64,000 nucleotides of DNA, taken from the NCBI GenBank assembly GCA_964634795.1, contig CAZWLL010000001.1:13830-77829 (forward strand). The letters are read 5' to 3'. A program made the position numbers and the translations under genes. The notes under the pieces were generated by a model, which was given only the letters and a program-made list of their open reading frames with translations, made no database searches and had not been told where the DNA came from. This stretch comes from an uncultured Ruminococcus sp. GTDB lineage: Bacteria > Bacillota > Clostridia > Oscillospirales > CAG-272. The first letter of the stretch is position 1, and each line of letters opens with the position of its first letter. Below, piece by piece: positions 1 through 64,000 of this stretch.

Positions 1-219
1 CATTTCCTGCCCGTCAAAGTGCATCTCGGGCAGATTAAGCGGTATGCCCTCCGTCTCGGTCTCCTCCGCATTCTCGATTGTTTCCGATGTATCGGCGTTG
101 GTCTCCGCTGTGAGTGCGTCCGAGACAGATTCGGCATTGCTGCTGCTGCAAGAAACCGAAGAAGTGAGCAGTGCTGCAGTGCATAGAAGCGAGATTATGC
201 TTTGATGTATATGTTTCAT
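1..219 (-). CDS. Secreted lipoprotein, N-terminal fragment (gene runs off the window start); possibly a solute-binding protein
   Basis: The frame is open from ATG at 219 to position 1 (73 codons). An AGGAGA SD (RC of 226-231) lies 6 nt upstream. The N-terminus MKHIHQSIISLLCTAALLTSSVSCSSSN looks like a signal peptide with a lipobox-like Cys, followed by an acidic S/T/E-rich linker. This ORF is not in the ORF track because it is truncated. Confidence 0.6.
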   Translation of the reverse strand, partial: MKHIHQSIISLLCTAALLTSSVSCSSSNAESVSDALTAETNADTSETIENAEETETEGIPLNLPEMHFDGQEM

Positions 220-308
220 GGCTTATCTCCTTTATAAAAAACTTAAATTTAATTTACGTTATTAGAAAAGAGTAACTTTTGTATTCATTTTCTTTAAAAA
301 GATATACC

Positions 309-369
309 AATAAAAAATAGCGCGTAGTTTGATTTGAGAGGATTTAATCCTACAATCAACCTATGCGCT
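309..369 (-). terminator. Intrinsic terminator inside the 5' leader of the lipoprotein gene (attenuator expression platform)
   Basis: The minus strand reads AGCGCATAG-G-TTGATT-GT-AGGA-TTAAA-TCCT-CTCA-AATCAA-A-CTACGCGCT. This is a long imperfect hairpin (9+6+4 bp) followed directly by ATTTTTTATT. There is no T-run on the plus strand, so it is minus-strand specific. It ends about 90 nt before the ATG at 219. Confidence 0.5.
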
Positions 370-453
370 TATGCTTATACGTTTAATCGGATACAGCATT
401 AAACTATGTTTCTCCGATGCATAGGGCATAGGATGAAACATAAATAATACCAT
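361..453 (-). other. Candidate 30-codon leader ORF (MVLFMFHPMPYASEKHSLMLYPIKRISISA) ending inside the terminator 5' arm
   Basis: I translated this by hand from the reverse complement. ATG is at 453, preceded by the SD-like GGTGGTGA 5 nt upstream. The TAG stop (361-363) forms the last 3 nt of the terminator left arm. An ORF this short is not statistically compelling on its own. Confidence 0.25.
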
Positions 454-537
454 ATCAATCACCACCGTTCATTAAATATCCGCCGATATAACGTTATAAG
501 AGATTCATAATAAAAGTCTCTTATCCGTTCATTTTTC

Positions 538-566
538 AGTATAAATTAACGTCACAGCATTGTCAA
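538..566 (-). promoter_or_regulatory. Sigma-A-type promoter TTGACA-17-TATACT driving the long leader and lipoprotein gene
   Basis: The RC of 561-566 is TTGACA and the RC of 538-543 is TATACT, with an exact 17-nt spacer. Confidence 0.6.
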
Positions 567-701
567 TACTGCTTTTCAATAAAATACAAAATCGGCTTAA
601 TGCATGACCTGACGACGTGATTTTTGTGCAAATTATCCATTCAAGCAGTATCAAATCAATCTAAAATGAGAGAATTTTATATCATAAACCTGTATTTTCT
701 C

Positions 702-731
702 TTGACAGCGCCGCGTATTCCATGCTACAAT
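702..731 (+). promoter_or_regulatory. Sigma-A-type promoter TTGACA-18-(TGc)TACAAT for the DUF5107-type gene
   Basis: TTGACA is at 702-707 and TACAAT at 726-731, preceded by TGC (extended -10). An AGGAGG SD at 755-760 precedes the ATG at 766. Confidence 0.65.
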
Positions 732-765
732 AACCAAAATACATTGTGCATAACAGGAGGCAGTT

Positions 766-2760
766 ATGACGCTGACATTTCAGAAAAAACAGTTTGACGC
801 AGCATGGCTGGGAAGTGCAAACGTGCTTCCCACGATTCAGCCTTGGTATCGCGGCAAGGATGAGCCTAAGGTAACGGTTGCGGACGGATTTAGGAAAGAA
901 GAAGGCGAATGGGTCTACCGCGGCAATATTCACACAATTCTTCCCTACACTGCGCTTGATGAGTATGACAGAAACATCGAAAAGCGCGACATGGATGTGG
1001 CGATTCTCGAGAACGAATACCTGCGAGCGACATTCATGCTTGATTTAGGCGGAAGACTCTGGTCGCTATACTCAAAGACAGAAAATCGCGAACTCTTATA
1101 CGAAAACCCGGTGTTCCAACCCGCAAATCTCGCACTTCGCAATGCGTGGTTTTCAGGCGGTGTTGAGTGGAATATCGGTATTATAGGACATCATCCGTAT
1201 ACCTGCAGTCCTATGTTTGCCGCTGAGAGTAAAAACGATAAAGGCGAGCCTGTGCTTGTAATGTACGAATACGAGAGGAAACGCGGTGTAGCGTACAGTG
1301 TCAAGGCTACACTTGCGCGTGACGTACTGCTCATTCATGTAGATATTCAAAACCGCAAGGATACACCGACATGGATGTACTGGTGGAGCAACATCGCCGT
1401 TGACGAAACCGAAGGCAGCCGTGTTCTCGTCCCCGCAAGACAGTCTTACACCTTCAATCGAGGGGATGACGGTGTGACAGTTGTCGGTGCCGAGGATACT
1501 CCGTTTATCGACGGATGGGATTCGAGTTATCCTGCAACTCACAAACGTGCGCGCGATTTCTTCTACAGAATCGATCCCGCACAGCCGAAATGGGAAGCTA
1601 ACGTGGACAAAAACGGCCGCGGCATGGTACAGTTCTCCACACCGGAGCTGGTCGGAAGAAAGCTCTTCGTCTGGGGTGCGGCAAGTCAAGGCGGTAAAAA
1701 CTGGAACCGCTGGCTGTCACACGGCAATACTCGATATACGGAAATCCAGGCTGGTCTTCTCAGAAGCCAGATGGAACAGTGTCAGATGCCTGCACATAGT
1801 GAGTACCAATGGACGGAGGGTTACACTGCATGCTCCGGTGATCCCGCAATCCTGCACGGTACGGATTACGACGCGGCAGACCGTCTCATTGAGGATTCGC
1901 TCAAAGAAAAATATCCGCTTCTGAACGACGGATACTTCAACTTAGTCGGCGAGGCGAAGCTCCGCCATTTCGGCTCAGGTTGGGGTGCGCTTGAGGAAGA
2001 ACTTCGCGGTGAACGGCTGAGCGACGACCCGACCGTTGTATTTCCCGCGACCTCTGTGCGTGACGAGAGTGATATAGCCATGCTGCTTGCCACAGGTCAT
2101 CTTCCCGCACACGACCCTGCGGATACCGACATTTCATACGTATCAGGTGAAAAGTACATTCATCTTCTCGAGGAAAGCGGTGACCGTGACTGGTACACGA
2201 TGCTTCTGTTGGGCTGCGCGTATTACGAGGCAGAGCGTTATGACGAGGCAAAAGCAGCTTTCCATGCCTCAGTAGACGCTAAGGAAAACTTTATTGCCTG
2301 CAGCTGTCTCGCATGGATGTGCATTGCGGATGATAAAAAAGAGGAAGGCAGAGAATGGATGCACCGCTCGGAAAAGCTCGGCAGAGGATATCCGCGCAGT
2401 CTCATTAATGTGGTTAAATTCTTCAAGCGGTACGGTACAAACGAAGAGGTCTGTGCAATCATTGAAAATGCCGCGGACGAAGCCCGCGCTCAAGGCAGAA
2501 TCCGCATGTATTATGCCGACAGCCTGACACAGCTTGGCAGATTGGACGAAGCACGTGAAATTGTAACCGAAAATCTGATTGTACCCGATATGCAGGAAGG
2601 TGAGAATACTACGTTCAAGCTTTGGTGCGATCTATACGCTCGAATTATAGCACGCGATGAGAACCGCCCGCTCGATGAAATCAAAACAAAGGAAGTACTT
2701 GAAAAGTACCCGATTCCTGCCGGAATTGATTTCCGCATGGGTGACTACGACGTGCATTAA
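766..2760 (+). CDS. DUF5107-type N-terminal domain fused to C-terminal TPR-like repeats; function unknown
   Basis: 664 aa. The segment LENEYLRATFMLDLGGRLWSL...NAWFSGGVEWNIGIIGHHPYTCSPMF matches my memory of the DUF5107 core (E. coli YphG-like). The C-terminal third is helical and TPR-like (LLLGCAYYEAERYDEAKAAF...). A strong SD is present and there is no signal peptide. Confidence 0.75.
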   Translation: MTLTFQKKQFDAAWLGSANVLPTIQPWYRGKDEPKVTVADGFRKEEGEWVYRGNIHTILPYTALDEYDRNIEKRDMDVAILENEYLRATFMLDLGGRLWSLYSKTENRELLYENPVFQPANLALRNAWFSGGVEWNIGIIGHHPYTCSPMFAAESKNDKGEPVLVMYEYERKRGVAYSVKATLARDVLLIHVDIQNRKDTPTWMYWWSNIAVDETEGSRVLVPARQSYTFNRGDDGVTVVGAEDTPFIDGWDSSYPATHKRARDFFYRIDPAQPKWEANVDKNGRGMVQFSTPELVGRKLFVWGAASQGGKNWNRWLSHGNTRYTEIQAGLLRSQMEQCQMPAHSEYQWTEGYTACSGDPAILHGTDYDAADRLIEDSLKEKYPLLNDGYFNLVGEAKLRHFGSGWGALEEELRGERLSDDPTVVFPATSVRDESDIAMLLATGHLPAHDPADTDISYVSGEKYIHLLEESGDRDWYTMLLLGCAYYEAERYDEAKAAFHASVDAKENFIACSCLAWMCIADDKKEEGREWMHRSEKLGRGYPRSLINVVKFFKRYGTNEEVCAIIENAADEARAQGRIRMYYADSLTQLGRLDEAREIVTENLIVPDMQEGENTTFKLWCDLYARIIARDENRPLDEIKTKEVLEKYPIPAGIDFRMGDYDVH

Positions 2761-2793
2761 ACATAACACATTTTTCTTACTTTGAAATACCGC

Positions 2794-2831
2794 AAAAGCC
2801 TATCGATGATTTTTCTTCGATAGGCTTTTTT
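2794..2831 (+). terminator. Rho-independent terminator after the DUF5107-type gene
   Basis: The stem AAAAGCCTATCGA (2794-2806) / TCGATAGGCTTTT (2817-2829) is followed by a T-run. Confidence 0.8.
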
Positions 2832-2988
2832 CTGCTGTTACGGTGCTCATTTTCCGTTATACTTTGAATTAATTATCGTAAACGTTACCGCATACAAAGT
2901 TTATGTTATATGGAATCTTTCAAACATGTGAAAAAACAATTATTTCATAACAATCTCATTTAATATTCTATTTTTTCACGTTTTATAG

Positions 2989-3018
2989 TTGACATTTTCA
3001 CGTTAAATATGTTAAAAT
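2989..3018 (+). promoter_or_regulatory. Sigma-A-type promoter TTGACA-18-(TGt)TAAAAT for the deoR-family gene, probably the whole dehydrogenase operon
   Basis: TTGACA is at 2989-2994 and TGTTAAAAT at 3010-3018. TTTTCACG repeats flank and overlap the -35 box. Confidence 0.55.
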
Positions 3019-3075
3019 GTATTCATAAGGTTATTATCATTTTCTTCATTTCACATTTTATATTATCTAAGGAGC

Positions 3076-3861
3076 ATGAGCAAAGTGTATAATGAAAGAC
3101 GAGAACAAATCCGCGCCCTCCTTCAGACAAAACCGTTTATTTCAATAAAGGAACTCGAAGAACTTTTTCCCGATGTTTCGGGAATGACTCTCAGACGCGA
3201 CATAGAATATTTTGAAAGAGAACACGAAGCTATAAAGGTACGCGGCGGTGCGAGAAGCATGCGCTTTATTACAACTCAAACCGATGGCACCATTGCTTCA
3301 CGTAAACAGGAAAATATACATTCCAAAGACTCGATTGCACAAAGAGCTGCTGCTTTACTTGAAACCGGACGCTCGATATTCTTGGATTCAGGCTCTACTC
3401 TTCAGCACATTACTCAATATGTGCCGAATGAAAGATTTACATTTACTACAACCGACCCCACACTTGCGCTTGAGTTATGCAAAATCGGTCTTCCGCTTGT
3501 AAATCTTGTCGGAGGAAGGCTCGACCATGACAATCAAACGATCACGGGATTGCAGGCTACTCATTTTCTCACCGACATTAACATTGACATTGCTTTTCTG
3601 TCTCCCTCTGGACTATCCGCAAGGAGCGGCTTCACAGTCGGTAATTACAGCGAATGCGAACTCAAACGCATAGTAGTCGAAAAAGCTCGCCTTGTGGTTA
3701 TGCTGATGGATTCATCAAAAATAGATAAGTCTTTGCCGTACACTTTCGCAAGCTTTTCAGACATCGATTTATTAATAACAAACGCTCCGCTTCCAATCGA
3801 ATTGACACAAGTCGCAGCGGAACAAAAGGTAACCGTTATAAACGTGAACGACGTTCAATAA
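3076..3861 (+). CDS. DeoR/GlpR-family transcriptional regulator
   Basis: 261 aa. The N-terminal HTH (ISIKELEELFPDVSGMTLRRDIEYFE) is followed by a DeoR C-terminal sugar-phosphate sensor-like domain (IFLDSGSTLQHI...AFLSPSGLS). An AAGGAG SD lies upstream. Confidence 0.9.
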   Translation: MSKVYNERREQIRALLQTKPFISIKELEELFPDVSGMTLRRDIEYFEREHEAIKVRGGARSMRFITTQTDGTIASRKQENIHSKDSIAQRAAALLETGRSIFLDSGSTLQHITQYVPNERFTFTTTDPTLALELCKIGLPLVNLVGGRLDHDNQTITGLQATHFLTDINIDIAFLSPSGLSARSGFTVGNYSECELKRIVVEKARLVVMLMDSSKIDKSLPYTFASFSDIDLLITNAPLPIELTQVAAEQKVTVINVNDVQ

Positions 3862-3942
3862 TGTAGGGTACTGCCGCAAAGCTCGGCGGTTTCGAATATA
3901 AACCATATTTTCAAATATTATACGAAAGGAATTATATATAAC

Positions 3943-5277
3943 ATGGCAAACGTTATCAACATGCCGCGCCAAGGTCAAAGCGTTGAATCCTGTATTATTA
4001 CAACCTGGCATAAGAAAAAAGGCGACCGTGTCGAAGTCGGTGACATTCTTTTCTCTTATGAAACGGATAAAAGTGCTTTTGATGAACCATCTCAGGTTGC
4101 GGGAACAGTTCTTGCTGTTTTAGCCGAAGAAGGTGACATCGTTCCCTGTCTTGAAGCTGTATGCATTATCGGAGAAGAAGGAGAAGATATTTCGTCTCTT
4201 CTCAAAAACGATGACAAATCGGCAGCATCCGCAGCTGAAGCAAAAGACTCCGAAAATACCGCAGAAGCAAAAGAAGCTGAAAGCACCGCTAAGGAGCTCA
4301 GCGGCGAGAGAATATTTATTTCTCCAAGAGCTCGTCATCTCGCTCTTAAAACCGGTGTCGACATGACAAAGGTTATCCCGACAGGACCTCATGGAAGAAT
4401 AATCGAAAGAGACATCAACAAAGCTCTCGATGCAGGATATGTTTCCACAACATCCGCTGTTGAGGATTACCTCGCAGGTAAGGTTACGGTTGATGCATCT
4501 GCCGAGGAAAGTGCGGTAGTCGCAGTCCAGAAGGAAACCGCTGTTTCTTCCGACGTTAAGGTAATAGAAGAAACCATTATCGATGACTTCAGAGCATATG
4601 ACGAAGAGCCTCTTTCGAACGTTCGCAAGGTAATAGCACGCACTATGCATGCTTCTCTCTCCGAAATGGCTCAGCTTACTCTTAATTCTTCGTTTGACGC
4701 GACAAACCTTCTCGCATATCGCGCTAAGCTCAAGGAAAAAGGCGAAAACTTCGGCTTATCGAAGATAACAATCAATGATATGGTTCTCTTTGCGGTAGCG
4801 AAGATTTTACCGAAATATCCCGAAATCAACGCAAATCTTGTAGGCGAAACATTCCGTAAGTACAAGCACGCTAACGTCGGTATGGCTGTTGATACAGAAC
4901 GCGGACTCTTGGTTCCCGTTATTTTCGGCGCTGAAAAGCTTTCTCTTGCGGCAATATCAGCTCAGACAAAAGTTCTTGCAGGCAAAGCTCGTGAAGGCAA
5001 ATGCACTCCCGATGAAATGTCAGGCGGCAGCTTCACAGTCTCCAACCTCGGTTCAATGGGTATAGAATCCTTCACTCCTGTTATTAATCCTCCGCAGACC
5101 GCAATTCTCGGTGTTTGCTGCACTACAAACAGACTTAAAGCTGACGGAAAAGTATATCCCGCAATGGGACTTTCACTTACATTCGACCATAGAGCAGTAG
5201 ACGGCGCTCCCGCTGCGAAATTCCTCAAAGAATTATGCGACACGCTTGAAAACTTTGATCTTATTCTTGCAAAGTGA
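3943..5277 (+). CDS. Dihydrolipoamide acyltransferase (E2) of a 2-oxoacid/acetoin dehydrogenase complex
   Basis: 444 aa. It has a lipoyl domain with the ETDKS lipoyl-lysine motif, an Ala/Glu-rich linker, and an E3-binding domain (ISPRARHLALKTGVDMTKVIPTGPHGRIIERDI). The catalytic domain carries DHRAVDGA. Confidence 0.93.
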   Translation: MANVINMPRQGQSVESCIITTWHKKKGDRVEVGDILFSYETDKSAFDEPSQVAGTVLAVLAEEGDIVPCLEAVCIIGEEGEDISSLLKNDDKSAASAAEAKDSENTAEAKEAESTAKELSGERIFISPRARHLALKTGVDMTKVIPTGPHGRIIERDINKALDAGYVSTTSAVEDYLAGKVTVDASAEESAVVAVQKETAVSSDVKVIEETIIDDFRAYDEEPLSNVRKVIARTMHASLSEMAQLTLNSSFDATNLLAYRAKLKEKGENFGLSKITINDMVLFAVAKILPKYPEINANLVGETFRKYKHANVGMAVDTERGLLVPVIFGAEKLSLAAISAQTKVLAGKAREGKCTPDEMSGGSFTVSNLGSMGIESFTPVINPPQTAILGVCCTTNRLKADGKVYPAMGLSLTFDHRAVDGAPAAKFLKELCDTLENFDLILAK

Positions 5278-5286
5278 GGATAAACA

Positions 5287-6663
5287 ATGGCTGAAAATAA
5301 ATTTGATATAATTATTATAGGCGGCGGTCCCGGTGGTTATAACGCAGCCGAAAGAGCGGCTCACGGCGGACTTAAAACCGCGCTTTTCGAAGAACGTGCT
5401 CTCGGCGGTGTTTGCCTTAATGAAGGCTGCATACCGACAAAAACACTTCTCTATTCCGCAAAAATACTGGATTATGCCAATCACGGCGAAAAATACGGAG
5501 TTACAGTAGACAACGCAAAGCTTGATCACGCTAAGGTTGTTGAAAGAAAAGGCAAGGTCGTAAAAACTCTCGTTTCCGGCGTTGCGGCTAAAATGAAAGG
5601 TGCGGGTGTTACCGTGATTAACGGTACCGCACATATCAAAGAAAAAACTCCCGTCGGATTTATCGTTGAGTGTGACGGAAATCTTTACGAATCCACATAC
5701 CTTCTCATCTGCACAGGTTCAGAGGCGTTTATTCCGCCGGTTAACGGACTCCGTGAAGCATATGAGGCAGGCTTTGCCGTAACAAACCGTGAAATACTCG
5801 ACATAACCACACTTCCGAAGAAAATCACGGTAATCGGCGGCGGCGTTATCGGTCTTGAAATGGCATCATACTTCAATTCCGTCGGATGCGAGGTTTATGT
5901 TGTAGAGATGATGGATAAAATCGCAGGCCCTACCGATAAAGAAATATCATCGTTACTCGAGAAAAATTACACAAAGAAAGGTGTTAAGTTTATACTCAAC
6001 GCCAAGGTAACAACTGTAGACAAGAGCGGATATGTCGAATACGAAAAAGACGGTAAGGTTGAACGCATCGACTGTGACATCGCTCTGGTATCTACCGGCA
6101 GACGTGCACGTACCAAAGGAATCGGACTCGAAGAGGTAGGAGTACAGCTCAACAGAAACGCAATTGTTACCGATGAAAGATGCCGTACCTCTGTACCCGG
6201 CATATGGGCAGCGGGAGATGTAAACGGCAAGATAATGCTTGCTCACACTGCTTACCGTGAAGGTGAGGTAGCGATTAACAATATTCTCGGCAAACCCGAC
6301 AAGGTTGATTACCGCGCTATTCCTTCTGTTATTTACACTAATCCCGAGGTAGGTACTGTAGGTGAAACAATCGACAGTGCAAAGAAAGCAGGATTGGACG
6401 CTGAAGAAATCACACTTTCGCTCAGATACAGCGGACGCTACATTGCCGAAAACGAAGGCGGCGACGGTATCGTTAAGATTGTCTACGGACGTGAGCATCA
6501 TGAAATTCTCGGTGTTCATATGATCGGTTCTTATGCATCCGAAATAATCTACGGTGCAGCGGCTATGGTTGCCAAAGAACAAAGAGTAAGCGATGTTCAG
6601 AAAATCGTATTCCCTCATCCCACAGTTTGTGAAGTAATTCGTGAAGCAATGTTCACTATATGA
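5287..6663 (+). CDS. lpd: Dihydrolipoyl dehydrogenase (E3)
   Basis: 458 aa. It has the FAD motif GGGPGGY, the redox disulfide CLNEGCIPTK, and a C-terminal HPT...E dimer-interface motif. Confidence 0.95.
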   Translation: MAENKFDIIIIGGGPGGYNAAERAAHGGLKTALFEERALGGVCLNEGCIPTKTLLYSAKILDYANHGEKYGVTVDNAKLDHAKVVERKGKVVKTLVSGVAAKMKGAGVTVINGTAHIKEKTPVGFIVECDGNLYESTYLLICTGSEAFIPPVNGLREAYEAGFAVTNREILDITTLPKKITVIGGGVIGLEMASYFNSVGCEVYVVEMMDKIAGPTDKEISSLLEKNYTKKGVKFILNAKVTTVDKSGYVEYEKDGKVERIDCDIALVSTGRRARTKGIGLEEVGVQLNRNAIVTDERCRTSVPGIWAAGDVNGKIMLAHTAYREGEVAINNILGKPDKVDYRAIPSVIYTNPEVGTVGETIDSAKKAGLDAEEITLSLRYSGRYIAENEGGDGIVKIVYGREHHEILGVHMIGSYASEIIYGAAAMVAKEQRVSDVQKIVFPHPTVCEVIREAMFTI

Positions 6664-6700
6664 TAAATAAATTCGTTATAAAATAAAGGAGAAAATAGTC

Positions 6701-9187
6701 ATGCCGAAAAGTCAATATGTAGATCCCGGTAAAGTTTTCCAGCCCGGATACATTGAATTCGATCCCATTCCTCTTTGCAGATACAATAAAAGTCTTGAAG
6801 AAGAGAAAAAGATTTACTCGAAAAATGATTTTCTTCGTATCTATCATGATATGAGAACCATCCGTGAATTCGAAACAATGCTTAACGAAATTAAGGTTAA
6901 GTCCGAATACAACGGTGTTAAATACAATAACCCCGGTCCCGCTCACCTTTCAATTGGTCAGGAAGCCTCCGCTGTAGGTCAGGCATACTGCCTTGATATC
7001 AATGACTTTACATTCGGTTCTCACAGAAGCCACGGTGAAATTCTCGCAAAAGGTCTTTCTTCCATCAATAAGCTTGACGAAAACGAGCTTTACGACATTA
7101 TGAAGGAATTCCTCGGCGGAAATATTCTTAAGGTTGTTGAAGGAAAACAGAAGAAGCAGGGCGACATTCGTGAACTCGCAAAGGATTTCCTTCTTTATGG
7201 TGCTTTAGCTGAAATATTCGCACGTACAACCGGCTTCAACAAAGGTTTAGGCGGTTCAATGCACGCCTTCTTCATTCCGTTCGGTATCTTCCCGAACAAT
7301 GCTATCGTAGGCGGAGCTGCTCCTATCGCACTCGGTGCAGCGCTTTATAAGAGAGCTAACCACAAAAAAGGCATCGTAGTTGCCAACTCAGGTGACGGTG
7401 CTCTCGGACGCGGTCCTGTTCTTGAGTCTCTCAACTTCTCGTCCATGGATCAGATAACCAAGCTGTGGGGCATGGATGGTAAATACTCTAATGACGGTAT
7501 GCCTATCCTGTTCAACGTATTCAACAACTTCTACGGCATGGGCGGTCAGACAATGGGTGAAACAATGGGCTTCACAAATCCCGCAAGACTTGCAGCAGGC
7601 TTCAATCCCTCCGAAATGCATGCTGAAAAAGTTAACGGATATGATCCTCTTGCAGTTATTGACGCTACCACAAGAAAGAAAGAGATTCTCCTCTCAGGCA
7701 AAGGCCCAGCACTTCTTGAAGTTGCAACATATCGTGTTTCCGGTCACTCACCGTCCGACTCCTCCACATACAGAACTCAGGAAGAAATCGACGCTTGGAA
7801 AGCAGCTGACCCGATTCCCGCATACCGTAAGAAAATGGTTGAAGGCGGCGTAGCTTCTGATGAAGAATTTGCAGCTATAGATGAAGAAATAATCGAACGC
7901 ACAACAAAGATTATTAAGCTCGCTATCGACGACAGCATTTCTCCCAGAATGGACCTCTCAAAAGAGCCTGAAATGATTTCGTCAATCATGTATTCTAACA
8001 ATCACGTTAAATCTATGGATACCACACGTGAGCCTGAAGTTCTTATTCCCAAGGAAGAAGATCCGAGAGTTAAGCAGATTGCCGGCAAATCTCGTTACGC
8101 ATTTGACGAAAAGGGCGAAATGATTCCTAAGATGAAGCTCTTCAACATCCGTGACGGTCTGTTCGAAGCTATCATCGATAAATTCTATGAAGATCCCACA
8201 ACAATCGCCTACGGTGAAGATAACCGTGACTGGGGCGGCGCATTCGCTGTTTACAGAGGACTTACCGAAGCTCTTCCCTACCACCGTTTCTTCAACGCTC
8301 CTATTTCCGAGTCAGCAATCGTCGGCTCCGCAGTTGGTTATGCTGTTGCAGGCGGACGTGCTATAGTTGAGCTTATGTATGCCGACTTTATCGGCTGCGC
8401 AGGCGATGAAATATTCAACCAGCTTTCAAAGTGGCAGGCTATGTCTGCGGGAATACTCAAGATGCCCGTTGTTCTCCGTGTATCTGTAGGCTCCAAATAC
8501 GGTGCACAGCATTCACAGGACTGGACCGCGCTTTGCTCTCATATTCCCGGACTTAAGGTTTGCTTCCCCGCTACACCGTATGACGCAAAGGGTCTCATGA
8601 ACCAAGCTCTTAACGGAACTGACCCCGTTGTATTCTTCGAATCACAGAGAATTTACGATAAGGGTGAAGAATTCCACGAAGGCGGCGTACCGACCGAGTA
8701 TTATGAAGTTGATTTCGGTGATCCCGATGTTAAGAGAGTCGGTAAGGATGTAACAATTCTTACAATCGGCGCCGTTCTCTATCGTGCACTTGAAGCTGCA
8801 AAGAAGCTTGAATCCGAATACGGTATTTCCGCTGAGGTTATCGATGCTCGTTCTATGGTTCCTTTCAACTATGAAAAGGTTATAGAATCCGTTAAGAAGA
8901 CAGGCAAGATTATCATCGTCGGTGATGCTGTAGACCGTGGCTCCATCATGCGTGATATGGCTTCCAATATCACTGAAATGTGCTTCGATTATCTCGATGC
9001 ACCGCCGGCAGTATTCGGCTCACGCAACTGGATAACACCTGCATTCGAGCTTGAGAAGTATTACTTCCCGCAGGCTGACGGAATTATAGACGTTATTTCC
9101 GAGAAGCTTATGCCCATTCCGGGACATGTAACAAAATATAACGAAACAGAACTCGAACATATCAACAGAGCTAAAAAAGGTGTATAA
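6701..9187 (+). CDS. Fused E1 alpha-beta subunit (TPP-dependent 2-oxoacid/acetoin dehydrogenase E1)
   Basis: 828 aa in one frame. The N-terminal half is E1-alpha-like, with the TPP motif GDGALGRGPV...NVFNNFYGMGG. The C-terminal half is E1-beta/transketolase-like (FNAPISESAIVGSAVGYAVAG...VVFFESQRIY...DARSMVPFNYE). An AAAGGAG SD is present. Confidence 0.9.
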   Translation: MPKSQYVDPGKVFQPGYIEFDPIPLCRYNKSLEEEKKIYSKNDFLRIYHDMRTIREFETMLNEIKVKSEYNGVKYNNPGPAHLSIGQEASAVGQAYCLDINDFTFGSHRSHGEILAKGLSSINKLDENELYDIMKEFLGGNILKVVEGKQKKQGDIRELAKDFLLYGALAEIFARTTGFNKGLGGSMHAFFIPFGIFPNNAIVGGAAPIALGAALYKRANHKKGIVVANSGDGALGRGPVLESLNFSSMDQITKLWGMDGKYSNDGMPILFNVFNNFYGMGGQTMGETMGFTNPARLAAGFNPSEMHAEKVNGYDPLAVIDATTRKKEILLSGKGPALLEVATYRVSGHSPSDSSTYRTQEEIDAWKAADPIPAYRKKMVEGGVASDEEFAAIDEEIIERTTKIIKLAIDDSISPRMDLSKEPEMISSIMYSNNHVKSMDTTREPEVLIPKEEDPRVKQIAGKSRYAFDEKGEMIPKMKLFNIRDGLFEAIIDKFYEDPTTIAYGEDNRDWGGAFAVYRGLTEALPYHRFFNAPISESAIVGSAVGYAVAGGRAIVELMYADFIGCAGDEIFNQLSKWQAMSAGILKMPVVLRVSVGSKYGAQHSQDWTALCSHIPGLKVCFPATPYDAKGLMNQALNGTDPVVFFESQRIYDKGEEFHEGGVPTEYYEVDFGDPDVKRVGKDVTILTIGAVLYRALEAAKKLESEYGISAEVIDARSMVPFNYEKVIESVKKTGKIIIVGDAVDRGSIMRDMASNITEMCFDYLDAPPAVFGSRNWITPAFELEKYYFPQADGIIDVISEKLMPIPGHVTKYNETELEHINRAKKGV

Positions 9188-9270
9188 GTTACATTTTGTA
9201 CAGTAGAATCAAGAGTGACACAACACACCACTCACCTACACAGTTGATGTACACAGACTGAGAATTTTTA

Positions 9271-9304
9271 AAAAGGCTGCGGCAAATGCCGCAGCCTTTT
9301 TTTT
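9271..9304. terminator. Bidirectional rho-independent terminator between convergent genes
   Basis: AAAA-GGCTGCGGC-AAAT-GCCGCAGCC-TTTTTTTT: a perfect 9-bp GC-rich stem with an A-run on one side and a T-run on the other. Confidence 0.9.
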
Positions 9305-9344
9305 ATTATGTTACGCCGAAATTACGAAATCGCACCAATCAAAA

Positions 9345-9962
9345 TTATGATAACTTTTTGATATAATCGGAAATAAGCTCAGCCGCGCCGTCAATTCCGA
9401 TTTTTGCGGTAGAAATAACGAGGTCATATTTATCTGCTTTACCCCATTTTTCTCCTGTATAGTAGCTGTAATAATTTGAACGGCGTTTATCCGTCTTTAT
9501 TACAATATCCTTTGCCTGAGAATTTGTCAGCTCATGACGAGTCATAATTCTCTCTACACGAGTATCGAAATCTGAGGTAATAAATACCTTTACCACGTTA
9601 TCCTTCTCGGCAAGCACATAGTCCGCACATCTTCCTACAATTATAGCTCCTTCACCCGAATTTGCTATATCTTTAATGATTTGGGACTGTACAACAAAAA
9701 GCTTATCGTTTATCGGGAGGTTGACATTTCCCATTCCTGTATTATAAATAGATGATCCGAGTGCCAAAGTGTAAAGCAAACTGCTGGCTGCTTTTTCGTC
9801 CACAGTACTGAGTGTCTCTGTTGACATTCCGCTTTTTTGTGCGGCAAGTGTTATCAGATCCTTATCATAAAATTTATATCCGAGTATTTCGGATAATTTC
9901 TTTCCGCATTCACGTCCGCCGCTTCCGTACTCTCTCGCAATTGTTACTATGTAGTTTTTCAT
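9345..9962 (-). CDS. Cytidylate-kinase-like family P-loop protein
   Basis: 205 aa from the ATG at 9962 (GGAGG SD 8 nt upstream). The ORF-track TTG start at 9980 contains that SD. The sequence IVTIAREYGSGGRECGKKLSEILGYKFYDKDLI is typical of the cytidylate kinase-like family. Confidence 0.8.
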   Translation of the reverse strand: MKNYIVTIAREYGSGGRECGKKLSEILGYKFYDKDLITLAAQKSGMSTETLSTVDEKAASSLLYTLALGSSIYNTGMGNVNLPINDKLFVVQSQIIKDIANSGEGAIIVGRCADYVLAEKDNVVKVFITSDFDTRVERIMTRHELTNSQAKDIVIKTDKRRSNYYSYYTGEKWGKADKYDLVISTAKIGIDGAAELISDYIKKLS

Positions 9963-9976
9963 ATAATTATCCTCCT

Positions 9977-10423
9977 TCAATTATTATTTTCAATTTCACT
10001 TATTAAGTTTACTCTTCTCTGATGTTTGCCGCCTTCAAATTCGGTTTCGAGGAATACTTTAGCTATTTCATATGCCAATCCTTCACCGATGACGCGCGCA
10101 CCCATACAAAGTGTATTTGCATCATTATGAAGCCTTGTATATTTTGCGCTGTATGTGTCTGAACAGCATGCAGCACGTATACCTTTGATTTTATTTGCGG
10201 CAATGCTCATTCCGATTCCCGTACCGCATATTAAGATACATAAATCAGCATTCCCGTCCAGCAAATACTTACATGCTTTTTCGGCGAATATCGGATAATC
10301 ACAGCTGTCTTTTGTGTAAGTACCGACATCGTAAATTTCGTAATTATCCGCTGTCAATTGACTTTTGATAATGTTCTTCAAATCAAATCCCGCATGATCG
10401 GACGCAATAACAATTTTTTTCAT
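9977..10423 (-). CDS. rpiB: Ribose-5-phosphate isomerase B (RpiB/LacAB family)
   Basis: 148 aa. Recognised from MKKIVIASDHAGFDLK...CGTGIGMSIAANK... Confidence 0.93.
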   Translation of the reverse strand: MKKIVIASDHAGFDLKNIIKSQLTADNYEIYDVGTYTKDSCDYPIFAEKACKYLLDGNADLCILICGTGIGMSIAANKIKGIRAACCSDTYSAKYTRLHNDANTLCMGARVIGEGLAYEIAKVFLETEFEGGKHQRRVNLISEIENNN

Positions 10424-10436
10424 TTTACACCTATAT

Positions 10437-11153
10437 TTATTTATTTAAGCTTGCAAGACGTTCTTCACGTTCTCGTTCGGCTTGAGACTTTTTTAAATAA
10501 ACGGGTACAAGATTGATATCGTTAAACTCATCTTTATTTCCGTTTGTATATCTTTCATATGCAGCCAAAGCCGCTCCGTATGCGGCATTAGAATCGACTA
10601 CATCGGCATCTACTCCGATATTCTTCAGCTTTTCGAAATTCATATCAGCTGCGTCACCTGTCAGAATAAGCCGCTGATCTATTACCTTATCTCTAATCAA
10701 AGTATGATAATCATCAAATTCAAGCTGCTGCTCATTTGCAAGTTTTGTTAAATCACCGTTTGCAAGATAAATTGAGGTATAAAATGTTCCTCTTCGTGCA
10801 TCAATCATAGGAGTGACAATACCATGACATTTTTTGAGGCTATATGCAAGAGCATCGAGCGATGAAACACCGACACAAGGCTTGGAATCTGCAAAGGCTA
10901 ATCCTTTTATAACACTTACACCAATTCTGACTCCCGTAAAAGAACCGGGGCCTACTGCGGCAGCATATAAATCTATATCATCAAGTGCGATACCGCTTAA
11001 CTTAAGGGCAGAATCAATCATTTTCATAAGTGCGGTTGTATGGCTCGGAGCTTCATACATATAACTTACAATAGGCTTAGCTTTATTATTTTCTGCCTCA
11101 GCAATAGAAACATACGCGGTTTTAGTCGAGGTTTCAACTGCAAGTATTTTCAT
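10437..11153 (-). CDS. tsaB: tRNA t6A37 biosynthesis protein TsaB
   Basis: MKILAVETST..., an ASKHA fold that lacks the TsaD metal site. The start was moved to the ATG at 11153 (GGGGGAG SD 5 nt upstream). The track's GTG start at 11159 overlaps the tsaE stop. Confidence 0.88.
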   Translation of the reverse strand: MKILAVETSTKTAYVSIAEAENNKAKPIVSYMYEAPSHTTALMKMIDSALKLSGIALDDIDLYAAAVGPGSFTGVRIGVSVIKGLAFADSKPCVGVSSLDALAYSLKKCHGIVTPMIDARRGTFYTSIYLANGDLTKLANEQQLEFDDYHTLIRDKVIDQRLILTGDAADMNFEKLKNIGVDADVVDSNAAYGAALAAYERYTNGNKDEFNDINLVPVYLKKSQAEREREERLASLNK

Positions 11154-11155
11154 AT

Positions 11156-11620
11156 TCACTCCCCCTTCATATCAAATTCGCAAAACTTACTGTTATCTAT
11201 TTCTTCCCCGTCGATATTTATGCATCTGGTGTTATCGTCTATTTTCTCAATTTTGACTTTCAACGTGTTTTCAGGTAAAAAACTGCCGAGCTTTTCGCTC
11301 CATTCCGCTATACAGCTTCCGTTCTCAATATATTCGTCAAAACCGAATCCGTCGAGCTCATCTAAGCTGTTAATACGGTACAAGTCAAAATGAAATAGCG
11401 GCATTTTTCCGTTTCTGTATTCGTTTACCAAAGTAAACGTCGGACTTTTAACGCGGCTGCCCGGTGATAAGACAGATGCGAGCCCCCTTACAAATACCGT
11501 TTTTCCCGCACCGAGGTCACCGTACAGTGCAATGAAAAACTTTTTATTTATAAGCATTTCACCGAGTATCCGCCCGATTTTCTCGGTTTGCTCGGTTGAA
11601 TCAGAATATAATTTCAGCAT
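11156..11620 (-). CDS. tsaE: tRNA t6A37 biosynthesis ATPase TsaE
   Basis: 154 aa with the Walker A motif YGDLGAGKTVFVRGL, typical of YjeE/TsaE. Confidence 0.9.
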   Translation of the reverse strand: MLKLYSDSTEQTEKIGRILGEMLINKKFFIALYGDLGAGKTVFVRGLASVLSPGSRVKSPTFTLVNEYRNGKMPLFHFDLYRINSLDELDGFGFDEYIENGSCIAEWSEKLGSFLPENTLKVKIEKIDDNTRCINIDGEEIDNSKFCEFDMKGE

Positions 11621-11630
11621 TGTAATGCAA

Positions 11631-13304
11631 TCAGAATAATCCGACTATCCTTCCGTTATCATCTATATCTATAGAGTTTGCCGCAGGAATTTTAGGCAAT
11701 CCCGGCATCGTGAGAATACTTCCGGTATATGCGACTATAAATCCCGCTCCGGCAGATAATTTAACATCACGAACGGTTATATCGAAATCATGAGGGCGTC
11801 CTAATTTTGTTTGATCATCTGACAATGAATACTGGGTCTTAGCCATACATATCGGATATGTATTATATTTCTCATCAAGCTGTACAATCTCGGCAATAGC
11901 TTTCTTTGCGGCGGTTTCGAACACTACACCGTTTGCTCCGTAAATCTTTTGCGCAATTGTAGTAATCTTATCATAAATGTTCATTTCGTCGGGATACAGA
12001 AGCTTAAATTCGGACTTTTTATCGCAGGCTGCTACAACCTTCTGTGCAAGATCGATTCCGCCCTCACTGCCTTTAGCGAAAACTTCAGACAATGTAAATT
12101 CAGCTCCGTTTTTAATACAAATCTCACGGAGAGTATCAAGCTCAGCGTCTGTATCTGTATCAAAACGGTTTATTGCAACGATAACCGGTATGCCGTAAAT
12201 CTGAAGGTTTTCTATATGCTTTTCGAGGTTAACACTTCCCTTTATTAAAGCATCTATATTTTCGGTTTTAAGCTCCGTCTTGGGTACTCCGCCGTTGTAT
12301 TTAAGAGCTCTTACAGTTGCGACTAAAACGACAGCAGACGGTTTAATACCCGCGAATCTGCATTTGATATCAAAAAACTTTTCCGCTCCGAGATCGGCAC
12401 CGAAGCCTGCTTCGGTAACAGTATAATCCGCGAGCTTTAAAGCTAACTTTGTAGCACGTACAGAATTACATCCGTGTGCTATGTTTGCAAACGGACCGCC
12501 GTGAATAAGCGCGGGAGTATTTTCAGTTGTTTGAACGAGATTGGGATTAACAGCATCTTTTAAGAGAACTGTCATTGCTCCGTCAGCGTGTATGTCGCGT
12601 GCGAATACGGGAGAGCCGTTTTTAGTATATGCAACGAGAATATTTCCGAGTCTTTTCTTTAAGTCGGCTAAATCCTCTGCAAGACATAAAATTGCCATAA
12701 CCTCAGATGCTACTGTAATCATAAAGTGATCTTCACGCGGTATACCGTCAGATTTTCCGCCCAAACCGATAACGATATTTCTCAATGCTCTGTCGTTTGT
12801 ATCGGTAACACGGGTGAATAAAATTCTTCTGGGATCTATATCCAGAGTGTTGCCCTGTTGAATGTGGTTATCTATCATGGCGCAGAGAAGATTATTTGCC
12901 GCGGTAATTGCGTGGAAGTCTCCCGTAAAGTGAAGATTAATATCCTCCATAGGTAAAACCTGTGAGTAACCTCCGCCTGCAGCGCCGCCCTTTAATCCGA
13001 AAACGGGACCGAGAGAAGGCTCACGAAGCGCTATTACAGCTTTTTTTCCTATTTTCGACAATGCCATGCCAAGACCGATAGTGGTTGTTGTCTTACCTTC
13101 ACCCGCAGGTGTCGGGTTAATGGCAGTTACTAAAATAAGCTTTCCGTCAGGATTGTTTTTAACTCTATCAAAGCATTCAGGAGTAATTTTTGCTTTGTAC
13201 TTACCGTACATTTCGAGTTCATCTTCGTTAACATTGAGTTTTTTCGCAATTTCACCGATAGGTTTGAGTTTAGTGGTCTGCGCAATTTCAATATCAGTAA
13301 GCAT
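11631..13304 (-). CDS. fhs: Formate--tetrahydrofolate ligase
   Basis: 557 aa. MLTDIEIAQ...[14 protein letters not shown]... is full-length FTHFS-like. A GGGGAG SD is present. Confidence 0.96.
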
Positions 13305-13334
13305 ATTTCTTCTCCCCTGTATTTATTCAATTTA

Positions 13335-13363
13335 ATTATAACATACACATATTTTCAATTCAA
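13335..13363 (-). promoter_or_regulatory. Sigma-A-type promoter TTGAAT-17-(TGt)TATAAT for fhs
   Basis: The RC of 13358-13363 is TTGAAT and the RC of 13335-13340 is TATAAT, with a 17-nt spacer and an extended -10 TG. Confidence 0.6.
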
Positions 13364-13393
13364 TTGAATTTTGTGAATAAGCGTATGCTGACT

Positions 13394-13419
13394 AAAAAAA
13401 GCAAGTCATAAAAGCTTGC
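13394..13419 (-). terminator. Weak hairpin with a T7 run immediately after the tRNA
   Basis: The minus strand reads GCAAG-CTTTTATGA-CTTGC-TTTTTTT. The stem is only 5 bp, so strength is doubtful. Confidence 0.45.
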
Positions 13420-13427
13420 TTTTCACA

Positions 13428-13502
13428 CCCGCCCTGAGGGATTTGAACCCTCGACCAACGGAATCGGAATCCGGTACTCTATCCGGGCTGAGCTAAGGGC
13501 GG
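13428..13502 (-). tRNA. tRNA-Arg (anticodon CCG)
   Basis: I folded this by hand as CCGCCCT-TA-GCTC-AGCCCGGATA-GAGT-A-CCGGA-TTCCGAT-TCCGT-TGGTC-GAGGG-TTCAAAT-CCCTC-AGGGCGG-G. It has U8, A14, G18G19, A20, U33, TTC and a 7-bp acceptor stem. No CCA is encoded. Confidence 0.85.
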
Positions 13503-13514
13503 TTTTCTTTTATC

Positions 13515-13543
13515 ATTATAGCATATTTTCGCGCCAAAGTAAA
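13515..13543 (-). promoter_or_regulatory. Promoter TTTACT-17-(TGc)TATAAT for the tRNA
   Basis: The RC of 13538-13543 is TTTACT and the RC of 13515-13520 is TATAAT. The predicted TSS lies only a few nt before the mature tRNA 5' end. Confidence 0.55.
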
Positions 13544-13573
13544 GTGCTGACATGCATTTAAAGATATTTTTAC

Positions 13574-13609
13574 AAAAAAAACAGTACCAATGAATTTCAT
13601 TGATACTGT
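13574..13609 (-). terminator. Rho-independent terminator of the lipoprotein gene
   Basis: The minus strand reads ACAGTATCAATGAA-A-TTCATTGGTACTGT followed by TTTTTTT. Confidence 0.8.
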
Positions 13610-13630
13610 CTGTTATTTGTTTAAATCAAA

Positions 13631-14086
13631 TTATTCTTCTTCGGAGAACTCTGTAGGATTGATGGCTGTTACATTATATGTGTAGCAAATAGCCTGTCCT
13701 TCTGTGATGGCGGTATTGCCGGCTCTGCCTGTTTCGGGTTCTACACCGTCAACTGTGTAATACCATCTGTAGATGTTTTCATCATCGTTGGTGTTTGCGT
13801 ATGTTGTTCCGTCAAATGTGAATGATTCTACACCGAGACCGTTTTCATCAACTTCACAGGGAATTTCAACTGTTTGGCAAGCTTCACGTACAGCCTGAAG
13901 AATTGTCGGCGGATTTTCCGTTGTTCCTTCTACTGTGTATGCGTAGTTGTCAAGCATAACCTCATCATTACAAATGATGGTAACTGTGCAATTTACGCTG
14001 ACTTTTTCTGCACTGCTGCAAGCGGCTAATGTTAAAACAAGCATAACTAATGCGATTGCAAGAGCCGCAACTCTGATCTTTTTCAT
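13631..14086 (-). CDS. Small lipoprotein, DUF4430-like domain
   Basis: 151 aa from the ATG at 14086 (GGAGG SD 6 nt upstream). The signal/lipobox is MKKIRVAALAIALVMLVLTLAAC. The C-terminal ...YRWYYTVDGVEPETG... resembles the DUF4430 (transcobalamin-like) fold from memory. The 22-aa N-terminal extension in the track has no SD. Confidence 0.7.
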   Translation of the reverse strand: MKKIRVAALAIALVMLVLTLAACSSAEKVSVNCTVTIICNDEVMLDNYAYTVEGTTENPPTILQAVREACQTVEIPCEVDENGLGVESFTFDGTTYANTNDDENIYRWYYTVDGVEPETGRAGNTAITEGQAICYTYNVTAINPTEFSEEE

Positions 14087-14123
14087 TTTAAACCTCCAAA
14101 ATGTTTTAATTAAGACCATAATT

Positions 14124-14152
14124 ATTATACTATAGCAAATTACATATGTCAA
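14124..14152 (-). promoter_or_regulatory. Perfect consensus sigma-A promoter TTGACA-17-TATAAT for the lipoprotein gene
   Basis: The RC of 14147-14152 is TTGACA and the RC of 14124-14129 is TATAAT, with an exact 17-nt spacer. Confidence 0.75.
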
Positions 14153-14320
14153 TAGTTAAAAGCATTTATTTTTGACTAATTTAACAAATTTCGCCAACCA
14201 ACTCACAGGATATTTTACTTTTATCAAAGTTTTATCAACTGCGTTCTCGTATATAACGAGATTTCTGTGAGTAAAATCACATATTTCACATATGCTTTTC
14301 ATAGCATCCTTTATATAATC

Positions 14321-14362
14321 AAAACCGTTTGTTCAGCCTTATACGTGCCGAAAAACGGTTTT
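14321..14362 (-). terminator. Hairpin downstream of the PBP gene (possible terminator)
   Basis: AAAACCGTTT (14321-14330) and AAACGGTTTT (14353-14362) form a 10-bp inverted repeat with a 22-nt loop. The 3' arm ends in TTTT on either strand. Confidence 0.4.
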
Positions 14363-14396
14363 GACTATCGTATCGGATACTCTTTTTTAGTTTCGT

Positions 14397-17207
14397 CTAT
14401 TCGAACCAATCATCCCAGAAGTAGAAATCATCCGTGTATTGGTCATCGGAAGTGGTTTCATCACTGAAATCCACTTCATTCGGAATCGTTTCTTCTTGTC
14501 CGGTATCATTGTATTCATCTGTTTCAGCAGTCGTTTCGGTTGATGTTGATGAGTCGCCTGAATATCCACTGTCCTCCGCGGGCGGATTACCTCCCCATGG
14601 CCTGTAATCGCAATGTTTATAGCAATACGCATTATACGGAGTGCTTGCATACGATGAACCGCAATACTCTCCTTCAGACAGCATGTTTACAAAGAACGGA
14701 ACTCCCCACCATCCTCCCGGTTTAACGGAAGACGGCATCTCACGATATACATATTGAGCATCCTCAACATATATTTCAATCGGGAAACTTCTGTCCTCAA
14801 CTCTGATTAATGCAACATCGGAGCAATTTGCGGGGTTACAGTTAGCACTTGCAATAAGTCCCGTTGAATTATCGCGCTTAACGATAACATGAGTATCACA
14901 ATATTCCGTAGGTGCGGTTTCACGTGTGAAATATCCTGTCTCTCTGCGCCATCCTCTCGGATCGAGATCACATGCGTCTGTACAAAGCTTGCCGGAGTCC
15001 TTACAGTATGTTACCTCAATAACACCGGGAGCAACCTCAAATGTTTTAAGAGGTGTTCCGCCGTTATTAGCCTCATCGATATACTTCTGATGGAGCTTTG
15101 TCATTATTGTGTCCCAAACAGTAAGTGACGGGTTTTCACCGAATGCGCTTAGTGACTGGTTCATATCATAACCGGTCCATACTCCGCATACATAATACGG
15201 TGTGTAGCCGACAAAATATCTGTCGAAGTCGGAGCTTGTTGTACCTGTTTTACCTGCAACATCAACGTAATTTCTGAGTGTACAGCTTGTACCTGTACCT
15301 TCGTTCATTACCTTCTGCAGCATAATAGTCATTATAGACGCGGTTTCGTCTTTAATTACTATATTTGTCTCAGCCTGGGAGTTATCGATAACAACATTGC
15401 CCTCAGAATCTTCAACTCTTATGAAGAGCTTCGGAGAATTGTATATACCGTTGTTGTCGAATATTTCATATGCCGCTGTCATTTCCAGCAGTGTTACGCC
15501 ATAGTTAGGCTGTCCGAGTGCCAATGCCGCAAGACCTTTGTCGGTAATGACTTCTCCGTTTGATTTTTCTGCGGACTCAATCAAGCTGTCGAAGCCAAGC
15601 TTGTTTTTCATAAAGTCAAATGACTTGTCTATTGTCAGCATCTGCAGAACCTTCATCGCTACTGTATTCACGGAACGTGTGACAGCACTGTTTATAGTGG
15701 TCAGTCCGCGATATACAACAGGTAAGTTTTGCGGATACGGATCATATCCGTACACTGTTGACGATGAGTCCGTTCCTTCGTAAATAACATATTTATTAAA
15801 CATTACGGGAGTATCATCCACTACGCTTCCGTATGTTATTATGCCTGCATCAAGAGCGGGACCATATACTGACAGCGGTTTTATAGAAGATCCCGGCGGT
15901 CTTGTCGCAACCGTAGCACGGTCTGTACCGCGGTTAATTGTTTTCTGACCTCTTCCGCCGACTACTCCGAGAACATCATTTGTAGCGGGATCTGTTACAA
16001 CGCACGCCGACTGCGGCTGAAGTCCTACGCCTGTTGACGGGAAATACGCTGTATCATTAGTATATATTTCCTCAAGCAGTTTTTGAACCTCGGGATCCAT
16101 AGGAGTATATATCTTATATCCGCTGTTATAAGCCATGTTTATGGCAACGGTATATTCGATATTGAATTTTTCCATCAGTGCATAAGTAAGATCGGTTATT
16201 ACTGCCTCTGTGTACCAGCTGTAGAGAGTCATTCCGTCTCCGAGGGATTCCTCTTCTTCGTCATGTTCGGCAAGCACAAGAGTTGCATTCTGAGCTTCTC
16301 TGCATTCCGCTTCGGTAATATAACCGTTCTTATACATTTCCTCAAGAACAACCCAGCGTCTTGAGGCGTTTCCTTCTCTCTTTACCTCCTCACCCTTTGA
16401 GTTCGTTACATAATAATCGTCTTCATGGGATTCGGGATTATACTGCGAAGGATTCTTTACAATAGATGCTATAGCAGCACATTCAACAAGTGAAAGCTCG
16501 GATACATCCTTGCCGAAATAATAGTTTGCCGCCTGCTGAACACCGGTTTGTCCCTTTCCGAGGTAAATGATATTCATATAGGCTTCAAGAATTTCTTCCT
16601 TACTCTTTTTCGTTTCGAGGTTCAGCGCACGAAAAATCTCTTCAACCTTACGCTGAATTGTAACCTCATCCTCGCCTGTTATGTTTTTAATCAGCTGCTG
16701 GGTTATTGTCGAACCGCCGCCGCTTCCGCCGAAAATAAATTTTCTTACTGCGTTGGCCGTCGTAATCCAGTCGACACCGTTATGCTTGAAAAATCTCTTA
16801 TCCTCAATAGAAACAAAAGCATTAATCAAATTCTCGGGCAGCTGTTTGTAGGAAACCGCGATTTTATTGTCCGCAGATGACAGGCGTTGGTCTTCCAACT
16901 CAACCGCCGTTCCGTTTCTGTTTTGTCTGTCCTCGGATGTCTCATACTCTACATAATATATTCGTGTAGCGGAATCCTGGTTCACGGTAACTATAGTAGA
17001 GGCGTCGAATTCAAGGTCCAAATAATTGTTGATATATATAGCAAATACCGTTCCGACAATAACACCGGTTATAAGTCCTATCAAAAGCACTGTCAAAAGG
17101 ATATTCATAAAATAAGAGAATATCTTAAACAGCACCTTGCCGACAATGCCGAGCACTCGCAATACTTCCCGTCCCCAATTTATTTTTGTCGTACCATTCG
17201 GGTTCAA
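14397..17207 (-). CDS. Class A penicillin-binding protein (glycosyltransferase GT51 + transpeptidase) with a Cys-rich/acidic C-terminal extension
   Basis: GT51 motifs are EDKRFFKHNGVD and GGSTITQQL. Transpeptidase motifs are SSIKP (SxxK) and KTGTT. The preferred start is TTG at 17207 (AAGGAG SD 8 nt upstream). The ORF stays open to the TTG at 17237, so the exact start is uncertain. Confidence 0.9.
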   Translation of the reverse strand: MNPNGTTKINWGREVLRVLGIVGKVLFKIFSYFMNILLTVLLIGLITGVIVGTVFAIYINNYLDLEFDASTIVTVNQDSATRIYYVEYETSEDRQNRNGTAVELEDQRLSSADNKIAVSYKQLPENLINAFVSIEDKRFFKHNGVDWITTANAVRKFIFGGSGGGSTITQQLIKNITGEDEVTIQRKVEEIFRALNLETKKSKEEILEAYMNIIYLGKGQTGVQQAANYYFGKDVSELSLVECAAIASIVKNPSQYNPESHEDDYYVTNSKGEEVKREGNASRRWVVLEEMYKNGYITEAECREAQNATLVLAEHDEEEESLGDGMTLYSWYTEAVITDLTYALMEKFNIEYTVAINMAYNSGYKIYTPMDPEVQKLLEEIYTNDTAYFPSTGVGLQPQSACVVTDPATNDVLGVVGGRGQKTINRGTDRATVATRPPGSSIKPLSVYGPALDAGIITYGSVVDDTPVMFNKYVIYEGTDSSSTVYGYDPYPQNLPVVYRGLTTINSAVTRSVNTVAMKVLQMLTIDKSFDFMKNKLGFDSLIESAEKSNGEVITDKGLAALALGQPNYGVTLLEMTAAYEIFDNNGIYNSPKLFIRVEDSEGNVVIDNSQAETNIVIKDETASIMTIMLQKVMNEGTGTSCTLRNYVDVAGKTGTTSSDFDRYFVGYTPYYVCGVWTGYDMNQSLSAFGENPSLTVWDTIMTKLHQKYIDEANNGGTPLKTFEVAPGVIEVTYCKDSGKLCTDACDLDPRGWRRETGYFTRETAPTEYCDTHVIVKRDNSTGLIASANCNPANCSDVALIRVEDRSFPIEIYVEDAQYVYREMPSSVKPGGWWGVPFFVNMLSEGEYCGSSYASTPYNAYCYKHCDYRPWGGNPPAEDSGYSGDSSTSTETTAETDEYNDTGQEETIPNEVDFSDETTSDDQYTDDFYFWDDWFE

Positions 17208-17332
17208 ATATCTTGCTCCTTTCCGTTTAATTATCAAATAAGCGTTTGAGTTATTATAAAACTATATTTTGAATTCGATATTAACACTTTTGTATTTTAA
17301 TCTGATTGTTTATTAATATTTGTAAAAATTCA

Positions 17333-20300
17333 TTATCTTATTACTACGTTATCATCTCTGAGCATATCCTTCAATTCATTTATTACAAATTCATTCGCAT
17401 CAATCATAACATAATCCTTCATATACTCGTTCCTATCCGCAATATAGAATACAGCCGGCACATTTCCCGTGAATATTTCGCAGAATGCACGTGCTCTGCT
17501 GTACTCATTCGATTCTTCGGTGTTGATTCTGAGGTAAACCTTCTTTATTATCTTCGGAATTATCTTCGCAGCTTGTGAAATCGGTTCTGTTTTTTTTGCG
17601 TTAACCGTTTTTTTAGGCAAGCTCTTCTCTATAACGGGAATGTTTTCCTCAATGTCGAATTTATCGTCGGAAATAAGCGGTATTACCTTATCGCATAGGA
17701 TTTTGACGTCCTCATCCTCACGTACGCTGAGCGTACCCGATACCGCGATAACGCTGTCATATGAAAGAAGATATCCGAAGCTCTGCAGTATTTTGGGAAA
17801 TACAAGTATTTCAATTGATGATGTATAATCCTCAACTGTAACGAATGCCATTTGTTCGCCGCTTTTTGTTGCTTTGTTAGTTCTCTTTGTAACACAGCCG
17901 ACAATCAGCACTCTCGATTTATCCGTATATTCATTTTCGTTTTCGCCGATTATTTCCGTTTCATAATCCTCATCGCCGTTTAATTCCGATTTGTCGGCAA
18001 ATGAAGCTCGTATATCGGCTATTCTGTCGGTCTTTAAAGTAGCGATGTGCTTTTCATAGTCGTCGAGAACATGTCCGGACAGATAAATTCCGCAGCTTTC
18101 CTTTTCGAGCATCAACTTATCTCTTGCGGAAAACTCTTTTACATCGGGGTACTCGATTTTTAAGCGATGCGGGATATCCGACTTCGGAAGTGTATCAAAC
18201 ATTCCTATTTGGTTTTCCAAAGAAGCATCAGTTAAAATTCCTCTTTTATCAAGAAGTCCTTCATAGACCGCCAATAACTTGCTTCTGTCGACGCCCATCG
18301 AATCCATAGCACCTGATTTGATAAGCATCTCAAGTGCACGCTTATTAAGGTCGGTTTTCTCGCTTCTTTCAATAAAATCGTCTATGCTTTCATAATCACC
18401 GTTTCGATCTCTCTCGGCAATCAACTGACTGACAAGCTTATCACCTATATTTCTTATGGCAGTCAACCCGAAACGTATTGAGTTATTCTCAACATGAAAT
18501 GATCCTCGGCTTTTGTTTATATCGGGAGGCAGTATTTTAATTCCCTGCTTATTGCAGTCCGCAATATATTCCGAAAGTTTATCGGTTGATGACAAAACAG
18601 AGGTCAACAATGCACTTTCGTATTCAAGCGGATAATGTGTTTTTAAATACGCAGTTCTGAAAGACAAAACCGCATATGCGGCGGCATGGCTCTTATTAAA
18701 TGCGTAATTAGCGAAAGAAACTATATCACCGAACAGCTGCTCTGCATCGTCTTTGTCAATTCCCCTCGATACCGCGCCGTCGATAAATGCCTGCTTTTCC
18801 CCGTCTATAACTCCCTGTTTCTTTTTGGATATTGCTCTGCGCACAACGTCCGCATGACCGAATGAGTATCCCGCAATTTCACGAAATATCTGCATAACCT
18901 GTTCCTGATATACTATACATCCGTATGTAACGTCAAGAATCGGTGCAAGAAGCGGTGTACAGTACTTGATTTTACTTTTGTCATGTCGCGCTTCAATATA
19001 CTTCGGAATAGAATCCATAGGTCCGGGTCTGTATAGTGCTATTGCGGCAATAATATCGTCAAGTGTACGCGGCTTAAGCTGCATAAGCATTTGCTTCATT
19101 CCGTTTGACTCAAGCTGAAACACACCATTGCATTTACCCGCACAAATCGTATCGTATGTAGCTGAATCAGTTGTGTCTACATTTGTAATGTCAAATTGAG
19201 GCTCTTTTTCACGTATTTGATCCTCTGCATTTTTAATTATCGTAAGATATCTGAGTGCCAGAAAATCGAACTTCAGCAAACCGAGCTCTGCGATTGTATC
19301 CATATCAAACTGAGTTACGACAACTCCGTTGTTCACGGATACGGGAACATATGACGTAATCTCTTTTTCTGTGATAACAACCCCTGCTGCGTGAGTAGAT
19401 GCGTGACGAGGCATTCCTTCAATAGCCATTGCAGTATCAATCAGCCGTTTCACCTTCGGGTCGTCATCATATATACTCTTCAATTTGCTGTTTTTCATAG
19501 CCGCTTCAAGAGTTGTGTGCAGCTCCTGAGGAACCAATTTAGCTACTGAATCCACCTCATTATACGGCATTCCGAGCGCACGTCCTACATCACGCAGTGC
19601 CGCTCTCGCCGCAAGAGTACCGAAAGTTACAATTTGCGATACATGAGTGCTGCCGTACTTGTTTTTTACGTATTCAATAACCTCATCACGCCTGTCATAA
19701 CAAAAATCAGTGTCGAAATCAGGCATGCTGACCCTTTCGGGATTAAGAAAACGCTCAAATAAAAGATCGAATTTAATTGAATCGATATCCGTAATTCCTA
19801 TGAGAAACGCAACAATCGATCCGGCACCCGACCCTCTTCCGGGACCAACCGGTATGTCATGACTTTTGGCATAATGAATAAAGTCCCAAACAATAAGGTA
19901 ATATTCACTATACCCCATTTTTGTAATGACGCTCAGCTCGTACTCTATGCGCTCCTCGTACATTTTGCGCGGATATTTCTCCGAAAAGACTATATGACCG
20001 TCTTCGGACTTTCTCTCGAGTCCGTTATATGCCAAATATTTCAAATATTCGTCAGGCTTCATTCCGTTTTCGGGTTTGTACCTCGGAAGCTCCGTTTTGC
20101 CGAATTCAAAATCGAAATTGCACATATCCGCGATTTTTTGAGTGTTATCTATCGCGTCCTTATATGCCGAAAACAGCCTTGACATTTCATCGGTATTTTT
20201 ATAGTAGAATTCGTCTGTCTCAAAACCGAACGGCTTTCCGTCGGTAATCACATTGTTTGTTTGTATGCACAAAAGAATCGCTTGTGTCTCGGAATCCGAT

Positions 20301-20932
20301 TTTTTTATATAATGAACGTCATTTGTGGCAACCATCGGAATTCCCGTTTTTTCCGAAAGATTTCTGATTCCGCTGCAAACTACAGGATCGTCCTTTAGTC
20401 CGTGATCCTGTAATTCAAGATAAAAATAGCCTCTTCCGAATGCTTTGTCGAGACGTCGTGCATATTCCTCGGCTTTAGTGTATTCTCCCGCAACAATGGA
20501 ATGCTGTATGTATCCTGCCAAACATCCTGACAGACAAACAAGCCCCTCGGTATGTTTTTCGAGAAGCTCTGTGTCTATTCTCGGTTTGGAATAAAACCCG
20601 TCCGTAAAACCTTTTGATACAAGGTAAATAAGGTTATCCCAACCGATTTTGTTTTTAACAAGAAGTATCAGATGAAAATTGCCTGCGTCGAACTCTTTCT
20701 CACGGTCATACATGCTGCGCCTTGCAACATAAACCTCGCATCCGATAATCGGTTTTATGCCCTCGGCTTTGCAAGCCTTATAAAACGCAACAGCACCGTA
20801 CATAACTCCATGGTCTGTTATTGCCACTGCGTTATGCCCCGCAAGACGAGCCGCCTTCGGTATATCCTTTATTCTGCACGCACCGTCGAGAAGACTGTAT
20901 TCACTGTGGAGGTGAAGGTGTACAAATGACAT
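17333..20932 (-). CDS. dnaE: DNA polymerase III alpha subunit (DnaE type)
   Basis: 1199 aa with an N-terminal PHP domain (MSFVHLHLHSEYSLLDG), the polymerase core and an OB-fold region. Confidence 0.96.
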   Translation of the reverse strand: MSFVHLHLHSEYSLLDGACRIKDIPKAARLAGHNAVAITDHGVMYGAVAFYKACKAEGIKPIIGCEVYVARRSMYDREKEFDAGNFHLILLVKNKIGWDNLIYLVSKGFTDGFYSKPRIDTELLEKHTEGLVCLSGCLAGYIQHSIVAGEYTKAEEYARRLDKAFGRGYFYLELQDHGLKDDPVVCSGIRNLSEKTGIPMVATNDVHYIKKSDSETQAILLCIQTNNVITDGKPFGFETDEFYYKNTDEMSRLFSAYKDAIDNTQKIADMCNFDFEFGKTELPRYKPENGMKPDEYLKYLAYNGLERKSEDGHIVFSEKYPRKMYEERIEYELSVITKMGYSEYYLIVWDFIHYAKSHDIPVGPGRGSGAGSIVAFLIGITDIDSIKFDLLFERFLNPERVSMPDFDTDFCYDRRDEVIEYVKNKYGSTHVSQIVTFGTLAARAALRDVGRALGMPYNEVDSVAKLVPQELHTTLEAAMKNSKLKSIYDDDPKVKRLIDTAMAIEGMPRHASTHAAGVVITEKEITSYVPVSVNNGVVVTQFDMDTIAELGLLKFDFLALRYLTIIKNAEDQIREKEPQFDITNVDTTDSATYDTICAGKCNGVFQLESNGMKQMLMQLKPRTLDDIIAAIALYRPGPMDSIPKYIEARHDKSKIKYCTPLLAPILDVTYGCIVYQEQVMQIFREIAGYSFGHADVVRRAISKKKQGVIDGEKQAFIDGAVSRGIDKDDAEQLFGDIVSFANYAFNKSHAAAYAVLSFRTAYLKTHYPLEYESALLTSVLSSTDKLSEYIADCNKQGIKILPPDINKSRGSFHVENNSIRFGLTAIRNIGDKLVSQLIAERDRNGDYESIDDFIERSEKTDLNKRALEMLIKSGAMDSMGVDRSKLLAVYEGLLDKRGILTDASLENQIGMFDTLPKSDIPHRLKIEYPDVKEFSARDKLMLEKESCGIYLSGHVLDDYEKHIATLKTDRIADIRASFADKSELNGDEDYETEIIGENENEYTDKSRVLIVGCVTKRTNKATKSGEQMAFVTVEDYTSSIEILVFPKILQSFGYLLSYDSVIAVSGTLSVREDEDVKILCDKVIPLISDDKFDIEENIPVIEKSLPKKTVNAKKTEPISQAAKIIPKIIKKVYLRINTEESNEYSRARAFCEIFTGNVPAVFYIADRNEYMKDYVMIDANEFVINELKDMLRDDNVVIR

Positions 20933-20947
20933 AATGTTTCTCCGATC

Positions 20948-21640
20948 CTACTTTTCCGATTGCGCAAGATATAAAATCTTATCCAGTCTGTGTCGTACTC
21001 CTGATTTTGTAACCGGAGGATTTAACAGTTTTCCGATATCGGACAGTGAAAGCTGCTCGTTCTCGATTCTTACCCGAGCGGTTTCCTTGAGCTCATCCGG
21101 AAGAGTATCAAGCTTTCCCGATGTCTCCAGATATTTTATCGCATCCGTGTATTTTTTTACCGACGCAAGCTGTTTTTCGATGTTTGCGGTATCGCAATTC
21201 ACCTGTCTGTTCACTGAATTTCTGAACTCATGGACAATCTTCGAATTCATTACGTCAAATGCCGCATTCTGTGCACCCATATACACTAAAAAATCCTCAA
21301 TAGCCGAGCTTTCTTTAATATATATGATATACCTGTCACGTCTCTTGGTTTTGCGAAAATCAAAGCCCAGGGAAGAAATTATCGCATATGCCGCATCCCG
21401 TTCTTCCTCTGTTTTGAATGAAAAATCAAGGTGATATTGCTTGGAAGGATCGGTTACAGAACCGTATTTTATAAACAGCTCGCGTACAAAAACAGTTTTG
21501 CAGCCGCTGCATCTGCATATATTGTAGCTGCCTACGAGGTTATCGCATTCTTTCAATGCCTTCTCAGTATACTGACAGCATTTGTGTTTAACCTCAACTT
21601 CCTCAAGCTGTTTTTTTACATTCTTTGAAAATGATTCCAT
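20948..21640 (-). CDS. whiA: WhiA-family DNA-binding protein, unusually short (230 aa)
   Basis: The C-terminal two-thirds match WhiA (SSAIEDFLVYMGAQNAAFDVMNSKIVHEFRNSVNRQVNCDTANIEK...LSLSDIGKLL...SGVRHRLDKI). The start abuts the murB stop, so no additional N-terminal exon is possible. Confidence 0.85.
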   Translation of the reverse strand: MESFSKNVKKQLEEVEVKHKCCQYTEKALKECDNLVGSYNICRCSGCKTVFVRELFIKYGSVTDPSKQYHLDFSFKTEEERDAAYAIISSLGFDFRKTKRRDRYIIYIKESSAIEDFLVYMGAQNAAFDVMNSKIVHEFRNSVNRQVNCDTANIEKQLASVKKYTDAIKYLETSGKLDTLPDELKETARVRIENEQLSLSDIGKLLNPPVTKSGVRHRLDKILYLAQSEK

Positions 21641-22567
21641 TTATTTCACATGAATTATTTCACATTCAATACTACAGCCGAACTTATCATATACTGCATC
21701 TTTTATGTACTTTATAAGCGAAAGTACGTCCTCAGAGGTAGCTCCGCCTTTGTTAACAATAAATCCCGCATGCTTTTCCGAAACCTGAGCACCGCCGATT
21801 GTATAACCTTTCAAACCGCATTCTTCAATCATCTGTCCCGTATATCTGCCCGGATAACGTTTAAACACGCTTCCCGCGCTCGGATATTCAAGCGGCTGTT
21901 TATCTATTCGACGGCTCATGTAATCATTCATCGCGGCATTTATCTCATCTGCGATTCCCTTATTTAGTTCAAATACCGCCGAAAGTATCAGATAGTTGTT
22001 GTGTCTGTATATGCTGTCGCGATAACCATACTCATGCTCAGATGACGATATAGTGTGTATTGTCATATCATCAAGCGTCAGATATGTACTTTCGGCAACG
22101 ACCTGTGACATTTCACCGCCGTACGCTCCGGCATTCATGAATACCGCTCCGCCGACACTTCCGGGAATACCGTATGCAAATTCGAGTCCGCTCAGTTCAT
22201 TATCACGTGCGGTTTTACATACATAGTTCAGTGATACACCCGCTTCTGCTGAAATACGGCTGCCTTTTACGCTGATATCGCATAAGCCGCCCATTGACAC
22301 GACAACACCACTGAATCCCGCATCATCAAAAAGCAAATTAGTTGCATTACCGATGAAATAATATTTTACATCTGTAATTTTTATTATTCTAACTGTTTCA
22401 AGCAATGCCTTCATTCCGTGAGGAATGATATACAAGTCCGCATTGCCGCCTATTTTAAATGATGAATGGCGCCTCAGCGGCTCATCAAGCTTTACTTCTA
22501 TTGAATTCTCGTTGTTTCTATTGTATTCGGCAATCAGTGACAGTATTTCGGAATATTTATCGTTCAT
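21641..22567 (-). CDS. murB: UDP-N-acetylenolpyruvoylglucosamine reductase
   Basis: 308 aa with an FAD-binding PCMH domain (SSFKIGGNADLYIIP) and a MurB C-terminal domain. Confidence 0.94.
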   Translation of the reverse strand: MNDKYSEILSLIAEYNRNNENSIEVKLDEPLRRHSSFKIGGNADLYIIPHGMKALLETVRIIKITDVKYYFIGNATNLLFDDAGFSGVVVSMGGLCDISVKGSRISAEAGVSLNYVCKTARDNELSGLEFAYGIPGSVGGAVFMNAGAYGGEMSQVVAESTYLTLDDMTIHTISSSEHEYGYRDSIYRHNNYLILSAVFELNKGIADEINAAMNDYMSRRIDKQPLEYPSAGSVFKRYPGRYTGQMIEECGLKGYTIGGAQVSEKHAGFIVNKGGATSEDVLSLIKYIKDAVYDKFGCSIECEIIHVK

Positions 22568-22576
22568 ATGTACCCC

Positions 22577-23281
22577 TTATGCCAATATATCGGCAAGCTC
22601 CGAGAGCTTACCAATGTTGTATTTTACATTGCGTCCGCACGCAGACTTTCCGTATGGATTATAGAAGCAGCAATCAAGTCCGAAATTAATCGCACCGTCG
22701 CAGTCAGATGTCAGCGAATCACCTATGACAAGATAATCGCATTTATTATCGTCTCCGATTGTATGAAGCACATACTCAAAATATTTTTCCGATGGTTTCG
22801 CCGCGCCTATTTCTTCCGAAATAAACATTCCGCTGAAATATTTGTATATCTCGGAATTCGTGAAGCGTTTCTTTTGAATATAAGCCACACCGTTTGTTGT
22901 GATATACATTTTGAATTTGCCCGAAAGAGAGCGGCATATATCTTCCGCTCCATGAATCAGGCATGACTGACATGATAAATTCTCCATGTATTCCGCACGC
23001 CATTTATCGGCAATTTCAATTGTGCTTTCGTCATTCGGGTATCCTAACTTCTCTGTCAAGAGACGGCGAAATCTCTCAAGCTTAAGAAAGTCGAGCTCTA
23101 TCTCACCTTTCTCAAGCTGCTTCCACAGGCTGTCATTAATAGCTGAATATGTTTTATATAGTTCTTCCGAATAGCTGTCATAATACTTACAGCATGTAAT
23201 CTTAAATGAATTATATTCAGCCTGAGAAAAATCGAAAAGAGTATTATCGGCATCAAACAGCAGATATTTATATTTGCTCAT
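22577..23281 (-). CDS. HAD-IA family hydrolase (YjjG-like nucleotidase type)
   Basis: HAD motif I is LLFDADNTLFDF and motif IV is VIGDSLTSD. Confidence 0.8.
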   Translation of the reverse strand: MSKYKYLLFDADNTLFDFSQAEYNSFKITCCKYYDSYSEELYKTYSAINDSLWKQLEKGEIELDFLKLERFRRLLTEKLGYPNDESTIEIADKWRAEYMENLSCQSCLIHGAEDICRSLSGKFKMYITTNGVAYIQKKRFTNSEIYKYFSGMFISEEIGAAKPSEKYFEYVLHTIGDDNKCDYLVIGDSLTSDCDGAINFGLDCCFYNPYGKSACGRNVKYNIGKLSELADILA

Positions 23282-23284
23282 AAA

Positions 23285-24511
23285 TCACTTTACAAACTTA
23301 TGGAATGTCTTTTTGCCCTTCTTAACAATTACACCGTCTCCTGCGAATTCGTCTTCACTTACAGTGTAATCAACAGAGTCAGCCTTATTGTCACCTACAA
23401 ATACACCGCCTTGCTGTATCAGACGTCTCGCCTCGCTCTTTGATGCGCACAAGGAGGACTTCAGCATCATATCAATCAGAGTTATCTTACCGTCTGTAAA
23501 ATCATCTGAGGTAAGCGTTGTTGTCGGCATATTTTCCGTATTTACACCGCCTTGAGCAAACAATGCTTTAGCTCCATCCTGTGCTTTTTTAGCTTCTTCT
23601 TCACCGTGAACCATCTTTGTAAGCTCATATGCGAGAATTTCTTTTGCGGTATTAAGCTGACTGCCTTCCCATTTATCCATTTCGTCAATCTGTTCGATAG
23701 GCAGGAATGTAAGCATACGGATGCATTTAAGCACATCGGCATCCGCTACATTTCTCCAGTACTGATAGAAATCGAAGGGAGATGTCTTATTGGGGTCAAG
23801 CCATACGGCATTGCCGGCAGTCTTACCCATCTTCTTACCCTGTGAATCCGTAAGAAGAGTAATTGTCATTGCGTTGGCGTCCTGTCCGAGCTTACGTCTG
23901 ATGAGCTCAGTACCGCCGAGCATATTAGACCATTGGTCATCACCGCCGAATTCAAGGTTGCAATTGTAGTTCTTATAAAGATAATAGAAGTCATACGACT
24001 GCATAATCATATAGTTGAATTCAAGGAATGAAAGACCTTTTTCCATTCTCTGCTTATAGCATTCGGCACGAAGCATGTTATTTACAGAGAAGCACGCACC
24101 TACTTCACGCAAAAGCTCGATATAGTTTAAATTGAGAAGCCAATCCGCATTATTTATCATCATAGCTTTTCCGTCCGAAAAATCGATAAAACGTTCCATC
24201 TGACGCTTGAAGCACTCGGCATTATGATCGATATCTTCTTTTGTAAGCATCTTTCTCATATCGGTTCTGCCTGAAGGGTCTCCTATCATTGTTGTACCTC
24301 CGCCGATAAGAGCTATAGGCTTATTTCCTGCCATTTGCAAACGCTTCATAAGTGTAAGCGCCATAAAATGACCTGCGGTTAAGCTGTCTGCCGTGCAGTC
24401 GAATCCGATATAAAAAGTTGCTTTACCGTTATTAATGAGGTTTTTGATTTCTTCCTCGTTTGTAACCTGAGCAATTAAGCCTCTTGCTTTAAGTTCTTCA
24501 AAAATTGTCAT
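23285..24511 (-). CDS. tyrS: Tyrosine--tRNA ligase
   Basis: 408 aa with a HIGH-like motif (TAGHFMAL), KMGKT (KMSKS), and a C-terminal S4 domain. Confidence 0.95.
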   Translation of the reverse strand: MTIFEELKARGLIAQVTNEEEIKNLINNGKATFYIGFDCTADSLTAGHFMALTLMKRLQMAGNKPIALIGGGTTMIGDPSGRTDMRKMLTKEDIDHNAECFKRQMERFIDFSDGKAMMINNADWLLNLNYIELLREVGACFSVNNMLRAECYKQRMEKGLSFLEFNYMIMQSYDFYYLYKNYNCNLEFGGDDQWSNMLGGTELIRRKLGQDANAMTITLLTDSQGKKMGKTAGNAVWLDPNKTSPFDFYQYWRNVADADVLKCIRMLTFLPIEQIDEMDKWEGSQLNTAKEILAYELTKMVHGEEEAKKAQDGAKALFAQGGVNTENMPTTTLTSDDFTDGKITLIDMMLKSSLCASKSEARRLIQQGGVFVGDNKADSVDYTVSEDEFAGDGVIVKKGKKTFHKFVK

Positions 24512-24513
24512 CG

Positions 24514-26229
24514 TTATATCTCCGATTTTAAATTAATATTTTTATTTTTTAAAAGCATTTCACGCGCCGCGGCGATTTGCTTTTCCGTCACCGAGATACC
24601 GCCTATTATTCGCGCTATCTCGTTAACTCTGTCATCGCCTTGAATTTCGGTTACTTTGCTTTCGGTTCTTCCGTCGTTTTCGTTTTTCTCTATAAGTAAA
24701 TGGTGTGCGGCTATGGAGGCGATTTGAGGTGAATGTGTTACCGATATCACCTGAGCATCGGATGACAGCTTATCAAGCATTATTCCGATTTTCTCAGCCG
24801 TTCCTCCTGAAACTCCCGCATCTATTTCATCGAAAATGAGTGTACCCGAATCATTGTTTCCCGCCAATGCTGTTTTGATTGCCAATGTAATTCTTGACAT
24901 TTCGCCGCCTGACGAAACCTTACCGAGTGACGCAAGCTCCTCACCGGTATTGACCGATATGAGAAAATCAACATCGTCATAACCGTTCTGGTTCAGCGCA
25001 TATTCTCCCGATGCTTCTCTCAATGGCGTGACCGAAATACGGAAGCGTACCTTCGGCATATCGAGAAAACGTAAATATGACACAATCTCTTCAGATACCT
25101 TTTTTGCCGCTTCTGTTCTCTTGCAGTTTATTTTACCTGCCAATTCCGATGCTGCCTCACGGATACTTTTTCTCTCATCCTCGAGCTCCTGCAGCTTTTC
25201 GTCGCCTTCCTCAAGCTCCTTGATTTTTGCGGATATTTCCGCACGCTTATTTTTTATCTCGCTTATATTCGAACCGTATTTCTTTTCCAATCGTTCGATA
25301 AGCGACAAGCGTGACTCAACCTGAGTAAGGCGTTCCGCGGGATTTACCATATCATCGTCGATTGAGCTCTTCACTCTCTCGGCAATGTCTATTATCTCAT
25401 ATCGATAATTAGCTATTTTCTGAGCCATTTCATCCGCATCTTCAACTGCATCGGACAGTTGCTCCAATGCGTTTTCGGCTTTTTCAAGTAAATATGCCGC
25501 TGTTGCGCCTTTCTCGCTGAACGCAAGAGCTTTTGTAACAATAGACGCATATTTTGAAAACTTTTCAGAGGATTTCAGCTTTGTACGTAACCTGAGCAGC
25601 TTTTCCTCCTCATCATCTGCCGCGAGATGCGCTGAATCGATTTCTTTTTTTTGATACTTTAATATGTCAAGCATCATTTCGCGCTCTGATATAGCTTTTC
25701 TGAGCTCCGCTATCTTATTGTTTACGGATAATAAATTTTCCCACTGTGCAGAATACTCGGCAAGCTCTTCGCGGTCATTCGCGAAGCTGTCTAATATTGC
25801 GGTATAGTTTGATTTTTCCGTAAGAGTGCTTCTTTCCGACTGTGTTTGTATACCTAGCAGAATCGGAGAAACTTCTTTTAAAATCGAAACAGGTACTGTT
25901 CTTCCGTTTATCTTTGCGCTTGATCTGCCGTCCGCGTTTATAATACGTGTGAGTGTGATTTCTCCGTTTTCATCGGCTGAATAACCAAGCTCGGAAAGCT
26001 TTTCTTTTATGCTGTCAGTACATGAAAAAAGTCCGGTTACCAAAGCACGGTTTTCACCCGTTCTGATAAGCTCACGACCGTTTTTCGCACCGCATAGAAG
26101 AAGCAAACTGTCGATGATTATGGATTTACCCGCACCGGTCTGACCGGTTATAACAGTAAAGCCTTTGTCGAAATCCACATCGATATTTTTTGCAACGGCG
26201 ATATTTTCAATACAGAGGTTCCAGAGCAT
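24514..26229 (-). CDS. recN: DNA repair protein RecN
   Basis: 571 aa. It has an SMC-like N-terminal Walker A (GQTGAGKSIIIDSL), a coiled coil, and a C-terminal signature/Walker B (SGGEMSRITLAIK...LIFDEIDAGVSG). Confidence 0.95.
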   Translation of the reverse strand: MLWNLCIENIAVAKNIDVDFDKGFTVITGQTGAGKSIIIDSLLLLCGAKNGRELIRTGENRALVTGLFSCTDSIKEKLSELGYSADENGEITLTRIINADGRSSAKINGRTVPVSILKEVSPILLGIQTQSERSTLTEKSNYTAILDSFANDREELAEYSAQWENLLSVNNKIAELRKAISEREMMLDILKYQKKEIDSAHLAADDEEEKLLRLRTKLKSSEKFSKYASIVTKALAFSEKGATAAYLLEKAENALEQLSDAVEDADEMAQKIANYRYEIIDIAERVKSSIDDDMVNPAERLTQVESRLSLIERLEKKYGSNISEIKNKRAEISAKIKELEEGDEKLQELEDERKSIREAASELAGKINCKRTEAAKKVSEEIVSYLRFLDMPKVRFRISVTPLREASGEYALNQNGYDDVDFLISVNTGEELASLGKVSSGGEMSRITLAIKTALAGNNDSGTLIFDEIDAGVSGGTAEKIGIMLDKLSSDAQVISVTHSPQIASIAAHHLLIEKNENDGRTESKVTEIQGDDRVNEIARIIGGISVTEKQIAAAREMLLKNKNINLKSEI

Positions 26230-26252
26230 TATTTAAAACCTCCTTGTGTTAT

Positions 26253-26705
26253 TCAGGAATTTATAAGCTTCATTATCTTATGTGCGATGGTATCGGCGGA
26301 TTCCGCGTCACGTGTAACTATTATTATACAGTCGTCACCCGCAACACAACCTAAAATATCAAGCTCATGAAGTGCTTCCACACCCACTGCTACTGCATTT
26401 GCCATTCCCGGATAGGTTCTGATAACAATGTCATTGAAAGAATAGTCGACTGATTTAATTGAATTCGCAAGTGCTCTGCTGTAGACATGCTGACTTTCTC
26501 CGGAGTTATTTTTCGGTACCACATATCTGTATGTACCCATATCGGACATCTGCTTCAGCAGCTTCAATTCGCGTATATCTCTCGAAACGGTTGCCTGTGT
26601 TACGTCAAAGCCTGCCAGCTTCAGTTTCGCGATAAGTTCTTCCTGAGTCTCAATGTTGTTATTCTCGATTATCTCGAGAATTTTGTTGTGTCTTTTAACT
26701 TTCAT
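26253..26705 (-). CDS. argR: Arginine repressor
   Basis: 150 aa from the ATG at 26705 (MKVKRHNKILEIIENNNIETQEELIAKLKLAGFDVTQATVSRDIRELKL). The 27-aa extension in the track is not ArgR-like. Confidence 0.92.
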   Translation of the reverse strand: MKVKRHNKILEIIENNNIETQEELIAKLKLAGFDVTQATVSRDIRELKLLKQMSDMGTYRYVVPKNNSGESQHVYSRALANSIKSVDYSFNDIVIRTYPGMANAVAVGVEALHELDILGCVAGDDCIIIVTRDAESADTIAHKIMKLINS

Positions 26706-26751
26706 AATACCAGCACCTTCTGTTATTTTATGTGATTCCGCCGTGGTTACT

Positions 26752-27624
26752 TTATTTTTCGGATAATTTGGAATGCAGAACATCAATAAAGCTTCTGCTC
26801 TTTATCCTGATTAAACTTGTTTCCCAAGAAGATTTTTTAATTTCTATTGTCCAATCATCCTGCAGCTTGACTGCATCTCGTCCATCCGCATTCAGATATA
26901 CAGTTGAATTATTGCTTTTAATTCCGCCTATACGTATTTTTGTTCCCGCATGGAATATAATAGGTCTTGATGACAGTGTGTGCGGACAAATCGGCGTCAG
27001 GCATATACATTCAAGTGACGGATCAAGCACCGGGCCGCCTGCGGAAAGTGAGTATGCCGTTGAGCCTGTCGGAGTAGCGACTATAATTCCGTCCGCTCTC
27101 CACGCATCGGTCTTTACATCGTCACAATAAATGTCGAATCCGATTAAACGGGCTATGGGACCGTTTGTAATTACAGCATCATTCAGAACCGTATAACTGC
27201 ATTGTATTTCGCCGTTTGCGTCCCTGACGACAGCATCAAGCATTATTCTTTTATCCGCAGTATATTCACCCATAACCGCTCTGCCGATATCGGTAAATTC
27301 TCCCGCATCAAGCTCGGTTAAAAAACCTATATGACCGAAATTAATTCCGATCAGCGGTATCTGTTTATCGAGAAGTCTATGCGCAGCTTCGATTATCGAT
27401 CCGTCTCCGCCGAGTACTATTGCCGCATCGTAATCATCGTTTGGATTGTACTCGGAAATTCTGCTGCTGTGCTCCGGCATATCCGCCAGTGTTATTCTAT
27501 CGCTGTCAAACATGCTTATTCGACAGTCAAGTGCGAACAAATACGAAATAAGCGCATTCAGTTTTATGCTGTCGATATATTTAGTGGTATTGGTTATCAA
27601 AATCAGATTTTCAAGTTTTTTCAT
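26752..27624 (-). CDS. nadK: NAD(+) kinase
   Basis: 290 aa from the ATG at 27624 (GGAGG SD 6 nt upstream), with the GGDGS motif (VLGGDGSIIEA). It overlaps the tlyA 3' end by 14 nt. Confidence 0.92.
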   Translation of the reverse strand: MKKLENLILITNTTKYIDSIKLNALISYLFALDCRISMFDSDRITLADMPEHSSRISEYNPNDDYDAAIVLGGDGSIIEAAHRLLDKQIPLIGINFGHIGFLTELDAGEFTDIGRAVMGEYTADKRIMLDAVVRDANGEIQCSYTVLNDAVITNGPIARLIGFDIYCDDVKTDAWRADGIIVATPTGSTAYSLSAGGPVLDPSLECICLTPICPHTLSSRPIIFHAGTKIRIGGIKSNNSTVYLNADGRDAVKLQDDWTIEIKKSSWETSLIRIKSRSFIDVLHSKLSEK

Positions 27625-28390
27625 TTGCCGCCTCCGATAAATCCTTTTCGGTGACAATGTCATTGCCGCACAATTGGGCATATACGAGAAATTCTGTATT
27701 TCCGTCGCCGCCGTGTATAGGTGAGCGCATTATTTTCTTTATTCCGAAACCGTTCTCACGCAGTGATGACAGTACTTTACGCATAGCCAAAACATGTTGT
27801 TTTTTATCTTTAACAATTCCGTTTTTTCCTATCGCAATTCTGCCGCATTCAAACTGAGGCTTAATCAAGCCTATATAACATGCGTCATCCGTAAGTATGC
27901 TTTTCATATTCGGAATTACCAGCGTTTGTGATATGAAAGAAATATCGCATACGGCTAAGCCGCACTTTTCATTTGTTGTATCGGCAGTGATATCGCGTGC
28001 GTTCTGCCCTTCTATATTTGTTACACGATTATCGTTCTTCAGCTTTTCATCAAGCTGATCATGCCCCGAGTCAATCGCGTAAACATGCCGTGCTCCGTGC
28101 TGAAGGAGACAGTCTGTAAATCCACCTGTGGATGCACCTATATCCGCACAAATTAATTCGGAAACATCGATTCCGAAATTATCGAGTGCGCCTTCAAGTT
28201 TAATTCCGCCGCGGCTCACGTATTTTTGTTTCTCGGTTACCGTAATTTTGTCATGCTGTTCATCGACATCATATGACGGCTTAAACACAGCCACCCCGTT
28301 TACCAACACAAATCCGCTTGCAATAAGGTTTGCTGCTTTTGTACGGCTCGACGTCTCACCGAGTGCGACAAGATAAACATCTAATCTCAT
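27611..28390 (-). CDS. tlyA: TlyA-family rRNA 2'-O-methyltransferase (S4 + FtsJ domains)
   Basis: 259 aa. MRLDVYLV... forms the S4 domain, and DIGASTGGFTDCLL is the SAM motif. Confidence 0.9.
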   Translation of the reverse strand: MRLDVYLVALGETSSRTKAANLIASGFVLVNGVAVFKPSYDVDEQHDKITVTEKQKYVSRGGIKLEGALDNFGIDVSELICADIGASTGGFTDCLLQHGARHVYAIDSGHDQLDEKLKNDNRVTNIEGQNARDITADTTNEKCGLAVCDISFISQTLVIPNMKSILTDDACYIGLIKPQFECGRIAIGKNGIVKDKKQHVLAMRKVLSSLRENGFGIKKIMRSPIHGGDGNTEFLVYAQLCGNDIVTEKDLSEAANEKT

Positions 28391-29286
28391 TTTTTACGTG
28401 AAAGAAGCCACACAGCCAATCTGCATAGAACTTCACTGCCGGTATATTCCGATATTGCTTCAACGGAAAGCAGTGTAAGAAGTGTTTCTTCCTCCTCCGC
28501 TTCATTTAAACTCAAAAAAGCAAGAGAAGTCTTTTTGTCATTCTTTTCATCGCTTCCGACTTTCTTTCCTAAAACCTCGGTAGTGCTTTTTACATCGAGA
28601 ATATCATCGTGTATCTGGAACGCAAGTCCGATTGACGATGCGTAAAGCTTAATATTGTCTATATCTTTTTTTACTGGTTTATCTACTGCCGCAAAATATC
28701 CAAGCAGGCATGCCGCAGTAATCAGCGCACTTGTTTTTTCAGCGTAAATCTTCTTTAATTGAGTATAGCTCTCTACATTATTTTCCAAATCGAGAGTTTG
28801 TCCGCCTACCATGCCTACGATTCCAGCTTCATGAGAAAGCTCCGCAACAGCCAAACGAATTGATTTATGCGACACATAATTGTTCGACGCGCATAGCTCA
28901 AAAGCATATGTGAGCAGTCCGTCACCAGCCAAAAGAGCTTCCGCCTCACCGAATTTAACATGGCATGACGGTTTGCCGCGTCTCAGCTCATCATCATCCA
29001 TACACGGAAGATCATCATGTATGAGGGAATACGCATGCAGACATTCCAATGCGCATGCGTATGGTATGGCAGCTTCTTCACGTCCGCCGAACAGCCTGCA
29101 AAATTCCATTACCAGAAAAGCTCTGACTCTTTTGCCTCCGCCGAGTGTTGAATATCTCATTGCCTGTGCTGTTACCGTGTCTCCGATAGCATCTTCCGAT
29201 AAATACATCGAAAGTGCTTTTTCTACTTTTTCCGCTGCTTCCTTCAGGGAATTCTCAACGGCAATTGTCGGATTATTTTCCATCAT
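28387..29286 (-). CDS. ispA: Polyprenyl diphosphate synthase (farnesyl-diphosphate synthase type)
   Basis: The first DDxxD motif is LIHDDLPCMDDDELRRGKPS and the second is FQIHDDILD. Confidence 0.9.
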   Translation of the reverse strand: MMENNPTIAVENSLKEAAEKVEKALSMYLSEDAIGDTVTAQAMRYSTLGGGKRVRAFLVMEFCRLFGGREEAAIPYACALECLHAYSLIHDDLPCMDDDELRRGKPSCHVKFGEAEALLAGDGLLTYAFELCASNNYVSHKSIRLAVAELSHEAGIVGMVGGQTLDLENNVESYTQLKKIYAEKTSALITAACLLGYFAAVDKPVKKDIDNIKLYASSIGLAFQIHDDILDVKSTTEVLGKKVGSDEKNDKKTSLAFLSLNEAEEEETLLTLLSVEAISEYTGSEVLCRLAVWLLSRKK

Positions 29287-29313
29287 ATTCTCCCAACAGA
29301 TAATGTCCAGCCA

Positions 29314-29556
29314 TCAGCTGTTTTTTTGTTTTTCCATATCGGTCTCGACTAATTTTCCGTTATCGCCGAGTGTAAGTATCTTCACCTTTTGCTCAGCCGT
29401 ATCGAGTCTTGAGTTGCACAGCTTGACGAGAGACACACCTTCTTCAAAAGCCGATAATGCCTTGTCAAGAGGAGCATTTCCGTTTTCCAGCATTCTTACA
29501 ATCTCTTCGAGTCTTGCAATAGCTGTCTCAAATGACATTTCCTGTTTTTCTTCCAT
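29314..29556 (-). CDS. xseB: Exodeoxyribonuclease VII small subunit
   Basis: 80 aa. Recognised from SFETAIARLEEIVRMLENGNAPLDKALSAFEEGVSLVKLC. Confidence 0.92.
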   Translation of the reverse strand: MEEKQEMSFETAIARLEEIVRMLENGNAPLDKALSAFEEGVSLVKLCNSRLDTAEQKVKILTLGDNGKLVETDMEKQKNS

Positions 29557-29570
29557 AATATTTACCTATT

Positions 29571-30815
29571 TTAGATTTCTTCGGGTTTTACTTCATCGAC
29601 CGTACATCCGACCGAACCGCCTATTGTCTTAAATTCTACCTTGTCGCCTACGTTTACATCATTCACGCTTTTAACGAGCTCGCCTGTTGATTTATATACC
29701 GCACTGTATCCTCTTGAAATTACAGACATCGGATTAAGAGCGCTGAGTTTTCCCGTTACTGCCGCCATTTCTGCTTTTTTACCGTTTAGCTCGGCGTTAA
29801 ACGCGCGTGAAAGCCTATCAGACAGCATGTCAGTATACATTCTGCGATCGTTTATCAGATTTTCTGGATCTGTCATAACACGTGAATCCGCAAGAGAATT
29901 CAACTTCTCGCGGCGCAGCTTGAGCATATGATTAATAACATCCGCTTCACGCGTAATGATATTGGAAATTTTTCTTTTAAGCTCGCTTGTTTCGGGCACA
30001 GCGAGCTCTGCCGCTGCCGACGGTGTCGGTGCTCTTTTATCAGCCGCAAAATCGCAGATTGTAAAATCAGTTTCATGACCGACAGCGGATATTACGGGTA
30101 TAGCGGATGCCGCAACGGCTCTCGCTACACCTTCATCATTAAATGCCCATAAATCCTCTATTGAACCTCCGCCTCTTCCGATGATTATAACATCAACAGA
30201 ACGTGTGGTATTAAAGTAATTAATACCTGCAATCAGCTGCGGAGGTGCATCGGGCCCTTGAACAAGCGATGGAAATAAAACAAGCTTAGCATACGGAAAA
30301 CGTCTTCCGCAAACATTTATCATATCGCGAATTGCCGCTCCGGTAGCCGATGTGATAATACCCACACGTGTCGGTATTTTGGGTAAAGGCTTTTTTCTTG
30401 ATTGATCGAATAAGCCTTCACGCTCAAGCTTCTTTTTCAGCTGTTCGAACGCAATATAGAGTGAGCCGACACCATCAGGCTCCATGGAATCAGCGTAAAG
30501 CTGATATGTTCCGTCACGTACGAACGATGATATTTTTCCGTGCGCGGTGACCTTCATTCCGTCCTCAGGCATAAACTTCATTTTCATTGCCGAAGACTTA
30601 AACATTACGGTTCGTATCTGACTGGTCTCATCTTTAAGCGTAAAATAAAAATGTCCTGTAGCGTAGTGATTTTTAAAATTCGATATCTCACCTTTTACAT
30701 ATACATCACTGAGCTGTGGGGTTGTTTCAATCAGTCTTTTTATATATTCATTCAGCTGTGTTACCGTAAGCGCTCCGGGAAACTTCGCCGAAGTCGGTAA
30801 TTCAATATTATTCAT
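29571..30815 (-). CDS. xseA: Exodeoxyribonuclease VII large subunit
   Basis: 414 aa with an N-terminal OB-fold (LTVTQLNEYIKRLIE...VYVKGEISNFK) and a catalytic domain (IIGRGGGSIEDLWAFN). Confidence 0.94.
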   Translation of the reverse strand: MNNIELPTSAKFPGALTVTQLNEYIKRLIETTPQLSDVYVKGEISNFKNHYATGHFYFTLKDETSQIRTVMFKSSAMKMKFMPEDGMKVTAHGKISSFVRDGTYQLYADSMEPDGVGSLYIAFEQLKKKLEREGLFDQSRKKPLPKIPTRVGIITSATGAAIRDMINVCGRRFPYAKLVLFPSLVQGPDAPPQLIAGINYFNTTRSVDVIIIGRGGGSIEDLWAFNDEGVARAVAASAIPVISAVGHETDFTICDFAADKRAPTPSAAAELAVPETSELKRKISNIITREADVINHMLKLRREKLNSLADSRVMTDPENLINDRRMYTDMLSDRLSRAFNAELNGKKAEMAAVTGKLSALNPMSVISRGYSAVYKSTGELVKSVNDVNVGDKVEFKTIGGSVGCTVDEVKPEEI

Positions 30816-31791
30816 TATTATCTCTGTAATATTTTTCTCTCGTTATAAGAGAAACTCCCGCCGCATTATCCGATGAAAAGGCAGCATCGGCAAACATGCC
30901 GTATTTCTCAAGTCTTTTTTTGATAAATTTCGAGCTCATAACGCCGCCCGCATATATAATACTCTTTTCGCCGTATTTGCTTATCGCGTTCAATGTCAGC
31001 GTTTCAAGTGTTCGTGCTATATAATCAAGCACATAAGCTGAGGTTTCGGCTTTATCACCGTTTTTGGCGAACAATTCCGCTGATTTATTTTCCAAGCCGG
31101 AAAGATTGCACTCGGTTCCGCTCACGGACAGCCGCATAGTTTCTGTTTTTCCGCTGTATGTCAAAGCCGTATTATCAAGTTCGGGTCCGCATGGAAATTT
31201 AAATCCCATCATTACCCCTGCTCTGTCTATAGCCTGACCGCAATTTATGTCTTTTGTTCCGCCGATGTGTGTTATATCGAAAATCTCGCATGCATCGGGC
31301 TTTATCAAAAGTAAATCCGTAGTACCGCCGGACACATGGAATGCGATAAACTCTTTATTTACAAGCTCGTGCATATCCGCATTATTATTCGTACACGATG
31401 AATATACAGCCGCCATTATATGACCTGCTTGATGAGAAGTCTTATATAACGGAACACAAGCCGTCTCCGCCGCATATACCGCAGAGCTTTCGCCCGCGAG
31501 AAAGCACGGCATATATGAGCCTTCGATTCCGCGCGGGTATGCGGAATATCCGACAGCGGTAACAGTATAGTCATTTTCCCTCAAGAAATCTCCGACAGCC
31601 TTAGCGGCAATCGGCAGATTCTTTATATGCTGAAATACAGCATCGCTTTGTCTGAGGCCTCGCTCGCCATCTTTCACGAAAAGCGGAAGCTTTACATTAA
31701 GCAATACTCTTCCGTCCTCGTCGCACAATGCGGATGACGTAGTATAGTTACTGGTATCAATACCCAGAAATGCTTTTTTACATTGTTTCAT
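30808..31791 (-). CDS. Divergent TsaD/Kae1 (peptidase M22, ASKHA) family paralogue; function unknown
   Basis: 327 aa. The motifs line up with TsaD: GIDTS, HQAGH (compare HMEGH, the metal-binding histidines), HVSGGTT, GGTKDINCGQAIDRAG, SGLEN, YAGGVMSS and SSDNAAG. The canonical GIETSCDET N-terminal signature is replaced by GIDTSNYTT. Confidence 0.8.
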   Translation of the reverse strand: MKQCKKAFLGIDTSNYTTSSALCDEDGRVLLNVKLPLFVKDGERGLRQSDAVFQHIKNLPIAAKAVGDFLRENDYTVTAVGYSAYPRGIEGSYMPCFLAGESSAVYAAETACVPLYKTSHQAGHIMAAVYSSCTNNNADMHELVNKEFIAFHVSGGTTDLLLIKPDACEIFDITHIGGTKDINCGQAIDRAGVMMGFKFPCGPELDNTALTYSGKTETMRLSVSGTECNLSGLENKSAELFAKNGDKAETSAYVLDYIARTLETLTLNAISKYGEKSIIYAGGVMSSKFIKKRLEKYGMFADAAFSSDNAAGVSLITREKYYRDNNE

Positions 31792-32299
31792 CTGGAGTAT
31801 TAACGGATAAGTTCTGAGGTTCGGCTATTATGCCGTGGCTTCTTGCTATTTTATTGAGTATTCCGTTGACAAAAGCCGGAGCCGCCTCATCATCGTAATC
31901 ACGAACTATATCAATGGCTTCACTTATTACGGCTTTAGGAGGGGTATCCGTCCAAAGCAGTTCGTACACAGCCAATCTTAAAACCGTTCTCGTAGGTACA
32001 GACATACGAGAAAGCTTCCATTTTATCGATGTAGATTCAATATCCTCATCGATTTCATCAAGCTTTTCGATTATTCCGAAATAAGTGTTTTTTACATATT
32101 CGCTTGAATATTCTTTGTTTAATACAAGCTCTCCGTCTTCTCCTACATAATCGTATAACAGAGCGTTGTATATTTCAACAGGATCCGATTCCTTGTTGAA
32201 TTCGCGCGCAAAAAGCATTTTAAAAGCAGCTAATCTCTTTTCATGCCTTGAAATCTTCGGTTTATCTGCCATATTATCTTCCGCATGCACATTCGGCAT
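31778..32299 (-). CDS. nusB: Transcription antitermination factor NusB
   Basis: 173 aa from the ATG at 32299 (AAGGAG SD 8 nt upstream). The NusB fold is recognised from RLAAFKMLFAREF...VLRLAVYELLW... Confidence 0.9.
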   Translation of the reverse strand: MPNVHAEDNMADKPKISRHEKRLAAFKMLFAREFNKESDPVEIYNALLYDYVGEDGELVLNKEYSSEYVKNTYFGIIEKLDEIDEDIESTSIKWKLSRMSVPTRTVLRLAVYELLWTDTPPKAVISEAIDIVRDYDDEAAPAFVNGILNKIARSHGIIAEPQNLSVNTPDETM

Positions 32300-32636
32300 A
32301 CGGCAAGCTCCTTTCCAGCCTGACAGTTCTCCCGCAATCATGCTATATAATTTTCAATCAGCTATGAATATGCGTAAAGCAGGATTATTATTCAACATAA
32401 TTATAATACTTTCACTTTCTTCTGTCAATGGATAACAATACAAATATTTCCATAATTTATACATTTATACAGTCAACATACATAGCATCCATTTCGGAAT
32501 ATTCTTCGTTTATATCCGCACAAAGCTGTCAAAACACAAAACTATTATTAAATTTTTCTATTTATCGGTAGGATTTATTAATTTATTTTCGGTATAATGA
32601 ATCCTACAATACATTCTTTTTTTCGGAGATAATATC

Positions 32637-33095
32637 GTGAATGCCGTTAAAACAATAAAAAAAGTTATACTTAACGCATGTGTAATTTATACAATCATGC
32701 TGACTGCGGTTTATACCCTCGGAGCATTCGTAAATTCCAGCTGGATTCCCACAGTTCGTATGGTTTATTCATGTCTTGCCTTTTCGATTATATTATCCGC
32801 TCTTAATTCCTTCCTGTTTTCCGATATGTTAGTATTTGCGCTGAGACTTCTCATTCACTTTATTTCATCATCGGTTATATTCTACGTTTTATATATCGTT
32901 TGGGGAGGTTATAAATCAAACGGCGGCTCAACACTTACTGCTCTGCTCGTATTTGTTTTCGTATATGTATTATGTGCCGCGATGGTCGGTATATTTAAGT
33001 ACCTGTTTCCCGACAAGAAAAGCAATGATAAACAAATCAATGAATATAAACCGATTTTTTCGGGCAGTGATAACGGCAATAAAACAAAAAAATGA
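32637..33095 (+). CDS. Small polytopic membrane protein (about 4 TM), function unknown
   Basis: 152 aa with a GTG start and GGAG 8 nt upstream. It has four hydrophobic segments. The stop overlaps the trmO start (ATGA). Confidence 0.6.
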   Translation: MNAVKTIKKVILNACVIYTIMLTAVYTLGAFVNSSWIPTVRMVYSCLAFSIILSALNSFLFSDMLVFALRLLIHFISSSVIFYVLYIVWGGYKSNGGSTLTALLVFVFVYVLCAAMVGIFKYLFPDKKSNDKQINEYKPIFSGSDNGNKTKK

Positions 33096-33769
33096 CTGAG
33101 TTAAAAACAATCGCACACATTAGAACCGATTTTAAGACTAAATTCGGATTACCCAGACAAAGCGGATTAGTACCCGAATTATGCGGTATTATAGAATTCA
33201 CGGACGAATACAAAAATAATGACGCTCTTCGCGGACTTGACGGTTATTCCCACATTTGGCTTATATGGGGTTTCTCGGAAGGATTTTCATCCCGTACCGA
33301 TGGCAATGATTGGAGTCCGACTGTTCGTCCTCCCAGACTCGGCGGCAACAAAAGAATAGGAGTATTCGCCTCACGTTCACCGAACAGACCGAATCCAATA
33401 GGCTTATCAGTAGTTAAGATAGTCAAAATAGACGCCTCTTCAATTTATGTTTCTGGCGTCGATATGGTTGACAATACCCCTATTTATGATATAAAACCTT
33501 ACCTGCCGCATGTAGATTCTATTCCCGACGCTTTAGGCGGATATGCTCTTGAGGTTGCGGGTGATACGCTCGATGTTATTTTTCCCGATGAGCTTCTTTC
33601 GCTGATACCGTCTGCCAAACGAAATGCGATAATCAATTGTTTGAAGGAAGATCCAAGACCGGCATATCAAAAATGCGTGGACAACCGCGAATACGGATTT
33701 TCTTTTGCAGGCTTCGATATTAAGTTTACTGTATGCGATAATATACTTACCGTTACCGATGTTGTATAA
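33092..33769 (+). CDS. trmO: tRNA (m6t6A37) methyltransferase TrmO (TsaA/YaeB family)
   Basis: 225 aa. Recognised from IAHIRTDFKTKFGLPRQ...SHIWLIW...SPNRPNPIGLSVVK...DNTPIYDIKPY. Confidence 0.88.
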   Translation: MTELKTIAHIRTDFKTKFGLPRQSGLVPELCGIIEFTDEYKNNDALRGLDGYSHIWLIWGFSEGFSSRTDGNDWSPTVRPPRLGGNKRIGVFASRSPNRPNPIGLSVVKIVKIDASSIYVSGVDMVDNTPIYDIKPYLPHVDSIPDALGGYALEVAGDTLDVIFPDELLSLIPSAKRNAIINCLKEDPRPAYQKCVDNREYGFSFAGFDIKFTVCDNILTVTDVV

Positions 33770-33777
33770 AGCTTAAA

Positions 33778-33820
33778 GCCCTCGAAAAGCATATGCTGCT
33801 TTTCGAGGGCTTTGGTTTTT
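33778..33820. terminator. Bidirectional rho-independent terminator between trmO and the GDPD gene
   Basis: GCCCTCGAAAAGCA-TATGC-TGCTTTTCGAGGGC is a 14-bp perfect stem, followed by TTTGGTTTTT and preceded by AAA. Confidence 0.9.
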
Positions 33821-33834
33821 ATGTGATTCAAGTA

Positions 33835-34557
33835 TTATTCAAGTATATTTGATGTTATATAATCTACTTTCCATGCGATGAGCTTTTCGGCTTCCTCGGG
33901 TTTATCTACTGTCCAGCAGTTAACCTTTACACCTTTATTATGGCACGCGAGGATTCTTTCTTCAGTAAGCTGCGGATGGCAGATATCAAGTCCCATCTTA
34001 CGTTCGGCAAGCATATCGGGAAGGTTATCGTTCCATTCACCGGTAAGGAATTGGCACTCCTGTTCCGGACGAAGCTTTTTAACAAGATCGAGATTTGCGA
34101 TATTGAATGCTATAAAACATGTATTATCGAGATATCCATCGAAGAAACCTAAAATTTCTTTAATTTCAGCTTCTGTGAAGTTGGATTTCAGCTCTGGAAC
34201 TGCATGCTTATCGTATTTTTCGCAAATCTTTCTGTATTCATGCGGTGACGGAATTATCAATTCCGCTCTGTCACTGCTGCCGTCGATATCCTTAAGTTTG
34301 AGCTTACGAAGTCCCTCAAAGGATGAATTCTCAATAACCAAGTCAACATCGCAGATTCTGCCCGTTCTTCCGTCGTGATTGCAAAGGAACTTTCCGTCTG
34401 AAGTTCTCCAGATATCGGTCTCTATACCGTAATAGCTTCTGTTTCCCGCTGCGATAAATGCGGCTGCGGTATTCTCACATTCAAGTCCGCTGACGCCGCG
34501 ATGTGCAACAAATTGTGTTTCGCCTTTTTCAGGTACTTTAACAGTGTTTTTTAACAT
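33835..34557 (-). CDS. Glycerophosphodiester phosphodiesterase (GDPD family), cytoplasmic
   Basis: 240 aa from the ATG at 34557 (GGAGG SD 6 nt upstream). It has the FVAHRGVSGLECENTAAAF and GIETDIW motifs. Confidence 0.88.
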   Translation of the reverse strand: MLKNTVKVPEKGETQFVAHRGVSGLECENTAAAFIAAGNRSYYGIETDIWRTSDGKFLCNHDGRTGRICDVDLVIENSSFEGLRKLKLKDIDGSSDRAELIIPSPHEYRKICEKYDKHAVPELKSNFTEAEIKEILGFFDGYLDNTCFIAFNIANLDLVKKLRPEQECQFLTGEWNDNLPDMLAERKMGLDICHPQLTEERILACHNKGVKVNCWTVDKPEEAEKLIAWKVDYITSNILE

Positions 34558-34570
34558 AACTATCCTCCGT

Positions 34571-35926
34571 TTATGATAATTCAAGCTCTTTGTCATACAA
34601 AAGCTCATTAATTGTATTTACCGTATAAATAACATATACAATATATATGATTGTAATAACAGAATCAATCAGGGTTGTAAGAGAAACGCTTACTGCCATA
34701 TAATTATAGAGCGCCGCGAAAATATAATTGATAATTGCCAATATCGTACACATCAGAATCTTGCCGCTGATTGTATTGTATGTTTCAAGGTCACGATTCT
34801 TCTTCGAATACTGGACGCTATCCGCATCAATACCGCATATTGACAGATGTTCCTTTACGCCATACGCAAGCACAAACAAATATATTACAACAGATGCAAG
34901 TGCGAAAACATTCTCGACCGCATTCAGCGCCGCAAGGCGGTAATATTTATCATATGCCGTTGTTATCCATTCAACCGCCTCTATGCTGTATTCCTTATAA
35001 TAATTAATCTGAACAAACAGGTTTACTATTGACAGCACTATTCGCACGCCTGCAAACGGTATTAAAATCACGGTTTTTTTAAGATACTTGCGTATTATAC
35101 ATGCCGAAATTATAAGCATCGCCGACGGTATCAATCCTACAATAAGATTAACTCCGTCTGCGGCTATAACAAATTCGAATATCGCCGAAAACATGAAGAC
35201 AATCAACGCGGTTTTCATGTTTTTGGCAAGAAACATCTTTGTGTTTGTCAGAATATCGTTTTTATATTTCGTATCGAGAGCTTCCGCAAGCTTCTTGTCC
35301 TTTGAAATATGTCCGAAATAACCTGCGGTTTTTATGATGAAGATAATTCCGCACACTGTTACCAGAAAGCCCATAAGAATGTACAGCGATGATTTATAGT
35401 TAACAAGTCTTATGCTCAGCGCACTGACCTCGCCTAAGTTATCATACATCTGAAGCTCAGTGAGCTCAGGGAAAACGGTTGCGCAGACTCGGAGAACATA
35501 AAAGAACAATATGTAATCTTTAACTGTTTTTATCTTTTCTTTGGTTTTATGATTCGTCTTAGTTTTAGATGCATATATTGAGTCCCCACTGTACCACAAT
35601 CCCATAAAAGCAAGGCCTTCAAAGAATGCGTTAACTGCCGGAATTATCCACATTAATTCAATCAGGCCGAAAACAAATGAAAGAAGCAATTTTCCGGAGC
35701 CTGAAATATACGGCACCGAGACAATGGATAATAACTTTACAGATTCGAGAAATCCCAGTTTGATGAAAAACTCACGAGCTTTGGATAATTCATCTATAAA
35801 ATACGATGTTTTAGTCATTCCCGCGGCAATCAGAAAGAATCCTATTGCATCGGGCAGTACATCAACCACGTTTATCACGGGATTAGCTAATAACACAAAC
35901 CCCGCTATAATCATTCCCCATGCCAT
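34571..35926 (-). CDS. Polytopic membrane protein (about 10 or more TM), unknown family
   Basis: 451 aa and highly hydrophobic. The N-terminal motif MAWGMIIAGFVLLANP...DVLPDAIGFFLIAAGMTK is shared with the upstream 240-aa protein. Confidence 0.7.
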   Translation of the reverse strand: MAWGMIIAGFVLLANPVINVVDVLPDAIGFFLIAAGMTKTSYFIDELSKAREFFIKLGFLESVKLLSIVSVPYISGSGKLLLSFVFGLIELMWIIPAVNAFFEGLAFMGLWYSGDSIYASKTKTNHKTKEKIKTVKDYILFFYVLRVCATVFPELTELQMYDNLGEVSALSIRLVNYKSSLYILMGFLVTVCGIIFIIKTAGYFGHISKDKKLAEALDTKYKNDILTNTKMFLAKNMKTALIVFMFSAIFEFVIAADGVNLIVGLIPSAMLIISACIIRKYLKKTVILIPFAGVRIVLSIVNLFVQINYYKEYSIEAVEWITTAYDKYYRLAALNAVENVFALASVVIYLFVLAYGVKEHLSICGIDADSVQYSKKNRDLETYNTISGKILMCTILAIINYIFAALYNYMAVSVSLTTLIDSVITIIYIVYVIYTVNTINELLYDKELELS

Positions 35927-35950
35927 ACAGCAAATCGCTCCTTTCCCGTT

Positions 35951-36673
35951 TTACTTTTTTCTTTTCTTCGGTTGTTTATAGCGTTTCTTCTTTTCTTTTG
36001 CCAGTTTTTCCGCTTCTTCCTGAGCCATTCTCACTGAATCCATGCGATATTCTTGATTTTTCTTCTCGATTTCATCCATTTTCGCATCGATTTTATTGAT
36101 GAACTCAAACCTCGACGGTTTCCTTTCAGTCTCATCTTCATCCGCGGGTGCAAGAATACCGAAGCAATTGTAAATAAACGCAAGATTAAGTATGAGACAA
36201 ACAACCCAGTAAATCAAGAGAACCGTTTTCAGATATCCGTCAAGCTCCTCGGATTCTATTGTAATATTGGTAATGACAGAATAGACTGCGTAATATAAAA
36301 CAGTCATTACCATATTGCGTTCGGCTTTTCCGACAAGCTTTTTCGCATCTGCTCCGAGTGCTATACCGCGTGCTCCGAGAAACATAAATATATGCATAAT
36401 CGCAGCGGAGGCAAGCCTTAATATGTTTATTGTCATTGATATATATCCATCAGGATATATATCAAACATCATGTCCGTGGCTTTCACCGCACTGAACAGC
36501 AAAAACAGAAGAGCAAACAGCGCAGCCTTTTTATAGTATGTGTTATATTGCGCAAGACGTGTGAATGCATAAGCTGTAATTACCGAGCCTATTACATCCG
36601 CAAAGAAGTACATGCTTGACAGTGAAAACGCAAACATAACAAAATAACCGAAAAAGAGTATTCCAAAACCCAT
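35951..36673 (-). CDS. Membrane protein (about 6 TM) with a charged, Lys-rich cytoplasmic tail; unknown family
   Basis: 240 aa. The N-terminus is MGFGILFFGYFVMF...FFADVIGSVITAYAFTRL. The C-terminal roughly 65 aa are acidic and then basic (…EEAEKLAKEKKKRYKQPKKRKK). Confidence 0.7.
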   Translation of the reverse strand: MGFGILFFGYFVMFAFSLSSMYFFADVIGSVITAYAFTRLAQYNTYYKKAALFALLFLLFSAVKATDMMFDIYPDGYISMTINILRLASAAIMHIFMFLGARGIALGADAKKLVGKAERNMVMTVLYYAVYSVITNITIESEELDGYLKTVLLIYWVVCLILNLAFIYNCFGILAPADEDETERKPSRFEFINKIDAKMDEIEKKNQEYRMDSVRMAQEEAEKLAKEKKKRYKQPKKRKK

Positions 36674-36727
36674 GAATGCGCATCCCTGCCTATCTTATTT
36701 TTTAAGAATAAACTGAATAAATCAAGA

Positions 36728-36770
36728 TTTTGCTTCAAAAATCTTTAATCTATTGACTTTTGAAGCAAAA
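36728..36770. repeat. 13-bp perfect AT-rich inverted repeat between secA and the downstream membrane genes (possible terminator or regulatory hairpin)
   Basis: TTTTGCTTCAAAA (36728-36740) and TTTTGAAGCAAAA (36758-36770) are separated by a 17-nt loop. On the minus strand the repeat is followed by TCTTGATTTATT. Confidence 0.45.
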
Positions 36771-36796
36771 CCAATCTAAAATCAATGTTTTTCTGA

Positions 36797-39562
36797 TTAT
36801 TCCTTGCCGTCGTCAACACCTGGAACATTGGCTCCGCAGCATTTTTTATACTTTTTACCGCTGCCGCACGGACAGGGATCGTTTCTTCCGACCTTCTGAG
36901 TTTTATTTACCACCGGCTTATTAACAGCTTTTGCCGGAGAAGAATCACTGTAGTTTGCGGCTACGGGCTTTGCAACCTCTACACGCTTAAGCTCAACCTG
37001 AGGCTTCGGCATTACAGACATTAACATTCTGACAGTGTCATCTCTGATATTGGTTATCATTTCGTCAAATAAATCGGCACCGACAAGTCTGTACTCCGAA
37101 ATCGGATTTCTTTGTGCATATGCTTGAAGTCCGATCATTTCCATCAGTGAATCCATGGATTCAAGATGATCCATCCACTTTCTGTCTACGTTCTGAAGAA
37201 GAATTATTCTCTCTATTTCACGCATCTTATCAGAGCCGAACAGCTCTTCCTTTTTCGCATACAGTTCTTCTGCTCTGTCTTTTAATGTTTTGCGTATATT
37301 CTCACGTTCCGCATTAAGATCGCTTCCGATATCCTTGAAATCATCCGTGGTGCACAAAAGACCCATATACTTTGCTTTAAGGCCCTCGATATCCCACTGT
37401 TCTATGTTATCCTCATGCAGGTAAGCATCAACAGCGTCGTTCAAGGTGCTGTCAATCATCGAATGAATCTTTTCTTTCAAATCGGCATTATCGAGCACTT
37501 CGTTTCTCTGATTATAGATAACGGTTCTCTGCTGATTCATTACGTCATCATATGAAAGGACATTTTTTCGTCTGTTGAAGTTCTGGTCCTCTAATTTCTT
37601 TTGTGCTGATTCTATTGAGCCTGAAAGAATCTTAGCGTCAATCGGTGTATCCTCATCGAGTCCGAGACGCTCTACCATAGCGGAAATTCGCTCCGAACCG
37701 AAAAGTCTCATCAAATCATCTTCAAATGAAAGATAAAATCTCGATTCACCGGGGTCTCCCTGTCGGCCTGCACGTCCGCGAAGCTGATTGTCGATTCGTC
37801 TCGATTCATGACGCTCAGTACCTATTACAAACAATCCGCCTGCAGCTTTTACCTTATCGGCTTCCGGTTTGATAACATCCTGATATTTCTTATACAGATC
37901 CTTGTAATGGTCTCTCGCTGCGAAAACTTCTTCGCTTACGTTCTGTGCCGAACCTGTCGCAAGTGCTATCATTCCTTCTTCATAGCCTTCTTTACGCATT
38001 TCGGCTTTTGCGAGATACTCGGCATTACCTCCGAGCATAATATCGGTACCACGTCCTGCCATGTTCGTGGAAATTGTTACGGCGCCGAATTTACCTGCCT
38101 GAGCTACTATATCAGCTTCCATTTCATGGTATTTGGCATTAAGAACGGTATGAGGAATTCCCGCAGCCTTGAGCTTCTTGGAAAGATTTTCGGATTTTTC
38201 AACCGATACAGTACCTACAAGAACAGGCTGTCCTTTTTCGTGACACTTCTTTATCTGTTCGATTATAGCTTTATCTTTACCGTTTTTAGTACGATAAACT
38301 ACATCGGGCCAGTCTTTTCTGATCATCGGACGGTTAGTCGGAACCTCGACAACGTCAAGATTATATATTTCTCTGAATTCATTCTCTTCAGAAAGTGCGG
38401 TACCGGTCATACCGGAAAGCTTATGATACATTCTGAAGTAGTTCTGGAGCGTTATTGTAGCGATTGTTCTGTTTTCTTTCTGTATCTGAACATTTTCCTT
38501 CGCTTCAAGTGCCTGATGCAAGCCGTCGGAAAAACGACGTCCGGGCATAATACGTCCTGTGAACGAATCGACGATAAGGACTTCGTTGTCTTTAACAACG
38601 TAGTCAGTATCACGATGCATTACGCCGTGTGCCTTGAGCGCCTGATAAATATGGTGCGTTATATCAGCATTTTCGGGGTCTGAATAGTTCTTAATTCCGA
38701 AATACTGTTCCGCTTTAGCTATACCTGACGCTGTAAGTGTTGTCGTTCTTGCTTTTTCATCAACAATATAGTCGGCTTTTGAGTCGTCATGGTCTTCCTT
38801 GGCATCAAGCTCTTTTATAACTTCTTTGGAAAGAGTTCTGACAAATCTGTCTGCCATGTCATACAACATGTCTACATCCGAGCCTTGACCAGATATAATA
38901 AGAGGCGTTCTCGCTTCATCTATAAGTATGGAGTCAACTTCATCGACAATAGCGAAATTATGTCCTCTCTGAACACGATGCTCACTGTATGTCACCATGT
39001 TGTCGCGCAGATAATCGAAACCGAATTCGTTATTTGTTCCGTATGTTATATCGCACTTATATGCGGCTTGTTTTTCGTTTTTCTTTTGTCTTGCTACTAT
39101 AAGACCTGTTGTAAGTCCGAGATACTCATGAATTCTTCCTATTTCTTCACAGCCTAAACGAGCAAGGTATTCGTTAACCGTAACAACATGTACTCCGTTT
39201 TCCGTAAGTGCATTCAAATAAGACGGCAAAGCGGCAACCATTGTTTTACCTTCACCTGTCTTCATTTCGGTAATTCTGCCCTGGTGAAGAAGTATGCCGC
39301 CCATAATCTGTACATCGAAAGGACGCTTTCCGAGTATTCTGTCGGAAGCTTCTCTTATACATGCATAAGCCTCCGGAAGAATATCATCGAGTGTTTCACC
39401 GGTCGAAAGTCTTTTTTTGAATATATCCGTCTGAGAACGCATATCGCTGTCCGACATATTTTTGTATTTTTCGCCCAGCGAGTTGATTCTCTTAACAAGC
39501 GGCATTATCTTTTTTATCTGTCTGTCACTGTAGGTTCCGAAAATACTTGATACAAGTCCCAT
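36797..39562 (-). CDS. secA: Preprotein translocase ATPase SecA
   Basis: 921 aa with DEAD motor motifs ([27 protein letters not shown]) and a C-terminal zinc finger ([14 protein letters not shown]). Confidence 0.97.
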
Positions 39563-39727
39563 TTTATATAAAGCGGAATTGTCCGCTGCCCTCCGTAATT
39601 ATTGACAGTTGAAAAAACTTCATCATTTTATTATACCTCATTTGTTAAGAATATTAAGGTATGAAATGTAAATTTATTTAAAAAATATCTCATGATATAA
39701 AAATGTTTTTCCGCTTAACCTTATCAC

Positions 39728-39756
39728 TTGCAAAAAACAAGTATATATTATATAAT
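39728..39756 (+). promoter_or_regulatory. Sigma-A promoter TTGCAA-17-TATAAT for trmL
   Basis: TTGCAA is at 39728-39733 and TATAAT at 39751-39756. The ORF-track start codon for trmL is in fact the -35 box. Confidence 0.65.
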
Positions 39757-39787
39757 GCTTATTGCTTATAAAATCAGGAGAAAAACA

Positions 39788-40279
39788 ATGAAAAACATTA
39801 ATATCGTACTTCATGAACCGGAAATTCCTCAAAATACCGGAAACATCGCACGCACATGTGCCGCAACAGGATGCGCGCTCCATATAATCAAGCCTATGGG
39901 CTTTGAAATCGATGACAGAAAGCTGAAGCGCGCGGGGCTCGACTACTGGCATTTGCTTGATATAACGTATTATGAGAATCTTGACGACTTCTTTTCAAAG
40001 AATCCCGATTGTAATTTCTATCTTTTCTCAACCAAAGCACCGCACTGCTATACCGATGTCGAATATAAAACTCCGGTGTTTTTGTTCTTCGGCAAAGAAA
40101 CAAAAGGACTTCCCGAGGATTTTCTTCGTGATAACATTTCACGCTGCGTGCGTATACCTATGCGTGAAAATCTGCGCAGCCTCAATCTGTCGAATTCCGT
40201 AGCCATAGGTGTATATGAGGTGCTCCGCCAGCATAACTTTGACGGACAGCAAAGTGAAAGCGTTTATCTTGAAAAATAA
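39788..40279 (+). CDS. trmL: tRNA (cytidine/uridine34-2'-O)-methyltransferase TrmL (SpoU/TrmH class)
   Basis: 163 aa from the ATG at 39788 (AGGAG SD). Recognised from NIVLHEPEIPQNTGNIARTCAATG...LNLSNSVAIGVYE. Confidence 0.9.
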   Translation: MKNINIVLHEPEIPQNTGNIARTCAATGCALHIIKPMGFEIDDRKLKRAGLDYWHLLDITYYENLDDFFSKNPDCNFYLFSTKAPHCYTDVEYKTPVFLFFGKETKGLPEDFLRDNISRCVRIPMRENLRSLNLSNSVAIGVYEVLRQHNFDGQQSESVYLEK

Positions 40280-40294
40280 TCGATAATATTCGCA

Positions 40295-41830
40295 TCAAAG
40301 CAAAGGTGCCAACAGCTCCATAACTCCTCTGAAAAGCTGACGGATAAAACTGCATTCTTCGTCTTTTGCGACACTGCTTACCGAGAAAATTTCGAGAAAA
40401 TCATTTTTTATATCTTGTATGCATTTTGTTTTATACATCCATACACCGCATTCGAAATGCAGGTACAGGCTTCTGTAGTCGAGATTAATGCTTCCTACCG
40501 TTGCGTACTTGTCATCGCATAAAAACGTCTTTGCGTGAATAAATCCCGGCTGATATTCGTAAATCTTAACTCCGTTTTGAATTAAGTTCGGATAGTAAGA
40601 CTTAGTCGTTTCTTTAACCAATTTTTTGTCCGGTATACCGGGAGTCACTATTCTTACATCCACACCGCTCTTAACCGCAGTAAGCAAAGCCTGCTCCATC
40701 TGTTCATCGATTATCAGATAAGGTGTTGTTATCCAGATATAGTCATGCGCGGATGAAATCATTCCGAGATAAACGTTTTCCCCTACCGGCTCGAAATCCA
40801 GAGGATCATCCGAATACGGCTGTACATATCCGACACTATTTTCCGATTTTGACGTAAGCTCAGGTTTAAAGGAATCGTATTTTCCCGACTCATGAACCGG
40901 TATATGGCACAAATAGTCCCACATTGAAAGAAACATTACGGTAAAGCTCCATGCCGCACTGCCGTCGATTACAATGGCGTTATCCTTCCAATATCCGTAT
41001 TTAACGATTTTATTAATGTATTCATCCGCTATGTTAATACCGCCCGTAAAAGCGGTCTTTCCGTCTATTATCAGTATTTTTCTGTGGTCTCGGTTATTTT
41101 GATGTGCTGACAGGACGGGAACAAAACGATGGAATACTCTGCACTTTATTCCTTCATTTTCAAGCTGACGTGCAAAATCTCTTTTCAGTGTCATAATGCA
41201 TCCGATGTCATCATATATAATTCTGACGTCTATTCCCTCTGAAACCTTGCGTTTCAGAACATCGTGTATTCTGTTCCACATTTCTCCTTCGCTTATAATA
41301 AAATATTCGATAAATATATATTTTTCTGCTTTCTCAAGCTCTGCAAGCATTACTTCGAACGCATCCTCGCCTGTTTTAAAATAATCGAGTCTGCCGCATC
41401 TGTAAGGAGGATAGCTTGACGCATTGCGTATATATTTAGCCTGTTTTTCGGAATTCGCGTCGTCATCTGCCAACTCCGATATAACATCATCACCGCGTCC
41501 CAATTCTCCGCCGGCGACATCTGCCATAAAACGCATTTTCTTCAGCGAGCGTTTCGATAATCTGTTTCCGCTGAGTATCACATACAGAGCAATTCCGAAC
41601 GCGGGGAACGTAAAGACAACCACAATCCAGGCAAGCTTGTATGCCATGTTTTGATTTGTGTTAATTATCTTCAGCACGAACACAAAACCCATAACAAACA
41701 TAACAGCATAGTAGAATACAAAATATCTTGTAAACTCCACAGTCATAACAAGTATCATTAAAAGCTGTGCGAGTATAAGAATGCCAACTACGAATACCCT
41801 GCTGAAAATAAGCTTCTTAAGTCTTTGCAT
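40295..41830 (-). CDS. cls: Cardiolipin synthase (PLD superfamily, two HKD motifs)
   Basis: 511 aa with two N-terminal TM helices. The HKD motifs are HRKILIIDGKTAFTGGINI and HAKTFLCDDKYATVGSINLD. Confidence 0.94.
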   Translation of the reverse strand: MQRLKKLIFSRVFVVGILILAQLLMILVMTVEFTRYFVFYYAVMFVMGFVFVLKIINTNQNMAYKLAWIVVVFTFPAFGIALYVILSGNRLSKRSLKKMRFMADVAGGELGRGDDVISELADDDANSEKQAKYIRNASSYPPYRCGRLDYFKTGEDAFEVMLAELEKAEKYIFIEYFIISEGEMWNRIHDVLKRKVSEGIDVRIIYDDIGCIMTLKRDFARQLENEGIKCRVFHRFVPVLSAHQNNRDHRKILIIDGKTAFTGGINIADEYINKIVKYGYWKDNAIVIDGSAAWSFTVMFLSMWDYLCHIPVHESGKYDSFKPELTSKSENSVGYVQPYSDDPLDFEPVGENVYLGMISSAHDYIWITTPYLIIDEQMEQALLTAVKSGVDVRIVTPGIPDKKLVKETTKSYYPNLIQNGVKIYEYQPGFIHAKTFLCDDKYATVGSINLDYRSLYLHFECGVWMYKTKCIQDIKNDFLEIFSVSSVAKDEECSFIRQLFRGVMELLAPLL

Positions 41831-41868
41831 AGATTCCCCTCTTCTTCAGTGACATTAAAACGTATATT

Positions 41869-41897
41869 ATTTTACTATATTCAACTTATAAAATCAA
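41869..41897 (-). promoter_or_regulatory. Candidate promoter TTGATT-17-TAAAAT for cls
   Basis: The RC of 41892-41897 is TTGATT and the RC of 41869-41874 is TAAAAT, with a 17-nt spacer. Confidence 0.45.
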
Positions 41898-42044
41898 TTA
41901 GAATACGGTTAAAAAAAACGATAATACATCTCAGCTTTTCGTTCTAATCTCTCTTAATGAGAGCTGAATCGTCTTTTCCACCATTTCTTCAATCTCATGT
42001 CATTATTAAGGCATGATTTTGTCGATTTTTTTATTTTCTGTTTC

Positions 42045-42073
42045 TTGATTATTCCTCAAAATTATATTATAAT
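42045..42073 (+). promoter_or_regulatory. Promoter TTGATT-17-TATAAT for the UPF0371 gene
   Basis: TTGATT is at 42045-42050 and TATAAT at 42068-42073. An AGGAG SD precedes the ATG at 42112. Confidence 0.6.
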
Positions 42074-42111
42074 ATCTTGGATTTTGTTTTTTTATTTTAC
42101 AGGAGTTATAT

Positions 42112-43596
42112 ATGTTTAATGTTGGTTTTGATAATGACAAGTATTTTAATTTACAGACGGAAAAAATATTAGAGCGTATCTCTCATTTCGGCGGAAAGCT
42201 TTACCTTGAATTCGGCGGAAAATTGTTTGACGATTACCATGCTTCTCGTGTTCTGCCCGGATTTAAGCCCGATACAAAAATAAACATGCTGCTTCGTCTT
42301 AAAGACAAGGCTGAAATCGTTGTTGTTGTGTCGGCTGTCGCTATAGAGCAAAATAAAATGCGCGCTGACCTCGGAATCACATATGATATGGATGCTTTAA
42401 GACTTATCGACGCTTTCCGTGAAAGAGGCTTATATGTCGGAAGCGTTTGCATCACACACTATGCTTCACAGCCGTCTGCAGATGCATTTATCAAGAGACT
42501 TACCGATTTAGGCATAAAAGTGTTCAAGCACTACCCTATTCCCGGTTATCCCACCAATGTCAAGCTCATTGTCAGCGATGACGGATACGGTAAAAACGAA
42601 TATATCGAAACCTCACGTCAGCTGATTGTTATAACCGCTCCCGGTCCCGGCAGCGGAAAAATGGCTACCGCGCTTTCACAGCTGTACCATGACGCTAAGA
42701 AAGGCATAAAGTCAGGATATGCTAAATTCGAAACCTTCCCTGTATGGAACCTGCCTCTTACTCATCCTGTCAACCTCGCCTACGAATCCGCTACAGCGGA
42801 CCTTGCAGACGTTAACATGATTGACCCCTTCCATCTCGAGGCATATGGCAAAACCACAGTGAACTATAACCGCGACGTAGAAATATTCCCGGTATTGCGC
42901 AGACTTTTCGAAGAAATATACGGTGAATGCCCATATAAGAGTCCGACCGATATGGGTGTCAACATGGTAGGATTCTGCATATTCGATGACGATGCCGTAT
43001 CTAATGCCGCAAATATGGAAGTGATTCGCAGATATTATGATTCACTTGTTAAAAGAATGAAAGGCTTATGCTCTCCCGATGAAGTAATGAAGCATGAGCT
43101 TATCATGAATCAGGCAAAAATTACGACCGACGACAGACATGTTGTAAAATCCGCACTGGAAAAATCAGCTGCTACCGAAGGCCCTGCCGCCGCAATAGAA
43201 CTCCATGACGGAAGAATTGTAACCGGTAAAACCTCGGCTCTTCTCGGATCCTGCTCTGCCGTTCTTCTTAACGCTCTTAAAGCTCTCGCGGGTGTAGATG
43301 ATGATGTACAGTTAATTTCTCCCGCAGTAATCGAACCCATATGCCGCCTGAAAACCAGCAATTTCGGCTGTCATAACCCCAGACTTCACGCAGATGAAAT
43401 TCTGATTGCTTTAGCTATTTCGGCTACAACTGATTCCAACGCAAAGGCTGCACTCGATGCTCTGCCTGAGTTATTCTCATGTGAGGCTCACTCAAGTGTT
43501 ATCGTATCGCAGGTTGATACCGATACCTTCCGCAAGCTCGGAATCAATCTCACCTGCGAGCCTGTTTACGAATCAAACAAGCTGTTCCACAGATAA
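42112..43596 (+). CDS. UPF0371/DUF1846-family protein, function unknown
   Basis: 494 aa. The N-terminus FDNDKYFNLQTEKILERISHFGGKLYLEFGGKLFDDYHASRVLPGF is characteristic of the family from memory. The length is typical (about 495 aa). Confidence 0.85.
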   Translation: MFNVGFDNDKYFNLQTEKILERISHFGGKLYLEFGGKLFDDYHASRVLPGFKPDTKINMLLRLKDKAEIVVVVSAVAIEQNKMRADLGITYDMDALRLIDAFRERGLYVGSVCITHYASQPSADAFIKRLTDLGIKVFKHYPIPGYPTNVKLIVSDDGYGKNEYIETSRQLIVITAPGPGSGKMATALSQLYHDAKKGIKSGYAKFETFPVWNLPLTHPVNLAYESATADLADVNMIDPFHLEAYGKTTVNYNRDVEIFPVLRRLFEEIYGECPYKSPTDMGVNMVGFCIFDDDAVSNAANMEVIRRYYDSLVKRMKGLCSPDEVMKHELIMNQAKITTDDRHVVKSALEKSAATEGPAAAIELHDGRIVTGKTSALLGSCSAVLLNALKALAGVDDDVQLISPAVIEPICRLKTSNFGCHNPRLHADEILIALAISATTDSNAKAALDALPELFSCEAHSSVIVSQVDTDTFRKLGINLTCEPVYESNKLFHR

Positions 43597-43644
43597 GGCG
43601 AAAATTTTATTTCAACATATATAACTTAAAATATATCAAACATA

Positions 43645-43684
43645 AAAGTCTCCGTTCACGAGTTAATCGTTAAACGGAGACTTT
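43645..43684. terminator. Bidirectional terminator between the UPF0371 gene and the SIS gene
   Basis: AAAGTCTCCGTT (43645-43656) pairs with AACGGAGACTTT (43673-43684), with an inner ACGA/TCGT pairing. Confidence 0.8.
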
Positions 43685-43718
43685 CTTATTATGTGTTAAA
43701 TACTATACAGTACGTAAA

Positions 43719-44759
43719 TTACTTTGTAATGGTAATTTTATTGATAACTCCCGCTTTATCGGGGTCTATGCCGCGTACAATTGTCATGCAGCAAGCCAAG
43801 AGCTGGAAGAACATAACAGCCATATGCGGGAATGTGAATTCACTGCCTGTGCAAGGAAGAACAACAGGTGTTGTAGCTGCGGGGCAGATTGAAGGATCAT
43901 CAGTAATAACAACTACATCCGCACCTACGTTCTGCAGCTTCTGTATAATCGTAAGTGAGTCATCATCGGTTTTGCCCTTAGGTGCGATAACGAATACAAG
44001 ATCATTCGGCTTAACCTGAGCAATCGGACCATGGTGGAAGTCTGATGTAGGATATCCCTTCATCTTCAACTTGTTGGTCTCAAGCATTTTAAGTGCGCCT
44101 TCAAGTGCTATCGGGTATGAAATACCGCGTCCGAGAACTATCGCGCCGCTTATATTCTGATACTTTTTAGCGAACAATTCAATCTCTTCGAATTTAGTAT
44201 CAAGCAGAACACCTGCTTTTTCGCCGACACCATGCATTTCGGCAAGAAGCTCATCGTTTCCTGCCCATACAGCAGCCATAACTCCGAGTATCATCATCTG
44301 TGCGGTAAATGTCTTTGTAGCGGCGATACTTGCTTCAAATCCGCATCCGCAGAACAAATGATATTCAGCTGATTTTGCCATAGGTGATTCTTCGTTATTT
44401 GTAACAGCAACGGTTATTGCTCCATCTTTCTTCGCGGATTCGAGTACTGCGAGAACGTCCTCAGCTTTTCCCGACTGTGAAACACCGATAACAAGGTTAT
44501 CACTGAGATCTACATGTGCTCCGTACTTAGTGAATACCGAAGGAGTACCGAGTGTGCAGGGAATTCCCGCAAAGATGCCGAACAGATACTGAGCATATAC
44601 ACATGCATGGTCTGATGTTCCGCGTGCCGCAAAATAAATGTGCTTTATTCCCTTGCCCTTGGCTTTAGCAACTATCTCTTTAATTTTGTCAATGTTTAAG
44701 TCATAAGCTTTTTTTATGGTTTCAGGCTGTTCTCTGATTTCTGTCTCAAGGTTAATCAT
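43719..44759 (-). CDS. Double-SIS-domain sugar-phosphate isomerase/deaminase (GlmS C-terminal-like; AgaS/FrlB/NagB-II group)
   Basis: 346 aa from the ATG at 44759 (GGAG SD 9 nt upstream). It has two SIS domains (FAARGTSDHA...GVSQSGKAEDV and VLGRGISYPIALEGALKMLE). Confidence 0.85.
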   Translation of the reverse strand: MINLETEIREQPETIKKAYDLNIDKIKEIVAKAKGKGIKHIYFAARGTSDHACVYAQYLFGIFAGIPCTLGTPSVFTKYGAHVDLSDNLVIGVSQSGKAEDVLAVLESAKKDGAITVAVTNNEESPMAKSAEYHLFCGCGFEASIAATKTFTAQMMILGVMAAVWAGNDELLAEMHGVGEKAGVLLDTKFEEIELFAKKYQNISGAIVLGRGISYPIALEGALKMLETNKLKMKGYPTSDFHHGPIAQVKPNDLVFVIAPKGKTDDDSLTIIQKLQNVGADVVVITDDPSICPAATTPVVLPCTGSEFTFPHMAVMFFQLLACCMTIVRGIDPDKAGVINKITITK

Positions 44760-44786
44760 ATAATTAATCTCCATTCTATAAATTTT

Positions 44787-45746
44787 TTATATTAATGAAA
44801 GGGTTTTTAAAATAAATATTCCGATAAATACCGTTAATATACAGATAAAAGTGGATAACAAGAGGATTTGCGCCGCCAGCTCATGGTCATTTCCCATTTT
44901 CTTAGCCATAATGTAGCTTGATACTGCGGTAGGCGCACCGAAACAAATCAGTATAACACCGAGCGACGGTCCTCTGAAGCCGATAAGCGCGGCTAAAGTA
45001 ATCACCGCTGCGGGAAGTACTACTGTTTTAAAAATTGCACCGATAACAGCATATTTGAGTCTGCCATGCAGACTTTCGAGTTTAAAGTTTGCACCCAAGC
45101 TTAAGAGTGCAAGCGGCGTTGCGAGATTCGCTAAATAAGAAAGAGTTTTTGACATAAACTGCGGTGTTTCAAAATCGGTAACCATTACTATTATACCGAG
45201 AAGTACTCCTATAATCAACGGATTTGTTATGACGTTCTTCAGTATACCGATAACCTTTTTACCGCTCATTTTCTCGTCTTTGCTTTCGGAAAACAGTGAT
45301 AATATAATTACCGAGTATGAATTAAACATAACAATAACAAACGGCATTGTAATAGCTATGGTCTGACCGCCGATTTCACCGAACATATTTACCGCAAGAG
45401 GTACTCCGAGAATCGCGAAATTCGATCGACAGATACCCTGAATAAGTGCTCCGCGTTTTGATCTATCCCGTACAGTCAGGCAAACAATCACGGTTACTAT
45501 AAAGAACGAAAATGTAACCGATAAGATAAGGAATAAAACAAGCGACCAGTCGATATTTTCATCAGGCTTACTGCCTGCCACTTCGTTGAAAAGCATAACA
45601 GGCAATGCTATTTTAAATACTATCCAATCTGCGGTTTCGGTAAATTTATCCGTAATAATACGGCATTTACCGAGTATTGCGCCGATTATTACCAAAAGAA
45701 AAATCGGAAATATAGCATTTACACTATACAGTAAATTATCAAGCAT
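44787..45746 (-). CDS. AEC (auxin efflux carrier/malate permease-like) family transporter
   Basis: 319 aa from the ATG at 45746 (GAAGG SD). It has about 10 TM segments with an N-terminus typical of the AEC family. The start lies 2 nt after the amidase stop. Confidence 0.85.
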   Translation of the reverse strand: MLDNLLYSVNAIFPIFLLVIIGAILGKCRIITDKFTETADWIVFKIALPVMLFNEVAGSKPDENIDWSLVLFLILSVTFSFFIVTVIVCLTVRDRSKRGALIQGICRSNFAILGVPLAVNMFGEIGGQTIAITMPFVIVMFNSYSVIILSLFSESKDEKMSGKKVIGILKNVITNPLIIGVLLGIIVMVTDFETPQFMSKTLSYLANLATPLALLSLGANFKLESLHGRLKYAVIGAIFKTVVLPAAVITLAALIGFRGPSLGVILICFGAPTAVSSYIMAKKMGNDHELAAQILLLSTFICILTVFIGIFILKTLSLI

Positions 45747-46581
45747 AATTTTCGCCTTCACTTAATCCTGTGTAGTAACTGTAAAGTCCGTCGGCAATTG
45801 CCTGTGCAATCTCAGACTGCCATTCATCATCAACCATATTAGCCGCATCAGTCGGGTTTGTACAAAAACCGATTTCAATAAGCGATGCCGCGACCATCGT
45901 TTCTCGTGTAACCTGATATGAAGCGACTGATTGATCGAATATCTGAGGCGAAGGAGTCGGATCCATTTCGTTTTCTATTGAATCCGCAATACTCTGCGCA
46001 ATAATCTCATCATTAGTGTCTACTTTGCGCCAGTTATTCTCATTTTCATAATAAATCCTGATTCCGCATGTGTCGAGATTTGCCTCATAAGAATTGACGT
46101 GAATCGATACATAATAGTCAATATCCAATGTATTAGCATAAGCAACTCTTTCGGAAGGATTAAAAATCTGATCGCCGTTGTCTTCGGCTGTTTTTCCGAA
46201 TGTGGTACCGTCATGTGTCATTACTACAGAGAAGCCGAGATTTGTTAAATCTTCCTTCAGCTTGTTTGCAACAGCCAAATTTATATCTTTTTCAAGCGTT
46301 CCGTCTTCCCATATGCCGTCACCGCATCCTCCGTCAACAAAGCCATGTCCCGGGTCAACGCATATGACATAGCCTTCTTTAACCTTTTCCCTATCATCGG
46401 ATGTTTTATCTTTTTTCTTCTTTCTTCTGATACCTGTACCCGGGAGAGCTGTTTCTGTCGATACGAAGTTTTCCTCATTGTTTTCCGCTGCTTGCTCACT
46501 TGAGCATCCGGTAAACAATAACAGAGCACATAAAAGTCCTGCTCCTATCCGTACGGCATGACAGTTTAACATTAGATTCAT
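45739..46581 (-). CDS. N-acetylmuramoyl-L-alanine amidase (Amidase_3), lipoprotein
   Basis: 280 aa with the lipobox LLFTGC. The zinc-site context is intact (CVDPGHGFVDGG and YVSIHVNSY). Confidence 0.88.
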   Translation of the reverse strand: MNLMLNCHAVRIGAGLLCALLLFTGCSSEQAAENNEENFVSTETALPGTGIRRKKKKDKTSDDREKVKEGYVICVDPGHGFVDGGCGDGIWEDGTLEKDINLAVANKLKEDLTNLGFSVVMTHDGTTFGKTAEDNGDQIFNPSERVAYANTLDIDYYVSIHVNSYEANLDTCGIRIYYENENNWRKVDTNDEIIAQSIADSIENEMDPTPSPQIFDQSVASYQVTRETMVAASLIEIGFCTNPTDAANMVDDEWQSEIAQAIADGLYSYYTGLSEGENYA

Positions 46582-46597
46582 TTTTATTAAGTCCTTA

Positions 46598-47725
46598 TTA
46601 TCTTAGGTAATCAGGGAGAAAATCCTCATCGATAATATTTTCAACTTTATCCTTCAGTTTATCAACGCTGACGTTATTCACCGCGTGATTTGCGGCAATT
46701 TCATCACTATATTCATTGAACGTAAATACTTGGAATCCCGATAGACCTGTTGTGTCATCATTTGTATAATGAATCACTGTCGGATTCAATGTAACATCAT
46801 CAAGCTCTATCGTTCCGCCTCCGTATGCAACAGAAAGATTCAGAATTCCCCCGCATAAATTGTCAATATTATCGGAGCTCGTTATAATATTTCCGAGTGA
46901 ATATGCAGCAAGAGTAAGTGTACCGTCTCCGGTGTCAACCCACTCGATTTTACCGAGAGCACTGCCGTTTCCGATAATTATATCAGCTCCCGATTGTGCA
47001 ATATTGTATATCACATTGCTTTTGTCCGCTGTCGAGTCATCACTTCCCCAATCCACAAAAACAATAACAATATCAGATACGAAATCCGAATATTCGATTT
47101 CCGATTGATATTTATCATCTTTATAATCAACTCCGGAAACCGAAAGACATGCAATGTTTAAACCGTTTTTGTTTATAACAATATTCTCGCTGCCTTCTTT
47201 TACCTCGGTAATATCGTACTTATCGGCTGTGTCAAAAGCAGATGAATTTCCGATATTTAATACGTCAATACCGAGATCGTATACCGCACCTACCGCTTCA
47301 TCGGGAAGCTGTGTTTTATCTTGCTCTGTATATGAACCGAATGCGATATCGGATGAACTGACTAAATTGTAAATACCCGTAAACATTCTGAGAAAGCTGT
47401 AGCTCTTGCCGTCACCGGCACGATTGGAAGCATCGCTTATAATGCTGTCATCAATCGTAATGTTTCCGCATATTGAAATATTGAGTACATCCTTTGCGTT
47501 AACCTCGGTTACCTCCTCCACCGATTCCTCAGTGGAGGTTTCGAGAGTATTTTTGCGCGAGGCCTGTGCCAACGTTTGTGATGAAGTATCAACCTCATCT
47601 GTGGTGTCAATGTCAGATGCGGTACTCGAATCTCTCATTTCTATTTGAATACATGATGAGAGGGCTAAAGAAACAGATAAACATGTTATTGCAAAACCGA
47701 TTTTCAGACAATTGTGTAAACGCAT
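46598..47725 (-). CDS. CapA/PGA_cap-like lipoprotein with substituted metal-ligand motifs (probable pseudoenzyme)
   Basis: 375 aa with the lipobox LALSSC and an S/T/E-rich linker. It is collinear with the CapA motifs, but GD becomes GN, NxE becomes SYT, NNH becomes NSS, HWG becomes DWG and GHHPH becomes GNGSA. Confidence 0.6.
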   Translation of the reverse strand: MRLHNCLKIGFAITCLSVSLALSSCIQIEMRDSSTASDIDTTDEVDTSSQTLAQASRKNTLETSTEESVEEVTEVNAKDVLNISICGNITIDDSIISDASNRAGDGKSYSFLRMFTGIYNLVSSSDIAFGSYTEQDKTQLPDEAVGAVYDLGIDVLNIGNSSAFDTADKYDITEVKEGSENIVINKNGLNIACLSVSGVDYKDDKYQSEIEYSDFVSDIVIVFVDWGSDDSTADKSNVIYNIAQSGADIIIGNGSALGKIEWVDTGDGTLTLAAYSLGNIITSSDNIDNLCGGILNLSVAYGGGTIELDDVTLNPTVIHYTNDDTTGLSGFQVFTFNEYSDEIAANHAVNNVSVDKLKDKVENIIDEDFLPDYLR

Positions 47726-47728
47726 AAA

Positions 47729-48982
47729 TTATCGCTTAGACAATACGTCTGATTCATATTTTTTCATCTCGGCAATCCAAGTATTGCCGTCGGGAACATT
47801 CTGCATGTCGCAGTAAGCATCCCAAACAAGACCAAACGGCAAAGTCTTATATTCTTCAAGATATGCTAATCTCGATGTGTAATCTCCGTCAGCCTCGAAT
47901 TTCTGGAGCATTTTTACAGGTTCGAGAGCGGCCCAAAGAAGAGCCTTCTGCATGTTTCTGGCACCGATAGCCCAGCATGCGATTCTGTTAATCGATCCGT
48001 CGAAGAAATCAAGTCCGATGTGTACTCTGTTTTCATAACCGCCGCGCTTAATTTCGGATGCGATTGTTTTTAATTCGTCATCGAATATTACAACGTGGTC
48101 TGAATCCCAGCGAACAGGACGAGATACGTGAAGCATAATTCCGTCGAGATACTGAAGTACACCGGAAATTTTATCGGAAACTACTTCTGTCGGATGGAAA
48201 TGTCCTGTGTCAAGTGTCAAGAGAGTATGATGCTTCATAGCGCATCCCATATAAAATTCATGTGAACCGATGGTGCAGCTCTCAAGACCTATGCCGAACA
48301 CCTTGCTCTCGACAGAATCGAGAGTATACTCGGGACTGAGCTTTTCAGCAAATATTTCCGCATATGACTCGGCAAGAGTTTCTCTTTTCTTAGCACGGTT
48401 TACGGGAATATCCTTAAATCCGTCGGGAATCCACAAATTGTTAACCGATACCTGACCGAGCTCGCGGCCGAAGTACTCTGATATTTTACGTGACGCAATA
48501 CCGTGTTCAATCCAGAATTTTCTTATAGCGGGATCGTCATTCGAAAGAGTAAATCCATCGGCTGAAAGAGGATGTGAGAAAAATGTGGGGTTAAAATCGA
48601 GTCCCAAATTATTCTGCTTAGCCCATTCTACCCATGATTTAAAATGTTCGGGAGCTATTTCGTTTCTCGGAACCTTTTTTCCGTCGGAATCCAAATATAT
48701 TGCATGAAGAGAGAATTTCTTTTTACCGGGAATCAAGCTCGATGCAAATTCGAAATCCTTTCTGAGTTCATCTATATTGCGTGATTTTCCGGGATAATTA
48801 CCTGTGGACTGAATGCCGCCTGTTAAATCACCGTCATTTGTTTCGAAACCGCCTACGTCATCTCCCTGCCAGCAATGAATTGACACCGGAGTGTTCTTGA
48901 CACTCTCAATAGCAGCATCAACGTCAACACCCCAATTTGAATATATTTCTCTTGCGGTCTCTAAAGCCTTTTCTGTATTCAT
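47729..48982 (-). CDS. rhaA: L-rhamnose isomerase
   Basis: 417 aa, collinear with E. coli RhaA ([42 protein letters not shown]). Confidence 0.95.
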
Positions 48983-49024
48983 ATTTATAACCTTTCTGTA
49001 AATCGTTCTTTATTTTTCAAACGG

Positions 49025-50506
49025 TTATCCGATGAGAGCGAGGAATCTTTCGTATGCCTCGTCCCATGCTGCTTTTTTCTCTGTATTCGGTTCGAATGTT
49101 TTAATTTCGAATGAATTTGCGATTATTCTTCTTGCTTCCCACATATCGGATATTTCACCGAGAGATATAAGCTGCATTACGGCATTTCCGAGAGTTGTTG
49201 CCTCAACCGGACCTGCGTACACGGATTTTCCGGTAGCGTCGGCGGCGAATTGAGACAGCATGTCTTCCTTTGTGCCTCCGCCGACAATATTAATTACCTC
49301 ATATTTCTTTCCGGTCAGCTCCTCGAGCTTTTCTGCAGTCCAACGATATCTCAGAGCGAGTGATTCGAAAATACATCTTACAATCTCTCCCGGGTTTTCG
49401 GGAACAGGCTGGTTTGTGTTTCTGCAGTATTCTCTGATTCGCTCGGGAAGATTTCCTGCGGGTGAGAACAGATTGTCATCGGGATTGATAAGTGAACGGA
49501 GAGGCTGTGCTTCTTTCGCGAGCATTGTGAGTTCATCGAAGGTATAACTCTTTCCCTCTCTCTTCCATTGACGGCGAGATTCCTGCTCAAGCCATAATCC
49601 CATTATATTTTTCAGAAGTCTGATTGTTCCGAAAACTCCGCCTTCGTTTGTGAAATCATATTTTTCCGAAAGCTCCGTAAGTACGGGAGTATCTGTCTCG
49701 GTTCCCATAAGAGACCATGTTCCGCTGGAAATGTACAGAAAATCCTTCTTTGCCGCGGGAACGGAGAGAACAGCACTCGCGGTATCATGCGAGCCGATTT
49801 TCATTACGGTAAGGCCTGTATGTCCTGTTTCTTCTTCTATTGATGGAATAAGCTTTCCGCACTTTGTTCCCGGCTGGACGATAGTATTGAAAATACCTGT
49901 CGGAATACCGCATTTCTTAATTAAATCGAAGTCATAATCTCTCTTTACCGCATCAAGCAAAGCACCGGTCGATGCGATTGTATATTCACTTGTTTTCTCG
50001 CCTGTGAGCATATAAGCAAACAAATCGGGCATATGGAGAAGGCACTCGGCGTTCTCTACAATCCACGGTCTGTCACGCATATCGGCTGTCAGCTGATACA
50101 AAGTGTTGAAATTCAGTGACTGGATACCTGTCTTACCGTAAATTTCTTTTCTCGATGCGAAATTCGAGAAAACATACGGCTGAATATCATCGGTACGCTT
50201 GTCTCTGTAATGATACGGGTTAGAAAGCAATGTACCGGCTTTGTCGAGATATCCGTAGTCAACACCCCAGGTATCAATACCCATTGATACGGTTTCACCT
50301 TCATGTGAGGCTGCCAGAACAGCGGTTTTTATTTCATGGAAAAGTCTCGGTGCGTCCCAGAAAAATCCGCCGGGCATCATAACAGGATCATTTGAAAAAC
50401 GGTGAATTTCTTTCAGGCTTATTTTCTCACCGTCAAAGGAACAGAGAATTCCCCTTCCGCTTGACGCTCCGAAATCCACTGCCAATATCTGCTTATTTTT
50501 CATCAT
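49025..50506 (-). CDS. rhaB: Rhamnulokinase (FGGY family)
   Basis: 493 aa. Recognised from ILAVDFGASSGR, IDTWGVDY, SSGTWSLMG and NIMGLWL. The second ATG (50503) has better SD spacing. Confidence 0.93.
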   Translation of the reverse strand: MMKNKQILAVDFGASSGRGILCSFDGEKISLKEIHRFSNDPVMMPGGFFWDAPRLFHEIKTAVLAASHEGETVSMGIDTWGVDYGYLDKAGTLLSNPYHYRDKRTDDIQPYVFSNFASRKEIYGKTGIQSLNFNTLYQLTADMRDRPWIVENAECLLHMPDLFAYMLTGEKTSEYTIASTGALLDAVKRDYDFDLIKKCGIPTGIFNTIVQPGTKCGKLIPSIEEETGHTGLTVMKIGSHDTASAVLSVPAAKKDFLYISSGTWSLMGTETDTPVLTELSEKYDFTNEGGVFGTIRLLKNIMGLWLEQESRRQWKREGKSYTFDELTMLAKEAQPLRSLINPDDNLFSPAGNLPERIREYCRNTNQPVPENPGEIVRCIFESLALRYRWTAEKLEELTGKKYEVINIVGGGTKEDMLSQFAADATGKSVYAGPVEATTLGNAVMQLISLGEISDMWEARRIIANSFEIKTFEPNTEKKAAWDEAYERFLALIG

Positions 50507-50524
50507 AACTCTCCTTTATATGTT

Positions 50525-51391
50525 TCAGCCTATTTCCGCAGTCCTCGGGATACAGTAACGAAGATTCTCAACTGCGGCTTTGAAAGCTGCTTCCGATGTT
50601 GGATATGCGTTTGCCAACTTGCTTGTATTGCCTGCCTCCTCAAGTGCCTCAAGACCTGAGAACACACGAAGATGCGGCTCTATTGTAAGTATGAAGTCTC
50701 CCTTATGAACTCTGTTGATAACTGCAAGAAGCTCGGGAATAGAACCGATGCCCATACCTGCGGGAACAACGGTACCGTTCTTAAGTGCATCTTTAATGTG
50801 GAGATATGTAATATGAGTTTTAAGTAAATTGTATGAATGTTCAAACGGTTCACAGCCGCACTGAATAAAGTTTGCGGGATCGAATACACATCCGAGTCTT
50901 CCGTCAAACTCATCGAGTATTTCAAGGCATCTCTCGGGAGTGTCTCCGTATATTCCCTTTTCATTCTCATGACAGAGCTTTACACCGTATTCATCGGCTA
51001 CATCAAGCATTTTGCCTAATCTGTCAATAACTTCGTTTTTATATTCATCGTACTTTCCGTCGGGAATATAGAATGAGAACATTCTGATTCTTGACGCATA
51101 AAGAATATCTGCGATTTCACATGTATTCTTAAGCTTGTCAAGATGAGGCTCAAAAGGATCGGTAATCTTTATCTTACCGATAGGAGAACCTATAGCCGAT
51201 ACGGAAATTCCGGACGATTCAAGCTTCTTGTGAACATCGGAAGCTTGGAACTGGGTAAGATCGGAAACATTTATTCCGTCCACACCTCTGAGTTCGGTCA
51301 TTCTGATCTTGCTTGTGATTAATCCTTCAATCTGTTCGTCTAAAGAAGGTGAATATTCATCCGAAAAAGCGCTTAATTTAAATTTTACCAT
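50525..51391 (-). CDS. Xylose-isomerase-like TIM-barrel (AP endonuclease 2 family) sugar-phosphate isomerase/epimerase; substrate unknown
   Basis: 288 aa. The metal-site context is ...KLCHENEKG...DPANF...HIKD...IEPH. It is the first gene of the rhaB-rhaA array. A GGAG SD is present. Confidence 0.8.
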   Translation of the reverse strand: MVKFKLSAFSDEYSPSLDEQIEGLITSKIRMTELRGVDGINVSDLTQFQASDVHKKLESSGISVSAIGSPIGKIKITDPFEPHLDKLKNTCEIADILYASRIRMFSFYIPDGKYDEYKNEVIDRLGKMLDVADEYGVKLCHENEKGIYGDTPERCLEILDEFDGRLGCVFDPANFIQCGCEPFEHSYNLLKTHITYLHIKDALKNGTVVPAGMGIGSIPELLAVINRVHKGDFILTIEPHLRVFSGLEALEEAGNTSKLANAYPTSEAAFKAAVENLRYCIPRTAEIG

Positions 51392-51469
51392 AAATTTATA
51401 CTCCGATATATGTCTTTCTATAAATAATATGTGATATGTAAATATACTGTCACTTATAGTTTTGATTTA

Positions 51470-51498
51470 ATTATAACATCATTTCAGTGTTAATGCAA
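51470..51498 (-). promoter_or_regulatory. Promoter TTGCAT-17-TATAAT for the TIM-rhaB-rhaA array
   Basis: The RC of 51493-51498 is TTGCAT and the RC of 51470-51475 is TATAAT, with a 17-nt spacer. The leader is about 70 nt. Confidence 0.6.
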
Positions 51499-51595
51499 TG
51501 TTTTATAAATAAAAAATCAAGGCATACAGACAGTTATTGTCGAATTTTGCAATTTCTTTTTTTATATTTGCATAATATTAATGTTTTACTTACAA

Positions 51596-53956
51596 TTACA
51601 ATTCGAGAACAGTAACTCCGTAGTCACCCTCTCCGAAAGCTCCCGCACGGAATGATTTGATTCTTTTGTCTTCCTTAAATCTTTGCCACAATGCGTTTCT
51701 GAGCGCACCCGTTCCCTTTCCGTGTATTACCGTAGCGGAATGAACCCCCGCAAGTATAGCATTATCAATGTAACGGTCGACAACAAACCAAGCCTCTTCT
51801 CCCGTCATTCCGCGCACATCGCATTCAAGCTTGAACGATCTCGTTACCTGTGCACGGGCTACTGCCTGCTTTTTGTGCTCCTTCTTTGCTACCTGTTCGG
51901 CATCCTCAAGCAGCTTTAAATCCTTTACGTTTACTCGCATTTTAACGGCGCCCATTCTGATGTTTACTGCACCGTTTTTATCGGGATCATCGATAAGTAT
52001 ACCCTGTGTGCCCAAATTACGATGTACAACCGCATCTCCTTTTTTGAGCGGACGCGGAAGGACATATTCGTCATCATCGACATAATCGGTGGTCGGGTTC
52101 ATCTTATCGTCAAACTCGCGAACCTTCGCGCGTATTGATTTTTTAGCCTCGGCAAGCTTATCCGCATCCTGCTGCTTTTTTGCCTCTTCAAGCTGTTTCA
52201 TAACATAGTCGCTTGTAGCTCTCGCTCCGTCCAGAAGCTCTTGCGCTTTTTTTCGCATAGTCTGAGCATCCTTCTCTGCGCTTGCGAGACGCTGTTTAAG
52301 CTCCGCCTCGGTTGCTTTGTTTTTCTCTTCAAAAGCACGGCGTTCGTTTTCGGCGTCCTTCTTTTCTTTTTCGAGCTCTATTCGTGTTTTTTCCAGCTTT
52401 TCTATTACAGTTTCAAAGCTTCGTGAGCCTGTATCGACAAACTGCTCTGCTCTTTTAACTATCTCAGGTGATAAACCGAGCTTTTCGGAAATCGCAAACG
52501 CGTTTGATTTTCCGGGCGTACCGATTATAAGCCTGTATGTCGGGCAAAGAGTATTTATATCGAATTCACACGATGCGTTTACAACGCCCTCGGTTTCTAT
52601 GGCATATGCTTTAAGCTCCGCATAATGCGTTGTGGCTGCGCATAATGTTTTATTCATGCGAGTCTCTTCCAGTATTGCCATCGCAAGAGCCGCACCTTCC
52701 ACAGGGTCCGTTCCGGAACACAGCTCATCGAAAAGAACCATCGATTTATCTGTCATTTTATCGAGAATATTAACTATTCCCTTCATATGTGACGAGAATG
52801 TCGAAAGTGACTGTTCAATACTCTGCTCGTCACCTATATCGGAAAATACCTCATCGAATACTCCGATTTTCGAGGTATCATCTGCGGGAATATGAAGTCC
52901 TGCTTGTGCCATAAGCGTAAACAGTCCTATTGTTTTCAGCGTAACCGTTTTACCGCCTGTATTAGGACCGGTTATGACGAGCATTTTATAATCTTTTCCG
53001 AGTGAAACCGTAATCGGTACAACCTTATCCTTATCGAGCAGCGGATGACGAGCTCTATATAAATCCACAACAGGCTTATCGACAATACACGGTGCCGATG
53101 CGTTTAGTTTATATGAGAATTCGGCACAGGTGAATATAAATGCCAGCTCGGTTATATTCAAATAGTCAAGATTCAAATCATTACCCGACCCCGCAACCCC
53201 CGCCGACAAATCACGAATAATGCGCTCAATTTCATGTTCTTCCTTGCTTTCGAGTTCACGCAGCTCATTATTCGCCTCCACAACGGCAATAGGCTCGATA
53301 AACAGTGTCGCTCCGGATGAGGATGTATCATGTATGAGACCTTTGACCTCATTTCTGTATTCCGCTTTCACGGGAATGACAAAACGTCCGCCTCTTGTGG
53401 TAACTATATTTTCCTGAAGATATTTTGATTGTCCGGACACGTATTTTTGCAGCAAATCCTTTATTTTACTGTCGGTAAGACGCTTTTTTCTTCTGATTTC
53501 ACTCAGCTCATGGCTTGCTTCATCCGCAACAAAATCATCCGCAAGTATTGAGCGGTTGATTTTTTCCTCGAGGCTGCGGTTGGAGACCAGTCTGTCGAAT
53601 ATTTCTCCGAGAGAAGTCTGCGGTGTTTTTTCGCCCTGTACATAATCCTGCAGCAGCCTTGCTGTTTTGAAAACGGCGGCACAATCGAGAAGCTCACGCA
53701 ATGACAGCATGGCATCTTTCTCAGCTCTTTCCACACTTGCGCGAATATCCTTTATCCTGCCGAATGACGGTGTACCCTTTAATCCTATTAGAGTTTTGGC
53801 GTCAGTTGTGTGCTGCTGTCTCAGTCTGACCTTCTCCGCATTTGAGGAAGGAGTAAGACTTCTTGCCATCTCAGCTGATCCTTCGGTCGGAGCAAGCTCT
53901 GCGAGCAGTTCTGTGATTTTATCAAATTCAAGTACATGTAATGCTTTAGAATTCAT
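51596..53956 (-). CDS. mutS2: Endonuclease MutS2 (MutS domain V ATPase + C-terminal Smr)
   Basis: 786 aa with Walker A GPNTGGKTV, a long coiled-coil K/E region, and an Smr domain at the C-terminus (VIHGKGTGALR). Confidence 0.95.
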   Translation of the reverse strand: MNSKALHVLEFDKITELLAELAPTEGSAEMARSLTPSSNAEKVRLRQQHTTDAKTLIGLKGTPSFGRIKDIRASVERAEKDAMLSLRELLDCAAVFKTARLLQDYVQGEKTPQTSLGEIFDRLVSNRSLEEKINRSILADDFVADEASHELSEIRRKKRLTDSKIKDLLQKYVSGQSKYLQENIVTTRGGRFVIPVKAEYRNEVKGLIHDTSSSGATLFIEPIAVVEANNELRELESKEEHEIERIIRDLSAGVAGSGNDLNLDYLNITELAFIFTCAEFSYKLNASAPCIVDKPVVDLYRARHPLLDKDKVVPITVSLGKDYKMLVITGPNTGGKTVTLKTIGLFTLMAQAGLHIPADDTSKIGVFDEVFSDIGDEQSIEQSLSTFSSHMKGIVNILDKMTDKSMVLFDELCSGTDPVEGAALAMAILEETRMNKTLCAATTHYAELKAYAIETEGVVNASCEFDINTLCPTYRLIIGTPGKSNAFAISEKLGLSPEIVKRAEQFVDTGSRSFETVIEKLEKTRIELEKEKKDAENERRAFEEKNKATEAELKQRLASAEKDAQTMRKKAQELLDGARATSDYVMKQLEEAKKQQDADKLAEAKKSIRAKVREFDDKMNPTTDYVDDDEYVLPRPLKKGDAVVHRNLGTQGILIDDPDKNGAVNIRMGAVKMRVNVKDLKLLEDAEQVAKKEHKKQAVARAQVTRSFKLECDVRGMTGEEAWFVVDRYIDNAILAGVHSATVIHGKGTGALRNALWQRFKEDKRIKSFRAGAFGEGDYGVTVLEL

Positions 53957-54027
53957 TTTGTCCTCTAAAATAATTGTCAGATAAATTAAGGATGCGCCGA
54001 ATAAATCAGCCTTAAATCAGTGCTTCC

Positions 54028-54825
54028 TTAAATCTGCGTACGTATCTTTTTGTAGTATTCCAACGATGAAAAGTTATGTTCGAGATGATTAAGCAAATAT
54101 CTTTCACATACAACCGAGAATAGTGATATCTCCGTCTTGTCAAGTGTAAAAGATAGGAATTTTTTAATTGGCGATGACGCTATATACCTTATCGCATAAA
54201 GCACCGGCAATGACAGACGTATCATAATCTTCGCAGTAGAATCATCGCAAATATATTCCGGAGAATTATTAAGCTCTGCTCGGCATTTTTTACAGATTAT
54301 ACGTCCGTTCATTACGTCAAGCGTTGAATCCTCCGTAATATCGCATCCGCATATTCCGCACGCCGATAAATCCGGCATAAAACCTTCAGCCGCAGCTGTT
54401 CTGAACTCAAACGCGCCTTTTATTATATCAAGCGGAATATTGATATTCGATATTGCGTAAAGCGTGTTTAATACAAGCGGAAGCAGCTCCTCATCTCCCA
54501 TACCTACAAGTGAAACATCATGAGCTACATCGCAGACATAATTCGCAAGCGATAATTTCTCGATATCATATCGTATATTCATAAACGATTCTATCAAAAA
54601 TGCGTCCGCTATGTAATAATACTCTCCGCGCTTTTTTAATTGAAACGTACTGTATGTGAAAAGCTGTGCCGATGCGGCGTATTTGTTTTTGATACTCGTC
54701 AAGCCTTTGCCTGATATCGTTATCAGTCCCTCTTCCGCCGTCAGCAGCGTCAGCAGTCTGTCCCTTTCTCCGACTTTAACGTCGCGTATCACAAGTCCGT
54801 CAAGTTCGATAAAGTTTTCACTCAT
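54028..54825 (-). CDS. recO: DNA repair protein RecO
   Basis: 265 aa with an N-terminal OB fold (GLVIRDVKVGERDRLLTLLT) and a Cys4 zinc motif (CGICGC...CKKC). Confidence 0.9.
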   Translation of the reverse strand: MSENFIELDGLVIRDVKVGERDRLLTLLTAEEGLITISGKGLTSIKNKYAASAQLFTYSTFQLKKRGEYYYIADAFLIESFMNIRYDIEKLSLANYVCDVAHDVSLVGMGDEELLPLVLNTLYAISNINIPLDIIKGAFEFRTAAAEGFMPDLSACGICGCDITEDSTLDVMNGRIICKKCRAELNNSPEYICDDSTAKIMIRLSLPVLYAIRYIASSPIKKFLSFTLDKTEISLFSVVCERYLLNHLEHNFSSLEYYKKIRTQI

Positions 54826-54828
54826 CGT

Positions 54829-55719
54829 TTACATGTTCTGCTCCGGTTTAAATCCGAAGCTGTTCAGCGAAAGCTGGTCATCACGCCATTTTTCTTTTAC
54901 TTTTACCCAAAGGTTTAAGTAAACCTTCATGCCGAAAAACGCTTCCATGTCCTCACGGGCATAAGTTCCGATTTTCTTAAGCGTTTCGCCGTTCTTTCCG
55001 ACGATTATTCCCTTATGAGACTGTTTTTCACAGTATATTTCCGCGCGGATACGAAGCATTTTTTCATCTTCTTCAAACTGCTCGATAACAACCGCGGTGC
55101 CGTGCGGTATTTCATCAGACAGTGTACGAAGAAGCTTTTCGCGAATTATTTCCGCGGCGATTTGTCTCTCCGGCTGGTCCGTAAGGCTGTCCGCATCAAA
55201 CATCCACTCGCCTTCATACAAAAACTTTTCAGCCTCATCAAGTACGTCGCTTACATTTTTTCCGGTTTCGGCACATGTCGGGACAACCGCGTCGAAATCG
55301 TGCAGCGATGCATAGTCGGATATTGTTTCGGCGAGCTTTTCGCGATTAACAAGGTCGATTTTGTTCAGCACCAGCATCGACGGAAGCTCTGCCTTTTTTA
55401 TCTGATTTATAAGGTTTTTCTCGATTTCTCCTGCGGGATAACCTGCTTCGGCTATTAAAATAACCGCATCTGCCGAACCTACGGATGAACGTACGGATTT
55501 CATCATAAATTCACCGAGTTTATTTTTTGCGTGGTGTACACCGGGAGTGTCAAGGAATACATATTGATCCTCGCCTTTTGTGAGTATGCCCGCGATACGA
55601 TTTCTTGTGGTCTGCGGTTTCGGAGAAACTATCGCAACCTTTTCTCCGAGTAAGTGGTTCATAAGTGTGCTTTTGCCTACATTCGGTCTGCCTACTATAG
55701 CTATAAATGCTGTTCTCAT
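54829..55719 (-). CDS. era: GTPase Era
   Basis: 296 aa. G1 is GRPNVGKST, G3 is DTPG, G4 is NKID, and there is a C-terminal KH domain. Confidence 0.96.
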   Translation of the reverse strand: MRTAFIAIVGRPNVGKSTLMNHLLGEKVAIVSPKPQTTRNRIAGILTKGEDQYVFLDTPGVHHAKNKLGEFMMKSVRSSVGSADAVILIAEAGYPAGEIEKNLINQIKKAELPSMLVLNKIDLVNREKLAETISDYASLHDFDAVVPTCAETGKNVSDVLDEAEKFLYEGEWMFDADSLTDQPERQIAAEIIREKLLRTLSDEIPHGTAVVIEQFEEDEKMLRIRAEIYCEKQSHKGIIVGKNGETLKKIGTYAREDMEAFFGMKVYLNLWVKVKEKWRDDQLSLNSFGFKPEQNM

Positions 55720-55732
55720 ATTTTTACTCCGT

Positions 55733-56215
55733 TTATTTCTGTTTTACTTCCAGTCCGAGCTTTTTCATAACCGTTCTCTGATGCTCACGCATTATCATAT
55801 CCTCTTCATCCGAATTCACATGATCGTATCCGAGAAGATGCAAAACCGAATGGACGGTTAAAAAGGCACATTCTCTTTCATAACTGTGCCCGAATTCCTC
55901 TGCCTGTTCTTTAGCCCTCTCCAGTGAAAGCACTATGTCACCGAGTTCGAAAATCTCACCTTCAAACGGCATATCACCGTTTTTTATATCATACATCGGG
56001 AATGACAGAACATCGGTCGCGGAATCGATACCGCGGAATTCATTGTTTTTTTCGCGTATTTGTTCGTTATCCGTGAATGTAACCGAAACCGTACAGTCAT
56101 ACTCGAAGTGTTCGCATTCGAGCGTTGCTTTTACCGCTTTTTTTATCAAACGGCGCAGCAGAATGCCTGCTTTTTCTTTGTTCTGTTCATTTGTGAATAT
56201 TATTTTTACTTTCAT
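55733..56215 (-). CDS. ybeY: rRNA maturation endoribonuclease YbeY
   Basis: 160 aa with the zinc motif HSVLHLLGYDH. It has a 4-nt ATGA overlap with phoH. Confidence 0.95.
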   Translation of the reverse strand: MKVKIIFTNEQNKEKAGILLRRLIKKAVKATLECEHFEYDCTVSVTFTDNEQIREKNNEFRGIDSATDVLSFPMYDIKNGDMPFEGEIFELGDIVLSLERAKEQAEEFGHSYERECAFLTVHSVLHLLGYDHVNSDEEDMIMREHQRTVMKKLGLEVKQK

Positions 56216-57249
56216 TTATTGTTGTCGCGGTGCTGTGCATGGTATCGGGTATTTTCACGCCGCTCCTCCGTTTTTACTTTTCTGTCTCTGTCATACTTAT
56301 CGTATGCCATAATTATCTTCTGTACCAATCTGTGCCGTACTACATCCTTTTCGGTAAACTCATGTACCGCTATGTCATCAATATTTTTTAATATCTGAAC
56401 CGCTATCGACAGTCCGCTTCTTGTGCCTCTCGGAAGGTCTGTTTGTGTCAGGTCTCCTGTTACTACAATTTTAGATCCGTTGCCGAGACGTGTGAGAAAC
56501 ATTTTCATTTGTTCCGGTGTAGTATTCTGCGCTTCATCGAGAATAATGAATGAATCATCTAAGGTACGTCCTCTCATATACGCGAGAGGGGCAATTTCTA
56601 TAGTCATTTTCTCAATAAGCTTCGCACATGATTCCGCACCCATCATTTCATACAGTGCATCGTAGAGAGGGCGGAGGTATGGGTCTATTTTGCTCTGTAA
56701 ATCTCCGGGAAGAAAGCCCAGTCTCTCACCGGCTTCAACCGCGGGACGTGTTAAAATAATTCTCGACACCTCATGAGCTCTGAGTGCCTTCACAGCGGCT
56801 GCAACCGCCAAATATGTTTTGCCTGTACCAGCGGGACCTGCTCCGATTACAATCGTGTTCTTTTTAATCGCATCGAGGTATTTCTTTTGTCCGACGGTTT
56901 TAGCCTTGACAGGCTTTCCTTTTGCTGTCACGAAAAAACAATCTTCATCAAAATCCGAAAGCTCGTTCTGTCTGCCGTCTTTTACCATGGATATTGTATA
57001 ATCAACGCTTTGATCGGATAACTCGTCGCCTATAGACGCAATCTTTTTAAGATATGACAGCGTATCGAAGGCATAACCGACACCGGGTTCCTCGCCTTCA
57101 ATAACAATCGTGTCGCCGTCATCCGCTTGATTCTGAATATTATATATGCGTACCGAAAACTCTTCCTCAAGCCGTCTTATATTTTTATCGAAATTACCGA
57201 ACAACCTTGCTGTCAGCTCCGACGTCTGCGTGTTTAATTTTTTTATCAA
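56212..57249 (-). CDS. phoH: PhoH-family ATPase (PhoH-like/YbeZ with N-terminal KH-like extension)
   Basis: 345 aa with Walker A GPAGTGKTYLAVA. It has a TTG start with an AGGGAG SD 6 nt upstream. Confidence 0.92.
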   Translation of the reverse strand: MIKKLNTQTSELTARLFGNFDKNIRRLEEEFSVRIYNIQNQADDGDTIVIEGEEPGVGYAFDTLSYLKKIASIGDELSDQSVDYTISMVKDGRQNELSDFDEDCFFVTAKGKPVKAKTVGQKKYLDAIKKNTIVIGAGPAGTGKTYLAVAAAVKALRAHEVSRIILTRPAVEAGERLGFLPGDLQSKIDPYLRPLYDALYEMMGAESCAKLIEKMTIEIAPLAYMRGRTLDDSFIILDEAQNTTPEQMKMFLTRLGNGSKIVVTGDLTQTDLPRGTRSGLSIAVQILKNIDDIAVHEFTEKDVVRHRLVQKIIMAYDKYDRDRKVKTEERRENTRYHAQHRDNNK

Positions 57250-57483
57250 AATATTCTCCCTATTTTTTTATATGCTCAGCCTCGCGTTTTTTGATTGCGA
57301 AAACCGACTTAAGCTGTATATAAACAATTTACTATTATATATTTTAGCACATAGTCAAGTTATAATTCTATAGTTTTAAGAAAAATTATCTGTAAGTTTT
57401 CATTATTCCATATTTGTTTTCTCCGTACTCGGCTCATTTTCTTATTAATTGCGGTCTTGCGTCAATAAGTTTCACGTGAAGTC

Positions 57484-57512
57484 TTGATTTTTATCATGAT
57501 ATTTTATATAAT
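57484..57512 (+). promoter_or_regulatory. Promoter TTGATT-17-TATAAT upstream of the small Cys4 ORF, prfB and the TrmH-family gene
   Basis: TTGATT is at 57484-57489 and TATAAT at 57507-57512, with a 17-nt spacer. Confidence 0.6.
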
Positions 57513-57613
57513 AGTAGTTGAAAGTTATTATGGGGCAGTGTGTGTCATTACTCCGTATAATAATTTTCCGGATAAAAATCAATATGATAAAGTGAGTTGA
57601 AAATAATTCCGCT

Positions 57614-57814
57614 ATGAAAAGTAAAATCGAAACCGATAAATATTGTAAGTACTGCGAGCACGCAAGTGCCTTACACGATCCCGACACTATGCTTTGTAAA
57701 AAAAAAGGTATTGTCAACTCAGGCCAAAAGTGCCGTTCTTTTCGATATGATCCGCTGAAAAGAGAGCCGAAAATCAAAAATTCTTCGGATACTCTCGAAT
57801 ATGTTGAAATATGA
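57614..57814 (+). CDS. Small Cys4 protein (66 aa), unknown function
   Basis: The sequence is MKSKIETDKYCKYCEHASALHDPDTMLCKKKGIVNSGQKCRSFRYDPLKREPK..., with four Cys arranged CxxC...C...C. The ORF is visibly more GC-rich than its AT-rich flanks. It lies downstream of a good promoter and 49 nt upstream of prfB. The SD is weak. Confidence 0.45.
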   Translation: MKSKIETDKYCKYCEHASALHDPDTMLCKKKGIVNSGQKCRSFRYDPLKREPKIKNSSDTLEYVEI

Positions 57815-57862
57815 TAAAATATTAATTTTAAATTTGAAATATGGTTTTGGAGGAACAAACCC

Positions 57863-58975
57863 TTGATACTTGCACTTGAAGAAGCTAAATACAAATTAGA
57901 GAATTTTCGAAAAGATATCACCGAACTCGGTTCGGCTCTCAGAATAGATGAACTGAGAAAAAAAGCCGCCGAGCTTGACAGCGTTACGGCAGATCCCGAA
58001 TTCTGGAATAATCAGGAAAACTCCGGCAAGGTTCTTAAAGAAGTTAAGAGAATTAAAGAAAAAATCAGCAAGTACGAAGCTTTGTCAAATAAGCTTGAGG
58101 ACACAATCACTCTCGCCGAGCTTGCCATCGAAGAAAACGACGAATCCCTCGTAGGAGAGGTTGAGGCCGATGTTCGTGCAATCGAGGATGAAGAGGAAAA
58201 ACAGCGCATAGAAATACTTTTATCAGGTGAATACGATCAGAATAACGCTATCGTTTCCTTCCATCCCGGTGCCGGCGGAACCGAAGCACAGGACTGGGCT
58301 CAGATGTTATACCGTATGTACACTCGCTGGGGTGAAAGACACGGTTACAATGTCAAGCTCATTGACTGGCTCGACGGTGAAGAAGCCGGACTTAAATCTG
58401 CGACAATACTCATAGAGGGTGAAAACGCATACGGATACCTTAAAGGCGAAAACGGTGTTCACCGTCTTGTAAGAGTTTCCCCGTTTGATGCATCGGGAAG
58501 ACGTCACACCTCGTTCGCTTCAGTCGAGGTTATGCCGGAATTCGACGATGACAACAGCATTGAGATTAAAGATGAAGATCTTGAAATCACAGCTCACCGC
58601 TCATCGGGCGCAGGAGGTCAGCATATCAACAAGACAGACTCCGCAATCAGAATCACGCACATTCCGACAGGTATTGTAGTAGGATGCCAGACAGAACGCA
58701 GCCAGCTTCAAAACAAGGAAACAGCCATGAAAATGCTTAAATCAAAGCTCATGGAAATTAAGCAGCGTGAAAAGCTTGAAAAAATAGAAGATATCAAAGG
58801 TATAAAAACAAACATCGAATGGGGTGCGCAGATTCGTTCCTATGTATTCATGCCGTACACTCTCGCAAAGGACACACGTACCGGTTATGAGGACGGCAAC
58901 ATTCAAGCTGTTATGGACGGAGAAATCGACGGATTTATCAATGCATATCTCAAGATGAACGCAGCACGTGACTGA
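57863..58975 (+). CDS. prfB: Peptide chain release factor 2 (single frame, no programmed frameshift)
   Basis: 370 aa with the SPF and GGQ motifs (VRVSPFDASG, SGAGGQHINKT). It has a TTG start with a GGAGG SD 9 nt upstream. Confidence 0.94.
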   Translation: MILALEEAKYKLENFRKDITELGSALRIDELRKKAAELDSVTADPEFWNNQENSGKVLKEVKRIKEKISKYEALSNKLEDTITLAELAIEENDESLVGEVEADVRAIEDEEEKQRIEILLSGEYDQNNAIVSFHPGAGGTEAQDWAQMLYRMYTRWGERHGYNVKLIDWLDGEEAGLKSATILIEGENAYGYLKGENGVHRLVRVSPFDASGRRHTSFASVEVMPEFDDDNSIEIKDEDLEITAHRSSGAGGQHINKTDSAIRITHIPTGIVVGCQTERSQLQNKETAMKMLKSKLMEIKQREKLEKIEDIKGIKTNIEWGAQIRSYVFMPYTLAKDTRTGYEDGNIQAVMDGEIDGFINAYLKMNAARD

Positions 58976-58990
58976 TATTATAAACCCGAT

Positions 58991-59791
58991 ATGAAAAAAG
59001 AGGAATCACGCTTTACAGACTCAGCTGTTTTCGAGGGAATGACATCAATACGTGCCGTAATATCGGCGAGTGAAAACAAAATAAGCGACAGAAAAATCGA
59101 AAAGCTGCTTATAGACGAAGAAAAAAAGAAAAGTAAAGGCAAGGAAATTGCCTGGCTCAACTTCAAAGCAGGCGAGATGAATTTCCAAATTCAATATGTC
59201 TCGGCAGATATCCTCGATAAGTATACCACCGGCAGCACCCACGGCGGAATTATCGCTCTTTGTTCGGAAAGAACAATTCCGAGTTTAAATGAAAGCGATA
59301 TTAAGAAGGACGGATTTTACGCAATGCTCGAGGGCATAGAAGACCCGTATAATTTCGGGTATGCCGTACGTGCACTGTATGTATGCGGTATTGACGGAAT
59401 TATTCTTACACCGCGCAACTGGATGAGCGCGGCGGGTGTTGTGTGCAGATCATCGGCAGGTACTTCGGAATTGCTTCCGTGCTTTGTCAGCGAAGGAACG
59501 GAAGCGGCAAAGCTGTTTAAAAAACAAGGTTATAAAGTAATATGTGCCGGAATCAGAGATTCGATATCATCCTTTGAGTGTGACATGACAAAGCCTGTGT
59601 TTTTGATTATCGGAGGCGAAAAAAGAGGTATATCCTCCGCACTTCTCTCTGAAGCGGATCGAATTGTAAGAATAGACTATGACAGGCAATTCGGAGGCTC
59701 ACTGTCTGCGGCATCGGCGGCTTCAATGCTCGCATATGAAATTATGAAGCAAAATAAGTTAAAGCAGCTCAGCACAAACGGTAATGCCTAA
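58991..59791 (+). CDS. TrmH/SpoU-family RNA 2'-O-methyltransferase (RlmB-like)
   Basis: 266 aa with an N-terminal substrate-binding-like domain and a SpoU methylase domain (LEGIEDPYNFGYAVRAL...LIIGGEKRGIS). Confidence 0.85.
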   Translation: MKKEESRFTDSAVFEGMTSIRAVISASENKISDRKIEKLLIDEEKKKSKGKEIAWLNFKAGEMNFQIQYVSADILDKYTTGSTHGGIIALCSERTIPSLNESDIKKDGFYAMLEGIEDPYNFGYAVRALYVCGIDGIILTPRNWMSAAGVVCRSSAGTSELLPCFVSEGTEAAKLFKKQGYKVICAGIRDSISSFECDMTKPVFLIIGGEKRGISSALLSEADRIVRIDYDRQFGGSLSAASAASMLAYEIMKQNKLKQLSTNGNA

Positions 59792-59814
59792 AAATGACTT
59801 GAGTTAAATCTGAT

Positions 59815-59851
59815 AAAAAATCGGTAGAATTGTTGAATCCTACCGATTTTT
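59815..59851 (+). terminator. Rho-independent terminator after the TrmH-family gene
   Basis: AAAAAA-TCGGTAG-(12 nt)-CTACCGA-TTTTT. Confidence 0.75.
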
Positions 59852-59921
59852 ATTAAATTACTCTGTTATACGTTTTTTAGTTACGCGTTTTTATAAAAAT
59901 ATTATTTGAAAGGATAATCAT

Positions 59922-60458
59922 ATGAATATAACTGTTTATCTCGGTGCATGTGAAGGAAATGATCCTTCTTTCGTTAATGCGGTTAAAGAATTAGGTACAT
60001 GGATAGGCAAAAGCGGGAATTCCTTGGTATACGGCGGTTCAAAAAGCGGATTAATGGGTATACTTGCGGAAAGTGTAATCAACGCAGGCGGACTTGTAAC
60101 CGGAATTGAGCCTCAGTTTTTTATAGATGCCGTAGCTCAATACGATAAGCTTACAAAGCTTATTGTCACAAAGGATATGACCGAGAGAAAAACCAAAATG
60201 ATTGAAATGGGAGATGCTTTTATCGCATTTCCCGGGGGCACCGGAACACTGGAGGAAATTTCCGAGGTTATGTCCAAGGTCTCATTGAAACAGCTTGACA
60301 AGCCATGCATCATATATAATCTGAACGGATATTATGACCATCTGAAGGCTCTGCTCCATCATATGACGGAGACAGGTTTATCGTCCGATGACAAACAGGA
60401 AGGCATATATTTTGCCGACAATCTTGACGAAATAATCGGAATTCTGTCGGCAGACTGA
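59922..60458 (+). CDS. LOG-family (TIGR00730-type) nucleotide phosphoribohydrolase
   Basis: 178 aa with the motifs VYGGSKSGLMG and FPGGTGTLEEISE. An AAAGGA SD is present. Confidence 0.88.
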   Translation: MNITVYLGACEGNDPSFVNAVKELGTWIGKSGNSLVYGGSKSGLMGILAESVINAGGLVTGIEPQFFIDAVAQYDKLTKLIVTKDMTERKTKMIEMGDAFIAFPGGTGTLEEISEVMSKVSLKQLDKPCIIYNLNGYYDHLKALLHHMTETGLSSDDKQEGIYFADNLDEIIGILSAD

Positions 60459-60473
60459 TAGTTTTTTATTACT

Positions 60474-61610
60474 TTATAGGCTGCACAGCTGCATAACTTT
60501 CTCAGTGCAGTCACAGCCTGTTTCGTGTAAAAGAGCGGCAGCGCACATGTAATAATTGGATGTCTCCGCCATTTTGAATACTTCCGATGTTATATCCGAA
60601 AGCTCCTCAAAGCTGCCCGATTCCGTACATGTTACCGCTATGGCTCTCCAAACCGCATATAATGCCGCGAGAGACATTGCGGCTGTATTGCAGTCTAAAA
60701 CAGCTCCGACACCGATTATGTACGGAAATCCCATATAAAATACATGGTTTACAAATAACTGCTCCGATATAATTTCCGCATCAGGATAGAATTCGGAAAA
60801 TTTTTTCTGCTTTTCCTCATATTCGGCATACGTTGTATTGTTTATGCGCTCCGAATAATCATCAAGCGGAAACCTTTCGCATAAACGTTTAATGATGTGC
60901 CGTACTGTTTCAAAGGTTTCGCGGTTATATGCCGAGCAGTCATTCTTCTCATTAAGTGACTCGCATTCAGCAAGCATTTCATCGAGATTTTCCGATGACT
61001 GATTGTTCAGTGCGGGTGCGATAATCTCAGATGCCATAACAACCTTTTTCATGCGCTCGGAAAATGAAATCGATCTGTCCTGGAGAACGCCTATATACAT
61101 TTTTCTGACCTTCTCATATGAGGAAGTTATGAAATCATCTTTCTTTTGAGGCAGGTAATACTTGAATTCGAGTTCGACTTTTTTAAATCCGATCGGAGCT
61201 TTGCGCTTCATAAGCAATTCACATACGCCTTCGCACGATGCCGACATCGAACACTCATCCCCATGAAGTGTTTTCGGACTGCGCGGGTAATATCTGCAAA
61301 CCGACGGCAAACAATCTTCTCCGCATTCACATTGTACCGTACATAATCCGTCATCGCCATGCATCTTACAGTCTCCTATATAATTTTTCGCAAACTCCGC
61401 ATATCTTTCGTTTGTGGGAGACTCAAGCATGTATATTCCACCGTCCAACCGACGTCTCAGCTCAGGCGAACAATTCAAGCCTATCAGCTTATAATATTCC
61501 TGCATTGTCAGAGTAATATGCCAACCATGACAGCATGTCTTGCGGCACTCCCCTGCTTTGCATGTGAAATCCGTATAAATATCGGGAACGGTAAACCATC
61601 TCTTGCACAT
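60474..61610 (-). CDS. FliB-like Cys-rich protein (flagellin lysine-N-methylase family resemblance)
   Basis: 378 aa from the ATG at 61610. The N-terminal FTCKAGECRKTCCHGWHITLT resembles the FliB signature F-C-x-G-x-C-x3-CC-x-GW-x-I from memory. A second Cys cluster follows (CKMHGDDGLCTVQCECGEDCLPSVCRYYPR). Confidence 0.65.
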   Translation of the reverse strand: MCKRWFTVPDIYTDFTCKAGECRKTCCHGWHITLTMQEYYKLIGLNCSPELRRRLDGGIYMLESPTNERYAEFAKNYIGDCKMHGDDGLCTVQCECGEDCLPSVCRYYPRSPKTLHGDECSMSASCEGVCELLMKRKAPIGFKKVELEFKYYLPQKKDDFITSSYEKVRKMYIGVLQDRSISFSERMKKVVMASEIIAPALNNQSSENLDEMLAECESLNEKNDCSAYNRETFETVRHIIKRLCERFPLDDYSERINNTTYAEYEEKQKKFSEFYPDAEIISEQLFVNHVFYMGFPYIIGVGAVLDCNTAAMSLAALYAVWRAIAVTCTESGSFEELSDITSEVFKMAETSNYYMCAAALLHETGCDCTEKVMQLCSL

Positions 61611-61651
61611 TTTAATACCTTCTATCATTACACAAAAACAATAACGGAGGA

Positions 61652-61680
61652 ATTATACACCTATTTTTTACCTCTGTCAA
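61652..61680 (-). promoter_or_regulatory. Perfect consensus promoter TTGACA-17-TATAAT for the FliB-like gene
   Basis: The RC of 61675-61680 is TTGACA and the RC of 61652-61657 is TATAAT, with an exact 17-nt spacer. Confidence 0.75.
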
Positions 61681-61709
61681 CCTGGTATTTATTGTATGCT
61701 TGTATATAC

Positions 61710-61743
61710 AAAAGGAGCAATCCTCGTCGGATTGCTCCTTTTT
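61710..61743 (-). terminator. Rho-independent terminator ending the ctsR-mcsA-mcsB operon
   Basis: GGAGCAATCC-TCGTC-GGATTGCTCC is a perfect 10-bp stem flanked by AAAA and TTTTT. On the minus strand it is followed by TTTTGTAT. It lies about 68 nt after the mcsB stop. Confidence 0.85.
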
Positions 61744-61806
61744 CACTTATGATTCTTTATGTCTCAGCACAGTTTACGAGAACGAGATAGTTATCTATAA
61801 TCCCAA

Positions 61807-62823
61807 TCAGTCAAATTTTACCTGTCCGATTATTTCTCTTGCATGTGATGCTCTTGCAATGTCTCTGCCGTGAGGTGCTTTAACATCCGCGCCGCCTGTT
61901 GTGAGCATATCGGGCATCGATTCTATAAGCATTTCATCAATGAGATTTACAGGTACTGTTATGTATCCGAGTGCGGCGCAAAGTCTGATTTCTGAATACA
62001 TTGTCAGCATCTCACCGAGAGTAAGGTGGCCGGCATACATGATTATGCCTATGTCACGTCTTGCCGTTTCGGTAAGATAATCACGCTTATCCTCGTAAAG
62101 TGATTTTCTGAGTTCTCTTTCTTTAGCTACTATCTGTTTAACAATTCCTTCCAATTTAGAAATTGTTTCTTCCTCGCTCATACCGAGTGTTGCTTCATTA
62201 GCTATCTGGTAAATATACGCGACTGTATCGGAGCCTTCTCCGCCTATGCCGCAAATTGTGAATCCCATTCTCGCAAGCTCGTATGACAAGCTTCTGATAT
62301 AGCCTGACTTAGTATATGCGGGAAGATAAAGCATTACGGATGCGCGCATTCCTGTACCGAGGTTTGTCGGGCAGTGAGTAATATAACCTAGCTTCTCACT
62401 GAAAGCAACATCAGCTGCCTTATCAAGCATATCATCGGCAGCATATGCCGCGTCAGCTGCTTTATTGAGATCAAATCCGGCGGTTACGGACTGAATACGG
62501 AAATGATCCTCTTCAAGTACCATTATGTAAACCTCACGCTCGTCGTTTTCTATATAACAAGCAGGGCCTTTCTTCTTCGCAAACTCGGAACTGATAAGGT
62601 GCTTATCGATTAAAGCTCCTCTCTGAGCTTCATCGAGTGACTCCATATCTGTTGCTTTCCATCCGTCGTTTTCGCTGAATATTGTTTTTGCTTTATTTAT
62701 GATTTCTTCAGCCTGTTCTTTTGTTAATTTCTCCGCAAAAGGATATTCGCTGAGATTACGTGCTAATCTTACTCTTGAACTGAGTACAACATCATTATCA
62801 TTACCGTTATTCTTGTACCACAT
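61807..62823 (-). CDS. mcsB: Protein arginine kinase McsB
   Basis: 338 aa with a guanido phosphotransferase domain (VVLSSRVRLARNL..., HCPTNLGTGMRASV). Confidence 0.94.
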   Translation of the reverse strand: MWYKNNGNDNDVVLSSRVRLARNLSEYPFAEKLTKEQAEEIINKAKTIFSENDGWKATDMESLDEAQRGALIDKHLISSEFAKKKGPACYIENDEREVYIMVLEEDHFRIQSVTAGFDLNKAADAAYAADDMLDKAADVAFSEKLGYITHCPTNLGTGMRASVMLYLPAYTKSGYIRSLSYELARMGFTICGIGGEGSDTVAYIYQIANEATLGMSEEETISKLEGIVKQIVAKERELRKSLYEDKRDYLTETARRDIGIIMYAGHLTLGEMLTMYSEIRLCAALGYITVPVNLIDEMLIESMPDMLTTGGADVKAPHGRDIARASHAREIIGQVKFD

Positions 62824-62909
62824 ATAATTTACCTCTCTTCATACAATCTGTCTGCTGATTTACTTCGAATTTACTTATCTGTTCTGTTATATTCGGTTAT
62901 CTATACACA

Positions 62910-63473
62910 TCAAAGTGTGTTTCTGAGTTCCTTTAATTCATCTCTGATTTGTGCGGCTTTTTCGAAATCCTCATTCTTAACCGCTTCCTTCTGCTCCGCT
63001 TCAAGCTCGGCTATGTGTTTCTTTGCGTCAAGCTTTTCTTTGAATCTTGCCGGAGCTCTGCCTATATGCGATGTATGTCCGTGAACCTTACCGAGTGTAG
63101 GCTTCAGCTCATCTGCAAATGTCTCATAGCATGTCGGGCAGCCTGCCATTCCGTTTTCGGCAAATTCTCTGAATGTTGTTCCGCATACAGGGCATTTCTT
63201 TTCGGTATTTTCTTTAGCATCAGCGGATTTAAGCTGCTTTGTATCGTTGTCTCCGAACATGCTTGCGAGAAGGCTGTGCATTTCGTTGAACGGATTCTCG
63301 AGAAATGAATCAAAACCATCAAACATCTTGCCTGTATCAATCTCTTTAAGCTCACCGCTCTTCTCAAGCTCTGCTTCACAATCACCGCAAAGTCTGTATG
63401 TCTTCTGTTTACCGTTTATATTTTCATGATAATAAAATGTAGCTTCGTTCTTCTTGCATCTTTCACACAACAT
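62910..63473 (-). CDS. mcsA: McsA (zinc-finger + UVR motif activator of McsB)
   Basis: 187 aa with CERC...CGDC and CPVC...CPTC pairs, and a C-terminal UVR motif (EDFEKAAQIRDELKELR). Confidence 0.9.
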   Translation of the reverse strand: MLCERCKKNEATFYYHENINGKQKTYRLCGDCEAELEKSGELKEIDTGKMFDGFDSFLENPFNEMHSLLASMFGDNDTKQLKSADAKENTEKKCPVCGTTFREFAENGMAGCPTCYETFADELKPTLGKVHGHTSHIGRAPARFKEKLDAKKHIAELEAEQKEAVKNEDFEKAAQIRDELKELRNTL

Positions 63474-63518
63474 AATAAAAATCCTCCGTGTATCTGTAAT
63501 ATGTATTAATATTTGAAT

Positions 63519-63971
63519 TTACATCATTAACAGCATCGCCATATGCCTCAGCATATCAGCGCGTACCATATTTCTTTTTTCTTCGGGACATTTTTCAAGT
63601 GCGGCATCCGACATCGCCGCAATAGCTATCTTTGCTTCACGCTCCTCGATTAGGCCTCTTTCATGAAGGTTTCTTATATATATCTTCGCCGTCTTTTCAT
63701 CTATCTCATCACCTACTGATTGAAAGAAATGCATTAAATAATCGCTTTTCGTCATCTGGACACGAATTATTTTAATGTAACCTCCGCCGCCTCGCCTGCT
63801 TTCAATAATGTATCCTTTTTCGGGAGTAAATCTTGAGGTTATAACATAATTTATCTGACTGGGTACGCAGCCCAGCTTAGCCGCAAGGTCATTTCGTTTT
63901 ACCTCTGCGCTTCCGCCTCCTTGATTCAGCATATCATCGATTAGTGAAGCAATGTGGTCTGACAATATCAT
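63519..63971 (-). CDS. ctsR: Class III stress gene repressor CtsR
   Basis: 150 aa from the ATG at 63971 (GGAGG SD). Recognised from MILSDHIASLIDDML...RNDLAAKLGCVPSQINYVITSRFTPEKGYIIESRRGGGGYIKI. The promoter and CtsR boxes would lie beyond the window end. Confidence 0.93.
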   Translation of the reverse strand: MILSDHIASLIDDMLNQGGGSAEVKRNDLAAKLGCVPSQINYVITSRFTPEKGYIIESRRGGGGYIKIIRVQMTKSDYLMHFFQSVGDEIDEKTAKIYIRNLHERGLIEEREAKIAIAAMSDAALEKCPEEKRNMVRADMLRHMAMLLMM

Positions 63972-64000
63972 CTGCTTTGCACCTCCTTTCAAGGACTTTG

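Follow-up and report, generated by a model that had tools for sequence, protein, structure and literature searches.

The seven genes at 43719-51391, all on the minus strand of the window (a 64,000-nucleotide stretch from an uncultured gut Ruminococcus sp., in whose positions all coordinates are given), form a real, vertically inherited operon bounded by a single promoter and a single strong terminator. The reading favored here, with a probability of roughly 55%, is that this unit holds three loosely coupled modules and does not encode one linear pathway: it looks like a rhamnose breakdown module, an amino-sugar enzyme with a carrier, and two cell-wall lipoproteins. In promoter-to-terminator order, the genes encode a TIM-barrel enzyme, RhaB, RhaA, a CapA-like lipoprotein, an amidase lipoprotein (Ami), an AEC carrier and a double-SIS protein; the strand and families of all seven ORFs agree with an earlier note on this DNA.

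Operon architecture and conservation

The sigma-70-type promoter (51470-51498, minus strand) consists of a -35 element TTGCAT (51498-51493), a 17-nt spacer and TATAAT (51475-51470); TG at 51478-51477, two bases ahead of TATAAT, makes it an extended -10 promoter. TTGCA, TG and TATAAT are invariant or nearly so in 11 of 11 aligned orthologous upstream regions while the flanks are not conserved, in support of the position given in the earlier note; the site is missing from the promoter-scan list because its -35 matches just three of six bases. The promoter looks constitutive. At the distal end, folding of the 129 nt at 43597-43725 gives -30.7 kcal/mol (z = -4.05), a value matched by 0 of 200 shuffles, and supports an intrinsic-terminator-like hairpin followed by a U-rich tract (43644-43685, minus strand); terminator-like sites within the block are weak and do not exceed expectation (8 vs. 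8.1 from shuffles). The same hairpin is shared with the convergent DUF1846 gene.

The raw gaps, promoter-proximal to distal, are 18, 42, 3, 16, -23 and 12 nt. Trimming the SIS ORF (raw 43719-44774) to ATG 44759, which has GGAG 9 nt upstream, yields the 27-nt AEC-SIS gap that the earlier note had proposed, but its 2-nt gap before the AEC gene is not reproduced: the raw AEC ORF (44787-45761) starts at GTG 45761, and the sole other in-frame start in its first 20 codons, ATG 45746, the probable one, makes the AEC gene overlap the amidase gene by 8 nt. Comparison with L006 gives dN/dS values of 0.015-0.134, indicating purifying selection on each of the seven genes. An Rfam search of 43000-52000 at E ≤ 0.1 returned no family, and profile searches of the proteins encoded in 40295-55719 found no regulator. 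The window had been described as devoid of RhaD, RhaM, a rhamnose transporter and a DeoR-type regulator; this holds for RhaD, RhaM and RhaT, but a DeoR-family regulator does occur at 3076-3861 (plus strand), about 47 kb from the block and beside 2-oxoacid dehydrogenase genes.

In related genomes the block is always placed right after era-recO-mutS2 (33 related loci lie just downstream of mutS2), and six species besides the source one share the gene order in full. Outside these species the block is a mosaic with TIM-rhaB-rhaA as its near-constant core. Among 28 loci with a TIM gene, rhaB stands directly behind it in 21. Some relatives that lack rhaBA keep TIM-CapA-Ami-AEC-SIS; others that lack the lipoprotein genes keep TIM-rhaB-rhaA-AEC(-SIS). 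On the MutS2 tree, TIM-rhaB-rhaA is found on both halves and AEC and SIS are scattered over both, while CapA+Ami is restricted mainly to one clade (20 rows, 100% SH-aLRT support), consistent with a later insertion of the lipoprotein pair. TIM-RhaB-RhaA would be the ancestral core of the operon. Tight spacing persists across genera with MutS2 identity of only about 50-60%, so the functional tie could be stronger than "loosely coupled" suggests.

The mosaic also invites an unlikely explanation, in which the post-mutS2 site tolerates insertions and unrelated genes pile up there with neither shared function nor shared transcript, while the lipoprotein genes and AEC-SIS each have internal promoters of their own. 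Apart from rhaB-rhaA, all genes vary in presence, tandem copy number changes (two or three amidase genes in L017/L019, three CapA-like genes in G017), and promoter-like hexamers lie inside the amidase and AEC genes, e.g., at 46076-46048 and 45218-45190. Yet promoter-like sites in the region show no excess (27 vs. 22.3 ± 4.5 expected from shuffles), junctions of 3, 16, -8 and 27 nt leave intergenic promoters no room, and none of the internal terminators is convincing. Moreover, spacing stays tight upon gene loss (in L011, the CapA-like gene follows the TIM gene after 15 nt), and AEC and SIS remain adjacent even outside this locus. The single-operon architecture proposed earlier is backed by promoter conservation, by the terminator and by the close packing retained in relatives; the seven genes are probably co-transcribed, most likely with no internal promoters.

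Probable rhamnose catabolism

The FGGY kinase RhaB (49025-50506, minus strand) has rhamnulokinase as its best match, yet its 492 bits fall below the TIGR02627 equivalog cut-off of 527.95; the L-rhamnose isomerase RhaA (47729-48982, minus strand) exceeds those of NF002203 (667.5 vs. 572) and TIGR01748 (654.8 vs. 584.95). RhaA would convert L-rhamnose to L-rhamnulose, which RhaB would then phosphorylate. In G049, a genome of the same genus, the sole rhamnulokinase-like gene is the orthologue at this locus, and rhaA-rhaD are on another contig, beside an AraC-type regulator.

The genome search does not support the view that the rhamnose pathway is incomplete. RhaD (no TIGR02624 match), RhaM and RhaT were not found in the source genome, nor was a separate complete rha operon, but an unlinked contig (C11) encodes a 656-aa RhaEW-like bifunctional aldolase/dehydrogenase (Aldolase_II + adh_short; 299.8 vs. 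a TIGR02632 cut-off of 567.75). In a sample of 121 genomes of the family, a full-length RhaEW-like protein is present in 34, 31 of which have rhaA; strong rhaD is present in 23, 22 of them with rhaA; the two aldolases coincide in just three genomes. Where the TIM gene lies within 3 kb of rhaA (16 genomes), RhaEW-like is found in 13 and rhaD in two, G030 being entered in both counts. The pathway is thus probably not incomplete, judging by an unlinked gene that occurs together with rhaA and, across the family, in alternation with rhaD: the RhaEW-like aldolase/SDR would act in trans, cleaving the phosphorylated sugar to DHAP and lactaldehyde and catalyzing a lactaldehyde redox step. Neither rhaD nor full-length RhaEW-like is found in 31 of the 81 rhaA genomes of the sample, and G045 and G078 have the TIM-rhaB-rhaA arrangement with neither; the family must therefore have another aldolase, which could matter in the source genome as well.

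The set resembles the route for L-rhamnose breakdown through phosphorylated intermediates in which RhaEW replaces RhaD (Rodionova et al., 2013; PMC3870299): it has RhaA, a RhaB-like kinase and a fused class II aldolase/short-chain dehydrogenase that alternates with rhaD in related genomes. It differs in that the RhaEW-like gene is unlinked and under the TIGR02632 cut-off, that searches for RhaM, RhaT and a rha regulator found none, and that the operon begins with a TIM-barrel gene; neither TIM barrel, auxin carrier nor Ruminococcus turned up in a term search of the paper.

As to the source of rhamnose, the genome has three GH78-like rhamnosidase matches, and the dTDP-rhamnose epimerase RmlC was not found in it. 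The rhamnosidase matches point to exogenous rhamnosides, from which GH78-like enzymes would free the sugar. The missing RmlC match argues against recycling of the cell's own rhamnose-containing wall polymer, and the turnover of such a glycopolymer suggested earlier is not supported.

Probable amino-sugar enzyme and its carrier

The double-SIS protein (43719-44759, minus strand) resembles the GlmS isomerase domain and NagB-II amino-sugar-6-phosphate deaminase-isomerases. Its best NCBIfam matches, the C-terminal half of GlmS and NagB-II, score about 200 bits, both under cut-off (193.8 vs. 430 for NagB-II, NF046059), as against 41.9 bits (cut-off 430) for the FrlB deglycase. Like Shewanella NagB-II (PDB 8EOL/3HBA; PMC10201695), which it matches over its full length (E 2e-36), it has two SIS domains and no glutaminase domain, and it keeps equivalents of the four catalytic residues S52, S97, E227 and H243 of SdNagBII; unlike it, it has Leu for the allosteric-site Lys219. 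Its distance from the GlmS isomerase domain is about the same as from NagB-II, and it is paired with an AEC gene. Its dN/dS vs. L006 is 0.015.

Its distribution is complementary to that of NagB-I, which is present in 14 of 35 family genomes with the SIS protein vs. 64 of 86 without, and at least one of GlmS, SIS-type and NagB-I is found in 118 of 121. In the source genome (92% complete), NagA was found and NagB-I was not, and no GlmS scored over cut-off, vs. GlmS in 14 of 14 control genomes. A missing GlmS could sit in the unassembled 8%; that of G049 lies in a region not syntenic with the source genome. The SIS protein, predicted to be a NagB-II-type GlcN-6-P/Fru-6-P deaminase-isomerase, is the only enzyme found there to link Fru-6-P and GlcN-6-P and may therefore work both ways: together with NagA in the breakdown of amino sugars and, running backwards with ammonia, in the supply of wall precursors, which makes a biosynthetic direction conceivable.

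The AEC-family (Mem_trans) permease (44787-45746, minus strand; PF03547, 111.7 bits) is the genome's only Mem_trans gene. Of 13 family genomes with both genes, 12 have AEC and SIS side by side, and seven of these 12 pairs are away from rhaA; therefore, the carrier's partner is the SIS enzyme and not the rha genes. The earlier suggestion that the carrier moves a pathway intermediate thus needs re-aiming: it would move the substrate or product of the SIS enzyme.

Two lipoproteins

The amidase (45739-46581, minus strand; PF01520 Amidase_3, 130.9 bits; dN/dS 0.107) is a lipoprotein N-acetylmuramoyl-L-alanine amidase. C26, H79, E97, H161 and E236 do not vary among 13 orthologues; the last four are the zinc ligands and the catalytic Glu, and by these residues the enzyme is catalytically intact. 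The Amidase_3 domain and these four residues it shares with the wall amidases CwlD and AmiA/B/C, from which it differs in scoring under every NCBIfam equivalog cut-off (CwlD, 113.8 vs. 221.55), in its lipoprotein nature and long low-complexity linker, and in residing in a sugar-catabolic operon, with tandem duplicates in some relatives.

The CapA-like lipoprotein (46598-47725, minus strand), by contrast, is a degenerate PGA_cap/calcineurin-like fold. Its PF09587 match (44 bits) covers the C-terminal part only, and its lipobox Cys25 is invariant (14 sequences). MslH and CapA (PGA_cap) are described as calcineurin-fold peptide epimerases (PMC10406935, PMC8179263), and the lasso-peptide epimerase MslH is the best fold match (Foldseek E 7e-11 to 7e-10, TM 0.45-0.50); however, the lipoprotein has substitutions or deletions at the positions of MslH E44, N87, H88, H259 and H295, and Asn in place of the first-motif Asp. 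Contig C22 of the source genome encodes a canonical paralogue whose alignment to MslH matches E44, N87, H88, D91, H259 and H295; the motifs are retained there and in distant orthologues and lost in the window clade. Despite this loss, dN/dS is 0.134, indicating purifying selection. In contrast to MslH/CapA, the gene adjoins that of a wall amidase and is not in a poly-gamma-glutamate or lasso-peptide cluster. In one clade, an intact amidase and a CapA/MslH-fold pseudoenzyme would have been inserted behind rhaA and ahead of AEC.

It is improbable that all seven products form an integrated salvage pathway, close to the combined module of the earlier note, in which the surface amidase, along with the CapA-like protein, releases material from glycopolymers attached to peptidoglycan (e.g., Rha-GlcNAc linkage units, muropeptides), AEC imports a product, RhaA/RhaB use rhamnose, SIS uses the amino sugar and the TIM barrel corrects a stereocenter. 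Rhamnose and GlcNAc do co-occur in wall-polymer linkage units of Gram-positive bacteria; the genes share one conserved promoter, gaps of at most 42 nt and an order kept in six other species; NagA is present; the amidase keeps its catalytic residues and is exported as a lipoprotein; and with GlmS and NagB-I not found, amino-sugar supply rests on the SIS enzyme or salvage. Where GlmS is missing, salvage of this kind would contribute to wall synthesis too. Against this, the lipoproteins belong mainly to one clade, many genera have TIM-rhaB-rhaA(-AEC-SIS) but not the lipoprotein genes, L011 and G051 retain TIM-CapA-Ami-AEC but no rhaBA, and the AEC-SIS pair is away from rhaA in seven genomes. A genome without RmlC does not indicate a rhamnose polymer of its own, the block has no glycosidase, MurNAc kinase/etherase or peptide transporter, and the catalytic residues typical of its family are missing from the CapA-like protein.

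The TIM-barrel enzyme

The operon's first gene (50525-51391, minus strand) encodes a 288-aa xylose-isomerase-like TIM barrel (PF01261, AP_endonuc_2, 74.6 bits) with no match to any NCBIfam family. E142, D171, H198 and E238 are invariant in 84 aligned sequences, dN/dS vs. L006 is 0.019, and structure comparison of the AF2 model (pLDDT 95.6) gives ketose 3-epimerases, AsbF, AtHYD and IolI as nearest folds, at 13-18% identity. It is probably an active metal-dependent isomerase/epimerase-type enzyme acting on a sugar or sugar phosphate, and it accompanies rhaBA.

The frl 3-epimerase is a TIM barrel; FrlC is presumably in the same Pfam family as the protein here, and FrlD presumably a PfkB-type kinase. 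E. coli frlABCD likewise joins permease, sugar kinase, epimerase and double-SIS deglycase in one operon (bioRxiv 10.1101/2020.01.13.904318). A sugar-amine or rare-sugar route of this kind, in which a ketosamine or rare ketose is phosphorylated by the FGGY kinase and epimerized by the TIM barrel, with SIS releasing the amine, would fit the same four part types, the sub-cut-off RhaB, the deaminase-like fusion partners or neighbors of TIM relatives and the recurrence of TIM-rhaB-rhaA-SIS and TIM-rhaB-rhaA-AEC-SIS without lipoproteins, but it is the most doubtful alternative: a bona fide RhaA is present, well over both equivalog cut-offs, and its presence goes with that of rhaD or RhaEW-like aldolases across genomes, the G049 locus provides the sole rhamnulokinase-like gene for rhaA-rhaD elsewhere, the kinase is rhamnulokinase-like, the SIS protein is GlmS/NagB-II-like and not FrlB, the TIM barrel lacks any NCBIfam match, and an FrlR-type regulator is absent. 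Relatives of the TIM barrel are fused to a NagB-I-like part in one protein and adjoin NagB-I-like genes in five genomes, which, together with the SIS gene in the same operon, hints that it belongs to the amino-sugar module rather than with rhaBA.

Operon layout and conservation

The seven-gene block described in the earlier note was confirmed, and the predicted operon is conserved in relatives. Positions 43719-51391 are occupied by seven ORFs, all on the minus strand, which encode in order an AP_endonuc_2 TIM barrel, an FGGY kinase that fits the rhamnulokinase family best, RhaA above its curated cut-off, a PGA_cap-like (CapA-like) lipoprotein with a weak match in its C-terminal part only, an Amidase_3 lipoprotein, a Mem_trans/AEC permease (the TIM barrel, amidase and permease assigned by Pfam) and a double-SIS protein with matches to NagB-II, the SIS-fold GlcN-6-P deaminase, and to the isomerase half of GlmS, in both cases below cut-off. 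On the best reading the operon combines three things: a rhamnose module, an amino-sugar enzyme with its carrier, and two wall lipoproteins specific to one clade. A single integrated pathway for the salvage of wall glycopolymers, proposed earlier, is possible but disfavoured relative to this three-part composite. No published description of the seven-gene combination was found in the literature searched (one library).

The window's own genome (G000), an assembly of 2.17 Mb in 95 contigs estimated to be 92% complete, belongs to a group of gut/rumen Clostridia MAGs. The gaps between the raw ORFs are 18, 42, 3, 16, -23 and 12 nt; likelier ATG starts for the AEC and SIS genes change the last two to -8 and 27 nt. 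The 2-nt gap formerly given for the amidase-AEC junction was not reproduced. Upstream on the same strand lie era, recO and mutS2, and downstream a convergent DUF1846 gene and a cardiolipin synthase gene; the remaining genes of the window are housekeeping ones (DNA polymerase III alpha, murB, a class A PBP, secA, tRNA ligases). The 204-nt region after mutS2 holds a promoter, TTGCAT-17 nt-TATAAT with an extended -10 TG. Across 11 aligned orthologous upstream regions this promoter and the start codon are the sole conserved parts, a phylogenetic footprint that counts in the predicted promoter's favour, and no second, operator-like block stands out in the alignment. A strong hairpin with a U tract follows the SIS gene (43644-43685, z = -4.05), whereas terminator-like and promoter-like sites inside the operon occur at the level expected by chance. 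No riboswitch or other Rfam RNA element was detected at E <= 0.1, leader included. A DeoR-family regulator gene at 3076-3861 on the plus strand, about 47 kb from the operon, adjoins genes for a DUF5107 protein and the E2, E3 and fused E1 components of a 2-oxoacid dehydrogenase complex.

Queried with the TIM protein, species-representative genomes yielded 28 loci. The gene directly 3' of TIM is rhaB in 21 of these and the CapA-like gene in one (L011, which lacks rhaB and rhaA); of the others, two lie at a contig end, three have another context and one is a distant match. A synteny check bore out the seven-gene order, which recurs complete in the nearest species (L006) and at L007 (cut inside SIS), L010, L017, L018 and L019. 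The amidase gene is tandemly amplified to two copies in L017 and three in L019, and three tandem CapA-like copies occur in genome G017. Parts are also missing: rhaA from the locus of the same-genus genome G049 (L008), and SIS from L023 and L024. At L026, L027, L028 and L030 a second TIM barrel precedes TIM-rhaB-rhaA-AEC. More arrangements come from another 16 regions of the family sample (121 genomes, G000 included), some without lipoprotein genes (TIM-rhaB-rhaA alone, TIM-rhaB-rhaA-AEC-SIS, TIM-rhaB-rhaA-SIS, TIM-rhaB-rhaA-AEC) and some with them (TIM-rhaB-rhaA-CapA-Ami, rhaB-rhaA-Ami-SIS, TIM-CapA-Ami-AEC, rhaB-rhaA-CapA-SIS, Ami being the amidase); a later batch added rhaB-rhaA-CapAx3-SIS (G017) and rhaB-rhaA-CapA-SIS-aldolase-prs (G086). 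Internal stop codons, possibly decay or assembly errors, interrupt one amidase orthologue (L018:14796-15650) and one TIM orthologue (a single TAA, G064:C238:5774-6619).

The block lies directly 3' of mutS2 in 33 related loci. On a MutS2 tree of 34 rows (quick IQ-TREE, midpoint-rooted for drawing only), TIM-rhaB-rhaA is found on both halves and AEC and SIS are scattered over both, while CapA and Ami together fall within one 20-row clade with 100% SH-aLRT support. Outside this clade a CapA-like gene occurs only in L049 (genome G056), on a tree that left out G017 and G086, both CapA-like carriers. The ancestral operon would have been TIM-rhaB-rhaA(-AEC-SIS), the lipoprotein genes having been inserted later, with many losses. 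In a sample of 151 genomes from the order, six, which represent four families, have TIM no more than 4 kb from rhaA.

The rhamnose genes and the aldolase question

RhaA (residues 3-417) scores above both equivalog cut-offs, at 667.5 bits for NF002203 (572) and 654.8 bits for TIGR01748 (584.95). RhaB, encoded next to it, falls below its own (TIGR02627, 492 vs 527.95 bits); rhamnulokinase is its best FGGY subfamily by far, the next-best being fuculokinase at 117.8 bits. In G049 the sole rhamnulokinase-like gene is the orthologue at the mutS2 locus, and rhaA-rhaD lies on another contig beside an AraC-type regulator, an arrangement which would support the predicted role of the kinase as a genuine rhamnulokinase.

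Compared with a canonical rha operon (rhaBAD, rhaM, rhaT, RhaS/RhaR), RhaD, RhaM, RhaT and an adjacent regulator are missing. RhaD (TIGR02624) has no match in G000, nor, at 92% completeness, do the RhaM mutarotase (PF05336) and the RhaT transporter (PF06379); RhaM is scarce across the family (8 of 121 genomes). Neither an AraC-type nor any other regulator gene occurs next to the operon, in 40295-55719. The only class II aldolase matches in G000 are AraD, on contig C46, and a 656-aa RhaEW-like protein on contig C11 (L004:8294-10264), in which an N-terminal class II aldolase (Aldolase_II, 11-190) is fused to a C-terminal SDR (adh_short, 389-577). Rodionova et al. (PMC3870299) proposed a protein of this build, RhaEW, as a substitute for RhaD; the C11 protein scores below the TIGR02632 equivalog cut-off (299.8 vs 567.75 bits). 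At its end, a 429-aa gene with only a faint PHP-domain match (L004:7008-8297) overlaps the RhaEW-like gene; it follows a Methyltransf_32 gene, plsY and der, a setting unrelated to sugar use.

Within the family sample rhaA is present in 81 of 121 genomes. A rhaD-type match (counted at >= 230 bits, leaving out one 162-bit rhaD fragment) occurs in 23, 22 of them with rhaA, and a full-length RhaEW-like protein (excluding SDR-only, split and 42%-identity matches) in 34, 31 of them with rhaA; the two aldolase types coincide in three genomes, all with rhaA. Where rhaD is present rhaA is nearly always next to it, and such a RhaA is about 50% identical to that of the window. The earlier description of the rhamnose pathway as incomplete holds for the absence of RhaD, RhaM and RhaT; incompleteness itself is not supported, given the RhaEW-like gene on C11 and its association with rhaA. 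The route is probably complete via RhaA, RhaB and the RhaEW-like protein acting in trans, and a seemingly broken rhamnose pathway of uncultured gut/rumen Clostridia would become a complete, testable one. Going against so tidy a story, 31 of the 81 rhaA genomes carry neither aldolase type. Three GH78-like matches in G000 suggest exogenous rhamnosides as the source of rhamnose; RmlC was not found in this genome.

In two regions from other genera a 431-433-aa protein with two Aldolase_II stretches is encoded 3' of SIS (L064:2771-4072, L071:4891-6186), and in G086 such a gene belongs to the rhaB-rhaA-CapA-SIS-aldolase-prs arrangement. Elsewhere, 435-449-aa ORFs that weakly resemble rhaD may be of the same family. 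The 431-433-aa protein is a candidate for a third type of aldolase in rhaA genomes that lack both rhaD and RhaEW.

The TIM barrel

The TIM protein scores above the PF01261 gathering score (74.6 bits) and is modelled by AF2 as a TIM-barrel fold with a pLDDT of 95.6; the Glu-Asp-His-Glu metal site (E142, D171, H198, E238) is invariant among 84 homologues. The solved structures closest in fold are ketose 3-epimerases, AsbF, the 3-keto-glucal hydratase AtHYD, Art22 and IolI, and since identity to all of these is 13-18% at a TM of ~0.7, the protein cannot be placed in any subfamily. It matches no NCBIfam family, its only PDB sequence match is MJ1311 (E 2.4e-6), and a look-up of its names and lookalikes returned generic labels alone.

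Relatives at E <= 0.001 numbered 2440 in a search of the whole library. Among 15 longer relatives examined, seven are fused to Gfo/Idh/MocA oxidoreductases and one to a domain of the NagB-I family (P0008, P0023, P0111, P0129, P0135, P0017, P0101, P0084). In five family genomes a paralogue 44-48% identical to TIM stands directly beside a divergent Glucosamine_iso-family (NagB-I-like) gene (G078:C28, G044:C127, G117:C51, G020:C138, G093:C54). The TIM family is thus one that accompanies sugar dehydrogenases and deaminase-like enzymes besides rhaBA.

Of the 121 sampled family genomes, 16 have TIM no more than 3 kb from rhaA. A conserved TIM-barrel enzyme is thereby flagged as the steady, putative partner of rhaBA. 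That TIM is itself the missing aldolase was set aside: a RhaEW-like protein covers 13 of these 16 genomes and rhaD two (G030 has both and is counted twice), and no aldolase is among the nearest folds, which belong to epimerases, isomerases, dehydratases and hydratases. The idea keeps some life for G045 and G078, the two genomes with neither rhaD nor a RhaEW-like protein. As for TIM standing in for RhaM, the phylogenetic profile is uninformative because RhaM is rare family-wide.

The lipoproteins

Lipoboxes are present in the CapA-like protein, the amidase and every examined orthologue of both. The amidase scores above the PF01520 gathering score (130.9 bits), and H79, E97, H161 and E236, which we take to be the conserved His/Glu/His and the catalytic Glu, are invariant in 13 orthologues. 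The CapA-like protein matches PF09587 with 44 bits over profile positions 172-253 only; its AF2 model (pLDDT 79) has a calcineurin-like fold, with MslH and calcineurin-like phosphoesterases as best matches. MslH is described as a Ca-dependent peptide epimerase homologous to CapA (PMC10406935, PMC8179263).

The MslH residues compared, its metal ligands and catalytic dyads, were D11, E44, N87, H88/D91, H259, H261 and H295. At E44, N87, H88, D91, H259 and H295 the CapA-like protein of the window has a gap, S, S, D (kept), D and S (alignment A3), where a paralogue encoded on contig C22 matches MslH throughout; in the first motif N replaces Asp, the equivalence to D11 being by motif only. Except at D91, the losses are common to the window protein and its close orthologues, while distant orthologues at the same locus keep the motifs (G092, G051, G056). 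Relative to L006, the CapA-like gene has a dN/dS of 0.13 and the amidase gene one of 0.11, against 0.015-0.043 for the other five, at a dS of ~1, near saturation; the two lipoproteins are fast-evolving yet constrained. The CapA-like lipoprotein would exemplify a conserved pseudoenzyme encoded beside a wall amidase. A predicted complex of the two (CapA-like 75-375, amidase 65-280) scored 0.01 (mark 0.32). The C22 paralogue is a canonical PGA_cap lipoprotein (L056:5356-6687, 229 bits) with all MslH-type motifs, and its gene adjoins rbfA, a DHH phosphoesterase gene and truB.

The SIS enzyme, its carrier and the supply of GlcN-6-P

Over its full length the SIS protein can be aligned to Shewanella NagB-II (E 2e-36); its score against NF046059 (NagB-II) is below the equivalog cut-off (193.8 vs 430 bits). 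In a phmmer alignment to 8EOL, the residues S52, S97, E227 and H243 of SdNagBII are all identical in it; the source names the two serines as phosphate-binding and the other two residues as catalytic (PMC10201695). It lacks the architecture of GlmS: with 346-351 aa it covers positions 248-596 of the 607 of TIGR01135 and has no N-terminal glutaminase domain. It also falls far short of the FrlB-type deglycases of frl-type fructosamine operons (NF008481, 41.9 vs 430 bits).

G000 has NagA; NagB-I was not found in it, and no GlmS scored above cut-off, a provisional absence at 92% completeness (all 14 control genomes have GlmS) that synteny cannot check, the flanks of the G049 glmS gene not being syntenic with G000. 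GlmS is present in 63, the SIS type in 35 and NagB-I in 78 of the 121 family genomes; 118 have at least one of the three, and in seven, G000 included, the SIS type is the sole one. NagB-I occurs in 14 of the 35 SIS genomes vs 64 of the 86 without SIS, and its lower frequency where SIS is present fits functional equivalence. Replacement of GlmS by SIS was set aside, since the two co-occur at about chance level (both 17, SIS only 18, GlmS only 46, neither 40). As 55 of the 58 GlmS-less genomes carry NagB-I and/or the SIS type, the question arises by which route such bacteria make GlcN-6-P.

The AEC protein is a full-length Mem_trans carrier (PF03547, 111.7 bits, residues 14-312). Orthologues at least 43% identical occur in 25 family genomes, of which 13 also have SIS. 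The two genes adjoin in 12 of these 13, and 7 of the 12 pairs lie on a contig other than that of rhaA or in a genome without rhaA; because of this adjacency, often away from rhaA, AEC is read as the predicted partner of the SIS enzyme and not as a rhamnose carrier. The recurrent pair would give an initial hint at what is carried by a transporter family that is poorly characterised. Transport of rhamnose stays alive as an alternative through five loci with TIM-rhaB-rhaA-AEC and no SIS (L026, L027, L028, L030, L043).

A bolder proposal, which we hold to be rather unlikely, is that TIM, AEC and the NagB-II-like enzyme form an undescribed sugar/amino-sugar route of gut Oscillospirales-type Clostridia, mechanistically tied to rhamnose, for which the clade-specific amidase and a catalytically dead CapA/MslH-fold lipoprotein were recruited for wall harvest. 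On that proposal TIM could act on L-rhamnulose(-1-P) or an amino-ketose phosphate, and AEC-SIS could supply GlcN-6-P for wall synthesis in GlmS-less members.

At seven loci of other genera (L064-L067, L069, L070, L071) a 369-421-aa PRPP-synthetase-like gene lies 3' of SIS, directly or after one gene; G000 has a single homologue of it, at C8:46318-47457, with 66-69% identity. NagA of G000 lies on contig C29 (L057:7114-10798) beside a sulfatase resembling N-sulfoglucosamine sulfohydrolase and a further gene product, a 305-aa AP_endonuc_2 TIM barrel that is IolO- or psicose-epimerase-like; the NagA-sulfatase neighbourhood hints at use of sulfated host amino sugars.
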